In this document: positions 1 through 63,188 of the stretch, one piece after another | Position numbering within the stretch: the first letter of the stretch is position 1 | Layout of the letters: every line of letters begins with the position of its first letter | Source of the DNA: a virus | Lineage: Duplodnaviria; Caudoviricetes | Length of the DNA: 63,188 nucleotides | Reading direction: 5' to 3' (one strand) | IMG/VR virus record: IMGVR_UViG_3300013026_000023 | Location: 1 to 63,188 of that record | Notes under the pieces: generated by a model | Seen by the model: the letters and a program-made list of their open reading frames with translations, nothing else | Told to the model about the DNA's origin: nothing | The model's database searches: none | Made by a program: the position numbers and the translations under genes

Positions 1-82
1 CGACCCAAGGAATCTCCACCCATATCGCCTAGCGATTGAGTGGAGAGGATGTCAAAAATGTATTGCTGCTGATGGAGGCCTA

Positions 83-466
83 GTGGAAGTATTTTCAGTC
101 GTCACGGGAAGATGCCCCAACAATATTCCCTGGGGCGTATTCTCAAGCTACCAGAAGGCGATGCAGGTGCTGGTCAAATTAGCGGCACAAGGGTACAACG
201 AGATTGCCATTGGCAAGTGGGATGTGGACGTAATGGGAGAGTGGCAGGGTGCGCGCAAATTATGGAAGCGGGTGGTTCACCTCAAGGATGGCCACCTGGG
301 TAATGCCTGGGAGTTTCAGGGCGACAAGGTAACAGACGACTCCTGGACCGTCTTCAAGAGCAACCAAGGGGTGGACATAGCTGTCTGTATCTCCCGCGTC
401 TCACAGGAACATGCGGATGAGATAGCCAGACGTGCTTACGAGCTGTGGAGCCAAGCTAGACTGTAA
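83..466 (+). CDS. hypothetical protein
   Basis: 127-aa ORF with GTG start preceded by GGAGG; abuts the portal gene. Confidence 0.6.
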   Translation: MEVFSVVTGRCPNNIPWGVFSSYQKAMQVLVKLAAQGYNEIAIGKWDVDVMGEWQGARKLWKRVVHLKDGHLGNAWEFQGDKVTDDSWTVFKSNQGVDIAVCISRVSQEHADEIARRAYELWSQARL

Positions 467-468
467 GA

Positions 469-2724
469 ATGGCAGATAGCGATATTCTCCTAGCTAGCGA
501 AGTGGCCAGACTTGATGGCCTCAGAAGTCTCTACAGCAGCCTGAGTAACCCAGCGACAGGGGCAGGTACCTTTAGGGATAAGTCCAGCATGTGGGAAGTT
601 GGTATCCAGCCCACCATAGGCTTAAACGAGGCAGTGCACCTGTACCGCAACTCCTGGTTGATCCAGAGAGGGGTAAAACTACTGCCACTGGAGGCCACCA
701 GGGAGTGGTATGAGTGGAAGCTAGGCAGCGACTCTGACCACGACATCCTCTCTAGCTTGCGCATGTACCTGGATAAGCTAGAGGCTGAGGAGAACTTCTG
801 CGAGGCTGTGCGCTTAGAGAGGCACTACGGTGGCTGTGGCATGCTCATTGGCGTCAATGATGGGCAGGCGATGGACCAGCCAGTAAACATGGATTCCATC
901 AGGAGTGTTGAGTTTCTTCGCCCACTCGATAGATGGCGCATCTATCCTGATATCGCCATCGGAGTCAACCCCGACAAGCCTGAGTACTTCACACTGGGCA
1001 ATAGCGAGCTGCTGGACGCAACAACCCAAAAGCGAATGACCTGGAGGGTGCACAGATCACGGGTACTTATCTTTCCCGGTTTGGGAGATTGGAATATACG
1101 CCAGCTGAATGGCGGCTGGGGGGACTCCATCCTCCAAGCGATGTACGAGTCCTATGTGCGCTTCTTCGGCTCGCTGAGCGCCATACAGACTAGCTTGCAG
1201 GACTTCTCTGTTTTTGTACTAGCCATCCAGGATCTGCACAAGTTCTACGAGAAAAAAAATGGCGAAGACCAACTGAGGAACCTGATTGAGGTCAACGATA
1301 GGGCTAGATCTGTGCATCGCATGATGATTACTAGTGCCGACAAAGAGAAGGTGATGGAGCTAGCTAGGTCCTATGGCTCCATCCCAGAACTACTAAGCTT
1401 CCTCAAGGAGGAGCTGACAGGCGCAGTATCAGTAGGCGGTACCATCCCCCAGACCATCCTTTGGGGACAGTCCCCTGCTGGACAAAACGCCACTGGCGAG
1501 AGCGATCGCTTTGCATTTGCAATGTCCGCCCACCAACTACAGAGAGACCGCATTACCAAGCCGCTGCGCTACCTTAGTGAGTTAATCTTTAGGGCTAAGG
1601 ATGGCCCATCCAAGGGTAAAATTCCTCAGGACTGGGATTTGGCGCCAATTGAGCTATTCCAGCGCTCTCAGAAGGAGAAGCTAGAGGAGCGCAGAATACA
1701 GGCTGAGATTGATAGGACCTACAAAGATCTAGAGGTCCTTGTCCCCGAAGAGGTGCGCGAGTCTCGCTTTGGTGGCGCTGAGTATAGCCACGAGACAGTA
1801 CTGGATGATGCCGCCTATAAGAAGTTGCAAGAAGAGCAAGCTGCAGTTGAGGTGCCTAGTGATGTACCGCCTGAGGATGAGGTAGAGGGTGAGGAAGAGA
1901 TCGAAGAAGGAACTGAAGCAGTGGACAGCACCTTGCTGGACCTGAGTGACTTCACATTGGACCACGACGATGTCTTCATTGGGGAAGCGGTGTCCTTCAG
2001 AGCAGACAAGAACTGCAAGAAAGGCAGGCCATGCGGCGGTAGCTGTATAGCCAAGAGTAAGAAGTGCAGAACTGGGATACCCAAAGAGACAAAAGAGAAG
2101 ATTAAGGCTGTTAAGGCCAAGACCGCCAAGCCCAAAACTGGCGTAGCAACTACGGCTGCGGAGAGGGAGGAGTATGCTAGTTACCGCGAGTATTACTTTG
2201 AAAAGGCCAAGGGTTTAATGAGTCAGTTCAAGGATCCGCCACCCCCTTACCAGGCTGAGGTAGCGGGCCTGAACTCCTATACGTCAGTCTCTTATTCCGA
2301 TGTTAATAACCTTTTGCGCGGAGGTAAGGGCTACACCAAGGAGCAAGCTAGAAAGGTCAGACTTGACGCCAAAATGACCGCAGCGGCTTTGAGCGCCCTA
2401 CCTGACTACAAGGGAACGGTCTATAGGGGAACCGACCTCCCTCCTAGCCAAATAGCCAAGTATAAGGTTGGCAAAACGGTAACAGAGAAGGCCTTTCTTA
2501 GCACCAGCCGCAGTGCCAAGGTAACCCACAACTTCGATGCCCCCAGGACAGGCACTCAGACTGTGCATTATGTCATCCAGTCTAAGCATGGTAAATCAAT
2601 CGAAAAACTGAGCAATGTACCCTCAGAAAGAGAGGTCCTGTTTGGGCCTGGAACAAGCTTCAAGGTACTGAGCAAAGAAGTAGCTGGCGATATCACTAGG
2701 TTGTATTTAGAAGAGGTGGACTAA
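469..2724 (+). CDS. Portal protein (DUF1073/HI1409 type) fused to a C-terminal ADP-ribosyltransferase domain
   Basis: N-terminal ~450 aa has DUF1073-like motifs (LYRNSWL..P.EATREW, R.YGG, VHRSRVLIF.G, GWGDSILQ, IPQTILWGQSPAGQNATGESD, PEEVRESRFGG). C-terminus has the R-S-E ART signature (YT..SY..VN..LR, TVYRG, FLSTS, EREVLF). Confidence 0.85.
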   Translation: MADSDILLASEVARLDGLRSLYSSLSNPATGAGTFRDKSSMWEVGIQPTIGLNEAVHLYRNSWLIQRGVKLLPLEATREWYEWKLGSDSDHDILSSLRMYLDKLEAEENFCEAVRLERHYGGCGMLIGVNDGQAMDQPVNMDSIRSVEFLRPLDRWRIYPDIAIGVNPDKPEYFTLGNSELLDATTQKRMTWRVHRSRVLIFPGLGDWNIRQLNGGWGDSILQAMYESYVRFFGSLSAIQTSLQDFSVFVLAIQDLHKFYEKKNGEDQLRNLIEVNDRARSVHRMMITSADKEKVMELARSYGSIPELLSFLKEELTGAVSVGGTIPQTILWGQSPAGQNATGESDRFAFAMSAHQLQRDRITKPLRYLSELIFRAKDGPSKGKIPQDWDLAPIELFQRSQKEKLEERRIQAEIDRTYKDLEVLVPEEVRESRFGGAEYSHETVLDDAAYKKLQEEQAAVEVPSDVPPEDEVEGEEEIEEGTEAVDSTLLDLSDFTLDHDDVFIGEAVSFRADKNCKKGRPCGGSCIAKSKKCRTGIPKETKEKIKAVKAKTAKPKTGVATTAAEREEYASYREYYFEKAKGLMSQFKDPPPPYQAEVAGLNSYTSVSYSDVNNLLRGGKGYTKEQARKVRLDAKMTAAALSALPDYKGTVYRGTDLPPSQIAKYKVGKTVTEKAFLSTSRSAKVTHNFDAPRTGTQTVHYVIQSKHGKSIEKLSNVPSEREVLFGPGTSFKVLSKEVAGDITRLYLEEVD

Positions 2725-3287
2725 AGTGCTTTCAGACAAGGAAAAAGAGACCCTGGAGCGGATGAAGAAAGACCTTGAGACGACGATGGAAAGAGAGCGA
2801 TCATCCAAGGTCAAGCGGTTCCCCAAGGACAAGACCGAATTCCCCATAGGGCTGGATGATGCTGGCTGATCTAGACACTGAGGACCTAGCACAGGTAGTG
2901 GACATCCTCAATACCCAGTACATTGATGGGGTTGATCAACTCATTGTTGCCAAGCTCAACGAGGATGGCGATATCATTGGTCGCTTTCGTGTCGAGGGGG
3001 ATGTCTACAACTTCAAGATTACGGATGAGTACGTCCTCTCAGGGTTGTACATATCCAAAGATGCCGAGCCCGATGAATTAGACCGTGAGGTGGACAGCAC
3101 CTTGCTGGACCTGAGTGACTTCTTCTTAGGGGAGGAGGACGCCTACCTTGCCGATGGCCTTAGACAGGATGACCTCGAATTCAGGCTGGACAAGAAGAAC
3201 TGCAAGAAGGGCAGGCCCTGTGGCGGTAGCTGTATCTCAGCAGCAAAGAAATGCAGGACTGGGATGCCCAAGGAGACAAAAGAGAAG
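1921..3287 (+). repeat. Duplicated cassette shared by the portal and the 513-aa gene (33-bp exact repeat 1921-1953/3090-3122; ~93-bp near-repeat 2008-2100/3195-3287)
   Basis: GTGGACAGCACCTTGCTGGACCTGAGTGACTTC occurs twice; both copies are followed by DNA encoding KNCKKGRPCGGSCIxxxKKCRTGxPKETKEK. Confidence 0.95.
2726..2869 (+). CDS. 47-aa small charged protein immediately after the ART domain (possible immunity/partner)
   Basis: Read by hand, below the ORF-track cutoff: GTG at 2726 preceded by GAGGTGG; MLSDKEKETLERMKKDLETTMERERSSKVKRFPKDKTEFPIGLDDAG*; fills the gap between two genes. Confidence 0.55.
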   Translation: MLSDKEKETLERMKKDLETTMERERSSKVKRFPKDKTEFPIGLDDAG

Positions 3288-4397
3288 GTGAAGCGTGCCA
3301 AGGCACTGGCTGCAAATACTACTGAGGCACCCGAACCAGGGGGTGCTTTAGCCACAAGGGGAGGAGCCTTGGTCACCAAACCTAAAGAGACCGAAGGCGA
3401 GAAGAGTAAGGCTAGTAGCGGCAAGCGGAGGGAGGCTGAGATTGATTCCAAGTATGCCTCCAGCAATCCTAGCGACAAAGATATTGATGGGTGGACAAAG
3501 GAGATGGCCGAGGAGCGCTTCCGTCCCACCCAGGAGCGCGTAACAGACCAGACTATCCGTGACCTGCGGGTCAAAAAGGGCATGACCTCCCAGGATGACC
3601 CCGCTGAGGTTAAGCTCCAAGACAAGATTAAGGACCGCGATTCCTACGCAAACAGTGTTTATGAGATAGAGAAGATCCAGAATCGCCGCCGTAACAGGAT
3701 GGCTGGTGGAGGTGACGCTCAGGCTAGCCCTGACTGGTGGATGAAGGCCATGTGGACTGGCGAGCAGGAGGCAGCCTACAGCAAGGCCAAGAAGACAGCA
3801 GAGAGTCCCAAGGCTAGCGACAAGGCTAAAGAGGCAGCTCGCAAGAAGGTAGCAAAACTAGAAAAAGACAAGGCTGACTACCGTGTCCTAGCCGAGAAGC
3901 GCGCTGCTGAATTTAAAGAGAAGAACAATAAGCCCAAGGCTGAGCGCATTAAAGAGCTCCAGAAGGAGTACGACGACCAGTTTGGTAAGACCAAGCAATC
4001 AATGGAGGAGCGCCATGCCAAGATTGTTAAGGGCGATCGCAGGGCCCTGGAGGACGCTAGTTATGAGATTGCAAGAGGACTGGATACCTACGTCCTGGAG
4101 GGCAAATCAGCGAGAGACCGCAGCCGTAATGCCATCAGAGAGCACCTGAAGACCGTGAATAAAGAGACCAAGGTATTCGACTTGCCAGCTAATTTTACAG
4201 CTCAGGACCTCAAGAAGGCCTACAGGGCAGCCGCCTTCAAGGCTCATCCAGATCAAGGGGGCAACGCTGATAAGTTTAGGGAGATTAACGAGGCGTACGA
4301 GGCACTGAGGACCAAGTACAACTTCGACAGCCTGGAGCCAATAGGCTACTGGGTATTCCACTGGGATGCAATCTTTGGGGGCGAAGAAGATGTCTAA
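2856..4397 (+). CDS. Modular protein: conserved N-terminal domain + RxD/Cys4 cassette + charged helical region + C-terminal DnaJ (J) domain
   Basis: C-terminal DLKKAYRAAAFKAHPDQGGNADKFREINEAYEALR is a J-domain with HPD; N-terminus is paralogous to 4390..4794. Confidence 0.8.
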   Translation: MMLADLDTEDLAQVVDILNTQYIDGVDQLIVAKLNEDGDIIGRFRVEGDVYNFKITDEYVLSGLYISKDAEPDELDREVDSTLLDLSDFFLGEEDAYLADGLRQDDLEFRLDKKNCKKGRPCGGSCISAAKKCRTGMPKETKEKVKRAKALAANTTEAPEPGGALATRGGALVTKPKETEGEKSKASSGKRREAEIDSKYASSNPSDKDIDGWTKEMAEERFRPTQERVTDQTIRDLRVKKGMTSQDDPAEVKLQDKIKDRDSYANSVYEIEKIQNRRRNRMAGGGDAQASPDWWMKAMWTGEQEAAYSKAKKTAESPKASDKAKEAARKKVAKLEKDKADYRVLAEKRAAEFKEKNNKPKAERIKELQKEYDDQFGKTKQSMEERHAKIVKGDRRALEDASYEIARGLDTYVLEGKSARDRSRNAIREHLKTVNKETKVFDLPANFTAQDLKKAYRAAAFKAHPDQGGNADKFREINEAYEALRTKYNFDSLEPIGYWVFHWDAIFGGEEDV

Positions 4398-4571
4398 AGC
4401 GGAATTCTACCGCCTGGTAATCGAAATCCTCAATACCCAGTACATTGATGGGGTCGACCAGCTCATTGTTGCTCAGTTAGATGACAACGGTGATATTATT
4501 GGTCGCTTTAGGGGGGAGAACAACATCTACAACTTCAAGATTACGGATGAGTATGTTGTCTCAGGATTGTA
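2904..4571 (+). repeat. ~146-bp near-identical duplication 2904-3049 / 4426-4571
   Basis: Both copies encode ILNTQYIDGVDQLIVAxLxxxGDIIGRFRxExxxYNFKITDEYVxSGLY with high nucleotide identity. Confidence 0.9.
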
Positions 4572-4794
4572 TGTCCCCAAAGGCCAAGAACCTGCACCTG
4601 AGCAGCTAGAGCCTGGTGTGGCGGCTGCCACCACAGATGCCGAACCCATGGTTATCAGTGGCGAACTGCTGAGCGATCGCGAGTACGATGATACCGCCAA
4701 CGATCCAACCCTGGTGGAGCATGCACTCCTAGATTGGCGGAACAGCAGTCCTGAGCGCTTCAGTGCATTGGTTGAGGCAGATGTTGATACCTAG
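4390..4794 (+). CDS. hypothetical head-associated protein, paralogue of the N-terminus of 2856..4397
   Basis: ATG at 4390 overlaps the upstream stop; shares a 49-aa domain with the upstream gene. Confidence 0.7.
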   Translation: MSKAEFYRLVIEILNTQYIDGVDQLIVAQLDDNGDIIGRFRGENNIYNFKITDEYVVSGLYVPKGQEPAPEQLEPGVAAATTDAEPMVISGELLSDREYDDTANDPTLVEHALLDWRNSSPERFSALVEADVDT

Positions 4795-5203
4795 CACCTT
4801 AGCCCTCAAGAAGGCCCTCTGGAGCTACCTAAGCAGTGATCCAGACATCAACGCGATCGCCGATATCTCATCCAGTCATCCAACCAGTGCGGCGGCTCTC
4901 AGCAAGCCAAGCAGGGTGGCCATCTCTTCCATCAATGATATCTACAGGGGCTCTGTGATTACTCGCGGGCTGTCAGCGCCATCGATTCAGTTTGCCTGCT
5001 GGAGCAAGTCTGAACCTAGGGCAGAGAGACTGAAGGAGCTGGTGGCTATACGCATAGAAACCTGGACTCCAGCTAGCCTACCTATGCCAGATCAGCGCAT
5101 CCTGGTTGTCAGGCAAGAGTCAGACTTGGGTGTAGTATTCGACTCAGGGAGTGAATTATTTGTGGCCAGCGTGGAGTTCCGCTTTAAGCTAGCTGTTGCC
5201 TAA
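4781..5203 (+). CDS. Probable tail terminator/completion protein (DUF3168/gp17-like)
   Basis: ~140 aa; ALKKALWSYLSSDPDINAI...IQFACWSKSE..AE.L.E.V...L pattern typical of tail terminators. Confidence 0.55.
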   Translation: MLIPSTLALKKALWSYLSSDPDINAIADISSSHPTSAAALSKPSRVAISSINDIYRGSVITRGLSAPSIQFACWSKSEPRAERLKELVAIRIETWTPASLPMPDQRILVVRQESDLGVVFDSGSELFVASVEFRFKLAVA

Positions 5204-7372
5204 AGGATACAGATACTTCAGGGCTGCAAATACTGTGGTCATCTCCCCATCCGATAGCTTGCGATTCCAAGCTATCCAGCGAGTGAATCCTCCTGCTGCT
5301 GGGGCGGCCACTGCCTTATCCAAAGCAGGTTGATAAGCGCCTAGCCAGAGAGTAGCCAGTGGAACCTCTCCTAGGCTACTAGCAGGCCTAGAGTGCAATA
5401 CCTTACCATTGCGCCACTGTTCCCAGGAATCACTCGCCTTGTAGCGCATAGCTAGGTGATTCCAGGTGTTCGCCTCAAAGCCAGTCTTCACGGTCAAGGC
5501 AGCATCCGTTCCACCATCGGAACTGATGGCGCTCTTAAGTCCATCCCCATCCTGATTGTCAATCCAGGCATGGATGGCATAACTACTACCTGTTTGTACC
5601 CTGAAGCCACTACTGAGCGTAGGCCCATAAAAGACAAAGAACCACGTCCACTCATTGGATTGAGCAGGATAATTCCCAGTGAGTATCTTATCTACACCAT
5701 CAAACCTAGCGATCGCCGCTCCATGTCCTGCGGTATTACCAGCGGCTGCTGTACCCAAGGGCACGATATTTGGATTAATAAAGTCGTAGTCGTACCACTC
5801 AAGGTATGGAGCCTGAGCGTTTAGCCTGCCTCCTAGATTGACCTCAACTGTTGTGCCAGCCATTGGCTTTAGCGCAGTAATCCTGGTGCCTGCGTCCGCT
5901 ACCAGGAGATTGTCCAGGTTTAATACATCCAAATCAACCAGGCGGCTCTCAGGTAGCTCTGGCAGGATGATTGAAGGCTCGGGTGCTGGTGTTAAGTCCT
6001 GCAGGGCTGTTGCGACAACATCTGCCATCACCGCATGTCCCGCGTCGTTAGGATGAAAGCCATCGGCTGCCCAGAGTGGTTCAGTTGGAGACATAGCAGT
6101 ATAAATGTCCGCAACCTTTACTCCAGCGATTCGGCAAGCATCCTTGATTGCTTGATTAAGTGCCTCGTGCTTAGGCCTTGTCCCTTTCTTGCCGTTGTCG
6201 TAGGAGGCGTCTGTGACATTGGGAATCGTGGTAACTACAATATTGCCTCGCTCGATACCCATTTTGGTCAAATCCCTCAGCATGTCCAACATCTGCTGTC
6301 GCATGGAGGAGGCATTGGCATAGAGCGTCCCCGTCCGCAGATCGTTCATGCCGTAGTTAATGGCGACTTTTAGGGGGGCGAAGAGGGCTATATCCTTGAA
6401 GTAGCGCCTATAGCCAGTACTGTTCGGTGTACTCTTGTTGCTGTTGACGCCTACAAAATGAGTGCCGCCAAGCCCCTGGTTGGATAAGGGAATCCCCAAC
6501 TGATTGCTCACCAGTGTAGGCCAGTAGTAGGCCTCTCCAGAGGTGCCAATCCAGTCAACGTGTTCTGTGATGCTGTCACCAAAGGTAATCAGTTGTGTCC
6601 TGGTGTTGTCGTCAGCGTAAGGCGCAATTGACTTAAGGTGACCAAACACCTCCCCCATCTCCTGATCGCTGAGGTAGCGGTTGTAGCCAATCCAGATAGC
6701 AAAATCACCTACAGCGATGTCCACGGTATTGTAGCAGCCTAGCCATAGGGTCTTGGCAGGTACATTGGCGCTAGGCGAGGGGTAGCGGGCCTTAAATAGT
6801 TCGCCATTGCACCACTGTTCCCAGCGGTAGCCAGCCTTGACTCGCATTGCCATATGCCGCCAAGCATTAGGTAGGTGCCCTGAGGGTAGGGAGACATCCT
6901 TTCCAGCGCCCTCTGTGGAGATACTTGAAGGCCAGGCTGAGCCCTGAAGGAAGGAGCTGCCCCCTGTGGCGTTAGCTACGTGGTTTAGCAGAACATAGCT
7001 TGTGCTGTCGGACTGCACCCGGATGGAGCTTGTTGGGGAAGCGCCATAGAAGACAGTAAACCACGTCCACTCACTGGTTGCCTCGTAGAGAGTAGGAGAG
7101 GAGACAATGGTGTTAACGCCGTCGTATCTAGCAACCTTTACCCCGTCTCTTGTGGCCAGTACTGGGCGGTTGGTGTCAGCCGGGCTAGAGGCAGATAGAG
7201 TGGTGTTGAACTGAGGCGCGAAGCTGGCTATCCTGCCGCTAATGACTGAATTATCAGAGGCAGCAGCAGCGAGATAGAAGTATAGGCCCTCCGTAGGAAG
7301 TCCTAGAGTGGCCCTCCCCTTGCCTCCGCGTCCCAACAATGAGAGGCCTCTAGAGCCTAGAATACCAGCCAT
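5189..7372 (-). CDS. Virion-associated SGNH/GDSL esterase flanked by two duplicated LamG/concanavalin-like domains
   Basis: FGDSIT (block I), GLGG (II), NYGMND (III), DGFHPN (V); the N- and C-terminal domains are homologous (ARxDGV..EWTWF.VFYG..W.H.AMR.KA..WEQW.NG); start at 7372 from TGATG coupling. Confidence 0.75.
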   Translation of the reverse strand: MAGILGSRGLSLLGRGGKGRATLGLPTEGLYFYLAAAASDNSVISGRIASFAPQFNTTLSASSPADTNRPVLATRDGVKVARYDGVNTIVSSPTLYEATSEWTWFTVFYGASPTSSIRVQSDSTSYVLLNHVANATGGSSFLQGSAWPSSISTEGAGKDVSLPSGHLPNAWRHMAMRVKAGYRWEQWCNGELFKARYPSPSANVPAKTLWLGCYNTVDIAVGDFAIWIGYNRYLSDQEMGEVFGHLKSIAPYADDNTRTQLITFGDSITEHVDWIGTSGEAYYWPTLVSNQLGIPLSNQGLGGTHFVGVNSNKSTPNSTGYRRYFKDIALFAPLKVAINYGMNDLRTGTLYANASSMRQQMLDMLRDLTKMGIERGNIVVTTIPNVTDASYDNGKKGTRPKHEALNQAIKDACRIAGVKVADIYTAMSPTEPLWAADGFHPNDAGHAVMADVVATALQDLTPAPEPSIILPELPESRLVDLDVLNLDNLLVADAGTRITALKPMAGTTVEVNLGGRLNAQAPYLEWYDYDFINPNIVPLGTAAAGNTAGHGAAIARFDGVDKILTGNYPAQSNEWTWFFVFYGPTLSSGFRVQTGSSYAIHAWIDNQDGDGLKSAISSDGGTDAALTVKTGFEANTWNHLAMRYKASDSWEQWRNGKVLHSRPASSLGEVPLATLWLGAYQPALDKAVAAPAAGGFTRWIAWNRKLSDGEMTTVFAALKYLYPLGNS

Positions 7373-7833
7373 CAGATGCACCACTGATATTGAATGTTTG
7401 CCGTAGCAACCTCCTCAATCAGCTTGATCTGGGTATTGGAGAGGATGGGAATCAGCACAGGCCCGTCCCCTGCTTTGAGCTGAAAACCTAGGGTGGCAGT
7501 TGGATTGGTGCCAGATAGCGTATAGCGCACATTCTGTCCAAAAGCTTGAATCAGTAGCTTGGTTGCGCCAGTAGGGGGTGCGAGGGTCACAACAGCAGCT
7601 AGTAGGGCATTAGAGCCATGGGATGAGGCCTCAATTGGATTAAAGGTGAGATTAGTCGTGTTACTCGAGATAGCATTGGAGGCAGCTACCTGGTCCGCCA
7701 TTGATGCAACCAGGGTGGTTAACTGGCTACGTGCCTCGCCGTCGACAACATTCTCGCTGCCATCATCGTTGAGCACCCAGGGAACCAGGACTCCGCTAGT
7801 ATTGCGCCGCTTTAATTCCGCTTCAATTGCCAC
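7372..7833 (-). CDS. putative virion structural protein
   Basis: beta-rich C-terminal domain (LLIQA.GQNVRYTL.GT.PTATLGF.L); coupled within a structural operon. Confidence 0.5.
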   Translation of the reverse strand: MAIEAELKRRNTSGVLVPWVLNDDGSENVVDGEARSQLTTLVASMADQVAASNAISSNTTNLTFNPIEASSHGSNALLAAVVTLAPPTGATKLLIQAFGQNVRYTLSGTNPTATLGFQLKAGDGPVLIPILSNTQIKLIEEVATANIQYQWCI

Positions 7834-8288
7834 TAGATATCCTCCACAATAAGATCCGCATTAAGCACCGTACGCCTCTTGCCATCCTCAATCAAATCTA
7901 AATGGCAAGACAATGCACCAGGGAGTTGGGTAGCCGCAATGTCGGTGTATACCACCAGAGAACCCTTGAGTGGGTCAGTTATTTCGATATTGCCTGCTCT
8001 GGTAGAGTACAGGGCGATCGCTTCCCAGTCCCCCTGAGACCTGTTCCTCTTTACCCAGAACTCCGCCTGTGCACCTGTCAGGTCATAATACTTGCTAATA
8101 CCATCGCCAGTTTGGTAGGTCAGCCTGAATACCAGGGGCGTCTCGTTGCGCTCTAGTAGCCTTACCGCCGACTTTGGCGACTTAGCTCCATAGGGCGACT
8201 CAATCGCTACATTTACCACAGCACCAATAATTACCTGATCTGCTGTGATTAACGTATCTGGCAGGATGAGAACAATTGCGCTAGACAT
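7833..8288 (-). CDS. putative baseplate-upper (BppU-like) structural protein
   Basis: YDLTGAQAEF.VK...G.IEITDP.KG.L.V...HLDL..DG.R.TVL...L.VE pattern. Confidence 0.5.
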   Translation of the reverse strand: MSSAIVLILPDTLITADQVIIGAVVNVAIESPYGAKSPKSAVRLLERNETPLVFRLTYQTGDGISKYYDLTGAQAEFWVKRNRSQGDWEAIALYSTRAGNIEITDPLKGSLVVYTDIAATQLPGALSCHLDLIEDGKRRTVLNADLIVEDI

Positions 8289-8638
8289 TAAAGCGCCTCA
8301 ACAACAGCATTGACAATCTTGGGCAGTTGGCGCCTAATATCGCCATACTTAATCTCCACTGCCAAAGCGTAGTCCACTGCCTTCACCTCATCAGCCTCCC
8401 GCAGCACCCCTCTTTGGCTGGTGCCGCCTACTAGGATCTGGGATTTCACTTGACCAGGCTTGACCAGGGGGGAGGCAGCTCTGGTACTATCCTTCATGCG
8501 CTGAGTGTCCACCCGCACATTGTCCTTGATAATCTCAACAGCCTTCTCGGTACCCTTATCCAGCCTGGCCTTTAGGATCTTGTCCAGGGTGGCCATGCCT
8601 TCATTGTTGATTTGCAGACTTGCTGATACGTTAGCCAT
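8288..8638 (-). CDS. HK97 gp10-like neck/tail component
   Basis: 116 aa; IKDNVRVDTQRMKDS...VDYALAVE.KYG resembles the gp10 motifs PVDTG.L..S and YA..VE.G. Confidence 0.55.
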   Translation of the reverse strand: MANVSASLQINNEGMATLDKILKARLDKGTEKAVEIIKDNVRVDTQRMKDSTRAASPLVKPGQVKSQILVGGTSQRGVLREADEVKAVDYALAVEIKYGDIRRQLPKIVNAVVEAL

Positions 8639-9062
8639 TGATTGTTATCCCCAGATCTGTGGGCCTAAAGTCCAGCGTCACACTGGTATTGATGTATAGC
8701 TTCATCATGCCAGATAATTCCACATCAAAGCGCTCTAGAAGCCCCGTAATGAGCTGCAACCCCATATGGTTGATAATTGCATAGCTACCCTGCTTCAGCT
8801 TGCTCAGGTCGTTTGGGAGGGGCGTGGAGACACTATAGAAGCTATCATTGGTCTGGCCGAACAGAGACCTGACTGCCTGAGAACCCATCTGCTTAACTAC
8901 GACTACTGGACACTCAAAGGTGATTGCGTAGGTTGTCTCAGGTACATCAAAGGGATTGGCTGGGGCAGTGCTGGGCTCAATCAGGTACAGCGTTCCAGTA
9001 GCTGTGGCGTTGGCTACTTGTTTGAGGACTGTAAAGACACCGAAATCTCTAGGATGAAGCAT
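8631..9062 (-). CDS. hypothetical, possibly head-closure protein
   Basis: coupled between neck-type genes; no diagnostic motif. Confidence 0.4.
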   Translation of the reverse strand: MLHPRDFGVFTVLKQVANATATGTLYLIEPSTAPANPFDVPETTYAITFECPVVVVKQMGSQAVRSLFGQTNDSFYSVSTPLPNDLSKLKQGSYAIINHMGLQLITGLLERFDVELSGMMKLYINTSVTLDFRPTDLGITING

Positions 9063-9361
9063 TAGCCGTCCACCCCAAAAATGTCAGACACTATCTCTAC
9101 GAAGAAACTGACTGAGCCCTTGCGACCAGTGCTGGATTCAATGTCGTAGCGGATCTTGTACTTCTCCCCAATCGTTCCACCACTGACCAGGATTGAGGCA
9201 ATGTTTGAGCCAAAACCACTATTGCTCAGCTCAATACCAATAGAGGCACTCCATAGATCAGTTGCCCTTGTTTCCGCACCCAGCCACTGGCTGCAATCAA
9301 CCGAGTAAAACTCCCTTGCAGTACTCGCCTGAAGAAATGGGTTGGATGCGTCTCTGATCAT
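9062..9361 (-). CDS. fibre-tail adaptor-like small beta protein
   Basis: YSVDCSQWL..ET....W.....SGGT.G..Y.I...I.SSTGR pattern of phage fibre adaptors. Confidence 0.55.
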   Translation of the reverse strand: MIRDASNPFLQASTAREFYSVDCSQWLGAETRATDLWSASIGIELSNSGFGSNIASILVSGGTIGEKYKIRYDIESSTGRKGSVSFFVEIVSDIFGVDG

Positions 9362-9404
9362 CGGACTTGCTAGGATACGGGTATATCCCTATACTAGGCA
9401 ACTC

Positions 9405-9803
9405 ATGGCAGGCTTTACCATTTATCAAGCAAACACATCCCTGGATGGCCTCCTCGGTAGTGGCACTCCAGCTACGATATACGTAGCCCTATTTACAACC
9501 ACTCCTAGCGATTCAGACCCAGGGGTTGAGGTATCCAGCGTCGATACCGGCTACTCACGGGTAGCGGTAACCAACAACACTACCAATTGGCCCGCTGCCT
9601 CTGCTCGCAGCAAGAAGAACGGCACTGTTATCCTCTTCCCTGTCCCAACCCAAAGCTGGGGAACTGTAAACGGGTTCGCCCTGTTTGATGCAGCAACAGG
9701 CGGCAACCGCCTGGTTGAGGGCAATCTAAGCACGCCAATCACTGTCAGTACTCAACAGAGCTTCGCAGTAGACGCCCTGACGATCTCGATTAACCCAACT
9801 TAA
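9405..9803 (+). CDS. virion fibre subunit (mycobacteriophage gp80-like family)
   Basis: YVALFTTTPSD..G.EVS..GYSRVAV...I.FP..T.SWGTV..FALFDAATGGN; ATG at 9405. Confidence 0.7.
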   Translation: MAGFTIYQANTSLDGLLGSGTPATIYVALFTTTPSDSDPGVEVSSVDTGYSRVAVTNNTTNWPAASARSKKNGTVILFPVPTQSWGTVNGFALFDAATGGNRLVEGNLSTPITVSTQQSFAVDALTISINPT

Positions 9804-12384
9804 TTTGCGTTTCTGCCCTAGCCATAGTCACCCTTTTACTTATCTGAGCTAAGGCTACCTGCGTACCTGGAGCGGGTAGCTTGATTGTCTTACTCTTACC
9901 AGGTGCGATATTGACAATAGCGGTAGCATCTGTGAGACTAGCTGCTCTCGAGACTAACCCCTGGACAAGTAGATCAGCGATCGCCTGAGACCTAGCTATA
10001 GCGCTACCAATCAGGTCATCTTGTAGAGGAACAGTGGTCAATGTGGCAGAGCTGTTAGACCTGGAGACTGGAGCCGATGTGACTCTGCTGATGTTATCGG
10101 CAACAAAGTTATCAACGTGCAGCCCCGTCTCCGCAGTCCCTGCGATGGTGGTACTAAAGAAGAATCGCAACCCTGCTCGATTGCCTGTAAGAACACGGGT
10201 ATCTGCCCTTGCTACTTCCACGTCATCAACAAAGCCGATTGCAGTAGGGCCAACAACCACTAAGCGAAGGCGTGCCGAGGAGAGACTAGCGACAGGGACA
10301 CTCTGCAGGATAGTCAATGCTCCCGCAACCTCCTCAAACAAAGTCCAGGTATTCGAGCCGCTTGAGTAGGCAAAACCCACCATGGTACGCTCAGTGGTAC
10401 TAACCCGAGCAACTGGGCCTGTGGACTGCGCTTCCCCTGTTTGCGACTTCATGATCACATCTACCTGGGTAGAGTAATCATCCCCGCCTAACTCACCACT
10501 AGCCAGGACATACTCTCTACGCGTCTTGGTGGTCACCAGGGTAACGGTGTTCCCTAGTATCTGGGTTCTAGTGCCGCTGGAGTTGTAGGTTGGATGCGAC
10601 CAGGAGGCGCCTGCTTCACCTACGTGGTCAATCAGGAATTTGTCGCTGTCTGTGAAGGTATCGTAGATGACTTCCTTAGGCGGAGTGCTCAGTCTACCCG
10701 TGGCGTTGCTGGTTGAGATTGCCTTGGCTTGTAGGAAGTAGGCTGAAGCATCACTAGTCGAGGCTACACTACCTGCAAGGTCAGCCAGTGCTGGAGCAGG
10801 GCTAAGCTCACCGCTTGCTGTACTAGTAGAGGGAGCAAGTAAGGCAAAGAAGGTAGCCTCTGCGGTGGTAGAGGAGGTAGATCGCCCAAACAGGTCCAGA
10901 CCAAAGGTACTCTTGGCGTTGCTAGCTGAGGCTGTATTGGTGGCTAGATCAGCCAGTGCTGGAGCAGGGCTAAATTGTCCACCCGCAGTACTACTGGCGA
11001 TCGCTGTTGATATTAGGTCCGCCCTTCGCGGAGGGACCTCATCCAGTCTCCCTGTAGCGTCACTAGCGGAGACTGTGGTGGCAGCTAGATCATCGTCGAC
11101 AACAACAGTAAGGGTTGCTGTGGCATTACTACTAGAGGAGGCTTGGGCGGCTAGATCGCCTGCAGCGGCGGAAGGGGCGGTCAGCGTACCACTGGAGTTG
11201 CTGACTGAGACTACACTGGTAGCTAGGACGGCTCTCTGAACCAATGGCGGATCTCCATCTGTGTCCGGCAATCCGTCTTTTCTTTGGATTCGTATGTTTG
11301 AAGTTTTTCCGAGAGTCCCTACGACACCAACCGGAGGACCACCAGTCCCTGCACCAGTCCAAGATATATGGCCGACAGTATTAGAATCAGGTCCGAGAAC
11401 TTCGACGCTTGGAGGGGTTGATCCCCCAGTCCAAGTTTTTCCCTCAGAATTAAAACTTCGTATTGGTCCGGTGGCTTCTCCGCGATAGTAAAGGGTTCCG
11501 CTGCCGTCCGTAGGCCAAGTCTCGGCAACGTCCGCATCTATGATGTAAACCACATTCCCCTGCCCCCCGGTGAAGAGAGGGTCTTCGAAGGGTGGATAGA
11601 ATGTAGCTGTGGCATTACTGGTGGAGATGACCGATACAGCTAGATCATCCTGCGCGGGAGCGGGACTCAGCGTACTTGCAGAGGCACTGGTTGAGGTTGC
11701 AGAGGCGACTAAATCATCTTCTACTGCGCTACCAAGAGTACCACTAGCATTACTACTAGAGGAGGCTTGGGCTGTGATCAGGTTGATATCTTCAGCCAGG
11801 AAGTTGTCCAGGTGAGATCCAGTAGTCGCAGTAGCGGGGTCAGCACCTGAGATAGTCCGGAAGCGTAACCCAGCTTTGCCAGCGTCGGTAATACCCGTAT
11901 AGTCAGCCCTAAGCAGCTCGGCGCCGTTCAGGTAGGCTACGTAGGTGTTGTCTACCGCATGCAGCCTCAGCTTGTAGGTAGTGCCAGCCACTAGAGTAAC
12001 GGAACTGCTGTTTCCTAGAGCTGCGGCTGATCCACTTAATCTTCTAGCTAATTCCCAGGTGCTGCCATTGAACCCGAGTGAGACATGAGTTTCAGCGGTA
12101 GAACTAGCGCGGATGACTATATGTGGCCTCTGATCAGTAGTGACCGTCTTGGGCACAAAGTCGACTTCAACAGCGTAGTTGGCAGAAGCGGGAGACCCAG
12201 AGGGGAGGGCGTACTCAGTCCTAGCCCCGCTATTGGTCATTGCTACCGAGTTGCCCAGTACGGTTGAGAATGGGCCTCCTGTAGCTGAATAGGAGGGATG
12301 AGTCCATGTAGCGCCTATCTCGCCTACGTGGTCTCTTAGTAAGGTGCCGTCAGTGTCGGTTAGGGAATCTTGTACGAAGGGCAT
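9790..12384 (-). CDS. 864-aa Ser/Ala/Thr-rich virion fibre with two lectin-like domains and internal DLA..S.SNA repeats
   Basis: Two copies of D..TD.D..L.DHVGE.GA.W.HP.Y...AGLRF...TG.H.DNF.A; many ~22-aa stalk repeats. Confidence 0.6.
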   Translation of the reverse strand: MPFVQDSLTDTDGTLLRDHVGEIGATWTHPSYSATGGPFSTVLGNSVAMTNSGARTEYALPSGSPASANYAVEVDFVPKTVTTDQRPHIVIRASSTAETHVSLGFNGSTWELARRLSGSAAALGNSSSVTLVAGTTYKLRLHAVDNTYVAYLNGAELLRADYTGITDAGKAGLRFRTISGADPATATTGSHLDNFLAEDINLITAQASSSSNASGTLGSAVEDDLVASATSTSASASTLSPAPAQDDLAVSVISTSNATATFYPPFEDPLFTGGQGNVVYIIDADVAETWPTDGSGTLYYRGEATGPIRSFNSEGKTWTGGSTPPSVEVLGPDSNTVGHISWTGAGTGGPPVGVVGTLGKTSNIRIQRKDGLPDTDGDPPLVQRAVLATSVVSVSNSSGTLTAPSAAAGDLAAQASSSSNATATLTVVVDDDLAATTVSASDATGRLDEVPPRRADLISTAIASSTAGGQFSPAPALADLATNTASASNAKSTFGLDLFGRSTSSTTAEATFFALLAPSTSTASGELSPAPALADLAGSVASTSDASAYFLQAKAISTSNATGRLSTPPKEVIYDTFTDSDKFLIDHVGEAGASWSHPTYNSSGTRTQILGNTVTLVTTKTRREYVLASGELGGDDYSTQVDVIMKSQTGEAQSTGPVARVSTTERTMVGFAYSSGSNTWTLFEEVAGALTILQSVPVASLSSARLRLVVVGPTAIGFVDDVEVARADTRVLTGNRAGLRFFFSTTIAGTAETGLHVDNFVADNISRVTSAPVSRSNSSATLTTVPLQDDLIGSAIARSQAIADLLVQGLVSRAASLTDATAIVNIAPGKSKTIKLPAPGTQVALAQISKRVTMARAETQIKLG

Positions 12385-12589
12385 TCGCTATACCGCAGTT
12401 CTCTGTTCAGCCTAGCTTAAGTCTCTGTACAGTACGGTGCACTTGCAGGGGTGACATTCTAACGTAAGGGGGGTGAGAAGCGGCTGCGCCTAGCTTCTGG
12501 GCTGTTATCCTACGCTTGGCAGGCGATCGCTCAAGTCTCTGTACAGTACGCTGCACTTGCAATTGGCGCGGCATTCGCAGTTCTCTGTT
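12380..12589. repeat. Intergenic pieces duplicated from the 3' end of the MuF-like gene (12419-12447 / 12533-12561, plus shorter fragments)
   Basis: AAGTCTCTGTACAGTACG[G/C]TGCACTTGCA twice; CGCAGTTCTCTGTT and GGCATTCGC are also repeated. Confidence 0.85.
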
Positions 12590-13185
12590 GGCAGCGGTAC
12601 CGCTCCAATGGCCACCCAACCCATGGCCTCATACCGCAAGCAGTCGGGACAATGTTCAGCTATGCCAAGCCTTCTGCGCATCTGGTTGGCGCCATTGCCT
12701 ATGTGGCTGAGCTGCCTGCCATACTCGTACGCCACTCGACTCTTGTCGCTGTACATCTTGATTCTGGCCTTAAACTGCGCCTCAGTTACCTTGCCATCCA
12801 GGATGTCCTGTGCAAAGCCCTTTAAGTATCTGTACTCGCCCCTCAGCATGCGAGCAACAGCCAAGTAATCTTCCGATTGCGCAGCCTTAAGACCGCCTCT
12901 GCCTATCCAGAACTGTTGGACATACAAATCTCTCAGGGTTACAGCACTAGCCTTCTGCCAAGCCTTGAGGTCTAGCTTCTGGGTTACTAGCATGTTAGCT
13001 AGGGTTGTTAGATCCTGCTTCCCTGCCTCTATCCTTCCCCGAACAAGGCTATTCACTGCCTGCTGGCTAACAAACCTGCGGGTATCCTTCCATCTATAGC
13101 GCTGTGCCTTAGAGTCCCATAGAAAGTCTCTGGCTGCATCTAGGGTTAGCTCAGCCTGGTTAAAGTGTGCAAAAGTAAGATCCAT
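12505..13185 (-). CDS. MuF-like head morphogenesis / minor capsid protein
   Basis: WD....RYR.KDT.RFVS; EYRYLKGFA.DI..G; C-terminal AEHCPDC...GW..IG.P.P..NCECRANCKC; ATG 13185 coupled to the upstream stop. Confidence 0.7.
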   Translation of the reverse strand: MDLTFAHFNQAELTLDAARDFLWDSKAQRYRWKDTRRFVSQQAVNSLVRGRIEAGKQDLTTLANMLVTQKLDLKAWQKASAVTLRDLYVQQFWIGRGGLKAAQSEDYLAVARMLRGEYRYLKGFAQDILDGKVTEAQFKARIKMYSDKSRVAYEYGRQLSHIGNGANQMRRRLGIAEHCPDCLRYEAMGWVAIGAVPLPTENCECRANCKCSVLYRDLSDRLPSVG

Positions 13186-14369
13186 CAGGTCCCCTGTTTC
13201 TTGGGTCCAGACTTTGGAGAGAAAATGCATTTAGGCGCGTTTGACGATCCGTAGGGCATGCCAGTATTCTTGTCAACTGTACTAGCTGGTATACCTACGC
13301 TTTTGTCAACACCTTGACCCTTGAGGGGTTTCTGCCTAGTGGGCAATCCCTGGTCGTCCAGTCTCCAGAAGCTGGCCATGTCTAGGGCGGCATCGCCGGT
13401 GAAGAAGTACAGGTTGGTGTGGGACCTCCAGACCCTGCCTCCGCACTCAAAGTATCGCTTGTGCTCGGCTGCTTCCTCAGGGGAGGGTGGCCATACTTGC
13501 ATGATTTCTTGCAGTGTTCTGAAGGCTGCGACGCCCTCATCCTCCTGCCAGACTGCTAGCTGCCTCTTCTTGATGATTGGCAACGGGGTTTTACCCTCAG
13601 CCTGCAGCTTCTTGTTGCGCCTTGAGCGAACAGCATTGGACAACCTGCGTCTTACGGTTGAGACGCTTCTCCCTAGGATTTGAGCACCTGTTTCCTGGGA
13701 GCCACCGAACAACATGAAGTCCTGAGTAACAAAAGCGCAGCGCTTGCCGACCCATTTTACCTCGCTCCCTGGGAGTCTCCGAAGAGGCAGATAAAAGATG
13801 TCCTCAAGTTTATTGAGCTTTGCGTTACCGCCGCGAACTTCCCGCCGTTCCCTCACAGCAAGAAAGCGAGAACGCTCTTGCAGTGCTTCCTGGGTGGCAC
13901 AGGTGGCCGTGTATTTTAAGTGGATGATCTGATCCAGGGTACAACGCACCCTAGCGCCAGTCTCCTCTATACCAAGCTTCTTGGCTACCTTTGCAGGCGA
14001 TACCAAGAACACGACAGCTTGGCCGTAACTGTGCTGTACCTTCCGGAAAACCCCAACTTCGATTCCCACATCCAGCCATCTCCTGACGGTGGACGTTGAA
14101 ACCTCTAGAAGCTTGGCAGCCTCCTTGATGGCAAGCACGCATCTTCCGCTTCCCCAATGATTCAATAGCTTGCAAAAATAGTAGAGCCGCCCGACTGAAG
14201 GCAGGGCGTCTGCTAGATTTGCTTGCACCAGTACTCGCTTGCCAGCCAGAGCAGAGCGCTCTTCGAGCGGTGTCTCAACTACGCGTGGAGTGCCTTTTAG
14301 AATCGGTGGGGGTAGCATACTTGGATCTGTTTTGTCTTGCTTTGCAAGGGCATCAAGGGTCTCATACAA
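13185..14369 (-). CDS. Protein with two HTH motifs (regulator or replication-initiator-like)
   Basis: IKEAAKLLEVSTSTVRRWL and SQETGAQILGRSVSTVRRRL; start uncertain (TTG 14369 or ATG 14318). Confidence 0.55.
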   Translation of the reverse strand: MYETLDALAKQDKTDPSMLPPPILKGTPRVVETPLEERSALAGKRVLVQANLADALPSVGRLYYFCKLLNHWGSGRCVLAIKEAAKLLEVSTSTVRRWLDVGIEVGVFRKVQHSYGQAVVFLVSPAKVAKKLGIEETGARVRCTLDQIIHLKYTATCATQEALQERSRFLAVRERREVRGGNAKLNKLEDIFYLPLRRLPGSEVKWVGKRCAFVTQDFMLFGGSQETGAQILGRSVSTVRRRLSNAVRSRRNKKLQAEGKTPLPIIKKRQLAVWQEDEGVAAFRTLQEIMQVWPPSPEEAAEHKRYFECGGRVWRSHTNLYFFTGDAALDMASFWRLDDQGLPTRQKPLKGQGVDKSVGIPASTVDKNTGMPYGSSNAPKCIFSPKSGPKKQGT

Positions 14370-14575
14370 TCAGACAGGCTTTATGCGAACCACTGCAAAG
14401 ACATGAGAGTTGCTTCTTGCTGTACTTGGCCTTCCCCAGACTTACAGAACCTAATCCTGCTGGCGGTTAAGGAGGGTCTCTCTTTGGCCGTTGAGCCTTG
14501 TCTAGCTCGAAGCGGTTATTGCAAGGGCATCAAGGGTCTCATACAATCAGACAGGCTTTATGCGAACCACTGCAA
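14342..14575. repeat. 57-bp perfect direct repeat (14342-14398 / 14519-14575)
   Basis: TTGCAAGGGCATCAAGGGTCTCATACAATCAGACAGGCTTTATGCGAACCACTGCAA twice. Confidence 0.95.
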
Positions 14576-14597
14576 CAAATTAATTGTACCAGAAGAG

Positions 14598-17500
14598 CTA
14601 CTCCGCGTAAAGTAGGTCTGCCCAAAACTCAGTGGGCTTTGAGTAGGCCAAGACGATAGCGTCTCCCAGGTTGGGGCTCCTGTGCAACCTAGCCTTGGTT
14701 TTCTTCTTGTCCTCTATGCGAGTCTTCTCGTTAGATGTCTCCTCATAGTAGGTGCCAGCTAAGTCCCTCATGGCCACTTCCTCGTAGTCCCCTAGTGGAG
14801 CAATGGCGACTTGGTCGTCTACCTGCATGGCCTGCCTTACCCTCCAATACTGCATTGCCTTGAGATTGAGGAACACCGGGTCATCAGGCTGTAGATCTTC
14901 TGCCCTTACCGCACTTCCCCAGGCAATACCATAAGCCTGGACGTCCTCCTCCATTAATATAGATAAGGTTCCGGCTCCGACCCCTACCCTATCTACGTTG
15001 ATAGTCCCTGGAGCTATCCTCAGCCTCTCCTTGGCGATCGCTGCAGCTCTAGAGACATCCAATCTATCCCCCCTGGTTGGATATTCCCTCGCAAAATAGA
15101 GCACTGGCCCTTTCCAGGAGGCTAGGGCGTGGGGGTCTCCTCCATCTCCTACGTCCAGCCCATGCCGCCAAGTCCCCTTATCGGCCAAGGTATCCCAATA
15201 CTCAGGGTCGCTATCATACCTCTCTCTAGCAGCCTTAAACCAACTGCGGGGAACAATACTCCCCTCGGCGTCGGTGGGAAACTCCCCTTCTACGCGCCCC
15301 TGCCAGAAGGTAGAACCTTCCCCTTTATCCCTGCGGACGTCCTCTATCCACTGAATAGAAACAGCCCCTGGAATGACATCCCTAGGGCACCAGTCTGGCC
15401 ATAGCTCCTGTGGTAGTATCTCCCCATCCCTGCCTCGGATCGCTGCATCTACTTCTGGCCTGAGGCGGTGATAGCCAGTGTGGTCATCCTTATAGTATGC
15501 CCAGCCAACATTGGGATGCCCCCAGACCGGGATAGCGATTGACCTACGCAAGCAGGCGATTTCAAATGGTGTGCCTCCTGCAGTGGGGTTGCCAATCCTA
15601 ACCAGCCTGTTTTGCGATCCAGTAGCGCAGGCCCTAGCTCCATCATCAATGGTTTCGGTAATACCGTTTGCCTCGTCCAGGATAAGCAGCATTTTAACTC
15701 CATGCTTGCCCTGAAATGAGTCAGTGCTGTAGTCACGAGCGGTAAAGCCATAGGCCCTAGCATGCTCATTCAGCTTCAGAAATAGTTCACCACGCTTGCC
15801 GCCTAGTTTGGTGTGATGAGCATCCCACAGCTTGCGAATCTCCGACCAGAGGATCTCTTTTACCTGCGCCTCTGTAGGGGCGGTGGTTATCGCCAGCCCT
15901 CCTATGGCAAAGACATGCCATAGGACTGCGCAGGAAACTACGTAAGAATTATGTTCCCAGAACGTAGTCAAGTAATGGTGATGCCCTGGAACCTCGATCG
16001 CGACCGTTTGATCCTCCCCAATATATTCAATTGATTTAACTGCTTCCCATCGCAAATTGGCTGGAATATCCCGCTCTCGCCACCTCTGCACCCGTCGATC
16101 TTGGCTCATTCGCTGCGCTTCACTCAGAACGGCTGAAACCTGCCGCTCCTTGCCATAGATGCCAATTTCTTCACAGAAGCGAATTGCGTCCGATGATGCT
16201 CCAATTCTGACGGTGTAGGAATTCGTCTTTGGTTTGGGGTTGATCCAAGCATTAATTCCAAAACGAAGCAACAGTTCCTGGACATCCAGGCAAAGCTGAT
16301 GGGATACAGAGGCGAAGCCAATCTCAACACCTCGCCCCTTGCATACTGTGGCCCATCCATCGGTTGAGTAAAGTCGAGAGAGGAATATGGCTACTTGTTT
16401 CTTTGACAGTCCGAATATTGCACCAGGGATAAACTTGTCACGCGAATGCTTAAACCGCATTCCATGTTCAGTAAGTAATCTGGCAACTGCGTTGGACCTA
16501 GGGACATAGGGGTAAGGTTGACGAGCTGCCACAAGTGGAGCGAGACGCAGCTCCAGTGCTTGCTGCAATTCCTCCTGACTGACAGGGGTCGGGCTGATCT
16601 GTGACTCCAATAGCTGCAAAGCCTGACGCATGTTCCCTCGTCCCTGCCCGATCACTGTTTGCTGAATGCAGGCATCAAGGGTTTCTAGATGAACGAGTTC
16701 ACTGGCACTGATATAAGAGCGGCCATAGAACTTAACGGGCTGAATCTCCAGTGCACTCAGTCTGCCATAAAACGCGGACAGCTTTACTGGCGATCGCTTT
16801 AGCGCCTGAGCAGTTGAAATAAAAGTTTTGCAGCTCAGGTCAACTGGAGCCTTGCTTTTTGGTGGCTTTTGAAACCCTGGAGACTTGGATTGACTCGACT
16901 TCACCAACCGCCAGCCATATTTTCCTGCTGGCTTAAAGTCACATCCAGCCAATGTTGCACAATCCTGAAACTCTTGTAGTTGTGCCCCATCCTGTTGAGT
17001 AAAAACAACATTGTTAGCGGTGTAGCCACCATCACCGATTAAATAAGCCAGCAGTTTCACCTCATGGTCAGGCAACTCATTTGTTCCAAATACGGGTAGG
17101 TTTGCCGTAACTGCCACCATCTGACCTGGTGAGATCTGCTGTGTCTGCACCCAACCTAAGCTCTCAATCTTAGGATGTGCCCCAGATCTGGATACCTTGT
17201 TTGCAACCCATAGAGGATGCTGTGCATTGCACTCGATCTGTCTGCCCGACTCAGTCGTAATTTGATAGATTGACTCAAGCTTATTCCAGGCTGCTTTGGC
17301 ACTAACGGCATGGATGGTTCCATCCATAATCGTCGGCAGTTGAAATTCCTTACCTACCAGAGAACCAGCAGGACAGCGCAAACCGCTTGATAGGGTGATC
17401 ATACGGTTAGCTCTAACGCACTTCCCCACTCCATGGGACGCGCGGACATTGGTGACGCTGTTATCCCGAATGGATTCTAGAATCGCCTCCTGCTCCTTGG

Positions 17501-17690
17501 TCAACAGAGGGACTTCCAGGACATCCCTAACAAACCCGATTGGATCGCTCTCGTAGTGGCTAAACGGCGGAGTCCAGGTCTCCGGCTCCTCGACTAGGCT
17601 CTGCGCTAGATGGAGAACCAAGGATTCGAACAAGCTCGTTGGAGACTGCTGTAAGAGCCTTGCGATCTGTGACGTGTCTTTTGATTGCAT
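14598..17690 (-). CDS. terL: Terminase large subunit containing an intein
   Basis: Walker A ASHGVGK|S, Walker B LILDEA, IGNP, nuclease GLDVG and SPNLGDA; exact start uncertain. Confidence 0.92.
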   Translation of the reverse strand: MQSKDTSQIARLLQQSPTSLFESLVLHLAQSLVEEPETWTPPFSHYESDPIGFVRDVLEVPLLTKEQEAILESIRDNSVTNVRASHGVGKCVRANRMITLSSGLRCPAGSLVGKEFQLPTIMDGTIHAVSAKAAWNKLESIYQITTESGRQIECNAQHPLWVANKVSRSGAHPKIESLGWVQTQQISPGQMVAVTANLPVFGTNELPDHEVKLLAYLIGDGGYTANNVVFTQQDGAQLQEFQDCATLAGCDFKPAGKYGWRLVKSSQSKSPGFQKPPKSKAPVDLSCKTFISTAQALKRSPVKLSAFYGRLSALEIQPVKFYGRSYISASELVHLETLDACIQQTVIGQGRGNMRQALQLLESQISPTPVSQEELQQALELRLAPLVAARQPYPYVPRSNAVARLLTEHGMRFKHSRDKFIPGAIFGLSKKQVAIFLSRLYSTDGWATVCKGRGVEIGFASVSHQLCLDVQELLLRFGINAWINPKPKTNSYTVRIGASSDAIRFCEEIGIYGKERQVSAVLSEAQRMSQDRRVQRWRERDIPANLRWEAVKSIEYIGEDQTVAIEVPGHHHYLTTFWEHNSYVVSCAVLWHVFAIGGLAITTAPTEAQVKEILWSEIRKLWDAHHTKLGGKRGELFLKLNEHARAYGFTARDYSTDSFQGKHGVKMLLILDEANGITETIDDGARACATGSQNRLVRIGNPTAGGTPFEIACLRRSIAIPVWGHPNVGWAYYKDDHTGYHRLRPEVDAAIRGRDGEILPQELWPDWCPRDVIPGAVSIQWIEDVRRDKGEGSTFWQGRVEGEFPTDAEGSIVPRSWFKAARERYDSDPEYWDTLADKGTWRHGLDVGDGGDPHALASWKGPVLYFAREYPTRGDRLDVSRAAAIAKERLRIAPGTINVDRVGVGAGTLSILMEEDVQAYGIAWGSAVRAEDLQPDDPVFLNLKAMQYWRVRQAMQVDDQVAIAPLGDYEEVAMRDLAGTYYEETSNEKTRIEDKKKTKARLHRSPNLGDAIVLAYSKPTEFWADLLYAE
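15948..17420 (-). mobile_element. 491-aa intein with LAGLIDADG homing endonuclease in the TerL Walker A motif
   Basis: Begins CVRAN after GVGK and ends WEHN before Ser; block B ECNAQHPL; LAYLIGDG and FLSRLYSTDG motifs. Confidence 0.92.
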
Positions 17691-18234
17691 CGAGTAGGGC
17701 TGTGACCAGGACAATAGCCTTCTCTTGGGATATGAACTGCTGCATCTCGACCAGCCTCTTGCGCTCTGATTCAACTAAGCGGCGGCGCTGATCCATCTGC
17801 CTGTTAATCTCATCCCAGACTGAGTAGTCCTGTTGGGCTTCCTTTATTGTCTCACCTAGCTCACCAATTAGCTGCTGGACAAGTACGCGGTCGCTTCCCG
17901 CCGCCCTGACATCCTTGATCAGCTTAGAGGCTTGAGTCCAGTGATCCTTAGCCTCACCTGTGTCCACTCGCTTCAATAGCTCAGCTAGCCTAGCATCCAC
18001 TAGGGATATCTCAGCACTGAGATTGAGCAGCTCTGGGTCGCTTTGGGACTCGTGATAGCGCTCCAATAGGCGAGTAGGCAGATACTTGGAGTAGCGGCCG
18101 TGCTTGAAGCTTGGGTTGGCCGAACCGACTGGTGTCTTACCCCCATGCAGCATACACCTATTCTTGCCAGGAAGTGGAGGCTTCTTGCAAGTTCCCCCAC
18201 TCCTAGTCTTAGCTCCGCACACTCTCTTTTTCAT
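17560..18234 (-). CDS. terS: Terminase small subunit (HGGxSTG-type Zn domain)
   Basis: CGAKTRSGGTC..P...KNRC.LHGG and FKHGRYS; directly upstream of terL. Confidence 0.8.
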   Translation of the reverse strand: MKKRVCGAKTRSGGTCKKPPLPGKNRCMLHGGKTPVGSANPSFKHGRYSKYLPTRLLERYHESQSDPELLNLSAEISLVDARLAELLKRVDTGEAKDHWTQASKLIKDVRAAGSDRVLVQQLIGELGETIKEAQQDYSVWDEINRQMDQRRRLVESERKRLVEMQQFISQEKAIVLVTALLDAIKRHVTDRKALTAVSNELVRILGSPSSAEPSRGAGDLDSAV

Positions 18235-18421
18235 GGGGTCTTAGCGAATCTTAGCCGTAGCGAGTGACATACCCGACGCTCACCTTTGCTGGTAGAGCGC
18301 GGGGCTTGCAGGCTGAGCCTAAAGATCAGCACTTTCATGACAATGAACCATCAAAGCAAGCAGGACAAACAGAAAGATATACGGTGCCGCATGCAGAAAC
18401 AAAATGGCCACCACGCCCCAC

Positions 18422-18649
18422 TCAAGGCCCATTGAGCAAGTCTCCCGCTGTGACGCCTAAAATAATCGCTATCTTAGCTAGCTCTATCGCATCAATCTTG
18501 CGCAGTCCTGACTCTCGCCGCGAATAGCCAGCTCTATCCAGGTAAAGGGCTGAGGCCATGTGTTTTTGGCTAAGCCCCCTCATGAGCCTGATCTCCTTAA
18601 TTCGCTGGGCTAGCTTCTTTTGGTCAAGGTTGTAAACAGGATCTGACAT
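18422..18649 (-). CDS. XRE-family HTH repressor
   Basis: RIKEIRLMRGLSQKHMA..L.LDR..YSRRESG.R.I. Confidence 0.85.
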   Translation of the reverse strand: MSDPVYNLDQKKLAQRIKEIRLMRGLSQKHMASALYLDRAGYSRRESGLRKIDAIELAKIAIILGVTAGDLLNGP

Positions 18650-18727
18650 TGCGGATATAACAACTATCTCATTAAGTCTAGCGCAACGTTCCTAGCATTA
18701 GACTATACGGTCTCATCATGGGTCTCA

Positions 18728-19915
18728 ATGTCGGTAAGGTTTGACAGAGGTATTATCCGCAAGGCAGAAAGGACGCCAGAGGGCTTCCTCATTTGTGATG
18801 CCACGATTGCCAGGACGGGTATCCAGAAGTACCTCAATCAGGATGGCTCTGTTCACTACGAATACAGGCCAGAGGAGGAGGTCTCAGATCCTGACTCTCT
18901 AGCCTCGTTGGGGCTGAAGCCTGTCACCTACTCCCACCCCCCTGAGATGGTGACAGCTAACAATGCCAAGTCTTACATGGTGGGCATGAGTGGCAATGAG
19001 ATTGTCTACGACAAGGGGTTTGTGAGGGCGGTACTGACAATCACCGACAAAGAAACAATTGACGCAATAGAGCGTAAAGAGGCGACCGAGGTAAGTGTTG
19101 GTTACACAACTGAGCTGGATCGGACTCCAGGTGAGTACAAGGGGCAAAAGTTCCATGCCATCCAGCGCAAGATTCGGGGCAATCATCATGCAGTGGTAAG
19201 AAAGGCACGAGCAGGGCCAGAGGCGAGGCTTCATTTAGATGGTATAGAGGATAGTGAGATAGGTTGGGCAGATACACAGGTTAGAGAGGATAAGCAAATA
19301 ACAATGGCAAAGATAAGAATCCACGATGCGGAGTATGAGGTCAGTGAGGCTGTGGCCGCCGCCTATACTGCTCAACGCCGCGAAGACATGAAACATACAG
19401 CTATGCTTGAGGCCAAGCTCAAGGAGCTTGAAGTAGGCTCCGAGGAGTACGAAAAGCTCAAGGCTGAGATTGAGGCCCTCAAGGCCAAGAAGGACGCCGC
19501 TGAAGGGCGTGCTGATCAACTAGAGGAGGAGGTCAAACAACTCAAGACTAGCCGCACTGATACCAGTGACGAGGCGATCGCCAAGCGGGTTAGGGAACGC
19601 CTTGACCTCTACAGGAAGGCCTCTCCTCTGCTCAAGGATGAGCAAAGGGAGAAGCTGGACAGCCTGTCTGATCTAGAGATTATGAAGGCTGTGATCAGGT
19701 CTAAGAGCGAGAAGATCAACCTTGACGACAAGAGTAGCGACTATATTGCCGCCCGCTTTGACGCCATTGTTGAGACCTTCGACTCCTCTAAGGGCCTGCA
19801 ACAAGCGGCTGACACCGTCCGAGTTAACCCCCTAGTGGACAAGAAGCTGGATGAGATTGAGGCCAAGTTTATCAACGACTACGAGAGTGCCTGGAAGCAC
19901 GGGAGTAACAACTAA
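18728..19915 (+). CDS. DUF2213 prohead protease/scaffold protein
   Basis: RTPEGFL..ATIARTG.Q.Y, EYRPEEEV, PVT..HP, EVSVGY, NHHAVV..ARAG; coiled-coil C-terminus. Confidence 0.88.
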   Translation: MSVRFDRGIIRKAERTPEGFLICDATIARTGIQKYLNQDGSVHYEYRPEEEVSDPDSLASLGLKPVTYSHPPEMVTANNAKSYMVGMSGNEIVYDKGFVRAVLTITDKETIDAIERKEATEVSVGYTTELDRTPGEYKGQKFHAIQRKIRGNHHAVVRKARAGPEARLHLDGIEDSEIGWADTQVREDKQITMAKIRIHDAEYEVSEAVAAAYTAQRREDMKHTAMLEAKLKELEVGSEEYEKLKAEIEALKAKKDAAEGRADQLEEEVKQLKTSRTDTSDEAIAKRVRERLDLYRKASPLLKDEQREKLDSLSDLEIMKAVIRSKSEKINLDDKSSDYIAARFDAIVETFDSSKGLQQAADTVRVNPLVDKKLDEIEAKFINDYESAWKHGSNN

Positions 19916-20427
19916 TGCCTATTACCGACTACAAGCGCCGACTACCCCCAGGGTACGAGGGGCAAATCGCCACTACCGAAGACCACGTGATTCGGTCGGC
20001 TGTTAACACCTCTGGTGATACCCTGCCTTTTGGGCGGGTACTCATTAGAGCCGCCGACACTGGCACTGGGTTGTACAATGACCTACCCCCTGCTGTGCTA
20101 CCTAGCGCTACTGGGCAAAAGGTCCTGGGTGTCCACATCAAAACCGATATCTACGAGAAGGAGATCACGGATACCGAATTTGCTGGTATCAAAGACGAGC
20201 GTCCCGTGGCCTACATGGTACGCGGTACTTTCTACGGCTGGGCTGAGGAAGCTGTAGCCGCTGGAGATACGGTCTACTTCCGCCATACAGCTAGCGGAGC
20301 CAACACCGAGCTGGGTCGCTTTCGCAATGATGCTGACACTGCTACCTGCGATGAACTCACTGGAGCCATCTTTGAGAGCTCTACGTCTGGCGCAGGGCTT
20401 GTTCTAATCGCCTTGAATCGAGTCTAA
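19915..20427 (+). CDS. Capsid decoration/cement protein
   Basis: position between protease and MCP; PFGRV...V..M.RG.......V.AGD.VYFR...G.FRNDAD. Confidence 0.75.
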   Translation: MPITDYKRRLPPGYEGQIATTEDHVIRSAVNTSGDTLPFGRVLIRAADTGTGLYNDLPPAVLPSATGQKVLGVHIKTDIYEKEITDTEFAGIKDERPVAYMVRGTFYGWAEEAVAAGDTVYFRHTASGANTELGRFRNDADTATCDELTGAIFESSTSGAGLVLIALNRV

Positions 20428-20438
20428 GGAGTCTCATA

Positions 20439-21383
20439 ATGGTATTTACCACTGACAGTCAATTAAAAGCGGGGAGCTTTCTTTCCCGTGACTTGGAGCA
20501 GAGACTCCCTAGAGTCTTAGAAAAGCGTTATCCAAGTCTTGTATTTGAAAACGGTACTCTAATCCCCACCAAGGTTGACCTTCAACCTGGTGCTCAGGAG
20601 TTGGTGCAGGACATCATCGAGCTGGTTGGTCGAGCTGAAATCAATGCTGACGAGGCATTTGATATCCCCATGGCTGACGCGGCTGTTGATGAGGAAAAGT
20701 TCCCGATTGTGATGGTCTTTTCCGCCTTCCACTACACCTGGAGGCAGGTAGAAGCAGCTCAATACGCCAATGTACCCCTGCGCGATAGGAAGATGATGGC
20801 AGCCCGCCGAGCCATTGCTGAGCGGATGGACGAGATTGCATGCTTTGGTGCTGCCAAGCATGGCTTCTCAGGCTTCCTGAACAATGCCAATGTGACGGTC
20901 TCCTCTCCGACCACCAACCCCCATGCAACCACTACCACCACAGACCAGCTCATTGCCTTCTTTGTGGATGAGGTGACTCGGATTGTTTCTGACACCGAGC
21001 TAACCGAGGAGCCCAATGTGGCGCTTGTGACACCCTACCTCCATGAGGAATTGGTCAAGCGGACCATCTCTGGTACAGACAGCACGATTAAGCGGTTCAT
21101 CCTGGAAAACAATATCTACCTGAAAGATATTCGCCCAGTAACCAACCTCAAGAGTGCTTTACTGGAAGAGAAGGGAGTCCATACCGCTGGCACCAACAAA
21201 GACCGCATGGTCATCTACCCCCTCAGCGATGAGATCCTGGAGCGCCATATCAGCAGCTTGCGGGCTCTACCGACTGAGTACAAGGATGCTAAGTGGAAGA
21301 CCCCAATGTGCCAAGCAACCTCCCCGACTATTGTCAACTTCCCCAAGTCGATGGTTTACGTTGATTACGCTAAGAAAGTCTAG
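20439..21383 (+). CDS. Major capsid protein (DUF2184/linocin-M18-like HK97 fold)
   Basis: FL.R.LE....V.EK.YP; G.A.I...A.DIP.AD; K..AARRA; FG...G..GFLN. Confidence 0.88.
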   Translation: MVFTTDSQLKAGSFLSRDLEQRLPRVLEKRYPSLVFENGTLIPTKVDLQPGAQELVQDIIELVGRAEINADEAFDIPMADAAVDEEKFPIVMVFSAFHYTWRQVEAAQYANVPLRDRKMMAARRAIAERMDEIACFGAAKHGFSGFLNNANVTVSSPTTNPHATTTTTDQLIAFFVDEVTRIVSDTELTEEPNVALVTPYLHEELVKRTISGTDSTIKRFILENNIYLKDIRPVTNLKSALLEEKGVHTAGTNKDRMVIYPLSDEILERHISSLRALPTEYKDAKWKTPMCQATSPTIVNFPKSMVYVDYAKKV

Positions 21384-21393
21384 GTGAGTAACC

Positions 21394-21762
21394 ATGCTGA
21401 TTATCTATAGACCAGAGCGAGAGAATCCTGAGCGCAGGGGCAGCCGCGTCATTGATGGGCTGACGCTAGATCCAGGTACCAATACCGTTGATGATGACCT
21501 GGTTAAAGCCGTGGCTGATACCAATACCTACAAGCAATTGCTGGAGTGGGGAGCCGTATCTGTCCATCAGCCTACCGAAACCGTTGCCCCTGTAAGCTCT
21601 ACCGCCGAGCTGGGTGGCCTCAATATTGAGAGTGCCCAGGAAGTGATTGAAGCGACCAATGATGTGCCTACCCTTGAAGGCTGGTTAAAGGTTGAAACCC
21701 GCAAGACAGTGATCAATGCGATCAATCGCCGGATCACTGAGATCAAGGAGGGGAGGATCTAA
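21394..21762 (+). CDS. hypothetical head-associated protein
   Basis: post-MCP position; L.PG.N and C-terminal L..WL..E.RKTV..AI..R motif. Confidence 0.6.
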   Translation: MLIIYRPERENPERRGSRVIDGLTLDPGTNTVDDDLVKAVADTNTYKQLLEWGAVSVHQPTETVAPVSSTAELGGLNIESAQEVIEATNDVPTLEGWLKVETRKTVINAINRRITEIKEGRI

Positions 21763-22397
21763 TGTCCTTCCCTAAGTTGGAGAGGCTGTGTGAGTACTAT
21801 CGCAAGTACGAGCACCAAAAGAAAGCCCTCGACCAACTGGATGGACTAATCAAGCGGTTTGTCCCCGAAGACGATCTAGAGCGGGTGCTGAAGCTATGGC
21901 GAGGTAGCACCCCTGCGGTTGTCCATCCGCTGCAAAAGGGCATTGACCTGATTAAGGAGTTTGAGGGCTGTCACTTGGTTGCCTACCCAGACCCCCTATC
22001 CGGCAATCTGCCTATCACAATCGGGTGGGGCAGCACAAAGAACTTCAACGGCAAACCCTTTAAATTGGGCGATCGCATTACCCAGCAGGTAGCCGATGAC
22101 TTACTGAAGCACCAGGTTGAGTATGAGTTCTTGCCCACCCTAGCTAAGACAGTCCCTCACTGGGATGGCCTGAACAACAATCAAAAGAGCGCCCTATTGA
22201 GCTTCGCCTGGAACCTGGGAAAGCACTTCGCTACGGCGCTTTCGGGTTTCGAGAGCATGCAGCGAATGCTGCGAAACAAGGAGTATAAAGAAGCTAGGGA
22301 GGTATTTGTGAAATACCGCAATCCCGGTACCAAGGTAGAAGCTGGGCTGAAGCGTAGAAGGCTAGCAGAGGCGGAGTTATTTGGCACTCACGATTGA
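21762..22397 (+). CDS. GH24 lysozyme (endolysin)
   Basis: IKEFEGC.L.AYPDP...TIGWGST, ALLSFAWNLG, GLKRRRLAEAELF. Confidence 0.92.
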   Translation: MSFPKLERLCEYYRKYEHQKKALDQLDGLIKRFVPEDDLERVLKLWRGSTPAVVHPLQKGIDLIKEFEGCHLVAYPDPLSGNLPITIGWGSTKNFNGKPFKLGDRITQQVADDLLKHQVEYEFLPTLAKTVPHWDGLNNNQKSALLSFAWNLGKHFATALSGFESMQRMLRNKEYKEAREVFVKYRNPGTKVEAGLKRRRLAEAELFGTHD

Positions 22398-22731
22398 GCA
22401 ATTCCAATCTGAATACCCTGAGTTTGCCTCACTGACGCCGTCGAACATTCAGGGAAACCTTGCCTACGCTCATCGCCGCATCGACCCAGGTCATTACGGT
22501 GAGGAAACAGATCGAGCGATAGGGCTACTAACCGCTCACCTCATCCAGATAGGACAGCAAGGTGCCCTAATTATGGCTGGCGCCCTAGGAGAGGTAGGAG
22601 AGGGTAAGATGCCAGCCTTCCACAGGCAGGTGGACAATAGCTATACGTCCACAGGGTATGGGTTGTTGCTACTGGATCTACAAGAGAACCTGGGCGATAT
22701 CACAAGCCAAATTACATTCAGGGTATTTTGA
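22381..22731 (+). CDS. Head-tail adaptor (DUF4054-like)
   Basis: F...YPEFA...A..LLTAHL...STGYG motif. Confidence 0.75.
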   Translation: MALTIEQFQSEYPEFASLTPSNIQGNLAYAHRRIDPGHYGEETDRAIGLLTAHLIQIGQQGALIMAGALGEVGEGKMPAFHRQVDNSYTSTGYGLLLLDLQENLGDITSQITFRVF

Positions 22732-22822
22732 TGAGAGACCTCGATACGCTAGACCTGTTTCTGCTTGCCTGGGTGGCCATCATCTTTTTTGCCTTTGGGC
22801 TGTTCCTGCTACCCCTGGTGCT

Positions 22823-23116
22823 CTAGTCCGGGACGAATACAATCTCGTCTCCACCGTCGCTGTTACCACCAGTACGAGATTCGCTCACCACGTCAATGCC
22901 CAGTACTGCATCAATACGCCAGAAGGACTGCAGCATCTTGTGGGTAGTCTTGCCATCGTCCCCGTCTTCACTCTCCAGATAGGTGAAAAGCACCATCCCG
23001 TTCTCGACGCACCTGATGTGGACGTCATAATACCACTGATCCGCAAGCCGCAGGTCAATCTCAGCTTCAGAATCAACCAGGCTGCTTAGGTATTGTTCGA
23101 TACTAGGATTAGCCAT
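22823..23116 (-). CDS. hypothetical acidic small beta protein
   Basis: ATG 23116 overlaps the end of the upstream gene; 97 aa. Confidence 0.55.
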   Translation of the reverse strand: MANPSIEQYLSSLVDSEAEIDLRLADQWYYDVHIRCVENGMVLFTYLESEDGDDGKTTHKMLQSFWRIDAVLGIDVVSESRTGGNSDGGDEIVFVPD

Positions 23117-23573
23117 GAATGTCTCTCTCCTCTTCATCAAGAATGCGGTCTGTTCGTTCGCGATCGATGGCATTAAGAATTCTGGTTGTCTGGTTCTGTA
23201 TGGCCCTCCTAAGCGTGACATTTTCCTTAAAGGCTGCAATAGCCGATCTGAGGTATGGCGCCAAACTGAAAGCCGTATAGAGGCTAATCAGGGCACATGC
23301 GGCATCGATAGCACCCGCGAACCAGTACCAGGGATAGTAGAGTGTCAAGATATCGGCCAGGTGAGTCAAGCTGCAGGCGAAGACAAACGCGGCCGAAGAC
23401 ACGACAATCGATCTATGCTGCTTGGAATATAGCTGTAGGTCCGAGGCGAAGTTGAATAGCCCGAAGGGAATCCAGATATAGCTTGCGGCGATAACTAGGT
23501 TGGAGATTACCAGAAACCAGATGATGGCTGGATCATCTCTGAGACATACGTGACCGTGGGGGAGAAATTCCAA
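23109..23573 (-). CDS. Stand-alone ethylene-receptor-like (ETR1/Slr1212-type) 3-TM ligand-binding domain
   Basis: FLPHG; ISNLVIAASYIWIP (cf. ETR1 ISDFFIAIAYFSIP); AFVFACSLTHL (cf. AFIVLCGATHL, Cys65/His69); third TM ALISLYTA; TTG start with AGGAGG. Confidence 0.8.
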   Translation of the reverse strand: MEFLPHGHVCLRDDPAIIWFLVISNLVIAASYIWIPFGLFNFASDLQLYSKQHRSIVVSSAAFVFACSLTHLADILTLYYPWYWFAGAIDAACALISLYTAFSLAPYLRSAIAAFKENVTLRRAIQNQTTRILNAIDRERTDRILDEEERDIHG

Positions 23574-23583
23574 GTCCAGCCTC

Positions 23584-24120
23584 CTAGCGTTGCATGTCTC
23601 TCAGCTTCTGTAGCTCTCGTAGAACTCGCTCGTGTCCCCTGCGGCACTCTTCCAGCTCCTTCTCCACTATACTCAACCTCTTGGCCTGCCCCTCTAGTTC
23701 GCTGATGCGAAGTTGGAATCTGAAATTCTCCGATTGCAGAGCATCGACCTTGGACTCCAGACTCTGCTTCTCTTTTTCCTGGGCGTCGTAGCGCAGTGTT
23801 AGCCTATCTAGCTGCTGCTGGAGAAAATCGGCTTGTGATTTTACCCCCAATAGAATGCTAGCCTGCTGTTGCTCCAGGTATTGCCACTGCCCCTTTTGTC
23901 TGTCAGTGTCATCCTTGCGCCTACCTAGGAAGTAAGTGGCTATAGCTCCGACTGTTCCAGCTCCCCCGAGGGCAGGCAGCAGATCAACCCATCTATTGGA
24001 TGGCGCTTCATTTTGACTTTGATCTTGAGTGAGCGATGGCGCGGTAGGCCACACTAGGAGGAGGCAGAGGCAGGTAGAAGCCAGCCCTAAAGCTATGAAA
24101 CGCGAGGAAGGCATAGACAA
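23584..24120 (-). CDS. Membrane-anchored coiled-coil protein (holin/spanin-like)
   Basis: N-terminal hydrophobic segment, TM LLPALGGAGTVGAIATYFL, ~100-aa coiled coil. Confidence 0.55.
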   Translation of the reverse strand: MSMPSSRFIALGLASTCLCLLLVWPTAPSLTQDQSQNEAPSNRWVDLLPALGGAGTVGAIATYFLGRRKDDTDRQKGQWQYLEQQQASILLGVKSQADFLQQQLDRLTLRYDAQEKEKQSLESKVDALQSENFRFQLRISELEGQAKRLSIVEKELEECRRGHERVLRELQKLRDMQR

Positions 24121-24412
24121 AAATTCCGGTATAGGTGCGCTTCTCTAGCAGGGATAGAGCAACCAGTGAGAAGAGGGTCGCAGCTAGGATGCAGTGGGTC
24201 TTCCAGATGCGGTAATCAGCCTTGGCGAGCCCAAAGAAGCCAAGCAGCGACACAAGAATAAATAGGAATGCCCAATGTTCTATCCCTACCCTGAAGAATT
24301 GATAGATTGCACTGGTCACTCTTCCGTCTTTTGGTACTAGGAGTAGTCCGGCTCCAAAACAGGCGAGGAGGGACGGAATCTCGTGGATATAAGGTACTTT
24401 TAGCTTGGACAT
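24008..24412 (-). CDS. 4-TM membrane protein (holin-like)
   Basis: four hydrophobic stretches, basic C-terminus. Confidence 0.55.
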   Translation of the reverse strand: MSKLKVPYIHEIPSLLACFGAGLLLVPKDGRVTSAIYQFFRVGIEHWAFLFILVSLLGFFGLAKADYRIWKTHCILAATLFSLVALSLLEKRTYTGIFVYAFLAFHSFRAGFYLPLPPPSVAYRAIAHSRSKSK

Positions 24413-24467
24413 TGTATACTGAGCCTATTGGTATATTGTATCATTTTGTTATGGGTTGACAAAAGCA

Positions 24468-24496
24468 TTGACATTGCCAATGCGCGGTGCTATTGT
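24468..24496 (+). promoter_or_regulatory. sigma70-type promoter TTGACA-17-TATTGT with a second TTGACA just upstream
   Basis: ttgacaaaagcaTTGACAttgccaatgcgcggtgcTATTGT upstream of the small ORF at 24525. Confidence 0.6.
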
Positions 24497-24524
24497 TGGT
24501 TTACAGCAACGGGAGACAAGACCC

Positions 24525-24665
24525 ATGAAAAAGAGCGAACGACTGCAACAGCTTCTGAATCAACTCAAGGAAAACCAACAACGAGACTTGGAAAATACCG
24601 CCGCAATTTTTACGGTAGCGCAGGTTACCCTCAACGAGATCAACAAGCGCCTAGAGGCCTACTGA
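24525..24665 (+). CDS. 46-aa small protein
   Basis: own promoter and GGGAG RBS; MKKSERLQQLLNQLKENQQRDLENTAAIFTVAQV. Confidence 0.55.
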   Translation: MKKSERLQQLLNQLKENQQRDLENTAAIFTVAQVTLNEINKRLEAY

Positions 24666-27600
24666 CCTACGAGCCGAGGTAGAGTTCTGGAGCCTACCTA
24701 GGGCTCTATCGGCTCCTGCCTGCACCAATTGCGGTGCTAGCCTCTGGAATTGCTCCTCAGTGAGGTATCGTTGTCCAGCGATTTCAGTTGCCTTGTAGCT
24801 GACCTCTACCTTAGCTGGACCGTCGCTACGAGCTTGCGGCGCATTGGGCATCACTCTACTGGGTAAGGGGACAATATTGTTGCCTACCATGCCACCCTTG
24901 GCGTACTTAGGTAGGTTATTTAGCAAGCTGAGACCGCCTGTGCCAAGGTGCTTCATGGCGTTCTTGGTGAGGACCCCCTCTCCCGGCATGGCACGAATAA
25001 GTTCGCTGTCTCTGTTGCCTCTGCCAGGAATGACACCGCCCTTGGCGAAGCCCACCAGACCGAGTAGGGACTTACCGATATCCAGGAAGCCCCCTAGGCC
25101 TCCTCCTCCCCCGCCACTGGGATTCATTATGCCGCCAAATAGGTTCTCGAAGAGCAGGTTAACACCAAGATCAGCGATGCGAGTGAGCAGGTTATCAAAC
25201 AGATTGCCAAAGGCATCTCCAATACTCTCAGCGCCACTAATCACCGAGGAGAAGAAACCCTTCAGCTCCTCCCCTGCCATCTGGCGGATGTCCTTGCTGA
25301 CTCGCCGATTGACGTCCACCAGGTCCTGATACTGGGTATTCACTCCCTCCAGACTCACCTTGAGGCCATCCAAGTTAATGCGAGCCATCTCCTCTAGCAG
25401 CACCTTCTGATCCTTGAGGGTATTGTCAGTAGGGCTGTCGGCAATTCTAGAGTTGATGTCAGCAATCTGCTGCTTGATGTCCTGCTCCGCCCTAGCATAT
25501 TCAGCAAGGAAGTTGGTTGTCTGATCTGCTAGCCTGAGCAGTCCAGCCTGTTTGGCATCATTGGCGTTACCGGTGGCTTCCAGAGCCTCAATGCGCATCA
25601 AATTAACTGACTGGCGCTGCTGCAGGACTTGACCAGCCAAGTCCCTCAGCTCAGTCTGACGTGACCTAGCACGTTCCTCGTTGAGTAGCCTGACTGCGGC
25701 TGCCTCATCCTTGGTGGATTGAGTACGCCTCAACTGTAATTCCAGCATGCGCTGCTCGTTGTCCACGGTAGCCCCCTCAGCAGCCTGGAGGGCCTTCTCC
25801 CTCTCAATAAGCTGGTCAATTTCCTCTCGATAGCGAGAGTAGGATTCAGCGATCGCCCTGATTTCTTGCTGGTGTTGCTGTTCAGGTGTGTTGTTGCCAA
25901 ACTGTTCTTGCAGTCCTCTCAAGGCTTCGCTAGTCTCCTTGATTGATTCGGCTAGCTTAAAGTTCTCCTCAGCAAACACTCCTAACTCACGAGTGTTCAC
26001 AATAGAGGTCTTATCAGCAGCCTTCTTGGTCTCGGCCGCAATTTGGGCCTGAACTGCGTTAATCTCAGCGGTATAATCAACCCCACCAGTGATGCCGCTG
26101 GCAATCTTCTGGGTGCGTAACCTCACTAGGTCCTCAAGTGTATTCTTGAGCTCATCCATCTCCAGGGCACTTTCATGGGCGATTCGCTTGCGCTCTAGTT
26201 GAAGCTCAAGTGTCTCACGCCGCACATCCGAGACTCGAGTTGGATCCGCTTCTAGTTCGGCAATGGTCTTCTTAATTTGGTTCTCTTCCGCCTCAAAGGC
26301 CCTCTCCCTTTCCTTTACCCGCCTTTCCCTCGCTAGGGCTCTATTCTCCTCTGCATCCTCAGCAGCCTTGCCAGTGGCGATATTCTTGAGTTCCTGCTGC
26401 TCCAGGGCCCTGGATTCGGCAATAAGCTTCTGGGTAGCCTTAATGGCAGCGGCATAGTCTACTCCACCCTTCACCTTGTCCTGAATCTTACGACTCTGGG
26501 CTATCTGCAGGTCCTTGAGCTCCTGGTTGAGGTCTCGGCGCTCATTGATGCCAGAGAACTGCCTGGTTTTCTTCTCTAGATTGATCTGCCCTGAAGCCTT
26601 GAGGTTGGGGTCTGTAATGCTTGCGAGGTTACCCTTGAGTGTAGCCAAGTACTGCTTCTGGTCTGCCTCAATCTGAGCATCCTGATTCTTTCTGCTCTGG
26701 CGCAGAGCGGCATCATGTAGTCGTCTGGCCTCGTCAACTGCCCTCTGCCTCTCTCGCTCTGCTTTCTCCTTAGCAGCCTTGGCCGAGGCAGCACGCTGCT
26801 TAGCTAGCTTGGCACGCATTTGTGTATCTAGGGCTGAGTCCCCGCCTCCCCCAGCGGCTGCTCCTCCACCACCACCTATCTGACTCAGAATTGTGGACGC
26901 CTCATCCTCCCACTTGGCGTAAGCGTCAGGATAGGCGGAGCGCTGTACCTTCTGAGCCGCCTGAGCGACGCTGAGTGACCCACGATTTTTAACCTTGGCT
27001 AACTCCCTAAAGAAGCTTTCGGCGGCGGTCTTGGGGTCGGTGACGTTCTTCCAGCCCATGCTAGGACGCTGCTGGAATAAACCCTGGGAGTCCCTATCCC
27101 CATGGGCAAGGTTACGCAAGCCTGATTCCTGCAGGGCTGTAGCAAAAGCAATCTTGATATCGCGATCGCTCATACCCATACCACGCCCCACCTGGGCAAT
27201 GGTCTTGGCATGGCCCAATTGAGCGGCATTGAATCCGCCGCCTCCCCCTTTGGCGCCTCCAGGAAAGCGAGTAATCGTATAGGGGGATCCACCATCAGCG
27301 GCGGTAGCCCTAGGAGGGGCTCCACTCCCTCCCTTCATCCCCTGGGCTCCACCCATAATTGAGTGAAACTTGCGAGGATCCATCGACTTGCCGTTGATGT
27401 AAGTCTCATAGTGGAGGTGAGCGCCTGTACTACCCCAGCTACCCTTGCCTCCTCCAGGCATCCTATCGCCACCAACCGTGCCCACCCTTTGCCCTGTGAG
27501 GACCTGCTGGCCCTTGCCGACATTAATGGAATCCAGGTGCCCCAGGCGAATCTTTACCTTTTTGCCATCCACAACCCCTTCTATGCCAAGAAAGTACTCC

Positions 27601-29369
27601 CCTTTGTCCTTGGCCACCTCAATAACCTTGCCTGTAATGGAGGCCTGGACTGGAGTCCCCTCTGGGTAGCTGTAGTCATTACCAGCGTGTAGCCTTCCCC
27701 AGCGAGGTCCATAGGGAGAGCTGATCTTCTCGTTAACCGACTTGCCGGGAATGGCGAAGGTGACACCACCCGATTGTCCGCCCCCTCCTCCTTCTGCAGG
27801 ATTAAAGCCACCCTGGAGGGCTTTTGGAATACCCTGGAGGGGATTTAGGGCAATCTCCCTCATGGCGATACCAATTTGCGTGGCGATTTCATGTGCCCTG
27901 GTTAACCCCTGGGCGAACTTGGTTACCCAGCCGAAGATATCAGAGCTGAACTTGGCTACCTGTGCCATCCCCTTGGCCAAGTCTCCAACTATGTAGGCAG
28001 CGGTTCTAATCACCTCTGGATTTTGCTTGAGGTAGTCCAGGAACTCTCGCCCTAGCCTAGCTAGCTCTGTCAGGGCCTCGATTGCAATACCAGCAATCAC
28101 ATCAGCCAGCTCTTTCGCTAGCCCTGGGTTCTGCTCCAGATAGCTGGTAAACTCCAGAGAAACCTGATTAAGGGCACCAAAGAGCTCCTCGTTCTGCTCA
28201 ATCGATGACGCAAACTCAGAGCCAAAATTAATCGCGCCATCAATAGCTGGCTTCATCGCCGTGAAGGTGTTCTCCCAGATGCCAGTGATCTGGTCTTGCA
28301 GGTTAGAGAATTTTCCTCCCGTCTCGTTAGCCATTTTGTCGAGCAGACCGTGGTATCTCCCACCCTCAGCGGACATCGCCTGTAGGGCTGAACGAATGGC
28401 CTCAAAGCCAATCTCACCATCCTCGGTCATCTTGCGGAATTCTTCACTGGTAGCTCCCCAGCGCTTTTGCAGCTCCTCTGCGACGGGAATACCACGTCCA
28501 CTGAATTGGTTGATGTCCTCCTGGTAGGCCCTGCCTTGGACTCGCATCTTGCCGTAGATAGCAGCTAGCTCATTGAAGGGAGTGCCTGTAGCTGCAGCGG
28601 CATTACCCAACTCCTGCATGGTGGGGATAAGGTCCTTGGCTTGAACTCCCATAGCCAACAGGACTTTGCCGCCTTCTCTTACCTGTGGCAGGTTAAAGGG
28701 CGTCTTCTCAGCAAAATCGCTCATGTCCTGCAGCAGTTGCTTGGTGAGGCCAACATCCTTGGTCAAGGCCTCAACGGTTGCTCGAATCTGATCGCGCGCT
28801 GTACCAGCCTGAAACGCCTGAGTAACAATGCCACCAAGACCTGATGCAATGGTGCCAGCACCTGACTGAACTGCTTGGACAGCACCTAAGACCAAGGTTT
28901 GGCCAAATCCTTGTCCAACTCCTTGCAGGATGGACCTCTGGCCTCCAGCCGCCCTACTAAAGCTTGTACCCGCCTCTTGTCCGACTTTGGCAGCCTGAAC
29001 CTTGGTGGATTGCAACCCCTGGGCGTACCCCTTGGCAAACTGATCTCCTGCCTTTCTGCCAGCATAGCCAGTCTTCTCTAGGGCGAGTCCTAGGTCTCTA
29101 GCTCCTCTGGTGGCGCTAGCAATCCCCCTGGATAAATCCCTATCTAGGGCAACGCCAACATTCTTGCCGATTTTACTAACTCTGGTGAGTTCGGCACCTA
29201 GTTCTTTGACAGCCTGTTTTGTCCCGCTGCTAAGGGCTTCACTGAACTGCTGGCTAATCTGCTTAGCTGCATCAAGGGCATCACGCCTGAACTCTACTAG
29301 GCCACTCTTAAGCTTGCGCTTGTCAAGGCTGATACTAATTGAAATTGCAGCGATTTCAGAGGTTGCCAC
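24651..29369 (-). CDS. Tape measure protein with internal M23 peptidase and lysozyme-like domains
   Basis: Tape-measure core FAEKTPF..L.AMG...LGNAAA..GRGIP; M23 HAGND..GHL..GAHLHYE; ATALQESGLRNL..GDRDSQGLFQQRPS.GW..QRSAYPDAYAKWE; C-terminal FAKGG..PG.G..DS. Confidence 0.92.
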   Translation of the reverse strand: MATSEIAAISISISLDKRKLKSGLVEFRRDALDAAKQISQQFSEALSSGTKQAVKELGAELTRVSKIGKNVGVALDRDLSRGIASATRGARDLGLALEKTGYAGRKAGDQFAKGYAQGLQSTKVQAAKVGQEAGTSFSRAAGGQRSILQGVGQGFGQTLVLGAVQAVQSGAGTIASGLGGIVTQAFQAGTARDQIRATVEALTKDVGLTKQLLQDMSDFAEKTPFNLPQVREGGKVLLAMGVQAKDLIPTMQELGNAAAATGTPFNELAAIYGKMRVQGRAYQEDINQFSGRGIPVAEELQKRWGATSEEFRKMTEDGEIGFEAIRSALQAMSAEGGRYHGLLDKMANETGGKFSNLQDQITGIWENTFTAMKPAIDGAINFGSEFASSIEQNEELFGALNQVSLEFTSYLEQNPGLAKELADVIAGIAIEALTELARLGREFLDYLKQNPEVIRTAAYIVGDLAKGMAQVAKFSSDIFGWVTKFAQGLTRAHEIATQIGIAMREIALNPLQGIPKALQGGFNPAEGGGGGQSGGVTFAIPGKSVNEKISSPYGPRWGRLHAGNDYSYPEGTPVQASITGKVIEVAKDKGEYFLGIEGVVDGKKVKIRLGHLDSINVGKGQQVLTGQRVGTVGGDRMPGGGKGSWGSTGAHLHYETYINGKSMDPRKFHSIMGGAQGMKGGSGAPPRATAADGGSPYTITRFPGGAKGGGGGFNAAQLGHAKTIAQVGRGMGMSDRDIKIAFATALQESGLRNLAHGDRDSQGLFQQRPSMGWKNVTDPKTAAESFFRELAKVKNRGSLSVAQAAQKVQRSAYPDAYAKWEDEASTILSQIGGGGGAAAGGGGDSALDTQMRAKLAKQRAASAKAAKEKAERERQRAVDEARRLHDAALRQSRKNQDAQIEADQKQYLATLKGNLASITDPNLKASGQINLEKKTRQFSGINERRDLNQELKDLQIAQSRKIQDKVKGGVDYAAAIKATQKLIAESRALEQQELKNIATGKAAEDAEENRALARERRVKERERAFEAEENQIKKTIAELEADPTRVSDVRRETLELQLERKRIAHESALEMDELKNTLEDLVRLRTQKIASGITGGVDYTAEINAVQAQIAAETKKAADKTSIVNTRELGVFAEENFKLAESIKETSEALRGLQEQFGNNTPEQQHQQEIRAIAESYSRYREEIDQLIEREKALQAAEGATVDNEQRMLELQLRRTQSTKDEAAAVRLLNEERARSRQTELRDLAGQVLQQRQSVNLMRIEALEATGNANDAKQAGLLRLADQTTNFLAEYARAEQDIKQQIADINSRIADSPTDNTLKDQKVLLEEMARINLDGLKVSLEGVNTQYQDLVDVNRRVSKDIRQMAGEELKGFFSSVISGAESIGDAFGNLFDNLLTRIADLGVNLLFENLFGGIMNPSGGGGGGLGGFLDIGKSLLGLVGFAKGGVIPGRGNRDSELIRAMPGEGVLTKNAMKHLGTGGLSLLNNLPKYAKGGMVGNNIVPLPSRVMPNAPQARSDGPAKVEVSYKATEIAGQRYLTEEQFQRLAPQLVQAGADRALGRLQNSTSARRSVGL

Positions 29370-29411
29370 GGGGAAAATCTCAAGGTGGGCAATTCTAGTC
29401 TAGCCTTGAGA

Positions 29412-30334
29412 TTAAAGCATCTTCAGAAACTCAGCGGTCCAAGGCGAAGAACCCTGCTTTCTCTGGTGATCCCCGTAGCCAGCTTTTTTGAGCAGAGATT
29501 GATAGATAGCATTCATGCTCTTCTGATCTGAGGTGCCAGCACCTAGCTGGATAGCGTCCTTGAGCTCCAGTAGGCTATCAGCTCTGAATCGCCTATAGGC
29601 TTCCACTAGCTCTATAATCTTCCAGTGGGGGAGCTTCAGCACCTCGTCTGGAGTGTAGCCGTAGGTGGCAAGGATGGGTAGGTTGTCCAGGAAGTCTCGT
29701 ATGTAGCGTTGCTTGAATTCCCCTGGACCTATCCGTTTCCCTCAGTCTCCTCCTCTGGCTCTCCCTTGCGAGCCTTTTGTAGCTCATCCTTTAGTTGCCC
29801 GAATATCTGGGTAATTAAGCTGGTTGGCAACCCTTTGAGGTGATCTGGCGGCATTTGAGCGACTGCCTCAATCCAGGCTCGAATCGCTGGTGCCATACTC
29901 TTCTCCAGTCGGTTTGAATCCACAGGTGATACCGCATTCCCAAACATTAGGTCATACCGTCCGGTGGCGGAGGCGGGGTAATTCAGCTCAACCTGGTGGG
30001 CAGAAACAAAGCGATCCACAAAGACATCTGTCGCTTCTTCATCTTCGGGGTAGAGGGCAGGGAATCCGCTAACCGAACAACCAAGGAAGTACTCAGCAAA
30101 CTTTTGGGAATCTACCGCATCGATAACTTTGGAGCCCTTCTTGGTCTTGCAGGTGATGTAAGGGTTAAAGCGATCGCTGATCTCCTGGATGTCGGCGTTC
30201 GCGTCCACAAACCGCAGGTAAAACTCCTCCGGTAATTGATTGGGGGAAAAGACGTTGAAGACATTGCCCTCAGCGTCTGTGATTGTCGTTATGGGCTCTA
30301 CTTTGCCCAGGAGTTGTTTTATTGAGATTGACAT
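29412..30334 (-). CDS. Tail assembly chaperone G (29729-30334) with -1 frameshift extension GT (to 29412)
   Basis: G GGA AAC slippery site just before the G stop; the -1 frame is open and continuous with ORF 29412..29642; located just upstream of the tape measure. Confidence 0.85.
29735..29741 (-). other. Programmed -1 frameshift slippery heptamer GGGAAAC
   Basis: X XXY YYZ heptamer in the correct phase (GAG GGA AAC GGA TAG). Confidence 0.85.
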
Positions 30335-30403
30335 GGCGCATCACAAATCTGTAATGCCATTCTCGCACAGACCTTGCAGAGAGTGAGGGGTACGCCAAAG
30401 TGC

Positions 30404-30431
30404 TTGACAAATCGCTGGCATGTATTAATAT
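30404..30431 (+). promoter_or_regulatory. Promoter of the TTGACA-N6/7-TGGCAT class
   Basis: TTGACAaatcgcTGGCATGtatTAATAT upstream of 30461. Confidence 0.65.
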
Positions 30432-30460
30432 TAATTCATTACCCCAACAGGAGTTAGACA

Positions 30461-30988
30461 ATGGATAGATTCATTTCACGCAAAGACCTCGAAATCCGGC
30501 ATTCTCAGAGCTACGCCATGCGCGGTAGATTGAAGCAATTGGGATGCGAATGGGATCCAGTTGCTCGTGCCTGGATCGCCCCCAGCCTGGAAGTGCGCGA
30601 GCTGTGCTACGAGGAGCTGGAGGCAAAAAAAGCGGAATCCGATGAGATAAGATCTCCTTATTTCGGGCCAGCTAGCTGGAGTGAGGAATTAAATCAATTT
30701 GCTGAGAAATTGATTGCGGGAGAGGATACGGCGCACGGAGCCTTGCCAGAAGAAGCAAGGCCAATCTCCCATATCCCTACCCAAGAGGAGGTCACCAAAA
30801 TTGTCGGCGAGGGGAATGTGGATCGCTACTGGCGGGAGGATTTGCCGGAAGTAGCAGCAGAAATTCTAGCCAGCGGTGAAAATAATCAAGCAGCCATCTA
30901 CGAGCGGCTACAAGAGCAGGGATGGAAATCCCGCAGTATTTCACTGCTGTTGGACGTAGTAAGCCATTTTCGCACTTACCACCCATAG
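30461..30988 (+). CDS. moron-like hypothetical protein (N-terminal K.LG..WD....W domain)
   Basis: opposite strand between major tail and chaperone genes; own promoter and CAGGAG RBS. Confidence 0.65.
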   Translation: MDRFISRKDLEIRHSQSYAMRGRLKQLGCEWDPVARAWIAPSLEVRELCYEELEAKKAESDEIRSPYFGPASWSEELNQFAEKLIAGEDTAHGALPEEARPISHIPTQEEVTKIVGEGNVDRYWREDLPEVAAEILASGENNQAAIYERLQEQGWKSRSISLLLDVVSHFRTYHP

Positions 30989-31035
30989 CAGTATGCGACG
31001 AGAAGTTAGGGCAATCGCCCTGCTGGCTAAGGTGA

Positions 31036-31587
31036 TTAAGGGCTTACAAAGCTGTCATCGCCAAATACAACGCGAATGTTATCGCGATTTGGATCAGGTA
31101 GAGACCGAAGAGTGAAGTTGATTGCCTGCTGTGTAGAGAGGCCAAAAGCTAGTTGGGTATCGCTAGGATCAACGATTGCGCCATTGAGGAAAGTGATCCA
31201 GTATTCAGCAGCGGCAATTGCATCGCCATCGTAGGGTTGGATGGTGACCTTGCGCCCCGTGATAACCTTGCCAGCACCATCGGAGATCTCAATCTTCCGC
31301 TTGGTGGAGCCAGTAGCGGGGTCGACAATGATGTTCGCTTGATAGGCTAGAGCAATGTTGGCCAAGGTGATGTCGCTGAGCGAGAGCCCCAGCATGCCTT
31401 CAATACCCGTCCTGACATACTTGTAGGGGCGGCTAGATAGCTGGGTGGTATGCTCAAAGGTATCCAGTTCCAGGGTTACTGTAGCGTCTTCTAGCTGCTG
31501 ATCACGGTCGATTGTAGTGCTTACCGTGGTGCCATCAGCGGCGTAGAACAGAATTCTTGCTGGCCCTGAACGCGTATTGCTTGCCAT
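31036..31587 (-). CDS. Major tail (tube) protein
   Basis: 183 aa, beta-rich, GPARI..; upstream of chaperone and TMP. Confidence 0.7.
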   Translation of the reverse strand: MASNTRSGPARILFYAADGTTVSTTIDRDQQLEDATVTLELDTFEHTTQLSSRPYKYVRTGIEGMLGLSLSDITLANIALAYQANIIVDPATGSTKRKIEISDGAGKVITGRKVTIQPYDGDAIAAAEYWITFLNGAIVDPSDTQLAFGLSTQQAINFTLRSLPDPNRDNIRVVFGDDSFVSP

Positions 31588-31603
31588 GCTTTAACCAAAA
31601 GCT

Positions 31604-31649
31604 AAACCCTCTTCTCAAGTCTAGGTTGGGCGCATTGAGAAGAGGGTTT
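31604..31649 (-). terminator. Hairpin/terminator between the early operon and the major tail gene
   Basis: AAACCCTCT...AGAGGGTTT inverted repeat. Confidence 0.45.
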
Positions 31650-31668
31650 GAGTTGCTGGATTGGCAAG

Positions 31669-32106
31669 CTAAGCCGAGACAGAGACAGGCTGCTTCTGTT
31701 TGGTTGGCGCAGGAGCAGGCTGACTGTTGACTCGCAGGAGTTCTTCCAGCCACTCGATGACATCATCGGGATTATTGCACGAGTACAGTGGGCTAGAGAC
31801 TGGAACTTCGACTCCCGCTCTCCGCAGGTCTCTCAAAGCCGCTGGGCGCTGAGCTCTGAGGGAATCGAGAAATACCTCCACTTGGGGTCTTAGACCCATG
31901 GCTCTTTTGATCTCTCCTGTCTTGGCCAAGTGATACGCACCTGCCAAGCATACCTCGCAGCAGCCCTCGGTTTCCATTCCCCAGATGCGCAGGTTGGGAA
32001 AAACCGGCTTACCGTTGTGGGAGACGAGCCCCAGATGGACCGCCTTAAAGGCAGTGAGGGCGTCGGCGATTAAATTAAGAGCTTCTTTCTTCGAGTGAAA
32101 AATCAT
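31669..32106 (-). CDS. hypothetical Cys-containing protein, paralogue of 37589..38044
   Basis: shared AL.AFKAVH.G.V.HNGKPV..NL..WG....C.VCLAGAYHLAKTG and C-terminal KQK.QPVSV.A. Confidence 0.7.
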   Translation of the reverse strand: MIFHSKKEALNLIADALTAFKAVHLGLVSHNGKPVFPNLRIWGMETEGCCEVCLAGAYHLAKTGEIKRAMGLRPQVEVFLDSLRAQRPAALRDLRRAGVEVPVSSPLYSCNNPDDVIEWLEELLRVNSQPAPAPTKQKQPVSVSA

Positions 32107-32294
32107 AGTCTTTCTCCTATTCCCCATTCTTTTTTGATGATGGCAGCAAACAACGCGTTCTGGACAACCAACTGCTTATTGAGCAGTATGGCAAACTCTC
32201 TAGCCTGATCAACATTCATCTGCATTACCTGATCATTGAATCGCTTGATAGCGAATTGCTGCTCCAGGCTCAGCTCAATTGGTTTGTTTTCCAT
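32103..32294 (-). CDS. nblA: Phycobilisome degradation adaptor NblA
   Basis: ELSLEQQF...F..QV.QM..DQAREF...L.KQ......F..IIK.EWG, the canonical NblA pattern. Confidence 0.92.
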   Translation of the reverse strand: MENKPIELSLEQQFAIKRFNDQVMQMNVDQAREFAILLNKQLVVQNALFAAIIKKEWGIGERL

Positions 32295-32532
32295 GGCGTT
32301 CCATAGCCTCCTTTAATTTGTCTAGGTTTGCTTGTCTGGCCTCAAAGGCGGCTAGCAACTCTTTGGCTGCCTCTCTGTGCCAGGGTTCGAGCTTTAGGGT
32401 TGGTTTTTCCTTGTCCATGTCTTTTTGTCTCCATATATCAGGCAAAAAAAACTGCGAACAGCATCGTCCCATTAGGAGGGCCAGCCTTGCAGTGGTGAGG
32501 TATTGTGATCTCTCTGTTGCGGGATGGATCAT
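32275..32532 (-). CDS. hypothetical protein
   Basis: coupled within the early operon. Confidence 0.5.
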   Translation of the reverse strand: MIHPATERSQYLTTARLALLMGRCCSQFFLPDIWRQKDMDKEKPTLKLEPWHREAAKELLAAFEARQANLDKLKEAMERHGKQTN

Positions 32533-32900
32533 ATTTGATACAGATCATCAGTTATTTGCAGATATTCGCAGACCGCCTTAATTGCTTCCGTGTGGCTGTA
32601 TACCACTTCGCATTTGTAGCCCTGCTGCCTTAATAGCCTCAGGTAGTGCACCTGATTCTCGCCCAGTCTACCCTTGCCGTATTTAAATTCAAGAAACATA
32701 CCAGGGTGGGCAGTAGTGGGTATGGCGCAGAACACATCGGGAACACCGGCTTGAACGCCTACCTCCTTGAGCCTCCTAGCCTCCGCTGGATGTCTGGAGC
32801 CACCATTGGGAGTATGCCATATCAGGTCAAATCGCTCGTCTGTGAGGGCCCTATAGCGCACCCAGTTGAAGAAGATCGCCTGCTCGGCAAATTCGCTCAA
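32529..32900 (-). CDS. VRR-NUC family nuclease
   Basis: SE..EQ, HTPNGG.R, GV.AGVPD, FLEFK...GR...NQ. Confidence 0.88.
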   Translation of the reverse strand: MSEFAEQAIFFNWVRYRALTDERFDLIWHTPNGGSRHPAEARRLKEVGVQAGVPDVFCAIPTTAHPGMFLEFKYGKGRLGENQVHYLRLLRQQGYKCEVVYSHTEAIKAVCEYLQITDDLYQI

Positions 32901-33031
32901 GGGAGGACTCGGTGGAGGACGTACAGGAGGACCGCAAGGCCTAGGACAACTGGGGAGTGCAGCACCAGAGCTTTCCTCTCATGTCTGGCGATCGCTGCAT
33001 CAATCAGAGCAACCACTTCATGTCTATCCAT
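32897..33031 (-). CDS. 44-aa small membrane protein
   Basis: Read by hand: MDRHEVVALIDAAIARHERKALVLHSPVVLGLAVLLYVLHRVLP*; coupled on both sides. Confidence 0.55.
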   Translation of the reverse strand: MDRHEVVALIDAAIARHERKALVLHSPVVLGLAVLLYVLHRVLP

Positions 33032-33237
33032 CACTCCTGAACCTCCTTGCGGCACATTTGCTTATCTTGCAGACAAGCTATGGCATCCGAGGCCCTTATG
33101 GACAGGGCGGCCACATTCTCGCCGAGTGCCCAGGTAAGGAGGCCCATGGCAATGATCGCGGCTAGGGAGAAGGATAACAGGATGCCAGCCTTGAGGAGGA
33201 AGGCAATCGTAATCAGATCAAATCGCTTCCGCTTCAT
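33031..33237 (-). CDS. small membrane protein
   Basis: ATG 33237 with GAGGAGG RBS; hydrophobic core. Confidence 0.55.
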   Translation of the reverse strand: MKRKRFDLITIAFLLKAGILLSFSLAAIIAMGLLTWALGENVAALSIRASDAIACLQDKQMCRKEVQE

Positions 33238-33548
33238 TCGTCCTCCTCTTCTGTGTGATTCACAATCAGGGTTAGGGTTACGGGTATACCCAACCACATC
33301 TTCAATCTCTCTATCCAGGTTCTGCGGCGATTTAGTTCTTCTGTTAAGCCCTGGATAATCAGCTCCTGATCTCCGAGCTTTTTGAACATCCTCTGGATCA
33401 GCACATCCTGGTTGAATAGGCAATCCACAATCTTGCGTATGCGGCGCTTAGCATCCTCCGACCCATCGGTGAGGAGTAAGATTGTCTTTTCCAGCTCTAT
33501 CTCAGCCTCTAAGCTCATTTTTGGGAGATATTCTTCCATGACTGGCAC
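33234..33548 (-). CDS. hypothetical protein with NblA-like N-terminal helical hairpin
   Basis: MSLEAEIELEK....L...SEDA...I..IV..LFNQD.LI..MFK resembles NblA spacing. Confidence 0.45.
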   Translation of the reverse strand: MPVMEEYLPKMSLEAEIELEKTILLLTDGSEDAKRRIRKIVDCLFNQDVLIQRMFKKLGDQELIIQGLTEELNRRRTWIERLKMWLGIPVTLTLIVNHTEEEDE

Positions 33549-33549
33549 C

Positions 33550-34038
33550 TCAAAAAATGGGGTAGTTCAGGGCATCAGGTTCAACTTCGCGGCAAAGCTC
33601 AACCAGGGCGGCTGCGGAGAGCGAAGCGTACAGATCAGAGAGGGGTTTATCTACATTATTGTCGATCACAAACTGTATCACCTGTCGCTCAGCCTCAGCC
33701 TTGCCGTACTGGATCGCCAGGGAACAATAAGCATACCCATAGTCGATGTAAGTCTTGCTTTGATCGGGTGAGATGTGGGCAAGAACGGGGTGGCCAAGGC
33801 CTCTCATCGCCTCTGAGGCGGCTGCTAGGTATCTGCGCTCGGTTGCATTGATACCCGGATCTGGGTCGATCATCTCCGAGGGCTTGGTCTCTGGCACTGG
33901 CTGTACTGATTGAGAGGGGAGACCTTTGTCTACTATGGGAGGGGCGACAGGGGCTCGCTTCCCCTGATTGGGGTAGGTGAGAGCCCCTAGGGCGATTAGA
34001 CCTATCAGGCTGGTTGAGATGAGTAAGGCAAGTCTCAT
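33550..34038 (-). CDS. membrane-anchored DUF732-like protein
   Basis: N-terminal TM; YL....IDYGYAYC...A...LC. Confidence 0.5.
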   Translation of the reverse strand: MRLALLISTSLIGLIALGALTYPNQGKRAPVAPPIVDKGLPSQSVQPVPETKPSEMIDPDPGINATERRYLAAASEAMRGLGHPVLAHISPDQSKTYIDYGYAYCSLAIQYGKAEAERQVIQFVIDNNVDKPLSDLYASLSAAALVELCREVEPDALNYPIF

Positions 34039-34505
34039 TAGTTCTCCTCTGGGCAGAGGTTGTGGCTAGCGGAATAGGCGCTTCTCCTGGTGGTGATCAT
34101 TCCTTCACTGGCCCTGACGATTTGCAGGGTGTCCACGTCGTTCATCAGCGCCATCGCGTAGCCCTTTTCGGCGATCTTGTTGCAGGCCTCGTAACCAATG
34201 TCCAGGAGCTCAAGGTCTGTACGCCTGCTGACATACGCCATCGCGTCGTAGTTGATGCTGGTGTATTCCTTTATCTCGGCGAGGAACTGAGCCTCGTTGG
34301 CTTCAATCTCGGGAAGGATATCTGTATATTTGGAGCTGACAGCAGTTTCAGCTTGGCTGGTCGCTAGCTCCTGACGAAATTGATCAGCCTCTTGTTGCTT
34401 TTCCTCCGGGGTTGGGGTCATCGCCCCGTGGGCGATAAGCAGGACAACAGGAACGGAAACGGCGATTGCGAAGTTCTTGATTTTGGCTTGAAGGGTGGGT
34501 TGCAT
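34038..34505 (-). CDS. membrane-anchored DUF732-like protein (paralogous C-terminus)
   Basis: N-terminal TM; FL..I...LLDIGYEAC...AS..LCPE. Confidence 0.55.
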   Translation of the reverse strand: MQPTLQAKIKNFAIAVSVPVVLLIAHGAMTPTPEEKQQEADQFRQELATSQAETAVSSKYTDILPEIEANEAQFLAEIKEYTSINYDAMAYVSRRTDLELLDIGYEACNKIAEKGYAMALMNDVDTLQIVRASEGMITTRRSAYSASHNLCPEEN

Positions 34506-34535
34506 CTGGGGTTTGTCTCCTTGGTTGGTATACCC

Positions 34536-34564
34536 AATATAGCTTTGTCTAACGCGAATGTCAA
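34536..34564 (-). promoter_or_regulatory. sigma70-type promoter TTGACA-17-TATATT
   Basis: TTGACAttcgcgttagacaaagcTATATT upstream of 34505. Confidence 0.7.
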
Positions 34565-34875
34565 TACCCCCTGAGGTGATTCATCGCTTTTTTATGCATC
34601 TGCCAAACACGCTGGCGAGAAATACCCAACCTCCTGCCAATTTCAGCAAAGGAGAGTACTTCCCTATCTGGGCCAATGCCGTAGGTGAGTTCAACAACGG
34701 CAAGATGTAGATCATTGAGTTCCATCAGGAGGGCTGGAGCGTGGGGGTAGTCCTCCCAAAAACTCTCCCTCCTGATGGCGCCTAGTTGTTCCTTCATTCT
34801 CTCTCTGCGCCGCATGGAGGAGACTTTTGCGGCTTCTCGCTTGCGCTGCTTTCTTTCTTCTGGAGTTTGGGGCAT
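34561..34875 (-). CDS. Stand-alone sigma-70 region 4-like HTH protein
   Basis: L......VVELTYGIG....SFAEIGRRLGISRQRVWQM.KKAM..LR. Confidence 0.8.
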   Translation of the reverse strand: MPQTPEERKQRKREAAKVSSMRRRERMKEQLGAIRRESFWEDYPHAPALLMELNDLHLAVVELTYGIGPDREVLSFAEIGRRLGISRQRVWQMHKKAMNHLRGY

Positions 34876-34879
34876 GATT

Positions 34880-35308
34880 CTAATCCAAGGGGTGGCGTTC
34901 GCCGGTGTACCTGACCCAAGCAGTATAGCCACCGCCACTCTTGGCTTGTTTTGCCGCGTACATTACTTGGAAAGCGACAATCTTTTCAGTATGATCGTCG
35001 GCGGCTTCGTAAGCGCGGACGGCGTTGACAATCGCGTTATCGTAATCGTCTTTGATGCCCATCTGAATGGCCTTGGCTAGAAACTTTTCGAACCCGTTGC
35101 TGGATCCATCAGTTAGCTCAGAAACAGGCAAGGCAAAACACTGGCCATGTGCATCTAATTCGCCGTCAGCGTAAACCTTGCCTTCCCCTAGTTCATAGGT
35201 AACTTGGCATTGAACTTCACGATGGTGGGCCAAGGAAGGTGCAGCAGCTAAAGTGGCAGAGGCAAGGATGGTTGCAGCAGCGATGGTTTGGATGATTCGG
35301 TTAAACAC
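34880..35308 (-). CDS. secreted hypothetical protein
   Basis: signal peptide MFNRIIQTIAAATILASATLAAAPSLA. Confidence 0.6.
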   Translation of the reverse strand: MFNRIIQTIAAATILASATLAAAPSLAHHREVQCQVTYELGEGKVYADGELDAHGQCFALPVSELTDGSSNGFEKFLAKAIQMGIKDDYDNAIVNAVRAYEAADDHTEKIVAFQVMYAAKQAKSGGGYTAWVRYTGERHPLD

Positions 35309-35323
35309 TAGTTGTCCTCTTTC

Positions 35324-36052
35324 TTAATAGTATACAGGAATGTTGGCATTGTTGGTTTCAAAGGGTGCTATCATTCGAGCCTTCTTGGTCGCTTGCAATT
35401 GGGGTGCCTTGCCGCTATAGAGTAGATTGTCGCTCGTTTTCATCCAGAAGTCGGGGTTGCCGTACTGAGTGCCTTCAATGTCCAGTCCCTCGGTTACCCA
35501 GGCGACTGTTTCCTTCCTTAGCTCGTCTAGGCTAGGGCTCCAGGTATAGCCCAGGTGCTTAGACAGGGCCCTATTAAGGCTAGCGTGGACTCGCTCATCC
35601 CCACTAATATCCGCACTGGCTGTACGCAGGCTAGCTCCACCAAAGAAGCGAAATATGGGCAGGAGTACAAAGAAGATGGAACTCTCCAAGACCGCTGCCT
35701 TGACCAAAGGGTGGTCACCGTGTTCCAGCCACTGTTGGGCGATCGCATTGCCCTCTGACTGCATCTGTGGCGTAGTAAGGCCATAGGCGGCTTTATTGAG
35801 GTTGAGCACAATGTCATGCTGCTCCTCATCCTTGGCATTGTCCAGCAGTAGGTCGATGGCTACTTGGGGTAGCTGGTTGAGCTCTCGTCTGGAGGCTTCA
35901 ATTATCCAATCTCCTACTGGAATCTCCAGGACGCTCAGGGCTAAAGACCTGCCAATCAGTTTTTCTGAACCCGGCTTAGCCTCGTCTTTGTCAGCACAGG
36001 TAGGCACCCAGGACCTTTTGAGCGATCTGAGGCCTGTTATGAATTTTTCCAT
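35324..36052 (-). CDS. nrdB: Ribonucleotide reductase small (beta) subunit, short cyanophage type
   Basis: ferritin-like ligands LEIPVGD, DEEQHD, LESSIFF, DERVH; directly downstream of the alpha subunit. Confidence 0.85.
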   Translation of the reverse strand: MEKFITGLRSLKRSWVPTCADKDEAKPGSEKLIGRSLALSVLEIPVGDWIIEASRRELNQLPQVAIDLLLDNAKDEEQHDIVLNLNKAAYGLTTPQMQSEGNAIAQQWLEHGDHPLVKAAVLESSIFFVLLPIFRFFGGASLRTASADISGDERVHASLNRALSKHLGYTWSPSLDELRKETVAWVTEGLDIEGTQYGNPDFWMKTSDNLLYSGKAPQLQATKKARMIAPFETNNANIPVYY

Positions 36053-36073
36053 GATTTTCCTCTTGTTGTTTTG

Positions 36074-37510
36074 TTATTCAGCGCAGCTACTGCATTCCTG
36101 GTCATCTGCATTGCAGGTGACTAGCGGTCCAAGATCTGGGTCTACGTCAAAACCGAAGAAGTCCTCGGCAAGTATCTCGGTCTTGTCTTGGGCATCCAGG
36201 GCTTTAGTTGTCCAGCGATAATATGTGGTTACCAAGGGCGAGGCGAACCAATCTCGGATGAAGTCCTCGTTAACCTCACAGGTATCCCAAATGTTGCAAC
36301 TGATCGCGTGGGCTAGGCCAGTAGACTCCATCATTCCCTGCCAGGCCTTCACCAGGCGATAGTAAGTAGGCCAGCCTACCTCTTGAGCTGTCTCGCACTT
36401 GGGGTTGAAGTGATAGACCTGGGTGCCCAAAGCCTCGCTGTCTCGCTCAACCTCTAGGGCGGTAGGAGGCGAGATCTCGGGAGTAGCGGTATAGCCCTCC
36501 CTGTCTTTGTAATCAGTGAAGACTCTGGCACAAGGGGCGATTGTAAAAGCCCTGGACATACCATGCTCTCTTGCCACCCTAGCCGCCCTGTGCATTCCCT
36601 CAAAGATGGCGATGGCTATCTCCTGGGCTTTGCTCTCAGGAGACTTGTAGAACATGCCCTGTGTGACCTCATACCAGAAGAGGACGACTTCTAGGGCCTC
36701 TACGAAATCCTTGTATTTAACACCTTCAATAGCAAGCAGACTAGCAAGGCCCAAAGCCCCAAAGCCAACCTGTTTATCCTCCTCCGGCCGCAGGTAAATA
36801 CCGGAATCGCCCACTCCTGTTTGGGGGTGCAGTTCGCAGAGGAATCTCATGCCAGCTTCAGCAGCTTGAGGAATCTCCTCTATTGTGGTGCTACCCAGTT
36901 GCTGGTGAGCGAGGAGGCAGGTACCTCTGTGGGGGATTAGGATCTCGGTACACACCTGGGAATAGAGCCGCCTTCCTTCCTTGTCCCATCGCTTCTTGGC
37001 TAGAAACAGGCTGCCATCGCGCACCTTCTCTGTCGCTAGCCGCAGGATATCGTGCTTGAGAAAGCCGTCGTCAACGTAGAGGGCTTTCTTTGCCCAGGGT
37101 AGGTCCTTGGCCGTGGCATTCAAGAAGTCGGAGGCGTCAGGGTGGTCATAGTCCAGATACAGGACTACTGCTCCATACTTGAGGACACCTCCACGCCGGA
37201 GTATCTCGTTGAGCGTTGAGTAGATCTTGGCAAAGCTAACAGGGCCACTGGAAATCATCCCCCTGCTATTGGGGATGTTCTTAGGCCTTAGCTTGGATAA
37301 ATCTATTCCCACTCCAGCGCCCGTGCGCAATGCCTTGCTGGTAAAAAGCCAGCTCTGTTCAATAGAGTCTGAAGTCTCGTCCATGGTGTCGTCCACAGCA
37401 AAGACAGTGCAGGATACTGCTAACCTCTTGTCTGGGCTAGCTAGCCAATCTTTGATTCTTCCGGTTACTGCAATATTTTTGGGGATGCCAATTTGGACCT
37501 TAGTGGCCAT
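36074..37510 (-). CDS. nrdA: Ribonucleotide reductase large (alpha) subunit, compact cyanophage type
   Basis: VSCTV, GAGV.IDLSKLRP, SGPVSF..IYS.LNEILRRGG, QVCTE, GTCLL, TIAP, YY, C-terminal CSSC. Confidence 0.88.
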   Translation of the reverse strand: MATKVQIGIPKNIAVTGRIKDWLASPDKRLAVSCTVFAVDDTMDETSDSIEQSWLFTSKALRTGAGVGIDLSKLRPKNIPNSRGMISSGPVSFAKIYSTLNEILRRGGVLKYGAVVLYLDYDHPDASDFLNATAKDLPWAKKALYVDDGFLKHDILRLATEKVRDGSLFLAKKRWDKEGRRLYSQVCTEILIPHRGTCLLAHQQLGSTTIEEIPQAAEAGMRFLCELHPQTGVGDSGIYLRPEEDKQVGFGALGLASLLAIEGVKYKDFVEALEVVLFWYEVTQGMFYKSPESKAQEIAIAIFEGMHRAARVAREHGMSRAFTIAPCARVFTDYKDREGYTATPEISPPTALEVERDSEALGTQVYHFNPKCETAQEVGWPTYYRLVKAWQGMMESTGLAHAISCNIWDTCEVNEDFIRDWFASPLVTTYYRWTTKALDAQDKTEILAEDFFGFDVDPDLGPLVTCNADDQECSSCAE

Positions 37511-37548
37511 TATGTCTCTCTAGATATGTGGTGTGCTTAGTTAAGTTT

Positions 37549-37579
37549 AACCGCCCCAACCCCTGGGATCAGGGCGGTT
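37549..37579. terminator. hairpin upstream of nrdA
   Basis: AACCGCCC...GGGCGGTT. Confidence 0.45.
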
Positions 37580-37588
37580 GCGAAGTTC

Positions 37589-38044
37589 TCAAGCGCGGAC
37601 AGAAACAGGCTGCTGCCTCTTCTGTTTGGCAGGGACAGGTATCGGCTCCTCTGGAGAATTAAGCTTCAGCAGGGCCTCCAGGAACTCAATGATGTGCTGT
37701 GGGTCTTGCCGGTTGTAATCGATTGCAACCGGAGGGATTTTGATCCCACCCGCCTCGAGTTCATACAGGACGCGCCAGTAGGCAGATCGCAGATCGTTGA
37801 GGAAGTACTCTACGTCGCTCACGGGCGTTCTCTCATGAGATATCAGCCTTCCGGTTTTGGCTAGATGGTAGGCACCTGCTAGGCATACCTGACAGTGATC
37901 TCCATGCTCGCAGCCCCAGACAGACAAGTTGACTGTTACCGGCTTGCCGTTGTGAGTGACCCTGCCATCGTGGACAGCCTTGAAGGCCTCTAGGGCATCG
38001 GAAATGATTTGCAGGGCTGTTTCTTTGTTTTTAAGAACAAACAT
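37589..38044 (-). CDS. hypothetical Cys-containing protein, paralogue of 31669..32106
   Basis: see paralogue; ATG 38044 with GAGG RBS. Confidence 0.7.
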   Translation of the reverse strand: MFVLKNKETALQIISDALEAFKAVHDGRVTHNGKPVTVNLSVWGCEHGDHCQVCLAGAYHLAKTGRLISHERTPVSDVEYFLNDLRSAYWRVLYELEAGGIKIPPVAIDYNRQDPQHIIEFLEALLKLNSPEEPIPVPAKQKRQQPVSVRA

Positions 38045-38057
38045 GTTTTGCCTCAAG

Positions 38058-38480
38058 TTAAAGTGAGTATCTTTCGGAGAAGGCGGTCCAGGAATTAAGC
38101 AGAGAGGCGGCGGCATCGGCAAAGGATATTACCACTTTACCTGAGTGCCTTCCTGCGCGGTACGTTACCAGGACCAAAAACCAGCAGACTGTGAGGGCGA
38201 AGACGAATACGCCAAACAGGGCATCCATGACCACCCTAGCCGTTAGCTCGGTGAGTGCGACTTCCTCAACCAGGTCTGACCTCTGGTAATTGCAAACATC
38301 GCAGCACCTGCCAGTCCAGCCCTCCAGGACATCGCAACATTGTCCATTGAGTTCGGGCTCATCATACAGGGCCCTGAGCAGCCCAATCATTCCGTCTCTG
38401 TCCAGCTTGCCGTAGCCCCTAACTCTGTTTTCTTTGCAGAAGGTGCGCAGTTGTCGATAGGTTAATTCGTTGAAGTTCAT
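38058..38480 (-). CDS. Rho-N/SAP-like helix-extension-helix protein with C-terminal TM
   Basis: LTYRQLRTFCKE..V.GY.KL.R..MI.LL; CAGGAG RBS. Confidence 0.6.
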   Translation of the reverse strand: MNFNELTYRQLRTFCKENRVRGYGKLDRDGMIGLLRALYDEPELNGQCCDVLEGWTGRCCDVCNYQRSDLVEEVALTELTARVVMDALFGVFVFALTVCWFLVLVTYRAGRHSGKVVISFADAAASLLNSWTAFSERYSL

Positions 38481-38505
38481 AATCTTTCTCCTGTGGGATA
38501 TTTCT

Positions 38506-38534
38506 AGCCTAGAGCATGCCAGCCCCTTTGTCAA
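38506..38534 (-). promoter_or_regulatory. Promoter TTGACA-N7-TGGCATG-N3-TAGGCT
   Basis: 17-bp spacer with conserved TGGCATG. Confidence 0.7.
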
Positions 38535-39436
38535 GAGGCGAATAGCTCTAGTTGTCTAGCGTATTCGTGCCCTAGAATCCATGTGGCCTCAATGTTGATG
38601 GAGCTAGCTTCCATGCCTCGATTGATTGAGGTGAGCGTGCTGCCCATCTCCAGTGTGATCGGACAATTATACTGGCTGGCGATCGCCCTAATGGCGTCAT
38701 CCGTCTCAGGGGAGTAGTAGTTGGTGCAGATGATGCGGCTGCACCGACCCGTGGACAACAGCGAGCTGGTGCAATCCAGGAATAGATCCAGCGTATCCGG
38801 GCTATGTGGCTTGTGGTTTGGGTAGCAGGGGGTTACCCTACCGTATCTCCGCGGTACATAATAGGGAGGGTCTACCAGGGCTATTGCCTCGACAGCCTCG
38901 CTCTCGGAAAAAGTCGTGACAGCGTCGCTCCAATCCTGGTCAAGGTGAATGGGAATTGAAGGCTGAGGGGGGAAGTGGTATTTCCACTTAAGTAGCTCAG
39001 GGAGCTGCAGCTTGGAGTAAGTGACATTTAGCTTGCCATTTTTGGAACAGCGGACTATTCCACCAAAAGCGAGCTTTCTGATCACCAGGGAGGCAGCGGC
39101 CAACATGGTAGGGTCACTAGAGGGCTCGTGGAAGACATCCTTAAGGAACTGCCACGCCCAGGCTTGCTTTGTATCAAAGGCAAAGTCCCTCTGGAGGCTA
39201 TTGATCCACCAGTAGACGCGGTGGTGCTCGTTAGGGCGCAGCCAGCTATGCCAAATGGCCAGAACTGATGGGTCGGCTTCTGCTGCAAAAGCGTGCTGGA
39301 CTCTGGGTAAATAGTATTGCAGGAAGTGGCCTGCACCCAAAAAAGGCTCAACGACTGCATCAAACCGACTGCCATCATCCCACTGGATGAGATAACGGGC
39401 TTTGGATCCGGGGTAGCGGGGTATCAGGGTTGACAT
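38531..39436 (-). CDS. D12/Dam-class DNA adenine methyltransferase
   Basis: RYPGSK, VVEPFLGAG, G.VR.SK.GK.NV, DPPY. Confidence 0.85.
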   Translation of the reverse strand: MSTLIPRYPGSKARYLIQWDDGSRFDAVVEPFLGAGHFLQYYLPRVQHAFAAEADPSVLAIWHSWLRPNEHHRVYWWINSLQRDFAFDTKQAWAWQFLKDVFHEPSSDPTMLAAASLVIRKLAFGGIVRCSKNGKLNVTYSKLQLPELLKWKYHFPPQPSIPIHLDQDWSDAVTTFSESEAVEAIALVDPPYYVPRRYGRVTPCYPNHKPHSPDTLDLFLDCTSSLLSTGRCSRIICTNYYSPETDDAIRAIASQYNCPITLEMGSTLTSINRGMEASSINIEATWILGHEYARQLELFAS

Positions 39437-39437
39437 T

Positions 39438-40529
39438 TCAGCTCTCGACTTTGTTGATGGGCATTATAAGGTGAGCTCGATACTCGTCATCAACGCCCTT
39501 GATAACCACAGGTGTGGTGGGCGAGTTTGTGTGGATAATTACCTCTTCAGCAGGAATCGCCTTCAGCGATTGCAGGAGGTAAGTGACGTTGAAGCGTAGG
39601 CTGATTGGATCTCCCTGTAGGTCCGCTGAGAGGGCTGCTGAGATTTCGTTAGCCTCAGCCTTCGAGGAGACAATTAGCTCGTCACTGGCGATAGAGGCGG
39701 TGACTGTTTTTGTGCTATTAGCCACTAGGATGGAGGCGCGCTCCAGGGCGGCTATTAACGCCTGTCTGGATACCCTACAAGTAGCAGCAAATGATTTAGG
39801 GAATAGCAGGCGGTACTGTGGATAGTTGCCTTCAAGCAAGCGAGAGGTGACAGTGCCGCTCTCTGCGGATAAATCCACGCAAAAGTTATTGGCTGCTAGC
39901 TGGATGGTCTCGCTATTGGCAATGAGTCCAGTGAGCGCCTCCAGGGCACTAGCTGGAATAGTCTTTTCAGCCTTGGGCCCAGCATAGGGCGCGGTGTAGG
40001 TAGCCAACCTATGCCCGTCAGTGGCGGCAATCTCTAGAGTCTCACCATTAGACTCAAAGCGTACTCCCTGGAGAATCCCCCTGAACGTATCCTTGCTAGC
40101 AGCAAAGACCACGCTCCTAATAGCTCCCCAGAGTAGGCTAGATGGCAGGACCAGGGACTCCTCTTTGACTTGGGGTATATCGGGATACTCCTCGGCGTCT
40201 AGGGCCTGGATCTTCGATTTGATTCGGCCAGCCTTAACCAGTACCTCCAGGTTTCTGGTGCTGAGCTCGATTTCATCAGGCAACTTGGAGATGATGCTGG
40301 ACAGAAGGGAGAAGGGGACGGCCACCCTTCCCGATTGTGATACGGGAGTGGTGATATTAGTCTCAATCGCCAAAGAAAGGTCAAAAGTGGTGAGCTTAAC
40401 CCGATCAGTCTCCGCGTCTGCCTCAAGCAAGACACAGGCTAATACGGGGGTAGCGGGCCTGCTCTGGATTGCCCGGCTAACCTTCGAGAGAGCGATAGCG
40501 AATTGTTGGGCATTAATTTTGAATTTCAT
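39438..40529 (-). CDS. dnaN: DNA polymerase III beta sliding clamp
   Basis: AATDGHRL, SRLLEGNYP.Y, FN..YL, LIMPI; 363 aa. Confidence 0.93.
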   Translation of the reverse strand: MKFKINAQQFAIALSKVSRAIQSRPATPVLACVLLEADAETDRVKLTTFDLSLAIETNITTPVSQSGRVAVPFSLLSSIISKLPDEIELSTRNLEVLVKAGRIKSKIQALDAEEYPDIPQVKEESLVLPSSLLWGAIRSVVFAASKDTFRGILQGVRFESNGETLEIAATDGHRLATYTAPYAGPKAEKTIPASALEALTGLIANSETIQLAANNFCVDLSAESGTVTSRLLEGNYPQYRLLFPKSFAATCRVSRQALIAALERASILVANSTKTVTASIASDELIVSSKAEANEISAALSADLQGDPISLRFNVTYLLQSLKAIPAEEVIIHTNSPTTPVVIKGVDDEYRAHLIMPINKVES

Positions 40530-40552
40530 GGGTTCTCCTTGATGGTTCCCCT

Positions 40553-40581
40553 AGATTAGAGCATGCCACATCATATGTCAA
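40553..40581 (-). promoter_or_regulatory. Promoter TTGACA-N7-TGGCATG-N3-TAATCT
   Basis: upstream of dnaN. Confidence 0.7.
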
Positions 40582-40981
40582 CCCCATCCAGGAGCCAAGC
40601 AAGTTTCTCTTGATCAAGCCTTTTGGCGATCGCTGGGTTTTTCTTCACAAATCTGGCTAAGTTAACGCGGCTAATCGCGTGGAGATCTCCCCACATGCGG
40701 CTTTTTAGCTTCCCAGTCTTAATCCAATAGAATACCCTCGCAGTGGATGTGCCCAATTCCCTTGCAAGATAGCTGGCTGTGAATCTGTCCAGGGTTGCCA
40801 TCCGGGAGCAACCTAGCGATTGTGCCAGACGAGACTCAATGCTGTACTTGGTCCGCTCTGGATAGCCAAGCTCTTTTGCCTTGCGATTGTACGTAGCGCA
40901 CAACTGTTCAAACGGGTACTGCTCAGTTAGGGAGTCGAGCAACATCTCTTCCTCCGGTTTCCATCTAAAGCCTCCCATCAC
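40571..40981 (-). CDS. HTH DNA-binding protein
   Basis: W..EE..LL (Myb-like) and LARELG....V..WI..GKL (excisionase/MerR-like). Confidence 0.6.
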   Translation of the reverse strand: MMGGFRWKPEEEMLLDSLTEQYPFEQLCATYNRKAKELGYPERTKYSIESRLAQSLGCSRMATLDRFTASYLARELGTSTARVFYWIKTGKLKSRMWGDLHAISRVNLARFVKKNPAIAKRLDQEKLAWLLDGVDI

Positions 40982-43506
40982 GCTACCTCCCGCTGTTTTG
41001 CTAGGGTTGAAAGTCGTTGCAGCTTCTGTCTCTGAGTCTCTGTTAAGGCCTGCCAGAGCTGTGCTTTACGCTCTCCCGTGAAGGCCTCGGTGAGAGCTTT
41101 TAGGACCTCAGCCGCGTTAGTCTCATCCGTTAGATCGATGATCTCCTGAGCGTCGATGATGTCCCCCTCGGTTAGCGGTGGTTCAGGAAGGGGGTACACC
41201 ACGGGCTCCTCCTCCTCCTCCTGGTAGCCATTGAGAAAATTTATACTCTCCTCAATCTCGGCATTATCAGAAAAACTTATATCAGGCTCCATTTCGTAAT
41301 CATTAGAAAAACTTATATCAGGCTCAATGTCTTGTGGTGAGACAACTTCAGCCCTGTCAATGCTATACACTCGCCTCTTGGTACCAGGGATTCGCCTGAG
41401 CGTGATTACACTACGCTCTGTCAGCTTGTTGAGGGCTCGATAGACAATCGTTTTGGATGTGTCAGCCAGCTTGGCCGCTATATCGGCTCCCTCCATGCCA
41501 TTGGGCGCAATCTCATTCAGGACTTCGAGTATTCTCCCCTCAGCCTCGTGGACCTCGTAGCTGATGCCTAGGTTCTGCTCTAAGTCCCAGTGGTAGTTGG
41601 TGAGGTTAAGTTTAATCTCGTAGGCAGTTGGTTCGCTATCTCGCTGCTTGGTCACCGATAGCCTTCTGCGGGTATCCCTCTCGGCTGCTGGATTCGTTCG
41701 CTCCATCTGCAAGATAGTTGAGCAGGCACCTGGGAGAGCTCCACTCCCTGCGAGGCGGTCTATGAGGCGGTCTGCTTGGCTTTTGTTGTGGTGATGTACG
41801 ACTACAATCGCCACGTTGAGCTTCTGGGCAACTCCCTGGAGGCGATAGGCGAGCTTGGAGAAGTCAGCATGATTTTCGTCGATGCCGCTGGATGAATGGA
41901 TCTTGCGGTAGGAGTCGAGAACAATCAGACTGGCGCCTGTCTCCTGGATACGCTGCTCGAAGGGTTCCAGGTTAAACATGTCGAACTCTCTTTCGATGAT
42001 GAGAATCTCACCGTCCTCAACCCCGTCGAATCCACGCTGGTAGAGGCGCTTCTGAATGGTGAAGATGGACTCCTCTAGGGCGTAGTAGAGTACCTTGCCC
42101 TGATGTGCCTCTTGCCCCAAGAACTCGGTACCGGTGGCCACTGCATAGGCTAGGTCATAGGCCATTAGGCTCTTGCCCTCTCCTGGTGCAGCACCGATGA
42201 TGGTCTGGTCGCCAAAAGGGATGAGTCCGGGAACAAGCCAGCTCTGGGCCTCTAGGGGCATCTCCAGTATCTCTTGCAGGGTAAAGCTAGTCTGACCTTT
42301 CGTTTCTTTTTCCTTCTGTCGTCTCATGTGCTCTGCCAACTTCTGGATGTAATCGGTGGGTAGCTTGTACTGTGTCGCTAGGCGGCGCTGTAGTAGCTCC
42401 TGCTTGAAGAGGTCGGGGATGTCCAGGGTTGATGCAACAGCGCTGCAGATGAGGCTGTACTCGTCTTCAGACTCCTGCTGATCGACCGCCTGCTCCTTGT
42501 AGGCCTCTGCTAGCTGGACGTTCTCTTCCTTGGATTGCTTGCTGCGCCAGACCCTGATGTTCTTCTCGATCGCTTCTGGTGTGAGACTGGGTCTGGGATT
42601 ATCCTTCTCGGCGGACTTCCAGATTTGATTGGCCTCTGCCCGTGAGAGGGCTGGAGTACAGCGAGAGCAGTAGTAATCGAATAGGCTGCGAGGATCAGCG
42701 TCGTAGCGGTGTCCTAGCAAGTCACAGTACTTGGCCGTACCAATCAAATTGCGGGCTAGCTTGGCGCCAGCATTGTTCCTGTTTCCATCGGGAGAACCAG
42801 ACTCGATTAGGGCGCGATCTCTGAGAGTGAGAAGCTTCTCCAGGGGGATGGCATCGTCGGTAGTCAAGAGGTTGTACCTAGGTTGTACCTCCTGCTGTTG
42901 AGGCTGTGGAGGGATAGCCTGCCTTAGCTCCTCGTAGGTGTATTGCCTGTCTGAACTATGAATCACCTCGCAGAGGGTGGGTTCTTCGCCGGACTTGAAG
43001 TGATAGGAGCCAGCAAGCCTCATTACCCTGGATGGGTTCTTCAGAGAAGCGTCACCTCCGGTGTGAGCTAAAAGATCACTCTGGAGGCCTCTCCATGCCT
43101 CTACATTGCATTCAATTCGCCAATAGGTATGAACACTCTTGCGGGTCTTAATTTGCAATGTAGGCTCAGGTAGGCCCAAATCCTGCCAGAAGAGAATTTG
43201 CTCTTCAACAGGGCGGTCATCAAACTCGACGAATATGGCTCGGCATTGGTCAATCTCTTCATCCCTGTGTCCAGGGCCATTGACCACCAGGTATGCGCCA
43301 TAGCCTTGGCTTTGAAGCTGCTGGCATTGTTCCCAATCGAGGCCATCTGCCTTGATGGCGGCGGGTATGTTCCTCCTCGGGTCTTCCTTGGGAAGGAAGT
43401 AGCGCATTGAGATATCTCGGCGGCGAGTATATCCCAGTGCTTTAATTTGGCGGGCTGCTTGCTTTTTGCTTATTTTGTGTGGCATAATCTTAGCTGTGGT
43501 TCGCAT
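40978..43506 (-). CDS. Primase-helicase (RepB-type AEP primase, PriCT, RepA/AAA_25 helicase)
   Basis: YLVVNG, FVEFDD, KSVHTYW, D.SLKNPSRVMRLAG; G.RNN; GAAPGEGKS, IVLDS, VVHH. Confidence 0.88.
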   Translation of the reverse strand: MRTTAKIMPHKISKKQAARQIKALGYTRRRDISMRYFLPKEDPRRNIPAAIKADGLDWEQCQQLQSQGYGAYLVVNGPGHRDEEIDQCRAIFVEFDDRPVEEQILFWQDLGLPEPTLQIKTRKSVHTYWRIECNVEAWRGLQSDLLAHTGGDASLKNPSRVMRLAGSYHFKSGEEPTLCEVIHSSDRQYTYEELRQAIPPQPQQQEVQPRYNLLTTDDAIPLEKLLTLRDRALIESGSPDGNRNNAGAKLARNLIGTAKYCDLLGHRYDADPRSLFDYYCSRCTPALSRAEANQIWKSAEKDNPRPSLTPEAIEKNIRVWRSKQSKEENVQLAEAYKEQAVDQQESEDEYSLICSAVASTLDIPDLFKQELLQRRLATQYKLPTDYIQKLAEHMRRQKEKETKGQTSFTLQEILEMPLEAQSWLVPGLIPFGDQTIIGAAPGEGKSLMAYDLAYAVATGTEFLGQEAHQGKVLYYALEESIFTIQKRLYQRGFDGVEDGEILIIEREFDMFNLEPFEQRIQETGASLIVLDSYRKIHSSSGIDENHADFSKLAYRLQGVAQKLNVAIVVVHHHNKSQADRLIDRLAGSGALPGACSTILQMERTNPAAERDTRRRLSVTKQRDSEPTAYEIKLNLTNYHWDLEQNLGISYEVHEAEGRILEVLNEIAPNGMEGADIAAKLADTSKTIVYRALNKLTERSVITLRRIPGTKRRVYSIDRAEVVSPQDIEPDISFSNDYEMEPDISFSDNAEIEESINFLNGYQEEEEEPVVYPLPEPPLTEGDIIDAQEIIDLTDETNAAEVLKALTEAFTGERKAQLWQALTETQRQKLQRLSTLAKQREVA

Positions 43507-43596
43507 CTGTATGGTCTACGATGCGTCCTGTGGTTGGGTTAACTGTTCTCCTTGGGGCTAAAGGGTTGGTGCAAAACCAGCCCTTTTTTCTATGTC

Positions 43597-45468
43597 TTAA
43601 TTATGGCGCATGCCAGCATGGTTGTCAATACCCCTCAGTGTATCAAAGCTGGGGATGAGCTCACGCATCACTTGAGGTGTGAAGATGAGCTGGTTGAAGC
43701 CCACCTCTCTCCCCCAGAGCTGAGTAACCACTTTCTCAGTGTCATAGCAATCCTTGTGCTCTTCCAGGAATCGCCGCAGGTTGTCTACTGGGTTACCCCC
43801 CATATCCCTCTGGATCGCAGAAACGAGCTGAGAGGCAGCTAGATGGCTCTGTATTGAGTTTAATTTCAGCTTTGATAGTAGACTACGTTTTTTAATTTCA
43901 GAGGCATTGTAGGCGATTGTAGCGGCATCTGCTTGCCAATGCCCTTGAGTGAACCATCTCTCAGGATCGACCACAAAGGGCAGGCAGTAGACTTCAGTGT
44001 CGCTGCCCCTGGGTTTTGCTTTTGGAGGCTCAGCCCTATTCTGCTCAACGTAGCTCTCGTACTTGCCACCGATGTAGCTCCTCAGTGCCAAGGTAAGCTC
44101 ACCGCTCTCAAACAGCTCAAGGGGAATCGGGTTGAGATAGCGCTTAGGATTGTTCTTCACCTTGGCTACAAGCCTGGATGCCTTGCCGCCGCTCTGGAGG
44201 CGATAGGGATACTCCCTCAAGAACACCTCCTCTAGCCACTTCAGCTTGCTCTCAAATTCCAGCTCCTGCCTTTTGGGCTTTTGGGCTTTTGTCCCCTCCA
44301 GAGTTGTCTCAGCATGAGACTCAGGTTGCTCAAAAAGATACGCCTCTTGGGGGATTGACTCGCCTGTACTTAATGTGCTAGGGTGGAGGGTTGGGCCCTT
44401 TTCCTCGCGCGCGGGGGAAACCGCGATCAGCGTTTCACTAGGAGAAGAGAGTATGTCCACACTCCCCCCTTCCCTTTCACTAGGAGAAGAGAGTATGTCC
44501 ACACTCCCCCCTTCCCTTTCACTAGGAGAAGAGAGTATGTCCACACTCCCCCCTTCCCTTTCACTAGGAGAAGAGAGTATGTCCACACTCCCCCCTTCCC
44601 CTTCACTAGGAGAAGAGAGTATATCCAGGAGGTTGAGTTGCACAGGAGCAGTTGTGTGCTGGGAGGGGGTGGATATATCCACACTCCCCCTAGCCCCCCC
44701 CGGTAGAGAGGCGGCGTTTGCTTGCAAACCCGCGTAACTCTTCTTGTCTTCAGTGGAAGTCTTTGTAGAGGTCTCTGTAGAAGTCTTAGAGTACGTCCCC
44801 ACATTTGACGTAGGGTCACCTCCGTTTTGACGGAGGTCAGGCTCCGTTTTAACGTAGGGGCACCTCCGTTTTAACGTAGGGTCACCTCCGTTTTGACGGA
44901 GGTCAGGCTCCGTTTTAACGTAGGGGCACCTCCGTTTTAACGTAGGGTCACCTCCGTTTTGACGGAGGTTGGTTGACATTTTGTTGACCGTTTGTGGGGG
45001 TGGTCCAGCGGTGGGGAGTGAGGCCTGAGTGGAGGCGGGGTAGGGCTCCAGCGTAATCTCTTTGATGGCGTCTACGACTGGCTCTATCTGAAGAACGTTA
45101 GACAGATAAACCCCGTTGGCTACCCGCTTCCCTAGAGTCGTAGTAATGACCCCCTTTTTGACCAAGTATTTAACCGCGTCCATAGCCTGTCTTTTGCCTA
45201 GGCCAAACTGATCAGCGATCGCTGTATAGGTTCTCTCTAGCTTTTCGTGTGAGAACCTTGCCTCATGTCGAACAACCTTGCCTGTCTTCTCATTCCTGAC
45301 TAGCCGCGGTCGGTACCAGTAGACGATGTCTGAGAGGATTACTATGGCTGCTAGGTTGGGCTTGCCACTTTTTTCATGGGTTAAGTGGCGATACCAATTG
45401 TGGGGAATTGTATGGCCGACGAAATCAATCTGTCCGATCTGTTCTATGACTGAGTTAAGTGAATTCAT
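43597..45468 (-). CDS. Replication initiator protein (wHTH N-terminus) with internal iterons
   Basis: G..IP..WY..L....GKP.L.AI.ILSDIVYWYRP...TY..IADQFG; internal DNA repeats as in lambda O. Confidence 0.75.
   Translation of the reverse strand: MNSLNSVIEQIGQIDFVGHTIPHNWYRHLTHEKSGKPNLAAIVILSDIVYWYRPRLVRNEKTGKVVRHEARFSHEKLERTYTAIADQFGLGKRQAMDAVKYLVKKGVITTTLGKRVANGVYLSNVLQIEPVVDAIKEITLEPYPASTQASLPTAGPPPQTVNKMSTNLRQNGGDPTLKRRCPYVKTEPDLRQNGGDPTLKRRCPYVKTEPDLRQNGGDPTSNVGTYSKTSTETSTKTSTEDKKSYAGLQANAASLPGGARGSVDISTPSQHTTAPVQLNLLDILSSPSEGEGGSVDILSSPSEREGGSVDILSSPSEREGGSVDILSSPSEREGGSVDILSSPSETLIAVSPAREEKGPTLHPSTLSTGESIPQEAYLFEQPESHAETTLEGTKAQKPKRQELEFESKLKWLEEVFLREYPYRLQSGGKASRLVAKVKNNPKRYLNPIPLELFESGELTLALRSYIGGKYESYVEQNRAEPPKAKPRGSDTEVYCLPFVVDPERWFTQGHWQADAATIAYNASEIKKRSLLSKLKLNSIQSHLAASQLVSAIQRDMGGNPVDNLRRFLEEHKDCYDTEKVVTQLWGREVGFNQLIFTPQVMRELIPSFDTLRGIDNHAGMRHN
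43600..43628 (-). promoter_or_regulatory. Promoter TTGACA-N7-TGGCATG-N3-CATAAT
   Basis: upstream of the primase-helicase. Confidence 0.7.
44433..44627. repeat. 42-bp tandem repeat, ~4.6 copies (encodes SVDILSSPSEREGG)
   Basis: TTTCACTAGGAGAAGAGAGTATGTCCACACTCCCCCCTTCCC units at 44433, 44475, 44517, 44559 and partial at 44601. Confidence 0.95.
44798..44969. repeat. 22-bp iteron array (7-8 units, 66-bp super-period); probable origin of replication
   Basis: CTCCGTTTTRACGKAGG core at 44820, 44842, 44864, 44886, 44908, 44930, 44952. Confidence 0.85.
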
Positions 45469-45486
45469 GATTTTTCTCCTGTACGG

Positions 45487-47007
45487 TTAATCTTCTTCGC
45501 AGACGCCCTGCATTTCCTTGAGCTTGTGAGCAACCCACCCCGCCTTATAGCCCAGCACCTTGGCACACTCCCTTAGCTCGGCCACGCCCAGTACCGGATA
45601 CTTCTCTATCAGTCTGTAGTAGACCCAACCAGGCTTGTAGCCAGTCCCCTCCTGCACCGCCTTGAGCGCATGTAGGTACTCCAGTATCTCTGGATCTCCA
45701 TTCAGGGCAATCTCTTGCAATCTGGCGTGTTCATCCTGGGCAATAATGCGCTCACTCCTCTCTACAGGCCTGCCCCCTTCTCCCATCTCAAACTGAAAGG
45801 CGGTCTCGCAGTTGGGGCATGTGGCCACATTAAGCCGCTTCTCCTGGTCGAAGGGCGTGAAGATGTGCCTGCATTCTGGACATTCCACCGCCCAAGATTT
45901 GCGCTTCAGTGATACTGGTTCTAGGCTCCACTCACGCTCCTCGTCTGGCAGGCCATGCATGATCCAGTTCTTGGTCTGGTCGACAATAATCGCCTCCTTC
46001 TTGCCTGGATGAGGCCTCAGAGCGCGTCCCAGCATTTGCAACCAAAGAATGAGGGATTTGGTTGGGCGTACAACCTGAACAGCCTCTATGGAGGGTACGT
46101 CTGTCCCCTCGCTAACAATGCCGCAGTTTGTTAGTACTAGTGTCTCTCCTGAATTGAACCTGGACAAAATCGCCCTGCGCTCTTCAGTGGGGGTTTCGCC
46201 GTCCAAATGCTCAGCAGCAACCCCAGCGGTGAGAAAAGCCTGGGCACATTGCTTGGAATGCTCAACGTCCACGCAAAAGACCACCGTCTTTTTACCGTTC
46301 GCATGCTCTCGATAAGACCTGATTACGTCCCCTCTCACCTCGGCGGTATTAACCTTCTTGGCTAGCTGTTTGGAGTTGTAGTCCCCAGCAGTAGTTTTAA
46401 CGCCCTTGGTATCGATAGCATTTTGCGCGGCAAATAGCCTAAAGCCACAAAGGTAGCCTTCTTTAATTAGCTCCTCCACCGTGGGCCCTAGGATCAGCTT
46501 GTCGAAGAGATGCTTGAAGCCCCTGCCATCACACCTTGCTGGCGTGGCCGTAACTCCCAAAAGGTAAGCCTTGGGGTAGGCCTGCAGTATCTTAATGGAA
46601 CTTGGTGAGCAAGAGTGGTGCGCCTCATCGTAGATAATTAGCGAGGCGTTGGGCAGGGAATCCATGCGGCGGACTAGGGTCTGGATGGAGGCTACCTGGA
46701 TAAGGTGCTCTGGGTTTGCTGGATTGCCTGCCTTGATGATGCCTGAGGGGAGGCCTGTAACCGCCTCAAGCTTCTCCTTTGCCTGAAGCAGTAATTCCTC
46801 TCTGTGTACCAGAACGAGGACTCCCTCGCCCTTTACAACAAACTCAGTGGCGATGGTGGAGAAGATTACCGTCTTGCCTGCGGCTGTGGGTAGCTGCAGA
46901 AGAACTCGGCGATCGCCGCTATGCCAGCAGCTAAATATCTCCTGAACTAATGAATGCTGATATGGCCTGAGGCTGTACTGAGCAGCCTTCTTTTTGTTCC
47001 TTTTCAT
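45487..47007 (-). CDS. SF2 DEAH-box helicase with C-terminal Zn ribbon
   Basis: LRPYQ, LPTAAGKT, DEAHH, TATP, EGTDVP, QMLGRALR, CPEC..CPNC, YKPGW. Confidence 0.9.
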   Translation of the reverse strand: MKRNKKKAAQYSLRPYQHSLVQEIFSCWHSGDRRVLLQLPTAAGKTVIFSTIATEFVVKGEGVLVLVHREELLLQAKEKLEAVTGLPSGIIKAGNPANPEHLIQVASIQTLVRRMDSLPNASLIIYDEAHHSCSPSSIKILQAYPKAYLLGVTATPARCDGRGFKHLFDKLILGPTVEELIKEGYLCGFRLFAAQNAIDTKGVKTTAGDYNSKQLAKKVNTAEVRGDVIRSYREHANGKKTVVFCVDVEHSKQCAQAFLTAGVAAEHLDGETPTEERRAILSRFNSGETLVLTNCGIVSEGTDVPSIEAVQVVRPTKSLILWLQMLGRALRPHPGKKEAIIVDQTKNWIMHGLPDEEREWSLEPVSLKRKSWAVECPECRHIFTPFDQEKRLNVATCPNCETAFQFEMGEGGRPVERSERIIAQDEHARLQEIALNGDPEILEYLHALKAVQEGTGYKPGWVYYRLIEKYPVLGVAELRECAKVLGYKAGWVAHKLKEMQGVCEED

Positions 47008-47049
47008 GGTTTTGTTGGGGAGCTTGATTCGCTCAGTCAATGGTAGGGC

Positions 47050-47925
47050 AACCCCCTGGTTGTCCAAGGGGCTGTTGCGGCTCTTAGCTGGCGCCAAACT
47101 CGTCCAGCAACTCTTTAAACCTGTTGGCTGCGTCCAAAATTACTTGAGTGATTTGAGTATGACCTCGCGCGTTTCGTTTCCTCACGCCGCCAACCTGCAA
47201 ATCCTGAAGGACGGCAAGCCTGGTTAACTCCATGGGGGTTGCGTGGGTTCTGGCAGTTTTGCCTCCACGCTCGGCTTTAATCAGCTTGGGCTTCTTCCCC
47301 ATCACGGTGGCTGTATTGATGGTATTTGCGCGGACGTAAGTGGCAGGACTCATTCCGTCCCTTTCTTTGATTTCGCCCATTAAGGGGTGGTACTTTTCGA
47401 TGTACTTCCGATACGCGACGGTTGCAATCTCTAGAAGTTCCCCCTCGTCCTCAACCTTCCTCGTCGCCGCAACCGCTAACTTTGTGGGATTCTCGAGATA
47501 GTCGAGAATCAACCTAGCGGCAAACTCTCGATAGGCCTTTCCAGCCTTCCCGGGGAGTACGCCCAGCAACATCAAAATGCCTTCTTTGTCCAAGACAGGC
47601 GTTTCTTTCTGGCCTCTGCCGGGGAATTTGAAGTGTCGTATTTTCGAACACACCTCGGGGTACTCGCTTTGGATGTCCCGCCATGCGTGATATCGAGATG
47701 TTCTGGTGCTGTATTCAGCGCAAGCTGAAATGATATCGAAAACGCTCATCTTCCCATCAGGAGTGATCCTAATTTCGCCGTGCTCTCCAATGCGGAGAGC
47801 CTCAATATTTGCCATGATGGATGACGAGGTAGGGGTTAAGGTGGTCCTGCCTCTCCTTGTTTTTAGTATAGCAAAAACCCCCTGGTTAACCAAGGGGCTG
47901 TTGCGGCTCTTAGCTGGCGCCAAAC
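47050..47925. repeat. 50-bp direct repeat (47050-47099 / 47876-47925) flanking one gene; contains a terminator-like hairpin
   Basis: AACCCCCTGGTT[GT/AA]CCAAGGGGCTGTTGCGGCTCTTAGCTGGCGCCAAAC; both copies encode the C-terminus FGAS*. Confidence 0.95.
47084..47815 (-). CDS. KilA-N/Bro-like antirepressor-type DNA-binding protein
   Basis: IR.T.DG..SVFD.I, FKFPGRGQKETPV, LPGKAG..YR..AA.L. Confidence 0.6.
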   Translation of the reverse strand: MANIEALRIGEHGEIRITPDGKMSVFDIISACAEYSTRTSRYHAWRDIQSEYPEVCSKIRHFKFPGRGQKETPVLDKEGILMLLGVLPGKAGKAYREFAARLILDYLENPTKLAVAATRKVEDEGELLEIATVAYRKYIEKYHPLMGEIKERDGMSPATYVRANTINTATVMGKKPKLIKAERGGKTARTHATPMELTRLAVLQDLQVGGVRKRNARGHTQITQVILDAANRFKELLDEFGAS

Positions 47926-48125
47926 AGCTTGCAGAGCAAGGTATCTATCCAGGTAGCTTTCACAATATCGTAAGTGAACCTCCCCGGATAGGAGTCAGCA
48001 CGCTTCTCGAACATCCTGACGCGTCCTGCTGCTCTTACAATGGCGTCCTCCCAGTCGTAGGCGGTCCTGGGCTCCTCGATGAGGTCATCGACATCCCAGA
48101 TTCTGTATCTGTACTTGGTGGTCAT
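47910..48125 (-). CDS. hypothetical protein
   Basis: 71 aa, CAGGAG RBS, coupled. Confidence 0.55.
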   Translation of the reverse strand: MTTKYRYRIWDVDDLIEEPRTAYDWEDAIVRAAGRVRMFEKRADSYPGRFTYDIVKATWIDTLLCKLFGAS

Positions 48126-48724
48126 AATCTTTTCTCCTGTGGTTGTTTAGGTAGTTCAACGAGAGAGAGAAGCTTCAAATAAACTTCCCTGGGCATGCGA
48201 TCGCTGGTAACTCTTTCGGCGTTGACGAGCTTTCTCAGATCCTCCACCGTGTATCCAGAGCGCTGAGCGATTTCCCATAGATCCTTGACGTCTTCCCTGC
48301 TGGCAAAGTTCCCCGGCTTTTTGATGGCTGGCTTGGGAGCCTCATCTTCTTCTTTTTCCGGGTCATCTCCAGTGCTCAAGGCGAAGGCCTTCCAGTAGGC
48401 GTACTTGGCGGCGCTGGTAATAGCCTTGGCCAGCTGCTTATCCGCCTTGTCCTCCGCATATCCCGGCATTTGGATGCTTATCGACTCACCTGTCTCCGCG
48501 TCGGTGAGCGTGAGCTTAACCAACACCTTAGCCCAGCCGCGATCAACCTCAAACTGGACGCAATCAACAATCAGGCTAATTCCCTGCTCAGCGCAGAGGG
48601 GGCGGAGGACGTCCAATAGGTCCTTCTCACTAGCGTAATCGTACTTGAAGTGAGCGTTATATCCGCTCTTGGGCACTGAGTTTACTTTCGCCTGGATGGC
48701 GACAATCTTTTTGTGGAGTGACAC
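48122..48724 (-). CDS. erf: ERF-family single-strand annealing recombinase
   Basis: VPKSGYN.HFKYDYA...D, KA.T.A.KY....F.L.TGDD. Confidence 0.85.
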   Translation of the reverse strand: MSLHKKIVAIQAKVNSVPKSGYNAHFKYDYASEKDLLDVLRPLCAEQGISLIVDCVQFEVDRGWAKVLVKLTLTDAETGESISIQMPGYAEDKADKQLAKAITSAAKYAYWKAFALSTGDDPEKEEDEAPKPAIKKPGNFASREDVKDLWEIAQRSGYTVEDLRKLVNAERVTSDRMPREVYLKLLSLVELPKQPQEKRL

Positions 48725-49125
48725 TAGCAGTCTTCCTCGAAGTGGGTTACACAAACATCTTTTCCAAACACGGTGCGGACAACTCTGTTCAGCGCCTTGA
48801 GACTAGGGACTGCAGTAATGACCACAATCTTAAAGGGCTTGAAGTCGGGGCTGGAGACATGATCCACCGTGCAAAAATATCGACAAGTGTTTTTGAATCG
48901 CTCATACGCCCCAGCATCTGCGATGAACTGCGCCTCCTCCAGCCAGCCCTCCAGGTAGGGCCTGATGTTGGGATGCTGCGGTATTGCTGCTGCTCTGCCA
49001 GCGGCTCTTCCTAGTTCACGCCAGCGGCTTTCTGCTTCTTGTTTGCGAGCTTGAATCTCTTGTTCACTGGCTTTAGGTCCGCCCTTGGCTAGCATGGATT
49101 GGTGGTTATTCTGGTTGGTTTGCAT
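48724..49125 (-). CDS. hypothetical protein, first gene of the leftward early operon
   Basis: ATG 49125 with AGAGGAG RBS. Confidence 0.6.
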   Translation of the reverse strand: MQTNQNNHQSMLAKGGPKASEQEIQARKQEAESRWRELGRAAGRAAAIPQHPNIRPYLEGWLEEAQFIADAGAYERFKNTCRYFCTVDHVSSPDFKPFKIVVITAVPSLKALNRVVRTVFGKDVCVTHFEEDC

Positions 49126-49153
49126 TTGCTGCTCTCCTCTGGTGTACTTCTTC

Positions 49154-49182
49154 ATAATAGGGTATGCCAATATCTCTGTCAA
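49154..49182 (-). promoter_or_regulatory. Promoter TTGACA-N7-TGGCATA-N3-TATTAT
   Basis: heads the recombination/replication operon. Confidence 0.7.
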
Positions 49183-49210
49183 TAGTGTCTTTTTGAGATA
49201 CAATACAATC

Positions 49211-49600
49211 ATGCCACTTACCTATCCCCCACTTCCCCCCGACTACCTCCGCAATCTCACGCCGCCCACATATGGCGTCAAGACCTTCACCTTTGAGGAT
49301 GGTGGCGAGGCAAGGGACTTGAGGTATAGCGATGGAGTGGGTACTCAGATACTGCTCCAGTACACTGGTGCATCTGCCAGCGAATGGGCAACGATACTCA
49401 ACTTCTATAGGGCCTGCAGAGGCAGCTTCACCTCCTTCACCCTGCCAGGTGTTATTATCCAACACCCCCTTGCCTATACAGTAGCGCTCTCGCAGTTGGG
49501 GGCAACCACGCTGTGGAAGTTCAATAACCAGCCGACACCAGAAACTAACGTGGTCAATCTCTATTCCTTTGATGTTCAGCTAATCAGCGTGAGGTTTTAA
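49211..49600 (+). CDS. Distal-tail/minor tail protein (lambda M-like position)
   Basis: I.NFY...RG.F.SF.LP...WKF...P; heads the tail-tip cluster. Confidence 0.6.
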   Translation: MPLTYPPLPPDYLRNLTPPTYGVKTFTFEDGGEARDLRYSDGVGTQILLQYTGASASEWATILNFYRACRGSFTSFTLPGVIIQHPLAYTVALSQLGATTLWKFNNQPTPETNVVNLYSFDVQLISVRF

Positions 49601-50074
49601 TTGCTAGCCCAATATGAAACCGAGAGACAACCACGCAAGCTGTTGGAGATACAGATACCTGGAATTGCTGAGATAATTCGCCTTCAGCGCCATCAAGCTA
49701 ACGACTACTTCTTTGATGGCAAGGCCTACGAATACTTCCCCTTCAGCATCGATAGCGCCCTACAGAAGAGTATGGAGCTGGATAACGAGAGTGTAGAAAT
49801 TACCATTATTAATGCTGGACCTGTAAAGGAATTTCTGAGACAATATAATGGGCTGCGCAAATCAGTGGTGACCATCTACACGCTATTCGCAGATCGCCCT
49901 GATGCCCCTCCCACCGCTGAGCGCCTCCAGGTAGCCTCTACCAACCCCAAGGGGGGAGTGGTCACATTTAGTCTCAAAAGCCCAATCAACGCCATTGGAG
50001 GGTCAATTCCGGCCAAGTATTTTACTCAGCAGGACTTTCCAGAGCTTCCAATCGTCTCCCAGGTGCAATTCTGA
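49601..50074 (+). CDS. Minor tail protein (lambda L/DUF1833-like)
   Basis: FDG..YE.FPF, V.FSLKSP..A....IP..YFT..DFP.LP. Confidence 0.6.
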   Translation: MLAQYETERQPRKLLEIQIPGIAEIIRLQRHQANDYFFDGKAYEYFPFSIDSALQKSMELDNESVEITIINAGPVKEFLRQYNGLRKSVVTIYTLFADRPDAPPTAERLQVASTNPKGGVVTFSLKSPINAIGGSIPAKYFTQQDFPELPIVSQVQF

Positions 50075-50586
50075 TGTCGGATCGCTTAACCGTCTTTTTG
50101 GCTGGGCCCATTACCACCCTGACCGCGAGCCACGTAATTGACCAGTTGATTGAACTCAGTGGCCCAGGGAGGAAGAGCCCCATAGTGCTGGCTATCAACT
50201 CACCAGGCGGCTCAATGGTGGACGGCATGGCCATTATTGATACCATGCGCTGGATCAGCCACCCTGTGTGGACTCACTGCTTTGGACAGGCATCTTCTAT
50301 CGCAGCCCTCATCCTCGCCTCTGGCACAGTGCAGGGAATGCGATTTGCCATGCCCAACTCCAGAATCAATCTACACCTGCCTAGGGTTGGCGATCGCGCT
50401 CGTGGTATCTCAGTCTCGTCTCAGTTTAGGGAAGCAGCTTACTGGAGGCAGGTAGTCCTGAGCGAGTTGTCAAAAATAACAGGCAAGACTCAAGATGAGA
50501 TTGAGGCTCTACTGAAGAGCGATCTCTTTCTCAGCCCCCAAGAAACCAAAGATTTAGGCCTGATCGATGTTGTCGTCCCCGCCTAG
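50074..50586 (+). CDS. clpP: ClpP-family serine peptidase (host type)
   Basis: INSPGGS..DG.AI.DTM, C.GQASS.AA (Ser), PNSRI.LH.P (His), SD.FLSP.E..D.GLID (Asp). Confidence 0.88.
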   Translation: MSDRLTVFLAGPITTLTASHVIDQLIELSGPGRKSPIVLAINSPGGSMVDGMAIIDTMRWISHPVWTHCFGQASSIAALILASGTVQGMRFAMPNSRINLHLPRVGDRARGISVSSQFREAAYWRQVVLSELSKITGKTQDEIEALLKSDLFLSPQETKDLGLIDVVVPA

Positions 50587-50950
50587 CCTCCTGGTTGGAA
50601 TTCCCTATAGCTGGGGGAAGAGCGATTGCTGGCAACTAGCTAACTATGTGCGCGAATACTTTAATGCCAGTCCCCTCCCTAGCTATGATTGGGTCTACGA
50701 AGCCTACGATGAGGGCGACCTCCCCCCTGGATTGATTAGTCAACTCCTGTGCGAGAAGTTTGGACCACCTACGTACCAGCTTGAACACCTCTCCCTGGTT
50801 GTCCTCAACTGCAGAGGGGATAACTTGGGCACCTGTGTTGAGATGGATGGCGAAAAGTATATTGTTTACATGGGTACCCATAAATCCCAAATGCACCCCT
50901 GTAGCAGGGTATCCAAGCTTATTAAGGGCGCCTGGAGACCAATCCCGTGA
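50567..50950 (+). CDS. NlpC/P60-like tail tip assembly protein
   Basis: LVGIPY.WG..DCWQL. Confidence 0.65.
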   Translation: MLSSPPSLLVGIPYSWGKSDCWQLANYVREYFNASPLPSYDWVYEAYDEGDLPPGLISQLLCEKFGPPTYQLEHLSLVVLNCRGDNLGTCVEMDGEKYIVYMGTHKSQMHPCSRVSKLIKGAWRPIP

Positions 50951-51099
50951 GTAATGAATGCGACAACCCCCTCTACCAACTGCTGGTAGCCATCCTCATT
51001 GAAAAGACTTTTGAGTCCACGGCGAAAGCTGTTATCAGGCAGGGCGAAGTTCGCGCCTGGTTGGACAAACTCGCAGAGGAAGCAAAGTGCGACAGCTAA
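50947..51099 (+). CDS. 50-aa hypothetical protein
   Basis: Read by hand; GTGA overlap with the upstream stop, fills the gap to the tail tip gene. Confidence 0.4.
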   Translation: MSNECDNPLYQLLVAILIEKTFESTAKAVIRQGEVRAWLDKLAEEAKCDS

Positions 51100-54000
51100 C
51101 GCCTCAAGAGCTACTTGACCTTCACCTCTTCTGGGAGGAGCTGCAGCAGCAGGAGCATAGGCAACTGGCCGAAGCCGAGGGGCTGGTCATTATCGACGGC
51201 ACAGAAGACAAAACCGTCATTGGCATCATCGTCGGCGGCGCCCTAGGAGCCTTCTTCTTGCCAGGGTTGCTTGGAGTGGGCTTGCTGACTGGAGCCCTGC
51301 TTGGTGGATCGATTGGCTATAAGGTTGCCAATCTATTTGGTAAGAAGTCAGACGACAAAAAAGAAGAGAAGTTTGGCCAGTTCAGTGGTTTTGACTCTGG
51401 CGGCTCGCTTGTACTCCTGAACTCACCAATCCCCATTGTCTTGGGCAATCGGGATATCAACCCCGCTGGCGGTGCTAGAGTATCAGGCTTCCTGATTGCC
51501 GCCTATGTCGAGACCAAGGCTGGCGCTCAGTACCTTCACCAGCTCTATACCCTTGGCCTGGGAGAGGTTGGCCGGATTGATGAATCTAGCTTACTAATTA
51601 ATGACCAATCCAGAAACAACTTCCTGGTTAGTGAGGTCACTACTGAGACGCGGCATGGGGTGGCATCTCAGCCTGCCTATCCAGGGATGCCCTTCTATTC
51701 CCAGGTAGTTGCTCCTAACTCCAATAGCCAGTTTGGCGTGGACAAGCGAGCCGAGGTACAGTCAAGCACCAATATTGCTACACGAGTAGCCCTGAGCTTT
51801 ACCAACCTGCGCAACTGCTTTGTCTCAGGTGAAACGATTACCAAGAACTCCGGCACCAACGCTTGGGATGGTGGCGCATTCTCGGTGCAACGCTTCAATC
51901 CTAATGCCCCAGGTCCTCAGACCTACAACTTCGGCTACGTGGAGTTTATCGCCCAGGGGACAACCGAGCTGGTTGCCTGTGGCCTAAGCAGAGATGATCC
52001 AGATGGCAGCGTCAACACTATTGATTACGCGATTAGTCTTGATACTAATGGCCTCTGGAGGGTTCGCGAGAATGGCGCGATTATTTACACCAGTACCGAT
52101 TTCCGCAAAGCTGGAGACGTATTTAGAGTGGAGCTAACTCCAGCAAGGCGGATAACCTACCTACGTAACGGCGTTGTCTTCTACACCAGTACAGTCCTGC
52201 CCACATTCCCATTGTTCGTTGATACCTCTATTTGGTACGTCAATACCAAAATCGGCGGTCTGAAGCTGTACAGTGTTGCTACTGCTGTACGTGGCGCGAT
52301 ACCAACGACAGGTAGTACAACCTCCATCACTGTTGAGGAGGAGGACTTCGAACGGTTTACCCCCAGCGAGCTCTATCAGGTCAACCGCGGCGGTGCGTCC
52401 CAAAACTTCTCCTTAGTTGATCAGAATGCCGTAAGCAAGTCACTGACTGTTACCCCAACCGTTAACCTGGTACGCGGGGACAAGATCTACGCCTACTTTG
52501 TCGCCAAATATGAGACAACCAAGCGAGTTTCCGAACTGCACCTCAACTGCGCCTTCTCTCTCTACGCTAGGGATGAGGAGAATGAGCTATTGCCCCATGG
52601 TTCCCTGTTCGATCTGTTTCTCAGGGGGGATGGCGGCGTATTCGTCCGCATTGCCAGATTCCTAGTAGCCACTAAGAACCCCAATCCGGTATACCGCGGC
52701 ATCAGGCTGAAGAATCTCCCATTGGGTAAGTGGTTTGTTGAGTTACGTCCACTCCCTGCCATCGAGAATTCGGCTATTCCGATTAGGAGGATATCCGGTG
52801 ATGGCAAGTTTGCCACTATTAGTTCAGGTGTTACCCTCGGCGGTAAGCTAATTACTTATGAGGTCGAAAATCAGGGCATTATCTCCGCTGCGGAAGCCTC
52901 CAAGTTGATTACCTATGATGAGAAAACACAGGTTAGTACCGAGCAAGGCCCAAGTGGTCGCATCATTACCGTAAATGAAGTCGTTACGCTTTCGGCTTTA
53001 GGTAGGCCAGCAGGCTCTAATCGCTATCCAGGTTTTGCAACAATCTACCACAGGTTCCTCGCCTCCAACCGCATCAACAGCGCCCCTAATACAAGCGTAC
53101 TAGTCCGCAGGGGCTGGATAGGGAGGCAGCACCTAGCCGCTGGAGTCGCTGGTGGTGGGAGTAGTGGCGCAACCTTGGCCGACGTGGCGGCCGACTTTAC
53201 TAATCAAGGGGTAAACAGCCAGTGTATTGTCCGCAATCTCAGCAAGAGAATCGAGAGTCCAGTGTCGACTCATGGCTCCAATGTCCTTACTTCTATCGCC
53301 TCTTTGCGCTGGGAAGCAGGCGATCGCTACCTTGTTTATTCAAGGACCTCCTCCTGCTTCTTCCCCGACCACTACGCCAATCTGCTTGCAGATCCAATAG
53401 ATGGCCTAGGCGCCAAGATAGACGCTGACAACTTCATCGACTACCCTTCCATAGTTGAGGCTAGACGCTTCTGTGCGGCCAATAAATTCTATTGGGATGG
53501 AATAATCGATAAAAGCATTCCCTTCCCAGATTGGGCCACACAGGAGGCAGCAGGGAGTCTTTTGTTCACTAGCCGCATCGATGGTCGCTGGGGGTTAGTC
53601 CCTGAAAGAGATCAGCCAGTTAGCGCCATCTTTAATAGTGCCAATATCCTGGTTGACAGCTTTGAGGAGCGCTACGTTGATTGGTCTGAACAAGAGCTAA
53701 ACACGGTCATCATCACCTACGAGGATGGAGCTGATGGCAGGTTCGAACAGAAGACGGCAATTGTCCAGACCCAGGAAGCCTTCAATGGCAGCGTAGATCG
53801 CGTGGAAGAGTCCTTAACGATGCTGTCCATTAAGAACGCTGCTCAGGCGATTAAATTCGCTCAGGTGTTCCTAAAGACAAGGCGTCAGCAAGATAGAGTC
53901 TGCCAGTTCCAGACTGACCTACAAGCCCTCTACGTCCAGCCTGGGGATTTGATGATTGTCCAGCACAGGATTACCGAATACGAGCTTGAGATTAGTGGTG

Positions 54001-54359
54001 TTGTGACCCTCGCAGAGCCCTTTAATGCTGGCACCCAGACCATTACCCTATCTAAGACGCCAGCGATAGAAGTAGGTTCAACCTACCGAGCTGCTGTCCT
54101 ATTCAAGCGCGATGGCTCTACACAGGCTGAGTTAGTAGTCGACGCCTTTGTCGATAATGGGGTTACTCAGTTGTCTATCCAGGGATTGAGGCAAGCCCTG
54201 CAGGTGCAAGATCTGGTTGTTGTCGGCAAGAATATTCAGCAGGATTCCACATACCGAGTGGCTAAGATTGGCATCGAGGATGATGGCACGGCTACAATCA
54301 ATGGCGTCATCTGGCGCAAGACCATGCTAGATCCCTCCGGCTTAGTAACAATCGGCTAG
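51087..54359 (+). CDS. Tail tip / host-specificity protein J-like
   Basis: PIPIVLG, LGLGE, YPGFA, A..FC..N.FYWDG.I, IFN.ANI..DSF, QA.KFA, QPGD.I.V. Confidence 0.8.
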   Translation: MRQLTPQELLDLHLFWEELQQQEHRQLAEAEGLVIIDGTEDKTVIGIIVGGALGAFFLPGLLGVGLLTGALLGGSIGYKVANLFGKKSDDKKEEKFGQFSGFDSGGSLVLLNSPIPIVLGNRDINPAGGARVSGFLIAAYVETKAGAQYLHQLYTLGLGEVGRIDESSLLINDQSRNNFLVSEVTTETRHGVASQPAYPGMPFYSQVVAPNSNSQFGVDKRAEVQSSTNIATRVALSFTNLRNCFVSGETITKNSGTNAWDGGAFSVQRFNPNAPGPQTYNFGYVEFIAQGTTELVACGLSRDDPDGSVNTIDYAISLDTNGLWRVRENGAIIYTSTDFRKAGDVFRVELTPARRITYLRNGVVFYTSTVLPTFPLFVDTSIWYVNTKIGGLKLYSVATAVRGAIPTTGSTTSITVEEEDFERFTPSELYQVNRGGASQNFSLVDQNAVSKSLTVTPTVNLVRGDKIYAYFVAKYETTKRVSELHLNCAFSLYARDEENELLPHGSLFDLFLRGDGGVFVRIARFLVATKNPNPVYRGIRLKNLPLGKWFVELRPLPAIENSAIPIRRISGDGKFATISSGVTLGGKLITYEVENQGIISAAEASKLITYDEKTQVSTEQGPSGRIITVNEVVTLSALGRPAGSNRYPGFATIYHRFLASNRINSAPNTSVLVRRGWIGRQHLAAGVAGGGSSGATLADVAADFTNQGVNSQCIVRNLSKRIESPVSTHGSNVLTSIASLRWEAGDRYLVYSRTSSCFFPDHYANLLADPIDGLGAKIDADNFIDYPSIVEARRFCAANKFYWDGIIDKSIPFPDWATQEAAGSLLFTSRIDGRWGLVPERDQPVSAIFNSANILVDSFEERYVDWSEQELNTVIITYEDGADGRFEQKTAIVQTQEAFNGSVDRVEESLTMLSIKNAAQAIKFAQVFLKTRRQQDRVCQFQTDLQALYVQPGDLMIVQHRITEYELEISGVVTLAEPFNAGTQTITLSKTPAIEVGSTYRAAVLFKRDGSTQAELVVDAFVDNGVTQLSIQGLRQALQVQDLVVVGKNIQQDSTYRVAKIGIEDDGTATINGVIWRKTMLDPSGLVTIG

Positions 54360-54368
54360 CATAAACCC

Positions 54369-54806
54369 ATGGCCAAGATTACTGCTAAGCAAAAAATTAA
54401 GTTACCAGATGGCAGACTAGCCTCGGGGGAAATCTACATTCGCCCCAGCCGGGACTTCTCGTACAGCGGCATTTACGTCCCCGCAGTGACCATTGCGAGG
54501 TCCTTCAGGGATGGCGAGTTTGAGCACGATCTAGAGCTACAGCCAACCCCTCCCGGAGTGTACTACGAGATCTATTGGGACTTCGCTGATACGATAATGG
54601 GAGATCGCGGGACGCGCTGGCACATTCCAGATGTATATACTTTGGATATATCCGAGGTCGAGAGACAGCCCACCATGGTTGGAGAGACCCCTACTGCAGT
54701 GGTTACTCCTATCGAAATCAAGCAAGAAGTGGTTACCACCAATCCCTATGATGATATTGAGGCCACCGCTCGCTTAAAAATTCAGGAGGCCATGAGAGGT
54801 GTTTGA
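54369..54806 (+). CDS. hypothetical tail-associated protein
   Basis: position in the tail fibre cluster. Confidence 0.5.
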   Translation: MAKITAKQKIKLPDGRLASGEIYIRPSRDFSYSGIYVPAVTIARSFRDGEFEHDLELQPTPPGVYYEIYWDFADTIMGDRGTRWHIPDVYTLDISEVERQPTMVGETPTAVVTPIEIKQEVVTTNPYDDIEATARLKIQEAMRGV

Positions 54807-55581
54807 GCGGGATATCACGATCCACCATGGTGCACCCTTGCGCCTTGATTTCTTTGTTGAGCGAGGTGCCCCAATTAACATTGTTAGCACCACACCAGGC
54901 AACCCCACAGAGATTAGAACCGCAACTCCACACGGTCTGAATACTGGGAACTACGTCAATATTCGCAAACGAGATTCTACGCCAATTATTGTCGGCAACT
55001 ACAAAGTCTCCCTGATCGACGACTACCGCTTCTCCATACCACTGATCACAGGCAAAGCAGGAATTGGTGGAATCATCTATAAGCCTGTGAATATATTTGG
55101 CTATAGTTTCTGGGGGCAGGTGGGACACCGCTACCAAGGTGAGCTTAGCAGGCCCGGTGCTACTTGCACCATCGCAGCGGGAAGCAGCACGGTGTTGGTC
55201 GAAAACCTTAATCCTGCAGACATCAAGCCAGGAGATAACTTTACCTGCCCCAGGGCGGGGATTTACTCTGTTAGGGTATTATCCGTGTTTAAGGCAACCC
55301 AACCTCGCACACAAATCATCACCATTAGTCTTGCATCTATCCACACGGTGGTGGACGCAGACTGCTCTTTCTCGTCCAACCCCTTGGCCACATTTTCTTT
55401 TGAGGTTGCGGCGCTCTCCGGTAGATTCACAGCCAAGCTTATGCCCCATGAAACAGACCCGCTACCCATAAATGGCGATCGCATACTTTACTACGACATC
55501 TTTGCCTCCATCAACGGCGGTACTCAGCAGAAGTTGGTGCATGGCAAAGCGCTCTTGAAACCAAGTGTTACGGGGATTTAG
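54799..55581 (+). CDS. BppU-like tail protein with inserted beta domains
   Basis: DITIHHGA, NP..I.T..PHGL.TG..V.I, YYDI......KLV.G...L.P.VT. Confidence 0.5.
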   Translation: MFERDITIHHGAPLRLDFFVERGAPINIVSTTPGNPTEIRTATPHGLNTGNYVNIRKRDSTPIIVGNYKVSLIDDYRFSIPLITGKAGIGGIIYKPVNIFGYSFWGQVGHRYQGELSRPGATCTIAAGSSTVLVENLNPADIKPGDNFTCPRAGIYSVRVLSVFKATQPRTQIITISLASIHTVVDADCSFSSNPLATFSFEVAALSGRFTAKLMPHETDPLPINGDRILYYDIFASINGGTQQKLVHGKALLKPSVTGI

Positions 55582-55583
55582 CA

Positions 55584-56681
55584 GTGCTTCCAGATGATGA
55601 AATCACACTAAGGGTCGAAGACTTCAATACCTTTGCCACATTTGATGGGACAGGTAAGAGCTATGGGTCTACGACGCTGCCGAATACCTGGTTAGGCGCC
55701 AACTATTTTAGGGCTGGTGCATTCGGTACGACTCGCCCAGTGGCCACCAGTACCGACGAATTCGCCACCATGCGCTGGGTTCACAATCTATTGGGCGCAA
55801 AGAATCGCACTGGCTTTTTTACTGAGGTCCACACCGATGAACTGACAGTTGGCATTTCCCAGACTGGCCATAATATCGCCACATTCCGCAACAGGAACCC
55901 TATACCCTCAGAGAGTGGCGTCATGCTCAACTTTCAGGGCTTTAGGGATATTGATCCGAGCCATTCTATAGCACGCATCACGGTCAATGCCCTGCCCAGT
56001 AGCGCTGGTAATTTAGCCCATGCAGGCAGCATGAGTTTCTTCACAACAGGGGCTGACTACGTCCTCCGAGAGGGTATGCGGCTAGATGAGAAGCGAGACC
56101 TCAGCGTGTTTGGCAACCTCGGCATCGGCGCTAACAGGTTTATTAGATTCATCCCTGGTGGCACAGAGCCTAAGAGGGTTGAGCTATTTGATGGCTACTA
56201 CTTCGGTATACAGAACGCTGGTGTTTTTCTGCGCACCGCCGCCAACTTTGCAATTCACCTCCGGGGAACCCCTACTGCTGGAGTCCTTGATCCAGGGCCT
56301 GATGGAGAAAGACTATTCCACATCACACCTGCAGGCGCCTACTACAGAGATGCCAGGCTTGCTACTGAAGCCTATGCCCAAGAAGAATACACCAGAGATG
56401 TCGAAAAAGGCTGGGTGCGACTACCCGGTGGCATGATATACGCCTTTGGTAGCATAGTGAAGACGCTCAACGTCAATGGCGATGCCACAGTCTTTTACTC
56501 CAAGCCCTTTCCTGGGGGCGTGACTACGGTAGTTGTTTCCAATGGCGATGGCGTTGGCGTCCCTGCGGAGACTGTATTATCGACGCGGCCACCACTAGCA
56601 AGAGATGCCTTTGCCATTCGCGCCCGTCCTTTTAGCTCAGGGCAGACCTTAAGGGTCAACTATGTAGCTTTTGGGTATTAG
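55584..56681 (+). CDS. Tail fibre / receptor-binding protein (gp53-like C-terminus)
   Basis: GWVRLPGG.I..FG.....V.Y.KPFP...NYVAFGY; MRLDE.....V.G. Confidence 0.7.
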   Translation: MLPDDEITLRVEDFNTFATFDGTGKSYGSTTLPNTWLGANYFRAGAFGTTRPVATSTDEFATMRWVHNLLGAKNRTGFFTEVHTDELTVGISQTGHNIATFRNRNPIPSESGVMLNFQGFRDIDPSHSIARITVNALPSSAGNLAHAGSMSFFTTGADYVLREGMRLDEKRDLSVFGNLGIGANRFIRFIPGGTEPKRVELFDGYYFGIQNAGVFLRTAANFAIHLRGTPTAGVLDPGPDGERLFHITPAGAYYRDARLATEAYAQEEYTRDVEKGWVRLPGGMIYAFGSIVKTLNVNGDATVFYSKPFPGGVTTVVVSNGDGVGVPAETVLSTRPPLARDAFAIRARPFSSGQTLRVNYVAFGY

Positions 56682-56686
56682 CTGAT

Positions 56687-56970
56687 AGCCGGGAAGCCCC
56701 CGCGCTCTACCAGCAAAGGTGAGCGCGGGATGAAAGGCGCGTTTGTTGAGTGGGATTTCTCCTGCGGAGACGCTACGCGAACGATTGCAGATAGGGTGCA
56801 TAGCTGCCCCACCTGCAATCTGTTTCTCTGTCGAGATTGGAACGCTGCAATTAATATTAAGAAAAAGGCTGTGGGACGCACAGTCTATGCTCTCAGAGGC
56901 GACCGGGATGCCGAGCCTGTGAAGAGAGAAGCCCGCGCTCTATGCAGAGCATGAGCGTCGGGTATGTCAC
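56687..56970 (+). mobile_element. tnpB: Internally deleted IS200/IS605-family element (both end hairpins + 3' fragment of tnpB)
   Basis: Two related subterminal hairpins GAAGCCC(CC)GCGCTCTA..TGAGCG..GGG; fragment RVHSCPTC.L.LCRDWNAAINI (TnpB Zn finger and RuvC-III); ends at TCAC; left boundary approximate. Confidence 0.8.
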
Positions 56971-57764
56971 AGACCACACAATCCCGCGCATTCGGCATCA
57001 AACCCATCAAACAGACTACCCTGGTCAACCACAGCCTCTGCTAGGGGCTTGCAGGAGCGGTGCAAGTAAACAGGCCTTTCTGCTCCAGCAGCAGTGCAAT
57101 TGCGATGTTGCTCATCATAGGCGCAGGCTTTGGCAAATTCCTGCGGCTGGTTTCGTTTTATCTCAGCCCAATCGCCAATATATGGGCAGAAGAAACAGCG
57201 AGACTTGGGTGGCCTTACCCCATGCTCTAGGCAGTAGCTATAACACCTGGTGCGATTCCACCCCAGCTCAATCAGGGGGTAAACATTGTCAATTAATTTG
57301 GTCTTGTTTGTGGTCATGCGGCTAGCCTCGTCGATGCTGATGCCCAGCCAGAGGGCCACAGAGCGGGATATCCCTTTCCTACCCGGCGCGAGTCCTATTG
57401 CCTGCCTGATTGATCGCTCAATCGGCGCAATCTTGTATTCTCTTGTACACTGCCGCCGCAGCATCCCCACGCTGCCATCTCGATTGGTGGTGAAGAAGGG
57501 GATAGGAGGGAAACCATCTCTCGGCTCCAGAATGGAACCATTGCTAACTACGGTTATCGGCAACGGCGACCAGTGCTGTACTTGTTCAAGATGCTGGTAA
57601 ACGTTTGCTGGCTCCGCGCCTGTGTCTGCAAAATAGACAGAGTCAGGAAGGTGTCCAACAGCGTCAATCAGCAACTCTGGGTTGTGTTTGATCAGCAGCA
57701 GTAGCGCGGTAGACTGCACACCAGCGCCAAAACTGAAGGCGCGGTGAATATAGTTGTTTTTCAT
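56967..57764 (-). CDS. PAPS-reductase-like adenine nucleotide alpha-hydrolase with Cys clusters
   Basis: SFGAGVQS PP-loop, FADTG.E, RQCT..YKI.PI, GIS.DE..R, YPLI, PPKSRCFFCPY, ECAGLCG. Confidence 0.8.
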   Translation of the reverse strand: MKNNYIHRAFSFGAGVQSTALLLLIKHNPELLIDAVGHLPDSVYFADTGAEPANVYQHLEQVQHWSPLPITVVSNGSILEPRDGFPPIPFFTTNRDGSVGMLRRQCTREYKIAPIERSIRQAIGLAPGRKGISRSVALWLGISIDEASRMTTNKTKLIDNVYPLIELGWNRTRCYSYCLEHGVRPPKSRCFFCPYIGDWAEIKRNQPQEFAKACAYDEQHRNCTAAGAERPVYLHRSCKPLAEAVVDQGSLFDGFDAECAGLCGL

Positions 57765-57770
57765 TCCCCC

Positions 57771-57810
57771 ATTGTACCCTATGGGGAGAGAATGTCAACA
57801 CTTTTGTCAA
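57771..57810 (-). promoter_or_regulatory. Tandem TTGACA promoter with TACAAT, probably leaderless
   Basis: TTGACAaaagtgTTGACAttctctccccatagggTACAAT-6nt-ATG. Confidence 0.6.
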
Positions 57811-60194
57811 TATGAGTCATTACCTGTAACTGACCTGAGGTCCGCGATATCAAACTCGCCCCTTAGCTGCCTCTGGTTGAACAGACACTCGCCCTCAAAG
57901 ATGTGGATTGGGCTGATCTGGAATTGATGCCCATCTGGATCATAATCTACCCAGAGGAGGCCATTCTGCCAGTCGTTGAAATTGGACTGTGCAGGTACAA
58001 TACCATCCAATCGGCAAATACAGCCCGGTGAGGCGGCCACCCTGGTTGCAATGCCTCGCCTGGTTCTCGATGTGCGATAGAGCATCTCCATGCGGTGAAT
58101 GTGGCCGTAGATGGTCGAATGACTGGCATCCTGGAGAATCGCCCAACCAGTTTCCCCGCTGCGGCTTTTGGCTTTAGTACCATGAATGCACAGCAACTCC
58201 TGGTTTAACCACACCTCACCATTGGGGTATGGCCCGTGGTATTGTATGTCCAGATGTTCCAAGCCCAGCAAGAAGGGTATAGACATCACGGGATGGAATT
58301 GGGGTTGGTTGGCGGGCTTGAGGCCATAGGAGGCGACGAGGTTGGCTGTAATGGCTTTAGTGAGGCGGCAATTGCCAGCAATAGTTACTTTGCCCTTGCG
58401 GCGACTAATCACGGTATCATCTACGGTTTCTAGACACCATACACGCCCTTTGTAGGGAACTCTAGTTAAATGAGTTTCGGATCTGTCTAAGCAAATGGTT
58501 TCCCCTTTGGAGATATTAAGCCTAAAATGGCTGGAGCGATATTCTGCTAGCGAGGCACGATATCCATGCAGGATACACGCGGCTTGTAACTGTCCCATCT
58601 TATCTCCTGGACCATAGGCCATCCAGGCATTGCTTGGGTTAGATTTATGCCGTAACCCATCGCAGTCTATGTAGCTACTCAGAAAAGCCTCGAACAGCGG
58701 CTGAGAGGCAGTTAGCACCCAAGGCGGTATTGAGTTGCGGTCTTTCGGATAAAGGTGAGATATGACTTCTCTGCCTTCAGCCCCTACACGAAACTCAACG
58801 CCGGGCTCTGGGTCTGACTTCAGCTTCTTCCCGCATATCTCAGTAGTTTCCCGATAGCGAGTCTTCTCGACATAGGGAACTCTCATCCGATCTAGTAGCT
58901 CGCGAATTAAATGTGCTTTTGACTTGCGCTGATATAACACGACATAGCCATGCCTTGTTATATAAGAGTCTGTACACAGCCAGGTTGTTAATCTAGCCTC
59001 ATCCTCGCTTAAATCGTTCTCAGCAGATACGACAGACCCAGCGACAGGCAAGGCTAATCGATTCTGTCCAAAATAGATATCTTTAACTTCATTTATTTTC
59101 CAGCTCTTACCCTGAGATGACTTCCAAAGCAATCTATGCCCCTCGGTAATCAGCAAATCAGAGTGACTGCCCTGAATGTTGATTAGTTCGCCATTGAATT
59201 GCCTCTCTATTTTGCCCAATGCCTTTTCGAAGCGAATTTGCTTGGTGTAGCGATTGTAAGAGGCAACCCTATCTGTGGGCTTGTATTCATCAATTCCCAC
59301 CCAGCCGCGCTCGGTCAACAGCTCGGTATCTTCGGAAAAACATTCGTGGTTCCCAGCAATATAATCCTGCATCGCATGGGGAGCCAGAGACCTCACCTTA
59401 GCCAGCAGGTAGCCCAGCTCATCGATTGCTGCCTGGGTATTAAATCGCATCTCAGGCGATGTTAGGTATTTACTGGAGAAATCCGGTAGGTCCAGGTTGT
59501 CTCCCAAGTAAATAATCCTATCTGGCTGCCTATCCTGCACAATCTGAAAGATTAAGTCCCAGCAGCGGCGATCATGGAATGGGTCTAGCTTGCCGCTCTT
59601 GAGGTCTCTAGAGTAGCCCACATGGGCATCAGGGATAATCAATGCGGTGGCTAGAGCATTGGTACTGAGCTTGCTAGTTTTCTTGGTCGAGCTACCGATA
59701 TAAAACAGGGCGGGGCGAATCTCTGGAAACTCAGTAACAACCGCCACTTTCCTGACCAACCAGGCTTTTACCTGCCACAGGGGGATTACCCTTATCTCTC
59801 CATCCCTGCCCTTAGAGCCCTGGGCCCATTTGTTGATCACATGTCGCTCAATCTGCCAGACATCCAGATCAATGTTGCACTTGGCAACTAAATCATCCAG
59901 GGTGCGCAAGCTAGCCGAATCCCACTCAGCAGTGGCTGTATTGCCATTATCCCAGAACTCGGTCTTCTCTTCCCTCTCAAAAGGATCTAGCAGCTTTGCC
60001 TTGGGCTTAGTCTCTGCTGGTTGTGATGCGGGAGCTACATACCCTAGCGATCGCAGGTACTCCTGAAACTCAAAATGATTCTTCCAGCGGCGAATCTTGC
60101 GCTCGTTGACGCCAACCTCTCTAGCGATCCTAGGGGTCGACCACCCTCTGACTAGCAGCTCGGCGACCTGCTTGTGTTGCTCTGTAAGTACCAC
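57807..60194 (-). CDS. HTH + calcineurin-like metallophosphoesterase containing an intein
   Basis: N-terminal HTH; PDAH, LGD..D, GNHE, IHG, GHIH motifs. Confidence 0.85.
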   Translation of the reverse strand: MVLTEQHKQVAELLVRGWSTPRIAREVGVNERKIRRWKNHFEFQEYLRSLGYVAPASQPAETKPKAKLLDPFEREEKTEFWDNGNTATAEWDSASLRTLDDLVAKCNIDLDVWQIERHVINKWAQGSKGRDGEIRVIPLWQVKAWLVRKVAVVTEFPEIRPALFYIGSSTKKTSKLSTNALATALIIPDAHVGYSRDLKSGKLDPFHDRRCWDLIFQIVQDRQPDRIIYLGDNLDLPDFSSKYLTSPEMRFNTQAAIDELGYLLAKVRSLAPHAMQDYIAGNHECFSEDTELLTERGWVGIDEYKPTDRVASYNRYTKQIRFEKALGKIERQFNGELINIQGSHSDLLITEGHRLLWKSSQGKSWKINEVKDIYFGQNRLALPVAGSVVSAENDLSEDEARLTTWLCTDSYITRHGYVVLYQRKSKAHLIRELLDRMRVPYVEKTRYRETTEICGKKLKSDPEPGVEFRVGAEGREVISHLYPKDRNSIPPWVLTASQPLFEAFLSSYIDCDGLRHKSNPSNAWMAYGPGDKMGQLQAACILHGYRASLAEYRSSHFRLNISKGETICLDRSETHLTRVPYKGRVWCLETVDDTVISRRKGKVTIAGNCRLTKAITANLVASYGLKPANQPQFHPVMSIPFLLGLEHLDIQYHGPYPNGEVWLNQELLCIHGTKAKSRSGETGWAILQDASHSTIYGHIHRMEMLYRTSRTRRGIATRVAASPGCICRLDGIVPAQSNFNDWQNGLLWVDYDPDGHQFQISPIHIFEGECLFNQRQLRGEFDIADLRSVTGNDSY
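58371..59342 (-). mobile_element. 324-aa intein with degenerate LAGLIDADG domain after GNHE
   Basis: CFSEDTELLT.RGW start, ITEGHR block B, VWCLET...TIAGN|C end. Confidence 0.88.
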
Positions 60195-60214
60195 TTTGTC
60201 CTACCTTAATGGGG

Positions 60215-60242
60215 AAAGAAAAACCCTAGCAGAATACTAGGG
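60215..60242 (-). terminator. Rho-independent terminator after the M15 endolysin
   Basis: CCCTAG-7-CTAGGG followed by TTTTTCTTT on the minus strand. Confidence 0.6.
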
Positions 60243-60250
60243 CGCAAGCA

Positions 60251-60988
60251 TCAGAATCCGTAACTCCAGCGGGCCTCGTAGCCCCTAGCGTCGATATGGG
60301 TAAAGGGGCTAGCGCTGGCTAAACCTCCTCTAGCCCCGTACCACTCATTCAGCAGAGAATAGACCTTGTAGGGATGAATAGTTGGGTGGCGAAAGTCTAC
60401 TGCGCTGCCTAGGATGTGCTGGCTATAGCGGGCTCCTCCCACTCGCTGGTTGGTGACCCTATCTCGATACCAGCTATTGATGGTTAGTGGACGTCCACCC
60501 AGGCGATCGCGTACCTCTTCCATGACGCGAGCAATCTTGATGATGCCATTAACCACACTCTTATCTTCAGGGATTCTAGAGCCATTGTGAGTCGCCTCAG
60601 CCCAGGTGAAATGCCCTTCAGGTATGATTGGGTCTCCCAAGTAAAAACGGCTCGTGTGGCCAGGCAGGAGGATGAATCTGCCCCTCTCTATTACCTCAGG
60701 GGGGACATCCTGCGGTTTGTTATCTCGTGTATTGCCAAATTCTTTTATGTGACCCTTATAGACGTAGAAGGTGTTGCGTCCATTGAATCTAGAGGCATCA
60801 TCCAGTCGTAGGGCTGCCTTTACATGGGTATCTCCGCTCAGGTCAATACTGTGTACCTTGAACTTTTCCCCCTCTTCGACGGGAAACTTCTCCCTGTCGC
60901 TCAGATCAGACGCCTGCTCAGGCGAGAGCTTAAACCAGGTGTCGTGAACAATATCTAGGAATTTCACAGAAAACCTCCGGGAAGCCAC
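60251..60988 (-). CDS. Peptidase M15A endolysin with cyanobacterial-type N-terminal domain
   Basis: INSWYR...N..VGGA..SQH..G.AVD, FTHIDARG; N-terminal DT.FKLSP.Q.SDL. Confidence 0.85.
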   Translation of the reverse strand: MASRRFSVKFLDIVHDTWFKLSPEQASDLSDREKFPVEEGEKFKVHSIDLSGDTHVKAALRLDDASRFNGRNTFYVYKGHIKEFGNTRDNKPQDVPPEVIERGRFILLPGHTSRFYLGDPIIPEGHFTWAEATHNGSRIPEDKSVVNGIIKIARVMEEVRDRLGGRPLTINSWYRDRVTNQRVGGARYSQHILGSAVDFRHPTIHPYKVYSLLNEWYGARGGLASASPFTHIDARGYEARWSYGF

Positions 60989-61258
60989 GCCGTTTTAACG
61001 GCAGTGGAGGGATAGAAGTAGTTGCCGTTCCTCCTGCATACACAAGTCAAACCTGCCACCAGTGTTTGCACATTGGTCTGAGGTCTGATAAGTCCTTCAA
61101 GTGTGGCAACTGTCATTGGTCTGGGGATGCTGATTTGAACGGAAGTTTGATGATTCAGTTATTGGGGCAGAATGTAAGGCTGCCTGTAGGTCCCTGGTTA
61201 TCTTGCGAGATAGCTGGAGGGCTAATGAAAGCTGCGGCATTTTAATGCCAGCAGAACC

Positions 61259-61486
61259 TTACAGCGGCATCCCCTCGTCGCGGCTGGATATCTCAGCGTT
61301 TTCGATATTCCGCACATTCGTTGTCGATCTAGCGGTTGGGGCTTGGGTGGCAAAACCAATTAGACCCCCGCCGACCAACAGGGCATAATCCTTAAAGGCA
61401 TCCTTGTCTCTGGCATAATCAAGGCTCCAAAGTAGGATACCGAAGAAGCTTAGCAGGACGGCGGTGGGCCAAGGAATGGACGACAC
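61259..61486 (-). CDS. small 2-TM membrane protein (holin-like)
   Basis: two hydrophobic segments; next to holin and endolysin. Confidence 0.5.
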   Translation of the reverse strand: MSSIPWPTAVLLSFFGILLWSLDYARDKDAFKDYALLVGGGLIGFATQAPTARSTTNVRNIENAEISSRDEGMPL

Positions 61487-61695
61487 TACTTGAACTTAAC
61501 CTCTTCTTCTTTTAGCGGAACGACGTAGCCGATCGCAAAAGTAATCAGGGTGGTTATAGCAGCAGCAGCTTCAGCGGGTAACTGGACATCGACAAAGGTG
61601 CTTAAACCCCAGACGACTAGAGAGGTGATAGCACCAGCGATGCCAGCGTATCCAACTTTAGAAATCGGTAGGGCAGACAGTAATTGTAGGGCCAT
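61486..61695 (-). CDS. Holin (2 TM)
   Basis: KV..AG.AGA...LVVW.L......LP.E.AAAITTL..FA.GY..P. Confidence 0.7.
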   Translation of the reverse strand: MALQLLSALPISKVGYAGIAGAITSLVVWGLSTFVDVQLPAEAAAAITTLITFAIGYVVPLKEEEVKFK

Positions 61696-61734
61696 GGCAG
61701 TTTTGCTCTTTCAGCAACTTCACCTCCATTGTAG

Positions 61735-62037
61735 CTAATGATATTTGTGGACGCGCACCACTTGCGTTGTCCTTGCCCCATCAGGTTGCTTGTATCCTGC
61801 CTGGATCAGCAGAGAGGATATCCTGGGCTCATTCCACAGGAAGAAGGGAGTTCCATCCCTGAGAGGCGTCGGAGTACAGAACTGATGCTCTATCGCGATC
61901 TTGGTTGGCTTGCCATTGGGAGTTCTCAGGCCCATCTTCTTGAGTTCCTCCCCAACCTCGATGGCGCTGATACCAAACTGCTCTCCAATCGCGGTTTGGC
62001 TCTTCCACTTGTCTTTAAATCTGCGCTTCTTGCTCAT
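61735..62037 (-). CDS. small basic HTH-like protein
   Basis: SQTAIG.QFG.SA..VG..L...GLR...GKPT..A. Confidence 0.55.
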   Translation of the reverse strand: MSKKRRFKDKWKSQTAIGEQFGISAIEVGEELKKMGLRTPNGKPTKIAIEHQFCTPTPLRDGTPFFLWNEPRISSLLIQAGYKQPDGARTTQVVRVHKYH

Positions 62038-62069
62038 GCAGCAATTGTATCTTTTTGTGCTATGCTAGT

Positions 62070-62590
62070 ACCGTTCTGGATCAATCACCCAGGTTGGTTG
62101 CAATACCAAGGCTTAGCATGCGGATTGAGTTCCATGGTCATGTCGGACAACAAGAGACCCTTGAAGTCTTAAGTCTTTTGCAACAGGGTTCAGAGCCTCC
62201 GCGGGATAGTGTCTGGGGCTGTAATCCCGTAGGCGACGAGGCGACAACTCAGGGCAATACTCTGAATAGCCTTTCGACTAATCCGAGCCAGCGCTGCCTA
62301 GAAAAGCAGACATTGAAGGAGGCTCGGAAGCAGTAGCCCGGTGGTGGACCGAAAAAGAATCTGAGGCTGAATCTGCCCGCTGTAAAAAGCCTGGTAGGTG
62401 AGCCAAAGAGGGGGAGCGGTCTAAATTCAGCAAACGAGTCCCGTACACAGAGCAGCCACCCGGTAGACAACCTTCTCTCTTCCAAGAGCACTTGGGTTCA
62501 AGAGATTAAATACCAACCTAGGGGTGCAGTGAAAGCCTGCAGAATGAGCATAGTCTAAGTATGTGCGTAGGAGCAATACATACAAGACTC
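62070..62590 (+). ncRNA. Candidate large structured RNA with group I intron-like core elements
   Basis: No credible ORF; upstream extended -10 TGCTATGCT; many nested helices; GACTA/TAGTC P7-like pair; AATCCCGTAGG Q-like motif. Confidence 0.5.
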
Positions 62591-62675
62591 TCTCCTAGGA
62601 CTCCTCAGCTCTAATCTAGAGCAATCCACCTCCCAACAGGAGATACATCCTGAGGAGGCCTTCCGGAGATCCACT

Positions 62676-62729
62676 CCAGAGTGTTAAGCCTGGTACCTCC
62701 CAACCAGAGTGTTAAGCCTGGTACCTCCC
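62676..62729. repeat. 26-bp direct repeat x2
   Basis: CCAGAGTGTTAAGCCTGGTACCTCCC at 62676 and 62704. Confidence 0.9.
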
Positions 62730-62995
62730 TAGAGTGGAAGCTGAAGACAGATTCCGGAACTTCCAGAGGCTCTGGTGCAGGTCTAGGCCAGCCCAGGCGG
62801 GAAGCGAAAGCGGAGCCGCTGGGGAGGAGCGCCACAAAAGCGCGGAGGGGACACCAGCAGGGGGCGAAGCGAAAGCTGGGAGCCGGGACACGAGGGAACC
62901 GAGGGGGGGGAGTTGGCCGAGGGTATGTTTAAAAAAAAAGGAAGGCTGCGGGGGGCTAACTCGAAGTCGTTATGAGTACGGGTCACTGGGGGCTC

Positions 62996-63024
62996 TTGAC
63001 ATTTGGGTAGGACAAGGCTATGCT
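62996..63024 (+). promoter_or_regulatory. sigma70-type promoter TTGACA-17-TATGCT
   Basis: followed by AGGAG RBS and ATG 63051. Confidence 0.7.
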
Positions 63025-63050
63025 GGGGAAGCCCAATAGGAGATGCCAGT

Positions 63051-63188
63051 ATGACAACAACAGCAGTGGACGTTGAACTACCCCTGTACCGCAAGCTAGA
63101 GGAAGACTGCGAGCAATACAGCCTGGAGCGGTACTATCAAGTCCTTCGCAGTACTCCAACCATAGCTAAAAGCTTGGTTGGGGGTGTA
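63051..63188 (+). CDS. ORF running off the window end (MTTTAVDVELPLYRKLEE...)
   Basis: promoter and RBS present; open to the last base. Confidence 0.55.
   Translation, partial: MTTTAVDVELPLYRKLEEDCEQYSLERYYQVLRSTPTIAKSLVGGV

What the first reader, a model, noticed from the sequence alone, without database searches (positions are those of the whole stretch)
22823..24412. Phage-encoded stand-alone ethylene-receptor ligand-binding domain in a membrane-protein operon facing the lysozyme
Seen: the 154-aa, 3-TM protein (23109-23573) aligns by eye with the ETR1/cyanobacterial ethylene-binding domain. Equivalents of Tyr32, Ile35, Pro36 and the Cu ligands Cys65/His69 are kept, while Asp25 is Asn and Lys91 is Asp. 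It has no GAF, kinase or other output domain, only a short coiled tail. It is co-transcribed with a 4-TM protein, a TM-coiled-coil protein and a small acidic protein, converging on the head/lysozyme operon. Established: these domains bind ethylene through Cu(I) and are normally fused to signalling domains in cyanobacteria. Inference: it is either a gas/Cu sensor gating holin-like partners (environment-timed lysis) or a dominant-negative decoy for host receptors controlling motility/biofilm. I know of no described phage example.
Basis: partly seen in the sequence, partly recalled or inferred. Interest (0 to 1): 0.85.

Follow-up and report, generated by a model that had tools for sequence, protein, structure and literature searches.

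The report
Phage-borne ethylene-binding domain without output
A probable cyanobacterial virus carries a small membrane protein that is a true relative of the copper-dependent ethylene-sensing domain of plant and bacterial receptors but has no signalling part attached, and at least two other phage lineages carry similar genes beside the same kind of neighbour, so phages may use this gas/copper sensor for a purpose still to be found.

Summary
ORF 23109-23573(-) encodes a 154-aa, three-helix membrane protein that matches Pfam ETR1_N (PF25487) end to end (E 4.9e-20, 72 bits, cut-off 27). It keeps the Cys/His copper ligands and Tyr32/Ile35/Pro36. Asn replaces Asp25 and Asp replaces Lys91. This pairing recurs in 8 of the 15 Asn-type relatives among 150, including full-length sensor kinases, so it is not decay.

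No kinase, GGDEF or receiver domain occurs anywhere in the 63-kb phage record. The nearest cellular relative is only about 42% identical, so this is not a recent host fragment.

- The phage has a canonical holin-endolysin cassette elsewhere (60251-61695).
- Output-less phage copies exist elsewhere but are undescribed: one IMG/VR contig, and the cultured Maribacter phages Molly/Colly. In Molly the gene sits directly upstream of the endolysin.

In all three lineages the gene adjoins a single-pass membrane plus coiled-coil gene.

My best reading is a ligand-site-intact sensor subunit of a two-gene phage membrane module with a non-enzymatic output, possibly tied to lysis. The function is inferred, not shown. 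I rate it a new variant of a known kind, interest about 0.6.

The parts
24435..24462 (-). Sigma-70-like promoter candidate (TTGTCA, 16 nt, TACAAT, with TG) upstream of the cluster. It lies back to back with a plus-strand candidate at 24468-24496.
   Evidence: 10 of 12 matches. The region held 3 such sites against 2.2 expected in shuffles, so this is a consensus match only. Sequence read.
24008..24412 (-). First gene of the cluster: a 134-aa membrane protein with 3-4 hydrophobic helices and no known family.
   Evidence: ORF. Hydropathy segments 8-26, 47-65 and 72-90. No Pfam, PHROG, NCBIfam or PADLOC family. Atlas look-alikes are unnamed phage membrane proteins of about 130 aa, TM 0.72 (a lead only).
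23584..24120 (-). Second gene: a membrane-anchored coiled-coil protein (176-178 aa if it starts at ATG 24114 or TTG 24120; a later start is possible). A glycine-rich TM helix near residues 45-64 is followed by RRKDD and about 105 residues of coiled coil.
   Evidence: ORF. Only weak coiled-coil hits in Pfam and PHROGs, the best being phrog_20881 at E 4e-4 and Rz-like spanin at E 0.11. A related strain in run X1 differs at 31 listed sites in this gene, 22 synonymous and 9 not, so it is a coding gene under constraint.
23109..23573 (-). Third gene: the stand-alone ethylene-binding-domain (ETR1_N) protein, 154 aa. It has three TM helices, and the third runs on as a helix of about 45 residues with a charged tail.
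   Evidence: PF25487 at E 4.9e-20. It keeps 20 of the 27 columns that are >=90% conserved in 149 relatives. AlphaFold2 mean pLDDT 92.7, helices 15-45, 51-79 and 83-153. AGGAGG lies 6 nt before the TTG start and overlaps the stop of the upstream gene.
22823..23116 (-). Fourth gene: an acidic 97-aa soluble protein (104 aa if it starts at ATG 23137). Its start overlaps the stop of the domain gene by 8 nt (ATGGCTAA), which suggests coupled translation.
   Evidence: Sequence. No family in Pfam, PHROGs, NCBIfam or PADLOC. The only relative is a 98%-identical protein, P0152. The Atlas lead to DUF6679 (score 0.90) was not confirmed by the PF20384 profile. The model is poor, pLDDT 49.
21762..22397 (+). 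Context: a 211-aa phage lysozyme inside the head operon. The cluster converges on this operon, with a 91-bp gap between 22731 and 22823.
   Evidence: PF00959 at E 1.8e-21. PHROG endolysin families. No hydrophobic segment.
60251..61695 (-). Context: the canonical lysis cassette elsewhere in the phage. It comprises a 69-aa two-TM holin (61486-61695), a 75-aa TM protein (61259-61486) and a 245-aa endolysin-like peptidase (60251-60988).
   Evidence: phrog_9284 holin at E 3.1e-10 and phrog_894 endolysin at E 3.5e-21. Hydropathy.

Best explanation
The 154-aa protein is a genuine member of the ethylene-binding-domain fold. A phage lineage captured it long ago and has kept it under selection without any enzymatic output domain.

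It most likely sits in the host cytoplasmic membrane with its N-terminus outside and its C-terminal helix inside. It probably still binds Cu(I) through its Cys/His pair, and so a small unsaturated or gaseous ligand. Because it belongs to the Asn25/Asp91 class, its affinity is probably lower than that of canonical receptors.

I propose that it is the sensing subunit of a two-gene phage membrane module. Its partner is the adjoining single-pass membrane plus coiled-coil protein, and the output is protein-protein or membrane-level rather than phosphotransfer or c-di-GMP.

The favoured role is modulation of a late membrane event, most plausibly the timing of lysis.

Shown: family membership, an intact ligand-site signature, absence of any output domain, recurrence in three phage lineages, and the conserved type of neighbour.

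Inferred: topology, metal and ligand binding, partnership with the neighbour, and the link to lysis.
For: Family and site:
- PF25487 at E 4.9e-20 over the whole profile.
- 20 of 27 near-invariant family columns are kept, including the helix-II Cys and His, Tyr32, Ile35, Pro36 and the N-terminal Cys.
- A confident three-helix model whose TM3 runs on as a long helix, pLDDT 92.7.

The isolated domain can work alone: the first 130 residues of SynEtr1 and AzoEtr1 bind ethylene when expressed on their own (passages of PMC6682694 and PMC11819568).

Asn25 and Asp91:
- Asn25 is a natural, still-signalling, low-affinity variant, commonest in cyanobacteria (PMC10266040 passages; PMC11971883 abstract).
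- Among 150 relatives, Asn pairs with Asp91 in 8 of 15 and with Lys in 1 of 15, whereas Asp pairs with Lys in 132 of 135.
- Five Asn/Asp relatives are complete PAS/histidine kinases.

Not a fragment:
- The best cellular relative is about 42% identical.
- No kinase, GGDEF or receiver remnant occurs in six frames.
- GC content is like the rest of the phage.
- A 96%-identical copy differs at 5 residues, none in a conserved column.
- A related strain shows 1 synonymous and 0 non-synonymous changes over 234 nt of the gene.

Recurrence:
- IMG/VR contig L002 has an ETR1_N protein of at most 269 aa with no other domain (E 9e-30).
- Maribacter phages Molly/Colly have a 289-aa ETR1_N protein (E 1.5e-16) of the Asn/Asp type.

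Neighbour: in 3 of 3 lineages the next gene on the same strand, overlapping or within 10 nt, encodes one glycine-rich TM helix followed by about 105-115 residues of coiled coil.

Lysis link:
- In Molly the pair sits directly upstream of the only recognised endolysin.
- That endolysin has no membrane segment, and no holin is annotated for Molly (PMC8776804 passages).

Rarity in cells: 0 stand-alone forms among the 80 best genome loci. Of these, 79 ORFs are >=407 aa and one short ORF runs off its locus.
Against: - No binding or expression data exist.
- The window phage already has a canonical holin-endolysin cassette 37 kb away. The nearby lysozyme is on the other strand, inside the head operon.
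- Neither the domain protein nor its neighbours match any holin, spanin or defence family.
- The three coiled-coil neighbours share no detectable sequence similarity. Their likeness is in architecture only, and gene order differs in L002.
- No endolysin family was found in the 54%-complete L002 contig.
- Seven near-invariant positions are changed in the window protein, among them the Trp after the PHGxC motif and Asp25. In ETR1 the D25N change nearly abolished in-vitro copper binding (PMC10266040 passage).
- The Asn25/non-Lys91 coupling is not significant once phylogeny is allowed for: 3 independent pairs, p 0.25.
- The survey of viral contigs was by a few peptide patterns, so its sensitivity is low.
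- The three phage proteins do not form one clade in a poorly resolved tree.
Confidence: 0.42

Rival explanations
1. Receptor decoy. The output-less domain inserts into the host membrane and forms mixed dimers with the host's own ethylene-binding-domain kinases or cyclases. This silences or locks their signalling (phototaxis, pili, surface polysaccharide, biofilm) to the phage's benefit, for example by changing the cell surface to block superinfection.
For: - Probable hosts are rich in such receptors. A single motif pattern found at least 600 stretches in species-representative genomes, 597 of them confirmed, and the best 80 are mostly cyanobacteria.
- The phage's closest cultured relatives are cyanophages.
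- The protein keeps the N-terminal Cys that PMC6682694 (passage) suggests may serve dimer formation in cyanobacterial receptors.
- It also keeps a long post-TM3 helix suited to coiled-coil pairing.
- SynEtr1 controls phototaxis and biofilm (PMC6682694 abstract).
- That truncated plant receptors act dominantly is my recollection and was not checked here.
Against: - No cellular relative exceeds about 43% identity among 1.84 billion representatives. The domain sits on a long branch. This is unexpected for a protein that must pair with a host receptor, although the true host is unknown.
- The otherwise near-invariant Trp after PHGxC is lost and a residue is inserted before the Cys.
- A conserved phage-encoded neighbour in three lineages points to an output of the phage's own.
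- Keeping the full ligand-site signature is not needed for a pure decoy.
Confidence: 0.2
2. Plain holin or antiholin. The three-helix scaffold was recruited only as a membrane-lesion or holin-regulating protein. Ligand and copper binding are irrelevant relics.
For: - The size, three TM helices and highly charged C-terminal tail resemble class I holins (architecture; the comparison with class I holins is recalled).
- In Molly it occupies the gene position directly before the endolysin, and no holin is annotated there.
- In the window it lies about 0.7 kb from a lysozyme that has no membrane segment.
Against: - The Cys/His pair, Tyr32 and Ile35 are kept in all three phage proteins although these share only 25-33% identity. 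This argues for selection on the ligand site.
- No holin family match.
- The window already has a family-assigned holin next to an endolysin-like peptidase.
- The BFVD fold search gave only chance-level holin hits, E 0.5 and above.
Confidence: 0.15
3. Copper handling. The protein acts as a membrane Cu(I) sink or carrier that alters host copper supply during infection, without sensing anything.
For: The Cys/His copper ligands are intact. One copper per monomer is reported for ETR1 (PMC10266040 passage).
Against: - Asn at position 25 strongly lowers in-vitro copper binding in ETR1.
- One low-capacity site per small protein is a poor sink.
- There are no copper-transport or chaperone genes nearby.
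- It does not explain the coiled-coil neighbour.
Confidence: 0.06
4. Decaying fragment of a host sensor gene picked up by accident and on its way to loss.
For: It is the N-terminal part of what is normally a longer protein. 10 of the 10 long relatives I scanned carry PAS, kinase, GGDEF or receiver domains.
Against: - The ORF is clean, with a strong ribosome-binding site and coupled neighbours.
- No remnant of any output domain occurs in six frames.
- At most about 43% identity to any cellular copy.
- Composition matches the phage.
- It is conserved in a second strain, with substitutions only at variable positions.
- Output-less copies occur independently in two other phage lineages.
Confidence: 0.03

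Closest known systems
SynEtr1 / UirS (slr1212) of Synechocystis sp. PCC 6803 and other cyanobacterial ethylene-binding-domain receptors (GeiEtr1/2)
   Same: The same N-terminal three-helix domain family (PF25487), with one N-terminal Cys, Tyr32/Ile35/Pro36 and the helix-II Cys/His. The isolated 130-residue domain of SynEtr1 binds ethylene on its own (PMC6682694 passages).
   Different: The cellular proteins carry GAF/PAS/cyanobacteriochrome and histidine-kinase domains, while the phage protein ends after a helix of about 45 residues. The phage protein has Asn25/Asp91, a one-residue insertion in PHGxC and no Trp after it. It is encoded by a virus, next to a coiled-coil membrane protein.
Arabidopsis ETR1 carrying Asp25Asn (natural-variant mimic)
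   Same: Asn at the helix-I position. In ETR1 this variant still signals but binds ethylene about 100-fold more weakly (PMC11971883 abstract). Asp25 and Lys91 co-evolve (PMC10266040 passages).
   Different: In the phage protein the helix-III partner is Asp, not Lys. This combination was not tested in those papers as far as the passages I read show. The phage protein has no GAF, kinase or receiver domain.
AzoEtr1 of Azospirillum brasilense
   Same: A bacterial ethylene-binding domain shown to bind ethylene as a 130-residue fragment (PMC11819568 passages).
   Different: AzoEtr1 is a 525-aa PAS-histidine kinase with all seven binding residues. The phage protein has no output domain and differs at two of them. 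The list of the seven residues is recalled, not seen in the passages.
Maribacter phage Molly_1 gp65 (QQO97550.1, annotated 'hypothetical protein') and the ETR1_N protein of IMG/VR contig IMGVR_UViG_3300003267_000167
   Same: Both are phage-encoded ETR1_N proteins without a known signalling domain, each adjoining a TM plus coiled-coil gene. Molly gp65 shares Asn25/Asp91 and an extra residue before the N-terminal Cys.
   Different: They are only 25% and 33% identical to the window protein. Molly gp65 has an extra C-terminal part of about 160 residues with no known family, has lost Pro36 and the PH of PHGxC, and lies directly before the endolysin. The IMG/VR copy is the canonical Asp/Lys type and precedes its coiled-coil neighbour.
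Class I holins such as lambda S105 (comparison of architecture only; recalled)
   Same: A small protein with three TM helices and a charged cytoplasmic C-terminus, in a phage and near a muralytic enzyme.
   Different: No sequence or profile relation. The phage has another, family-assigned holin. A conserved metal-ligand signature is not a holin feature.

Membership tests
Ethylene-binding domain (Pfam PF25487, ETR1_N) | Profile match above the curated threshold over the whole domain | tested here: met
   E 4.9e-20, 72 bits against a cut-off of 27, profile positions 2-96 of 97. Six-frame search E 1.2e-21, with 0 of 14 control genomes ringing.
Ethylene-binding domain (Pfam PF25487, ETR1_N) | Three transmembrane helices | tested here: met
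   Hydropathy segments 17-35, 55-73 and 86-104. AlphaFold2 helices 15-45, 51-79 and 83-153 at pLDDT 92.7. Orientation in the membrane is inferred, not tested.
Ethylene-binding domain (Pfam PF25487, ETR1_N) | Helix-II Cys and His copper ligands (ETR1 Cys65/His69), four residues apart | tested here: met
   Window C67 and H71 fall in columns that are C in 149 and H in 150 of 150 relatives. Both are also kept in L002 and Molly.
Ethylene-binding domain (Pfam PF25487, ETR1_N) | Helix-I Asp (ETR1 Asp25) | tested here: not met
   Asn; the column is D in 135 and N in 15 of 150. Asn is a published natural variant, 3.67% of 1,221 sequences, functional in ETR1 with lowered affinity (PMC10266040 passages).
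Ethylene-binding domain (Pfam PF25487, ETR1_N) | Helix-III Lys (ETR1 Lys91) that pairs with Asp25 for signal transmission | tested here: not met
   Asp; the column is K in 133, D in 8 and R in 4 of 150. Asn25 goes with Asp91 in 8 of 15 and with Lys in 1 of 15. With phylogeny allowed for there are only 3 independent pairs, p 0.25.
Ethylene-binding domain (Pfam PF25487, ETR1_N) | Tyr32, Ile35, Pro36 and Ile62 (residues reported as needed for binding; the list is recalled from Wang et al. 2006 and was not seen here) | tested here: inconclusive
   Tyr32, Ile35 and Pro36 are kept. The Ile62-equivalent (window position 64) is Val, in a column that is I in 144 and V in 4 of 150.
Ethylene-binding domain (Pfam PF25487, ETR1_N) | Saturable ethylene binding that depends on Cu(I) | not testable with these tools
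   Needs radioligand and copper titration assays, as described in PMC6682694, PMC11819568 and PMC10266040.
Ethylene receptor (sensor kinase or cyclase with an ethylene-binding domain) | Covalent fusion to a cytoplasmic signalling domain (GAF/PAS plus histidine kinase, GGDEF or receiver) | tested here: not met
   No second domain in the 154-aa protein. No HATPase_c, GGDEF or Response_reg anywhere in the 63-kb record in six frames at E<=1. 10 of the 10 long relatives scanned do carry such domains.
Holin | Membership of a described holin family | tested here: not met
   No holin family in Pfam or PHROGs for the domain protein or the 134-aa membrane protein. A different gene, 61486-61695, matches phrog_9284 holin at E 3.1e-10.
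Holin | Gene next to the endolysin gene, in one lysis cassette | tested here: inconclusive
   In the window the lysozyme is about 0.7 kb away on the opposite strand, with one gene between. In Molly the gene lies directly upstream of the endolysin. In L002 no endolysin was found.
i-spanin (Rz-like), considered for the coiled-coil neighbour | N-terminal TM helix plus periplasmic coiled coil, with a lipoprotein o-spanin partner | tested here: inconclusive
   The architecture fits, but phrog_739 Rz-like reaches only E 0.11. The basic residues after the TM helix suggest a cytoplasmic coiled coil (inference). I saw no lipoprotein partner in the cluster and did not search for one systematically.

The most novel reading that the evidence does not exclude
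Phages of at least two bacterial phyla have turned the copper-dependent ethylene-binding domain into the ligand-gated half of a two-protein membrane switch, the other half being a coiled-coil membrane protein. The switch would time lysis, or another late membrane event, according to an environmental gas, copper or redox cue. This would be the first small-molecule-gated lysis regulator and the first non-cellular use of this receptor fold.
Probability: 0.15. Interest if true: 0.9.

Novelty: new variant of a known kind. Interest (0 to 1): 0.62.

Why it matters
The ethylene-binding domain is known only as the input module of cellular receptors in plants, cyanobacteria and some other microbes. Its structure and its signalling logic are still open questions.

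A virus-encoded version has four useful properties:
- It shows that the domain can be selected for on its own, without a fused output.
- It offers a minimal 154-residue natural construct for structural and binding work.
- It gives a natural example of the Asn25/Asp91 pairing, which bears on the Asp25-Lys91 transmission model.
- It raises the possibility that phages read a gaseous, copper or redox cue.

Because a related gene sits before the endolysin of the cultured Maribacter phages Molly and Colly, the idea can be tested at the bench straight away.

Tried and rejected
Complex prediction of the domain protein with residues 36-176 of the coiled-coil neighbour returned 'no answer' (score 0.00, controls not run). 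This is no evidence either way.

No RNA holder was listed for the cluster, so nothing can be said about expression.

The acidic protein:
- Its structure model was too poor to search with (pLDDT 49).
- The Atlas lead to DUF6679 was not borne out by the PF20384 profile.
- It shows no BLASTP likeness to the C-terminal part of Molly gp65.

The coiled-coil neighbours of the three phages show no BLASTP likeness to each other.

Foldseek of the domain model:
- Against the PDB: nothing at E<=1e-3.
- phmmer against PDB sequences: only chance hits. No solved structure of this domain is on hand.
- Against BFVD: one real hit, A0A8E4UZR7 (289 aa, E 2.6e-5). By its length and accession series I take it to be the Molly/Colly protein, but I did not verify this.

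Close relatives of the window protein were sought in viral, metagenome and genome contigs, and none was found.
- The contig of the 96%-identical P0001 could not be fetched, so no dN/dS for the whole gene was possible.
- Relatives of P0002 in metagenome contigs (L003-L012) were all fused PAS/kinase-type or cut off.

17 of the 150 best representatives are at most 260 aa.
- Some are plainly fragments: P0126 ends in a kinase H-box-like motif, and P0092 and P0125 run on into PAS-like sequence.

The tree of 153 domain sequences was poorly resolved (10 of 150 branches well supported). I draw no donor or order of events from it.

No defence family fits any cluster protein.

The habitat hint is weak. 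A 90-99% similar variant occurs in two runs of one rock-metagenome study, covering 24 and 12 of 30 bins. This may be the window's own source.

SI file 7 of PMC8776804 (gene annotations of Molly) and the SI of PMC10266040 (taxa of the Asn variants) might bear on the claims that the Molly gene is undescribed and that Asn is cyanobacterial.


Full report
WHAT IS THERE

The window is a linear IMG/VR virus record of 63,188 bases, estimated 85% complete.

On the minus strand between 24412 and 22823 lie four tightly packed genes:
- a 134-aa protein with three or four hydrophobic helices (24412-24008);
- a 176-178-aa protein with a glycine-rich membrane helix followed by about 105 residues of coiled coil (24120 or 24114 to 23584);
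- the 154-aa protein of the finding (23573-23109);
- an acidic 97-aa protein (23116-22823) whose ATG overlaps the stop of the previous gene by 8 nt.

The 154-aa gene starts at TTG, six bases after AGGAGG, and that AGGAGG overlaps the stop codon of the coiled-coil gene.

A promoter-like site lies upstream of the first gene (TTGTCA, 16 nt, TACAAT). A small plus-strand ORF separates the cluster from the tape-measure gene (24651-29369).

The cluster converges on the head operon, leaving a gap of 91 bases. That operon ends with a PF00959 lysozyme (21762-22397) and a DUF4054 head protein (22381-22731).

IS IT AN ETHYLENE-BINDING DOMAIN?

Yes.
- The protein matches Pfam PF25487 (ETR1_N) at E 4.9e-20 and 72 bits against a cut-off of 27, over profile positions 2-96 of 97.
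- The same model finds nothing in 14 control genomes.
- A word-free HMMER scan of 1.84 billion representative proteins gave 4517 relatives at E<=1e-3 and 725 at E<=1e-10.
- All 10 long relatives that I scanned carry ETR1_N at the N-terminus, followed by PAS, histidine-kinase, GGDEF or receiver domains.

I aligned the first 200 residues of the best 150 relatives. Of the 27 columns that are at least 90% conserved in 149 relatives, the window protein keeps 20. The kept positions include:
- the N-terminal P-H-G-x-C motif with its cysteine;
- Tyr32, Ile35 and Pro36;
- Phe63;
- the helix-II Cys67 and His71, which correspond to the copper ligands Cys65 and His69 of ETR1;
- Thr70, Pro81, Tyr83, Ser97 and Thr100.

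The seven changed positions are:
- Trp13 to Asp;
- the helix-I Asp to Asn;
- Phe60 to Ser;
- the Ile62-equivalent to Val;
- Gly68 to Ser;
- Trp79 to Tyr;
- Thr93 to Cys.

There is also a one-residue insertion before the N-terminal Cys and a two-residue insertion in the first loop.

AlphaFold2, run with an 85-row alignment, gives a confident model (mean pLDDT 92.7, pTM 0.72) with helices 15-45, 51-79 and 83-153. The third membrane helix therefore runs straight on into a cytoplasmic helix of about 45 residues.

The ETR1 numbers rest on how PMC10266040 describes the conserved helix-I Asp, helix-II Cys/His and helix-III Lys, and on my recollection. The ETR1 sequence itself was not available to align.

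THE TWO 'DEVIANT' RESIDUES

Passages of PMC10266040 state the following:
- Asp25 is found in 93.55% of 1,221 domains, and Asn in 3.67%, 'most commonly in cyanobacteria'.
- ETR1-D25N shows only residual copper binding in vitro, yet still rescues ethylene responses.
- Asp25 and Lys91 are strongly co-evolving and are proposed to pass the signal to helix III.

The abstract of PMC11971883 gives a 100-fold lower affinity for D25N.

In my 150 relatives, the Asp column pairs with Lys in 132 of 135 sequences. The 15 Asn sequences pair with Asp in 8 and with Lys in only 1; the rest have Arg, Leu, Asn, Met or Thr. Five of the Asn/Asp proteins are complete PAS/histidine kinases.

So Asn25/Asp91 is a recurring natural state of working sensors, not a sign of decay. 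The association is not significant when phylogeny is allowed for, because only three independent contrasts exist. All three go the same way, p 0.25.

IS IT A DECAYING HOST FRAGMENT?

No.
- Apart from a 96%-identical metagenomic copy (P0001), the best relative is 42% identical.
- P0001 differs at five residues, none of them in a conserved column.
- A related strain in a rock-metagenome run shows one synonymous and no non-synonymous change over the 234 nt of the gene that its contig covers.
- The same contig carries 22 synonymous and 9 non-synonymous listed changes in the coiled-coil gene. That gene is therefore real and under constraint.
- The cluster's GC content matches the rest of the phage.
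- No HATPase_c, GGDEF or receiver domain is detectable anywhere in the record in six frames at E<=1.

WHAT KIND OF PHAGE?

Portal, major capsid and helicase proteins find their best cultured relatives in cyanophages:
- Synechococcus phage S-CBS4 (portal 33.8%, E 2e-61; capsid 28.6%);
- Aphanizomenon phage CL131;
- Pseudanabaena phages Pam3 and Pam2.

A cyanobacterial host is likely but not shown. S-CBS4 has nothing like the cluster between its head genes and its tape-measure gene.

LYSIS GENES

The window has a canonical cassette far from the cluster:
- a 69-aa two-helix holin (61486-61695; phrog_9284, E 3.1e-10);
- a 75-aa membrane protein;
- an endolysin-like peptidase (60251-60988; phrog_894, E 3.5e-21).

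The lysozyme in the head operon has no membrane segment of its own, however, and its helper is unknown.

OTHER PHAGES

The window protein itself finds nothing by tblastn in 50,697 GenBank phage records, and nothing close in IMG/VR.

Using relatives as queries, I found two more lineages.

1. IMG/VR contig IMGVR_UViG_3300003267_000167 (L002).
   - It encodes an ETR1_N protein of at most 269 aa (E 9e-30) of the canonical Asp/Lys type, with no other domain.
   - The gene lies downstream of a RusA gene.
   - It is followed at once by a gene for one glycine-rich membrane helix plus a long coiled coil.
2. The cultured Maribacter phages Molly_1-5 and Colly_1.
   - They encode a 289-aa 'hypothetical protein' (Molly1_65) that matches ETR1_N at E 1.5e-16.
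   - It keeps the Cys/His pair, Tyr32 and Ile35.
   - Like the window protein, it has Asn25, Asp91 and an extra residue before the N-terminal Cys.
   - Its upstream neighbour Molly1_64 overlaps it by 4 nt and is again one membrane helix plus about 105 residues of coiled coil.
   - Its downstream neighbour is the amidase endolysin (PF01520; phrog_435, E 2.7e-27), which has no membrane segment.
   - The main text of the paper describing these phages (PMC8776804, passages) lists only the amidase as a lysis gene for Molly. It notes membrane proteins near the lysins and never uses the word 'ethylene'.

The only significant BFVD fold match of my model is a 289-aa viral protein (E 2.6e-5), probably this one.

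The three phage domains are 25-33% identical to each other. They do not form one clade in a poorly resolved tree, although a single origin is not excluded.

Further pattern scans of IMG/VR found no more copies, but these scans are insensitive.

HOW UNUSUAL IS AN OUTPUT-LESS FORM?

One motif pattern hit at least 600 stretches in species-representative genomes, and 597 of them were confirmed. Of the best 80 loci, mostly cyanobacteria and Acidobacteriota, 79 have ORFs of 407 aa or more. The single short ORF runs off its locus, so none is stand-alone.

17 of the 150 best representatives are at most 260 aa. Several of these are plainly fragments, and I could not inspect the context of the others.

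WHAT IT MOST LIKELY DOES

Established:
- The isolated domain is sufficient for ethylene binding in SynEtr1 and AzoEtr1.
- The Asn25 state is functional, with low affinity, in ETR1.

Shown here:
- The phage protein keeps the ligand-site signature.
- It lacks any enzymatic output.
- It recurs in three phage lineages, next to the same architectural type of neighbour.
- In one lineage it sits in front of the endolysin.

Inferred:
- It still binds Cu(I) and a small ligand.
- It works together with the coiled-coil membrane protein.
- It acts on a late membrane event such as lysis timing.

I give this composite reading about 0.42. The rivals are:
- a decoy for host receptors (0.20), weakened by the low identity to any cellular receptor and by the conserved phage-encoded partner;
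- a plain holin or antiholin with a relic site (0.15), weakened by the conservation of the site across 25-33% identity and by the presence of another holin;
- a copper sink (0.06);
- a decaying fragment (0.03).

No defence family fits.

NOVELTY

The domain family is well known. A virus-encoded, output-less form with a conserved coiled-coil membrane neighbour is not described in any paper returned by my searches. Those searches were made, judged on listings and abstracts, plus passages of PMC7700396, which mentions only possible histidine-kinase exchange between brown algae and giant viruses.

I therefore rate it a new variant of a known kind. It is made more interesting by the existence of a cultured phage-host pair in which it can be tested.

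Noticed in passing
window 469-2724 (+): The 751-aa portal protein (PF06381, residues 56-415) carries a C-terminal ADP-ribosyltransferase domain (PF03496 at E 5.7e-13 and PF01129 at E 1.8e-10, residues about 592-749). This may be a virion-delivered host-modifying enzyme.
   Followed up: no
window 14598-17774 (-): A 1058-aa ORF is interrupted by an intein with a LAGLIDADG homing-endonuclease domain (PF14528 at E 1.1e-16; Intein_splicing at E 1.1e-5). I did not identify the host protein.
   Followed up: no
window 60251-61695 (-): A canonical lysis cassette: a two-TM holin (phrog_9284), a 75-aa TM protein and an endolysin-like peptidase (phrog_894). Together with the PF00959 lysozyme at 21762-22397, the phage has two candidate endolysins.
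   Followed up: partly
window 24651-29369 (-): The 1572-aa tape-measure protein contains, by eye, an M23-peptidase-like motif and glycine-rich linkers (translation). I did not test this with a profile.
   Followed up: no
window 23340-23955, run X1 contig: Within one 616-nt contig of a related strain, divergence jumps at the gene boundary. It goes from 1 difference in 234 nt of the ethylene-binding-domain gene to 31 or more in 372 nt of the coiled-coil gene. This could be a recombination joint or very unequal constraint.
   Followed up: partly
window 2856-4397 (+), 5189-7384 (-), 36074-37510 (-): A 513-aa protein with a C-terminal DnaJ domain; a 731-aa protein with a GDSL lipase/acylhydrolase domain, possibly a tail enzyme; and a 478-aa ORF that matches only the first 98 of 523 positions of the ribonucleotide-reductase barrel, so it may be split or interrupted.
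   Followed up: no
L013 4947-5816 (Maribacter phage Molly_1, Molly1_65): The ETR1_N domain of this cultured phage is followed by about 160 residues with no Pfam or PHROG family. This may be the output part of the phage version of the domain.
   Followed up: partly
window 24456-24665 (+): A small plus-strand ORF of 46-69 aa, depending on the start, has its own promoter-like site (TTGACA, 17 nt, TATTGT at 24468-24496). It overlaps the end of the tape-measure gene by 15 nt and diverges from the cluster.
   Followed up: no
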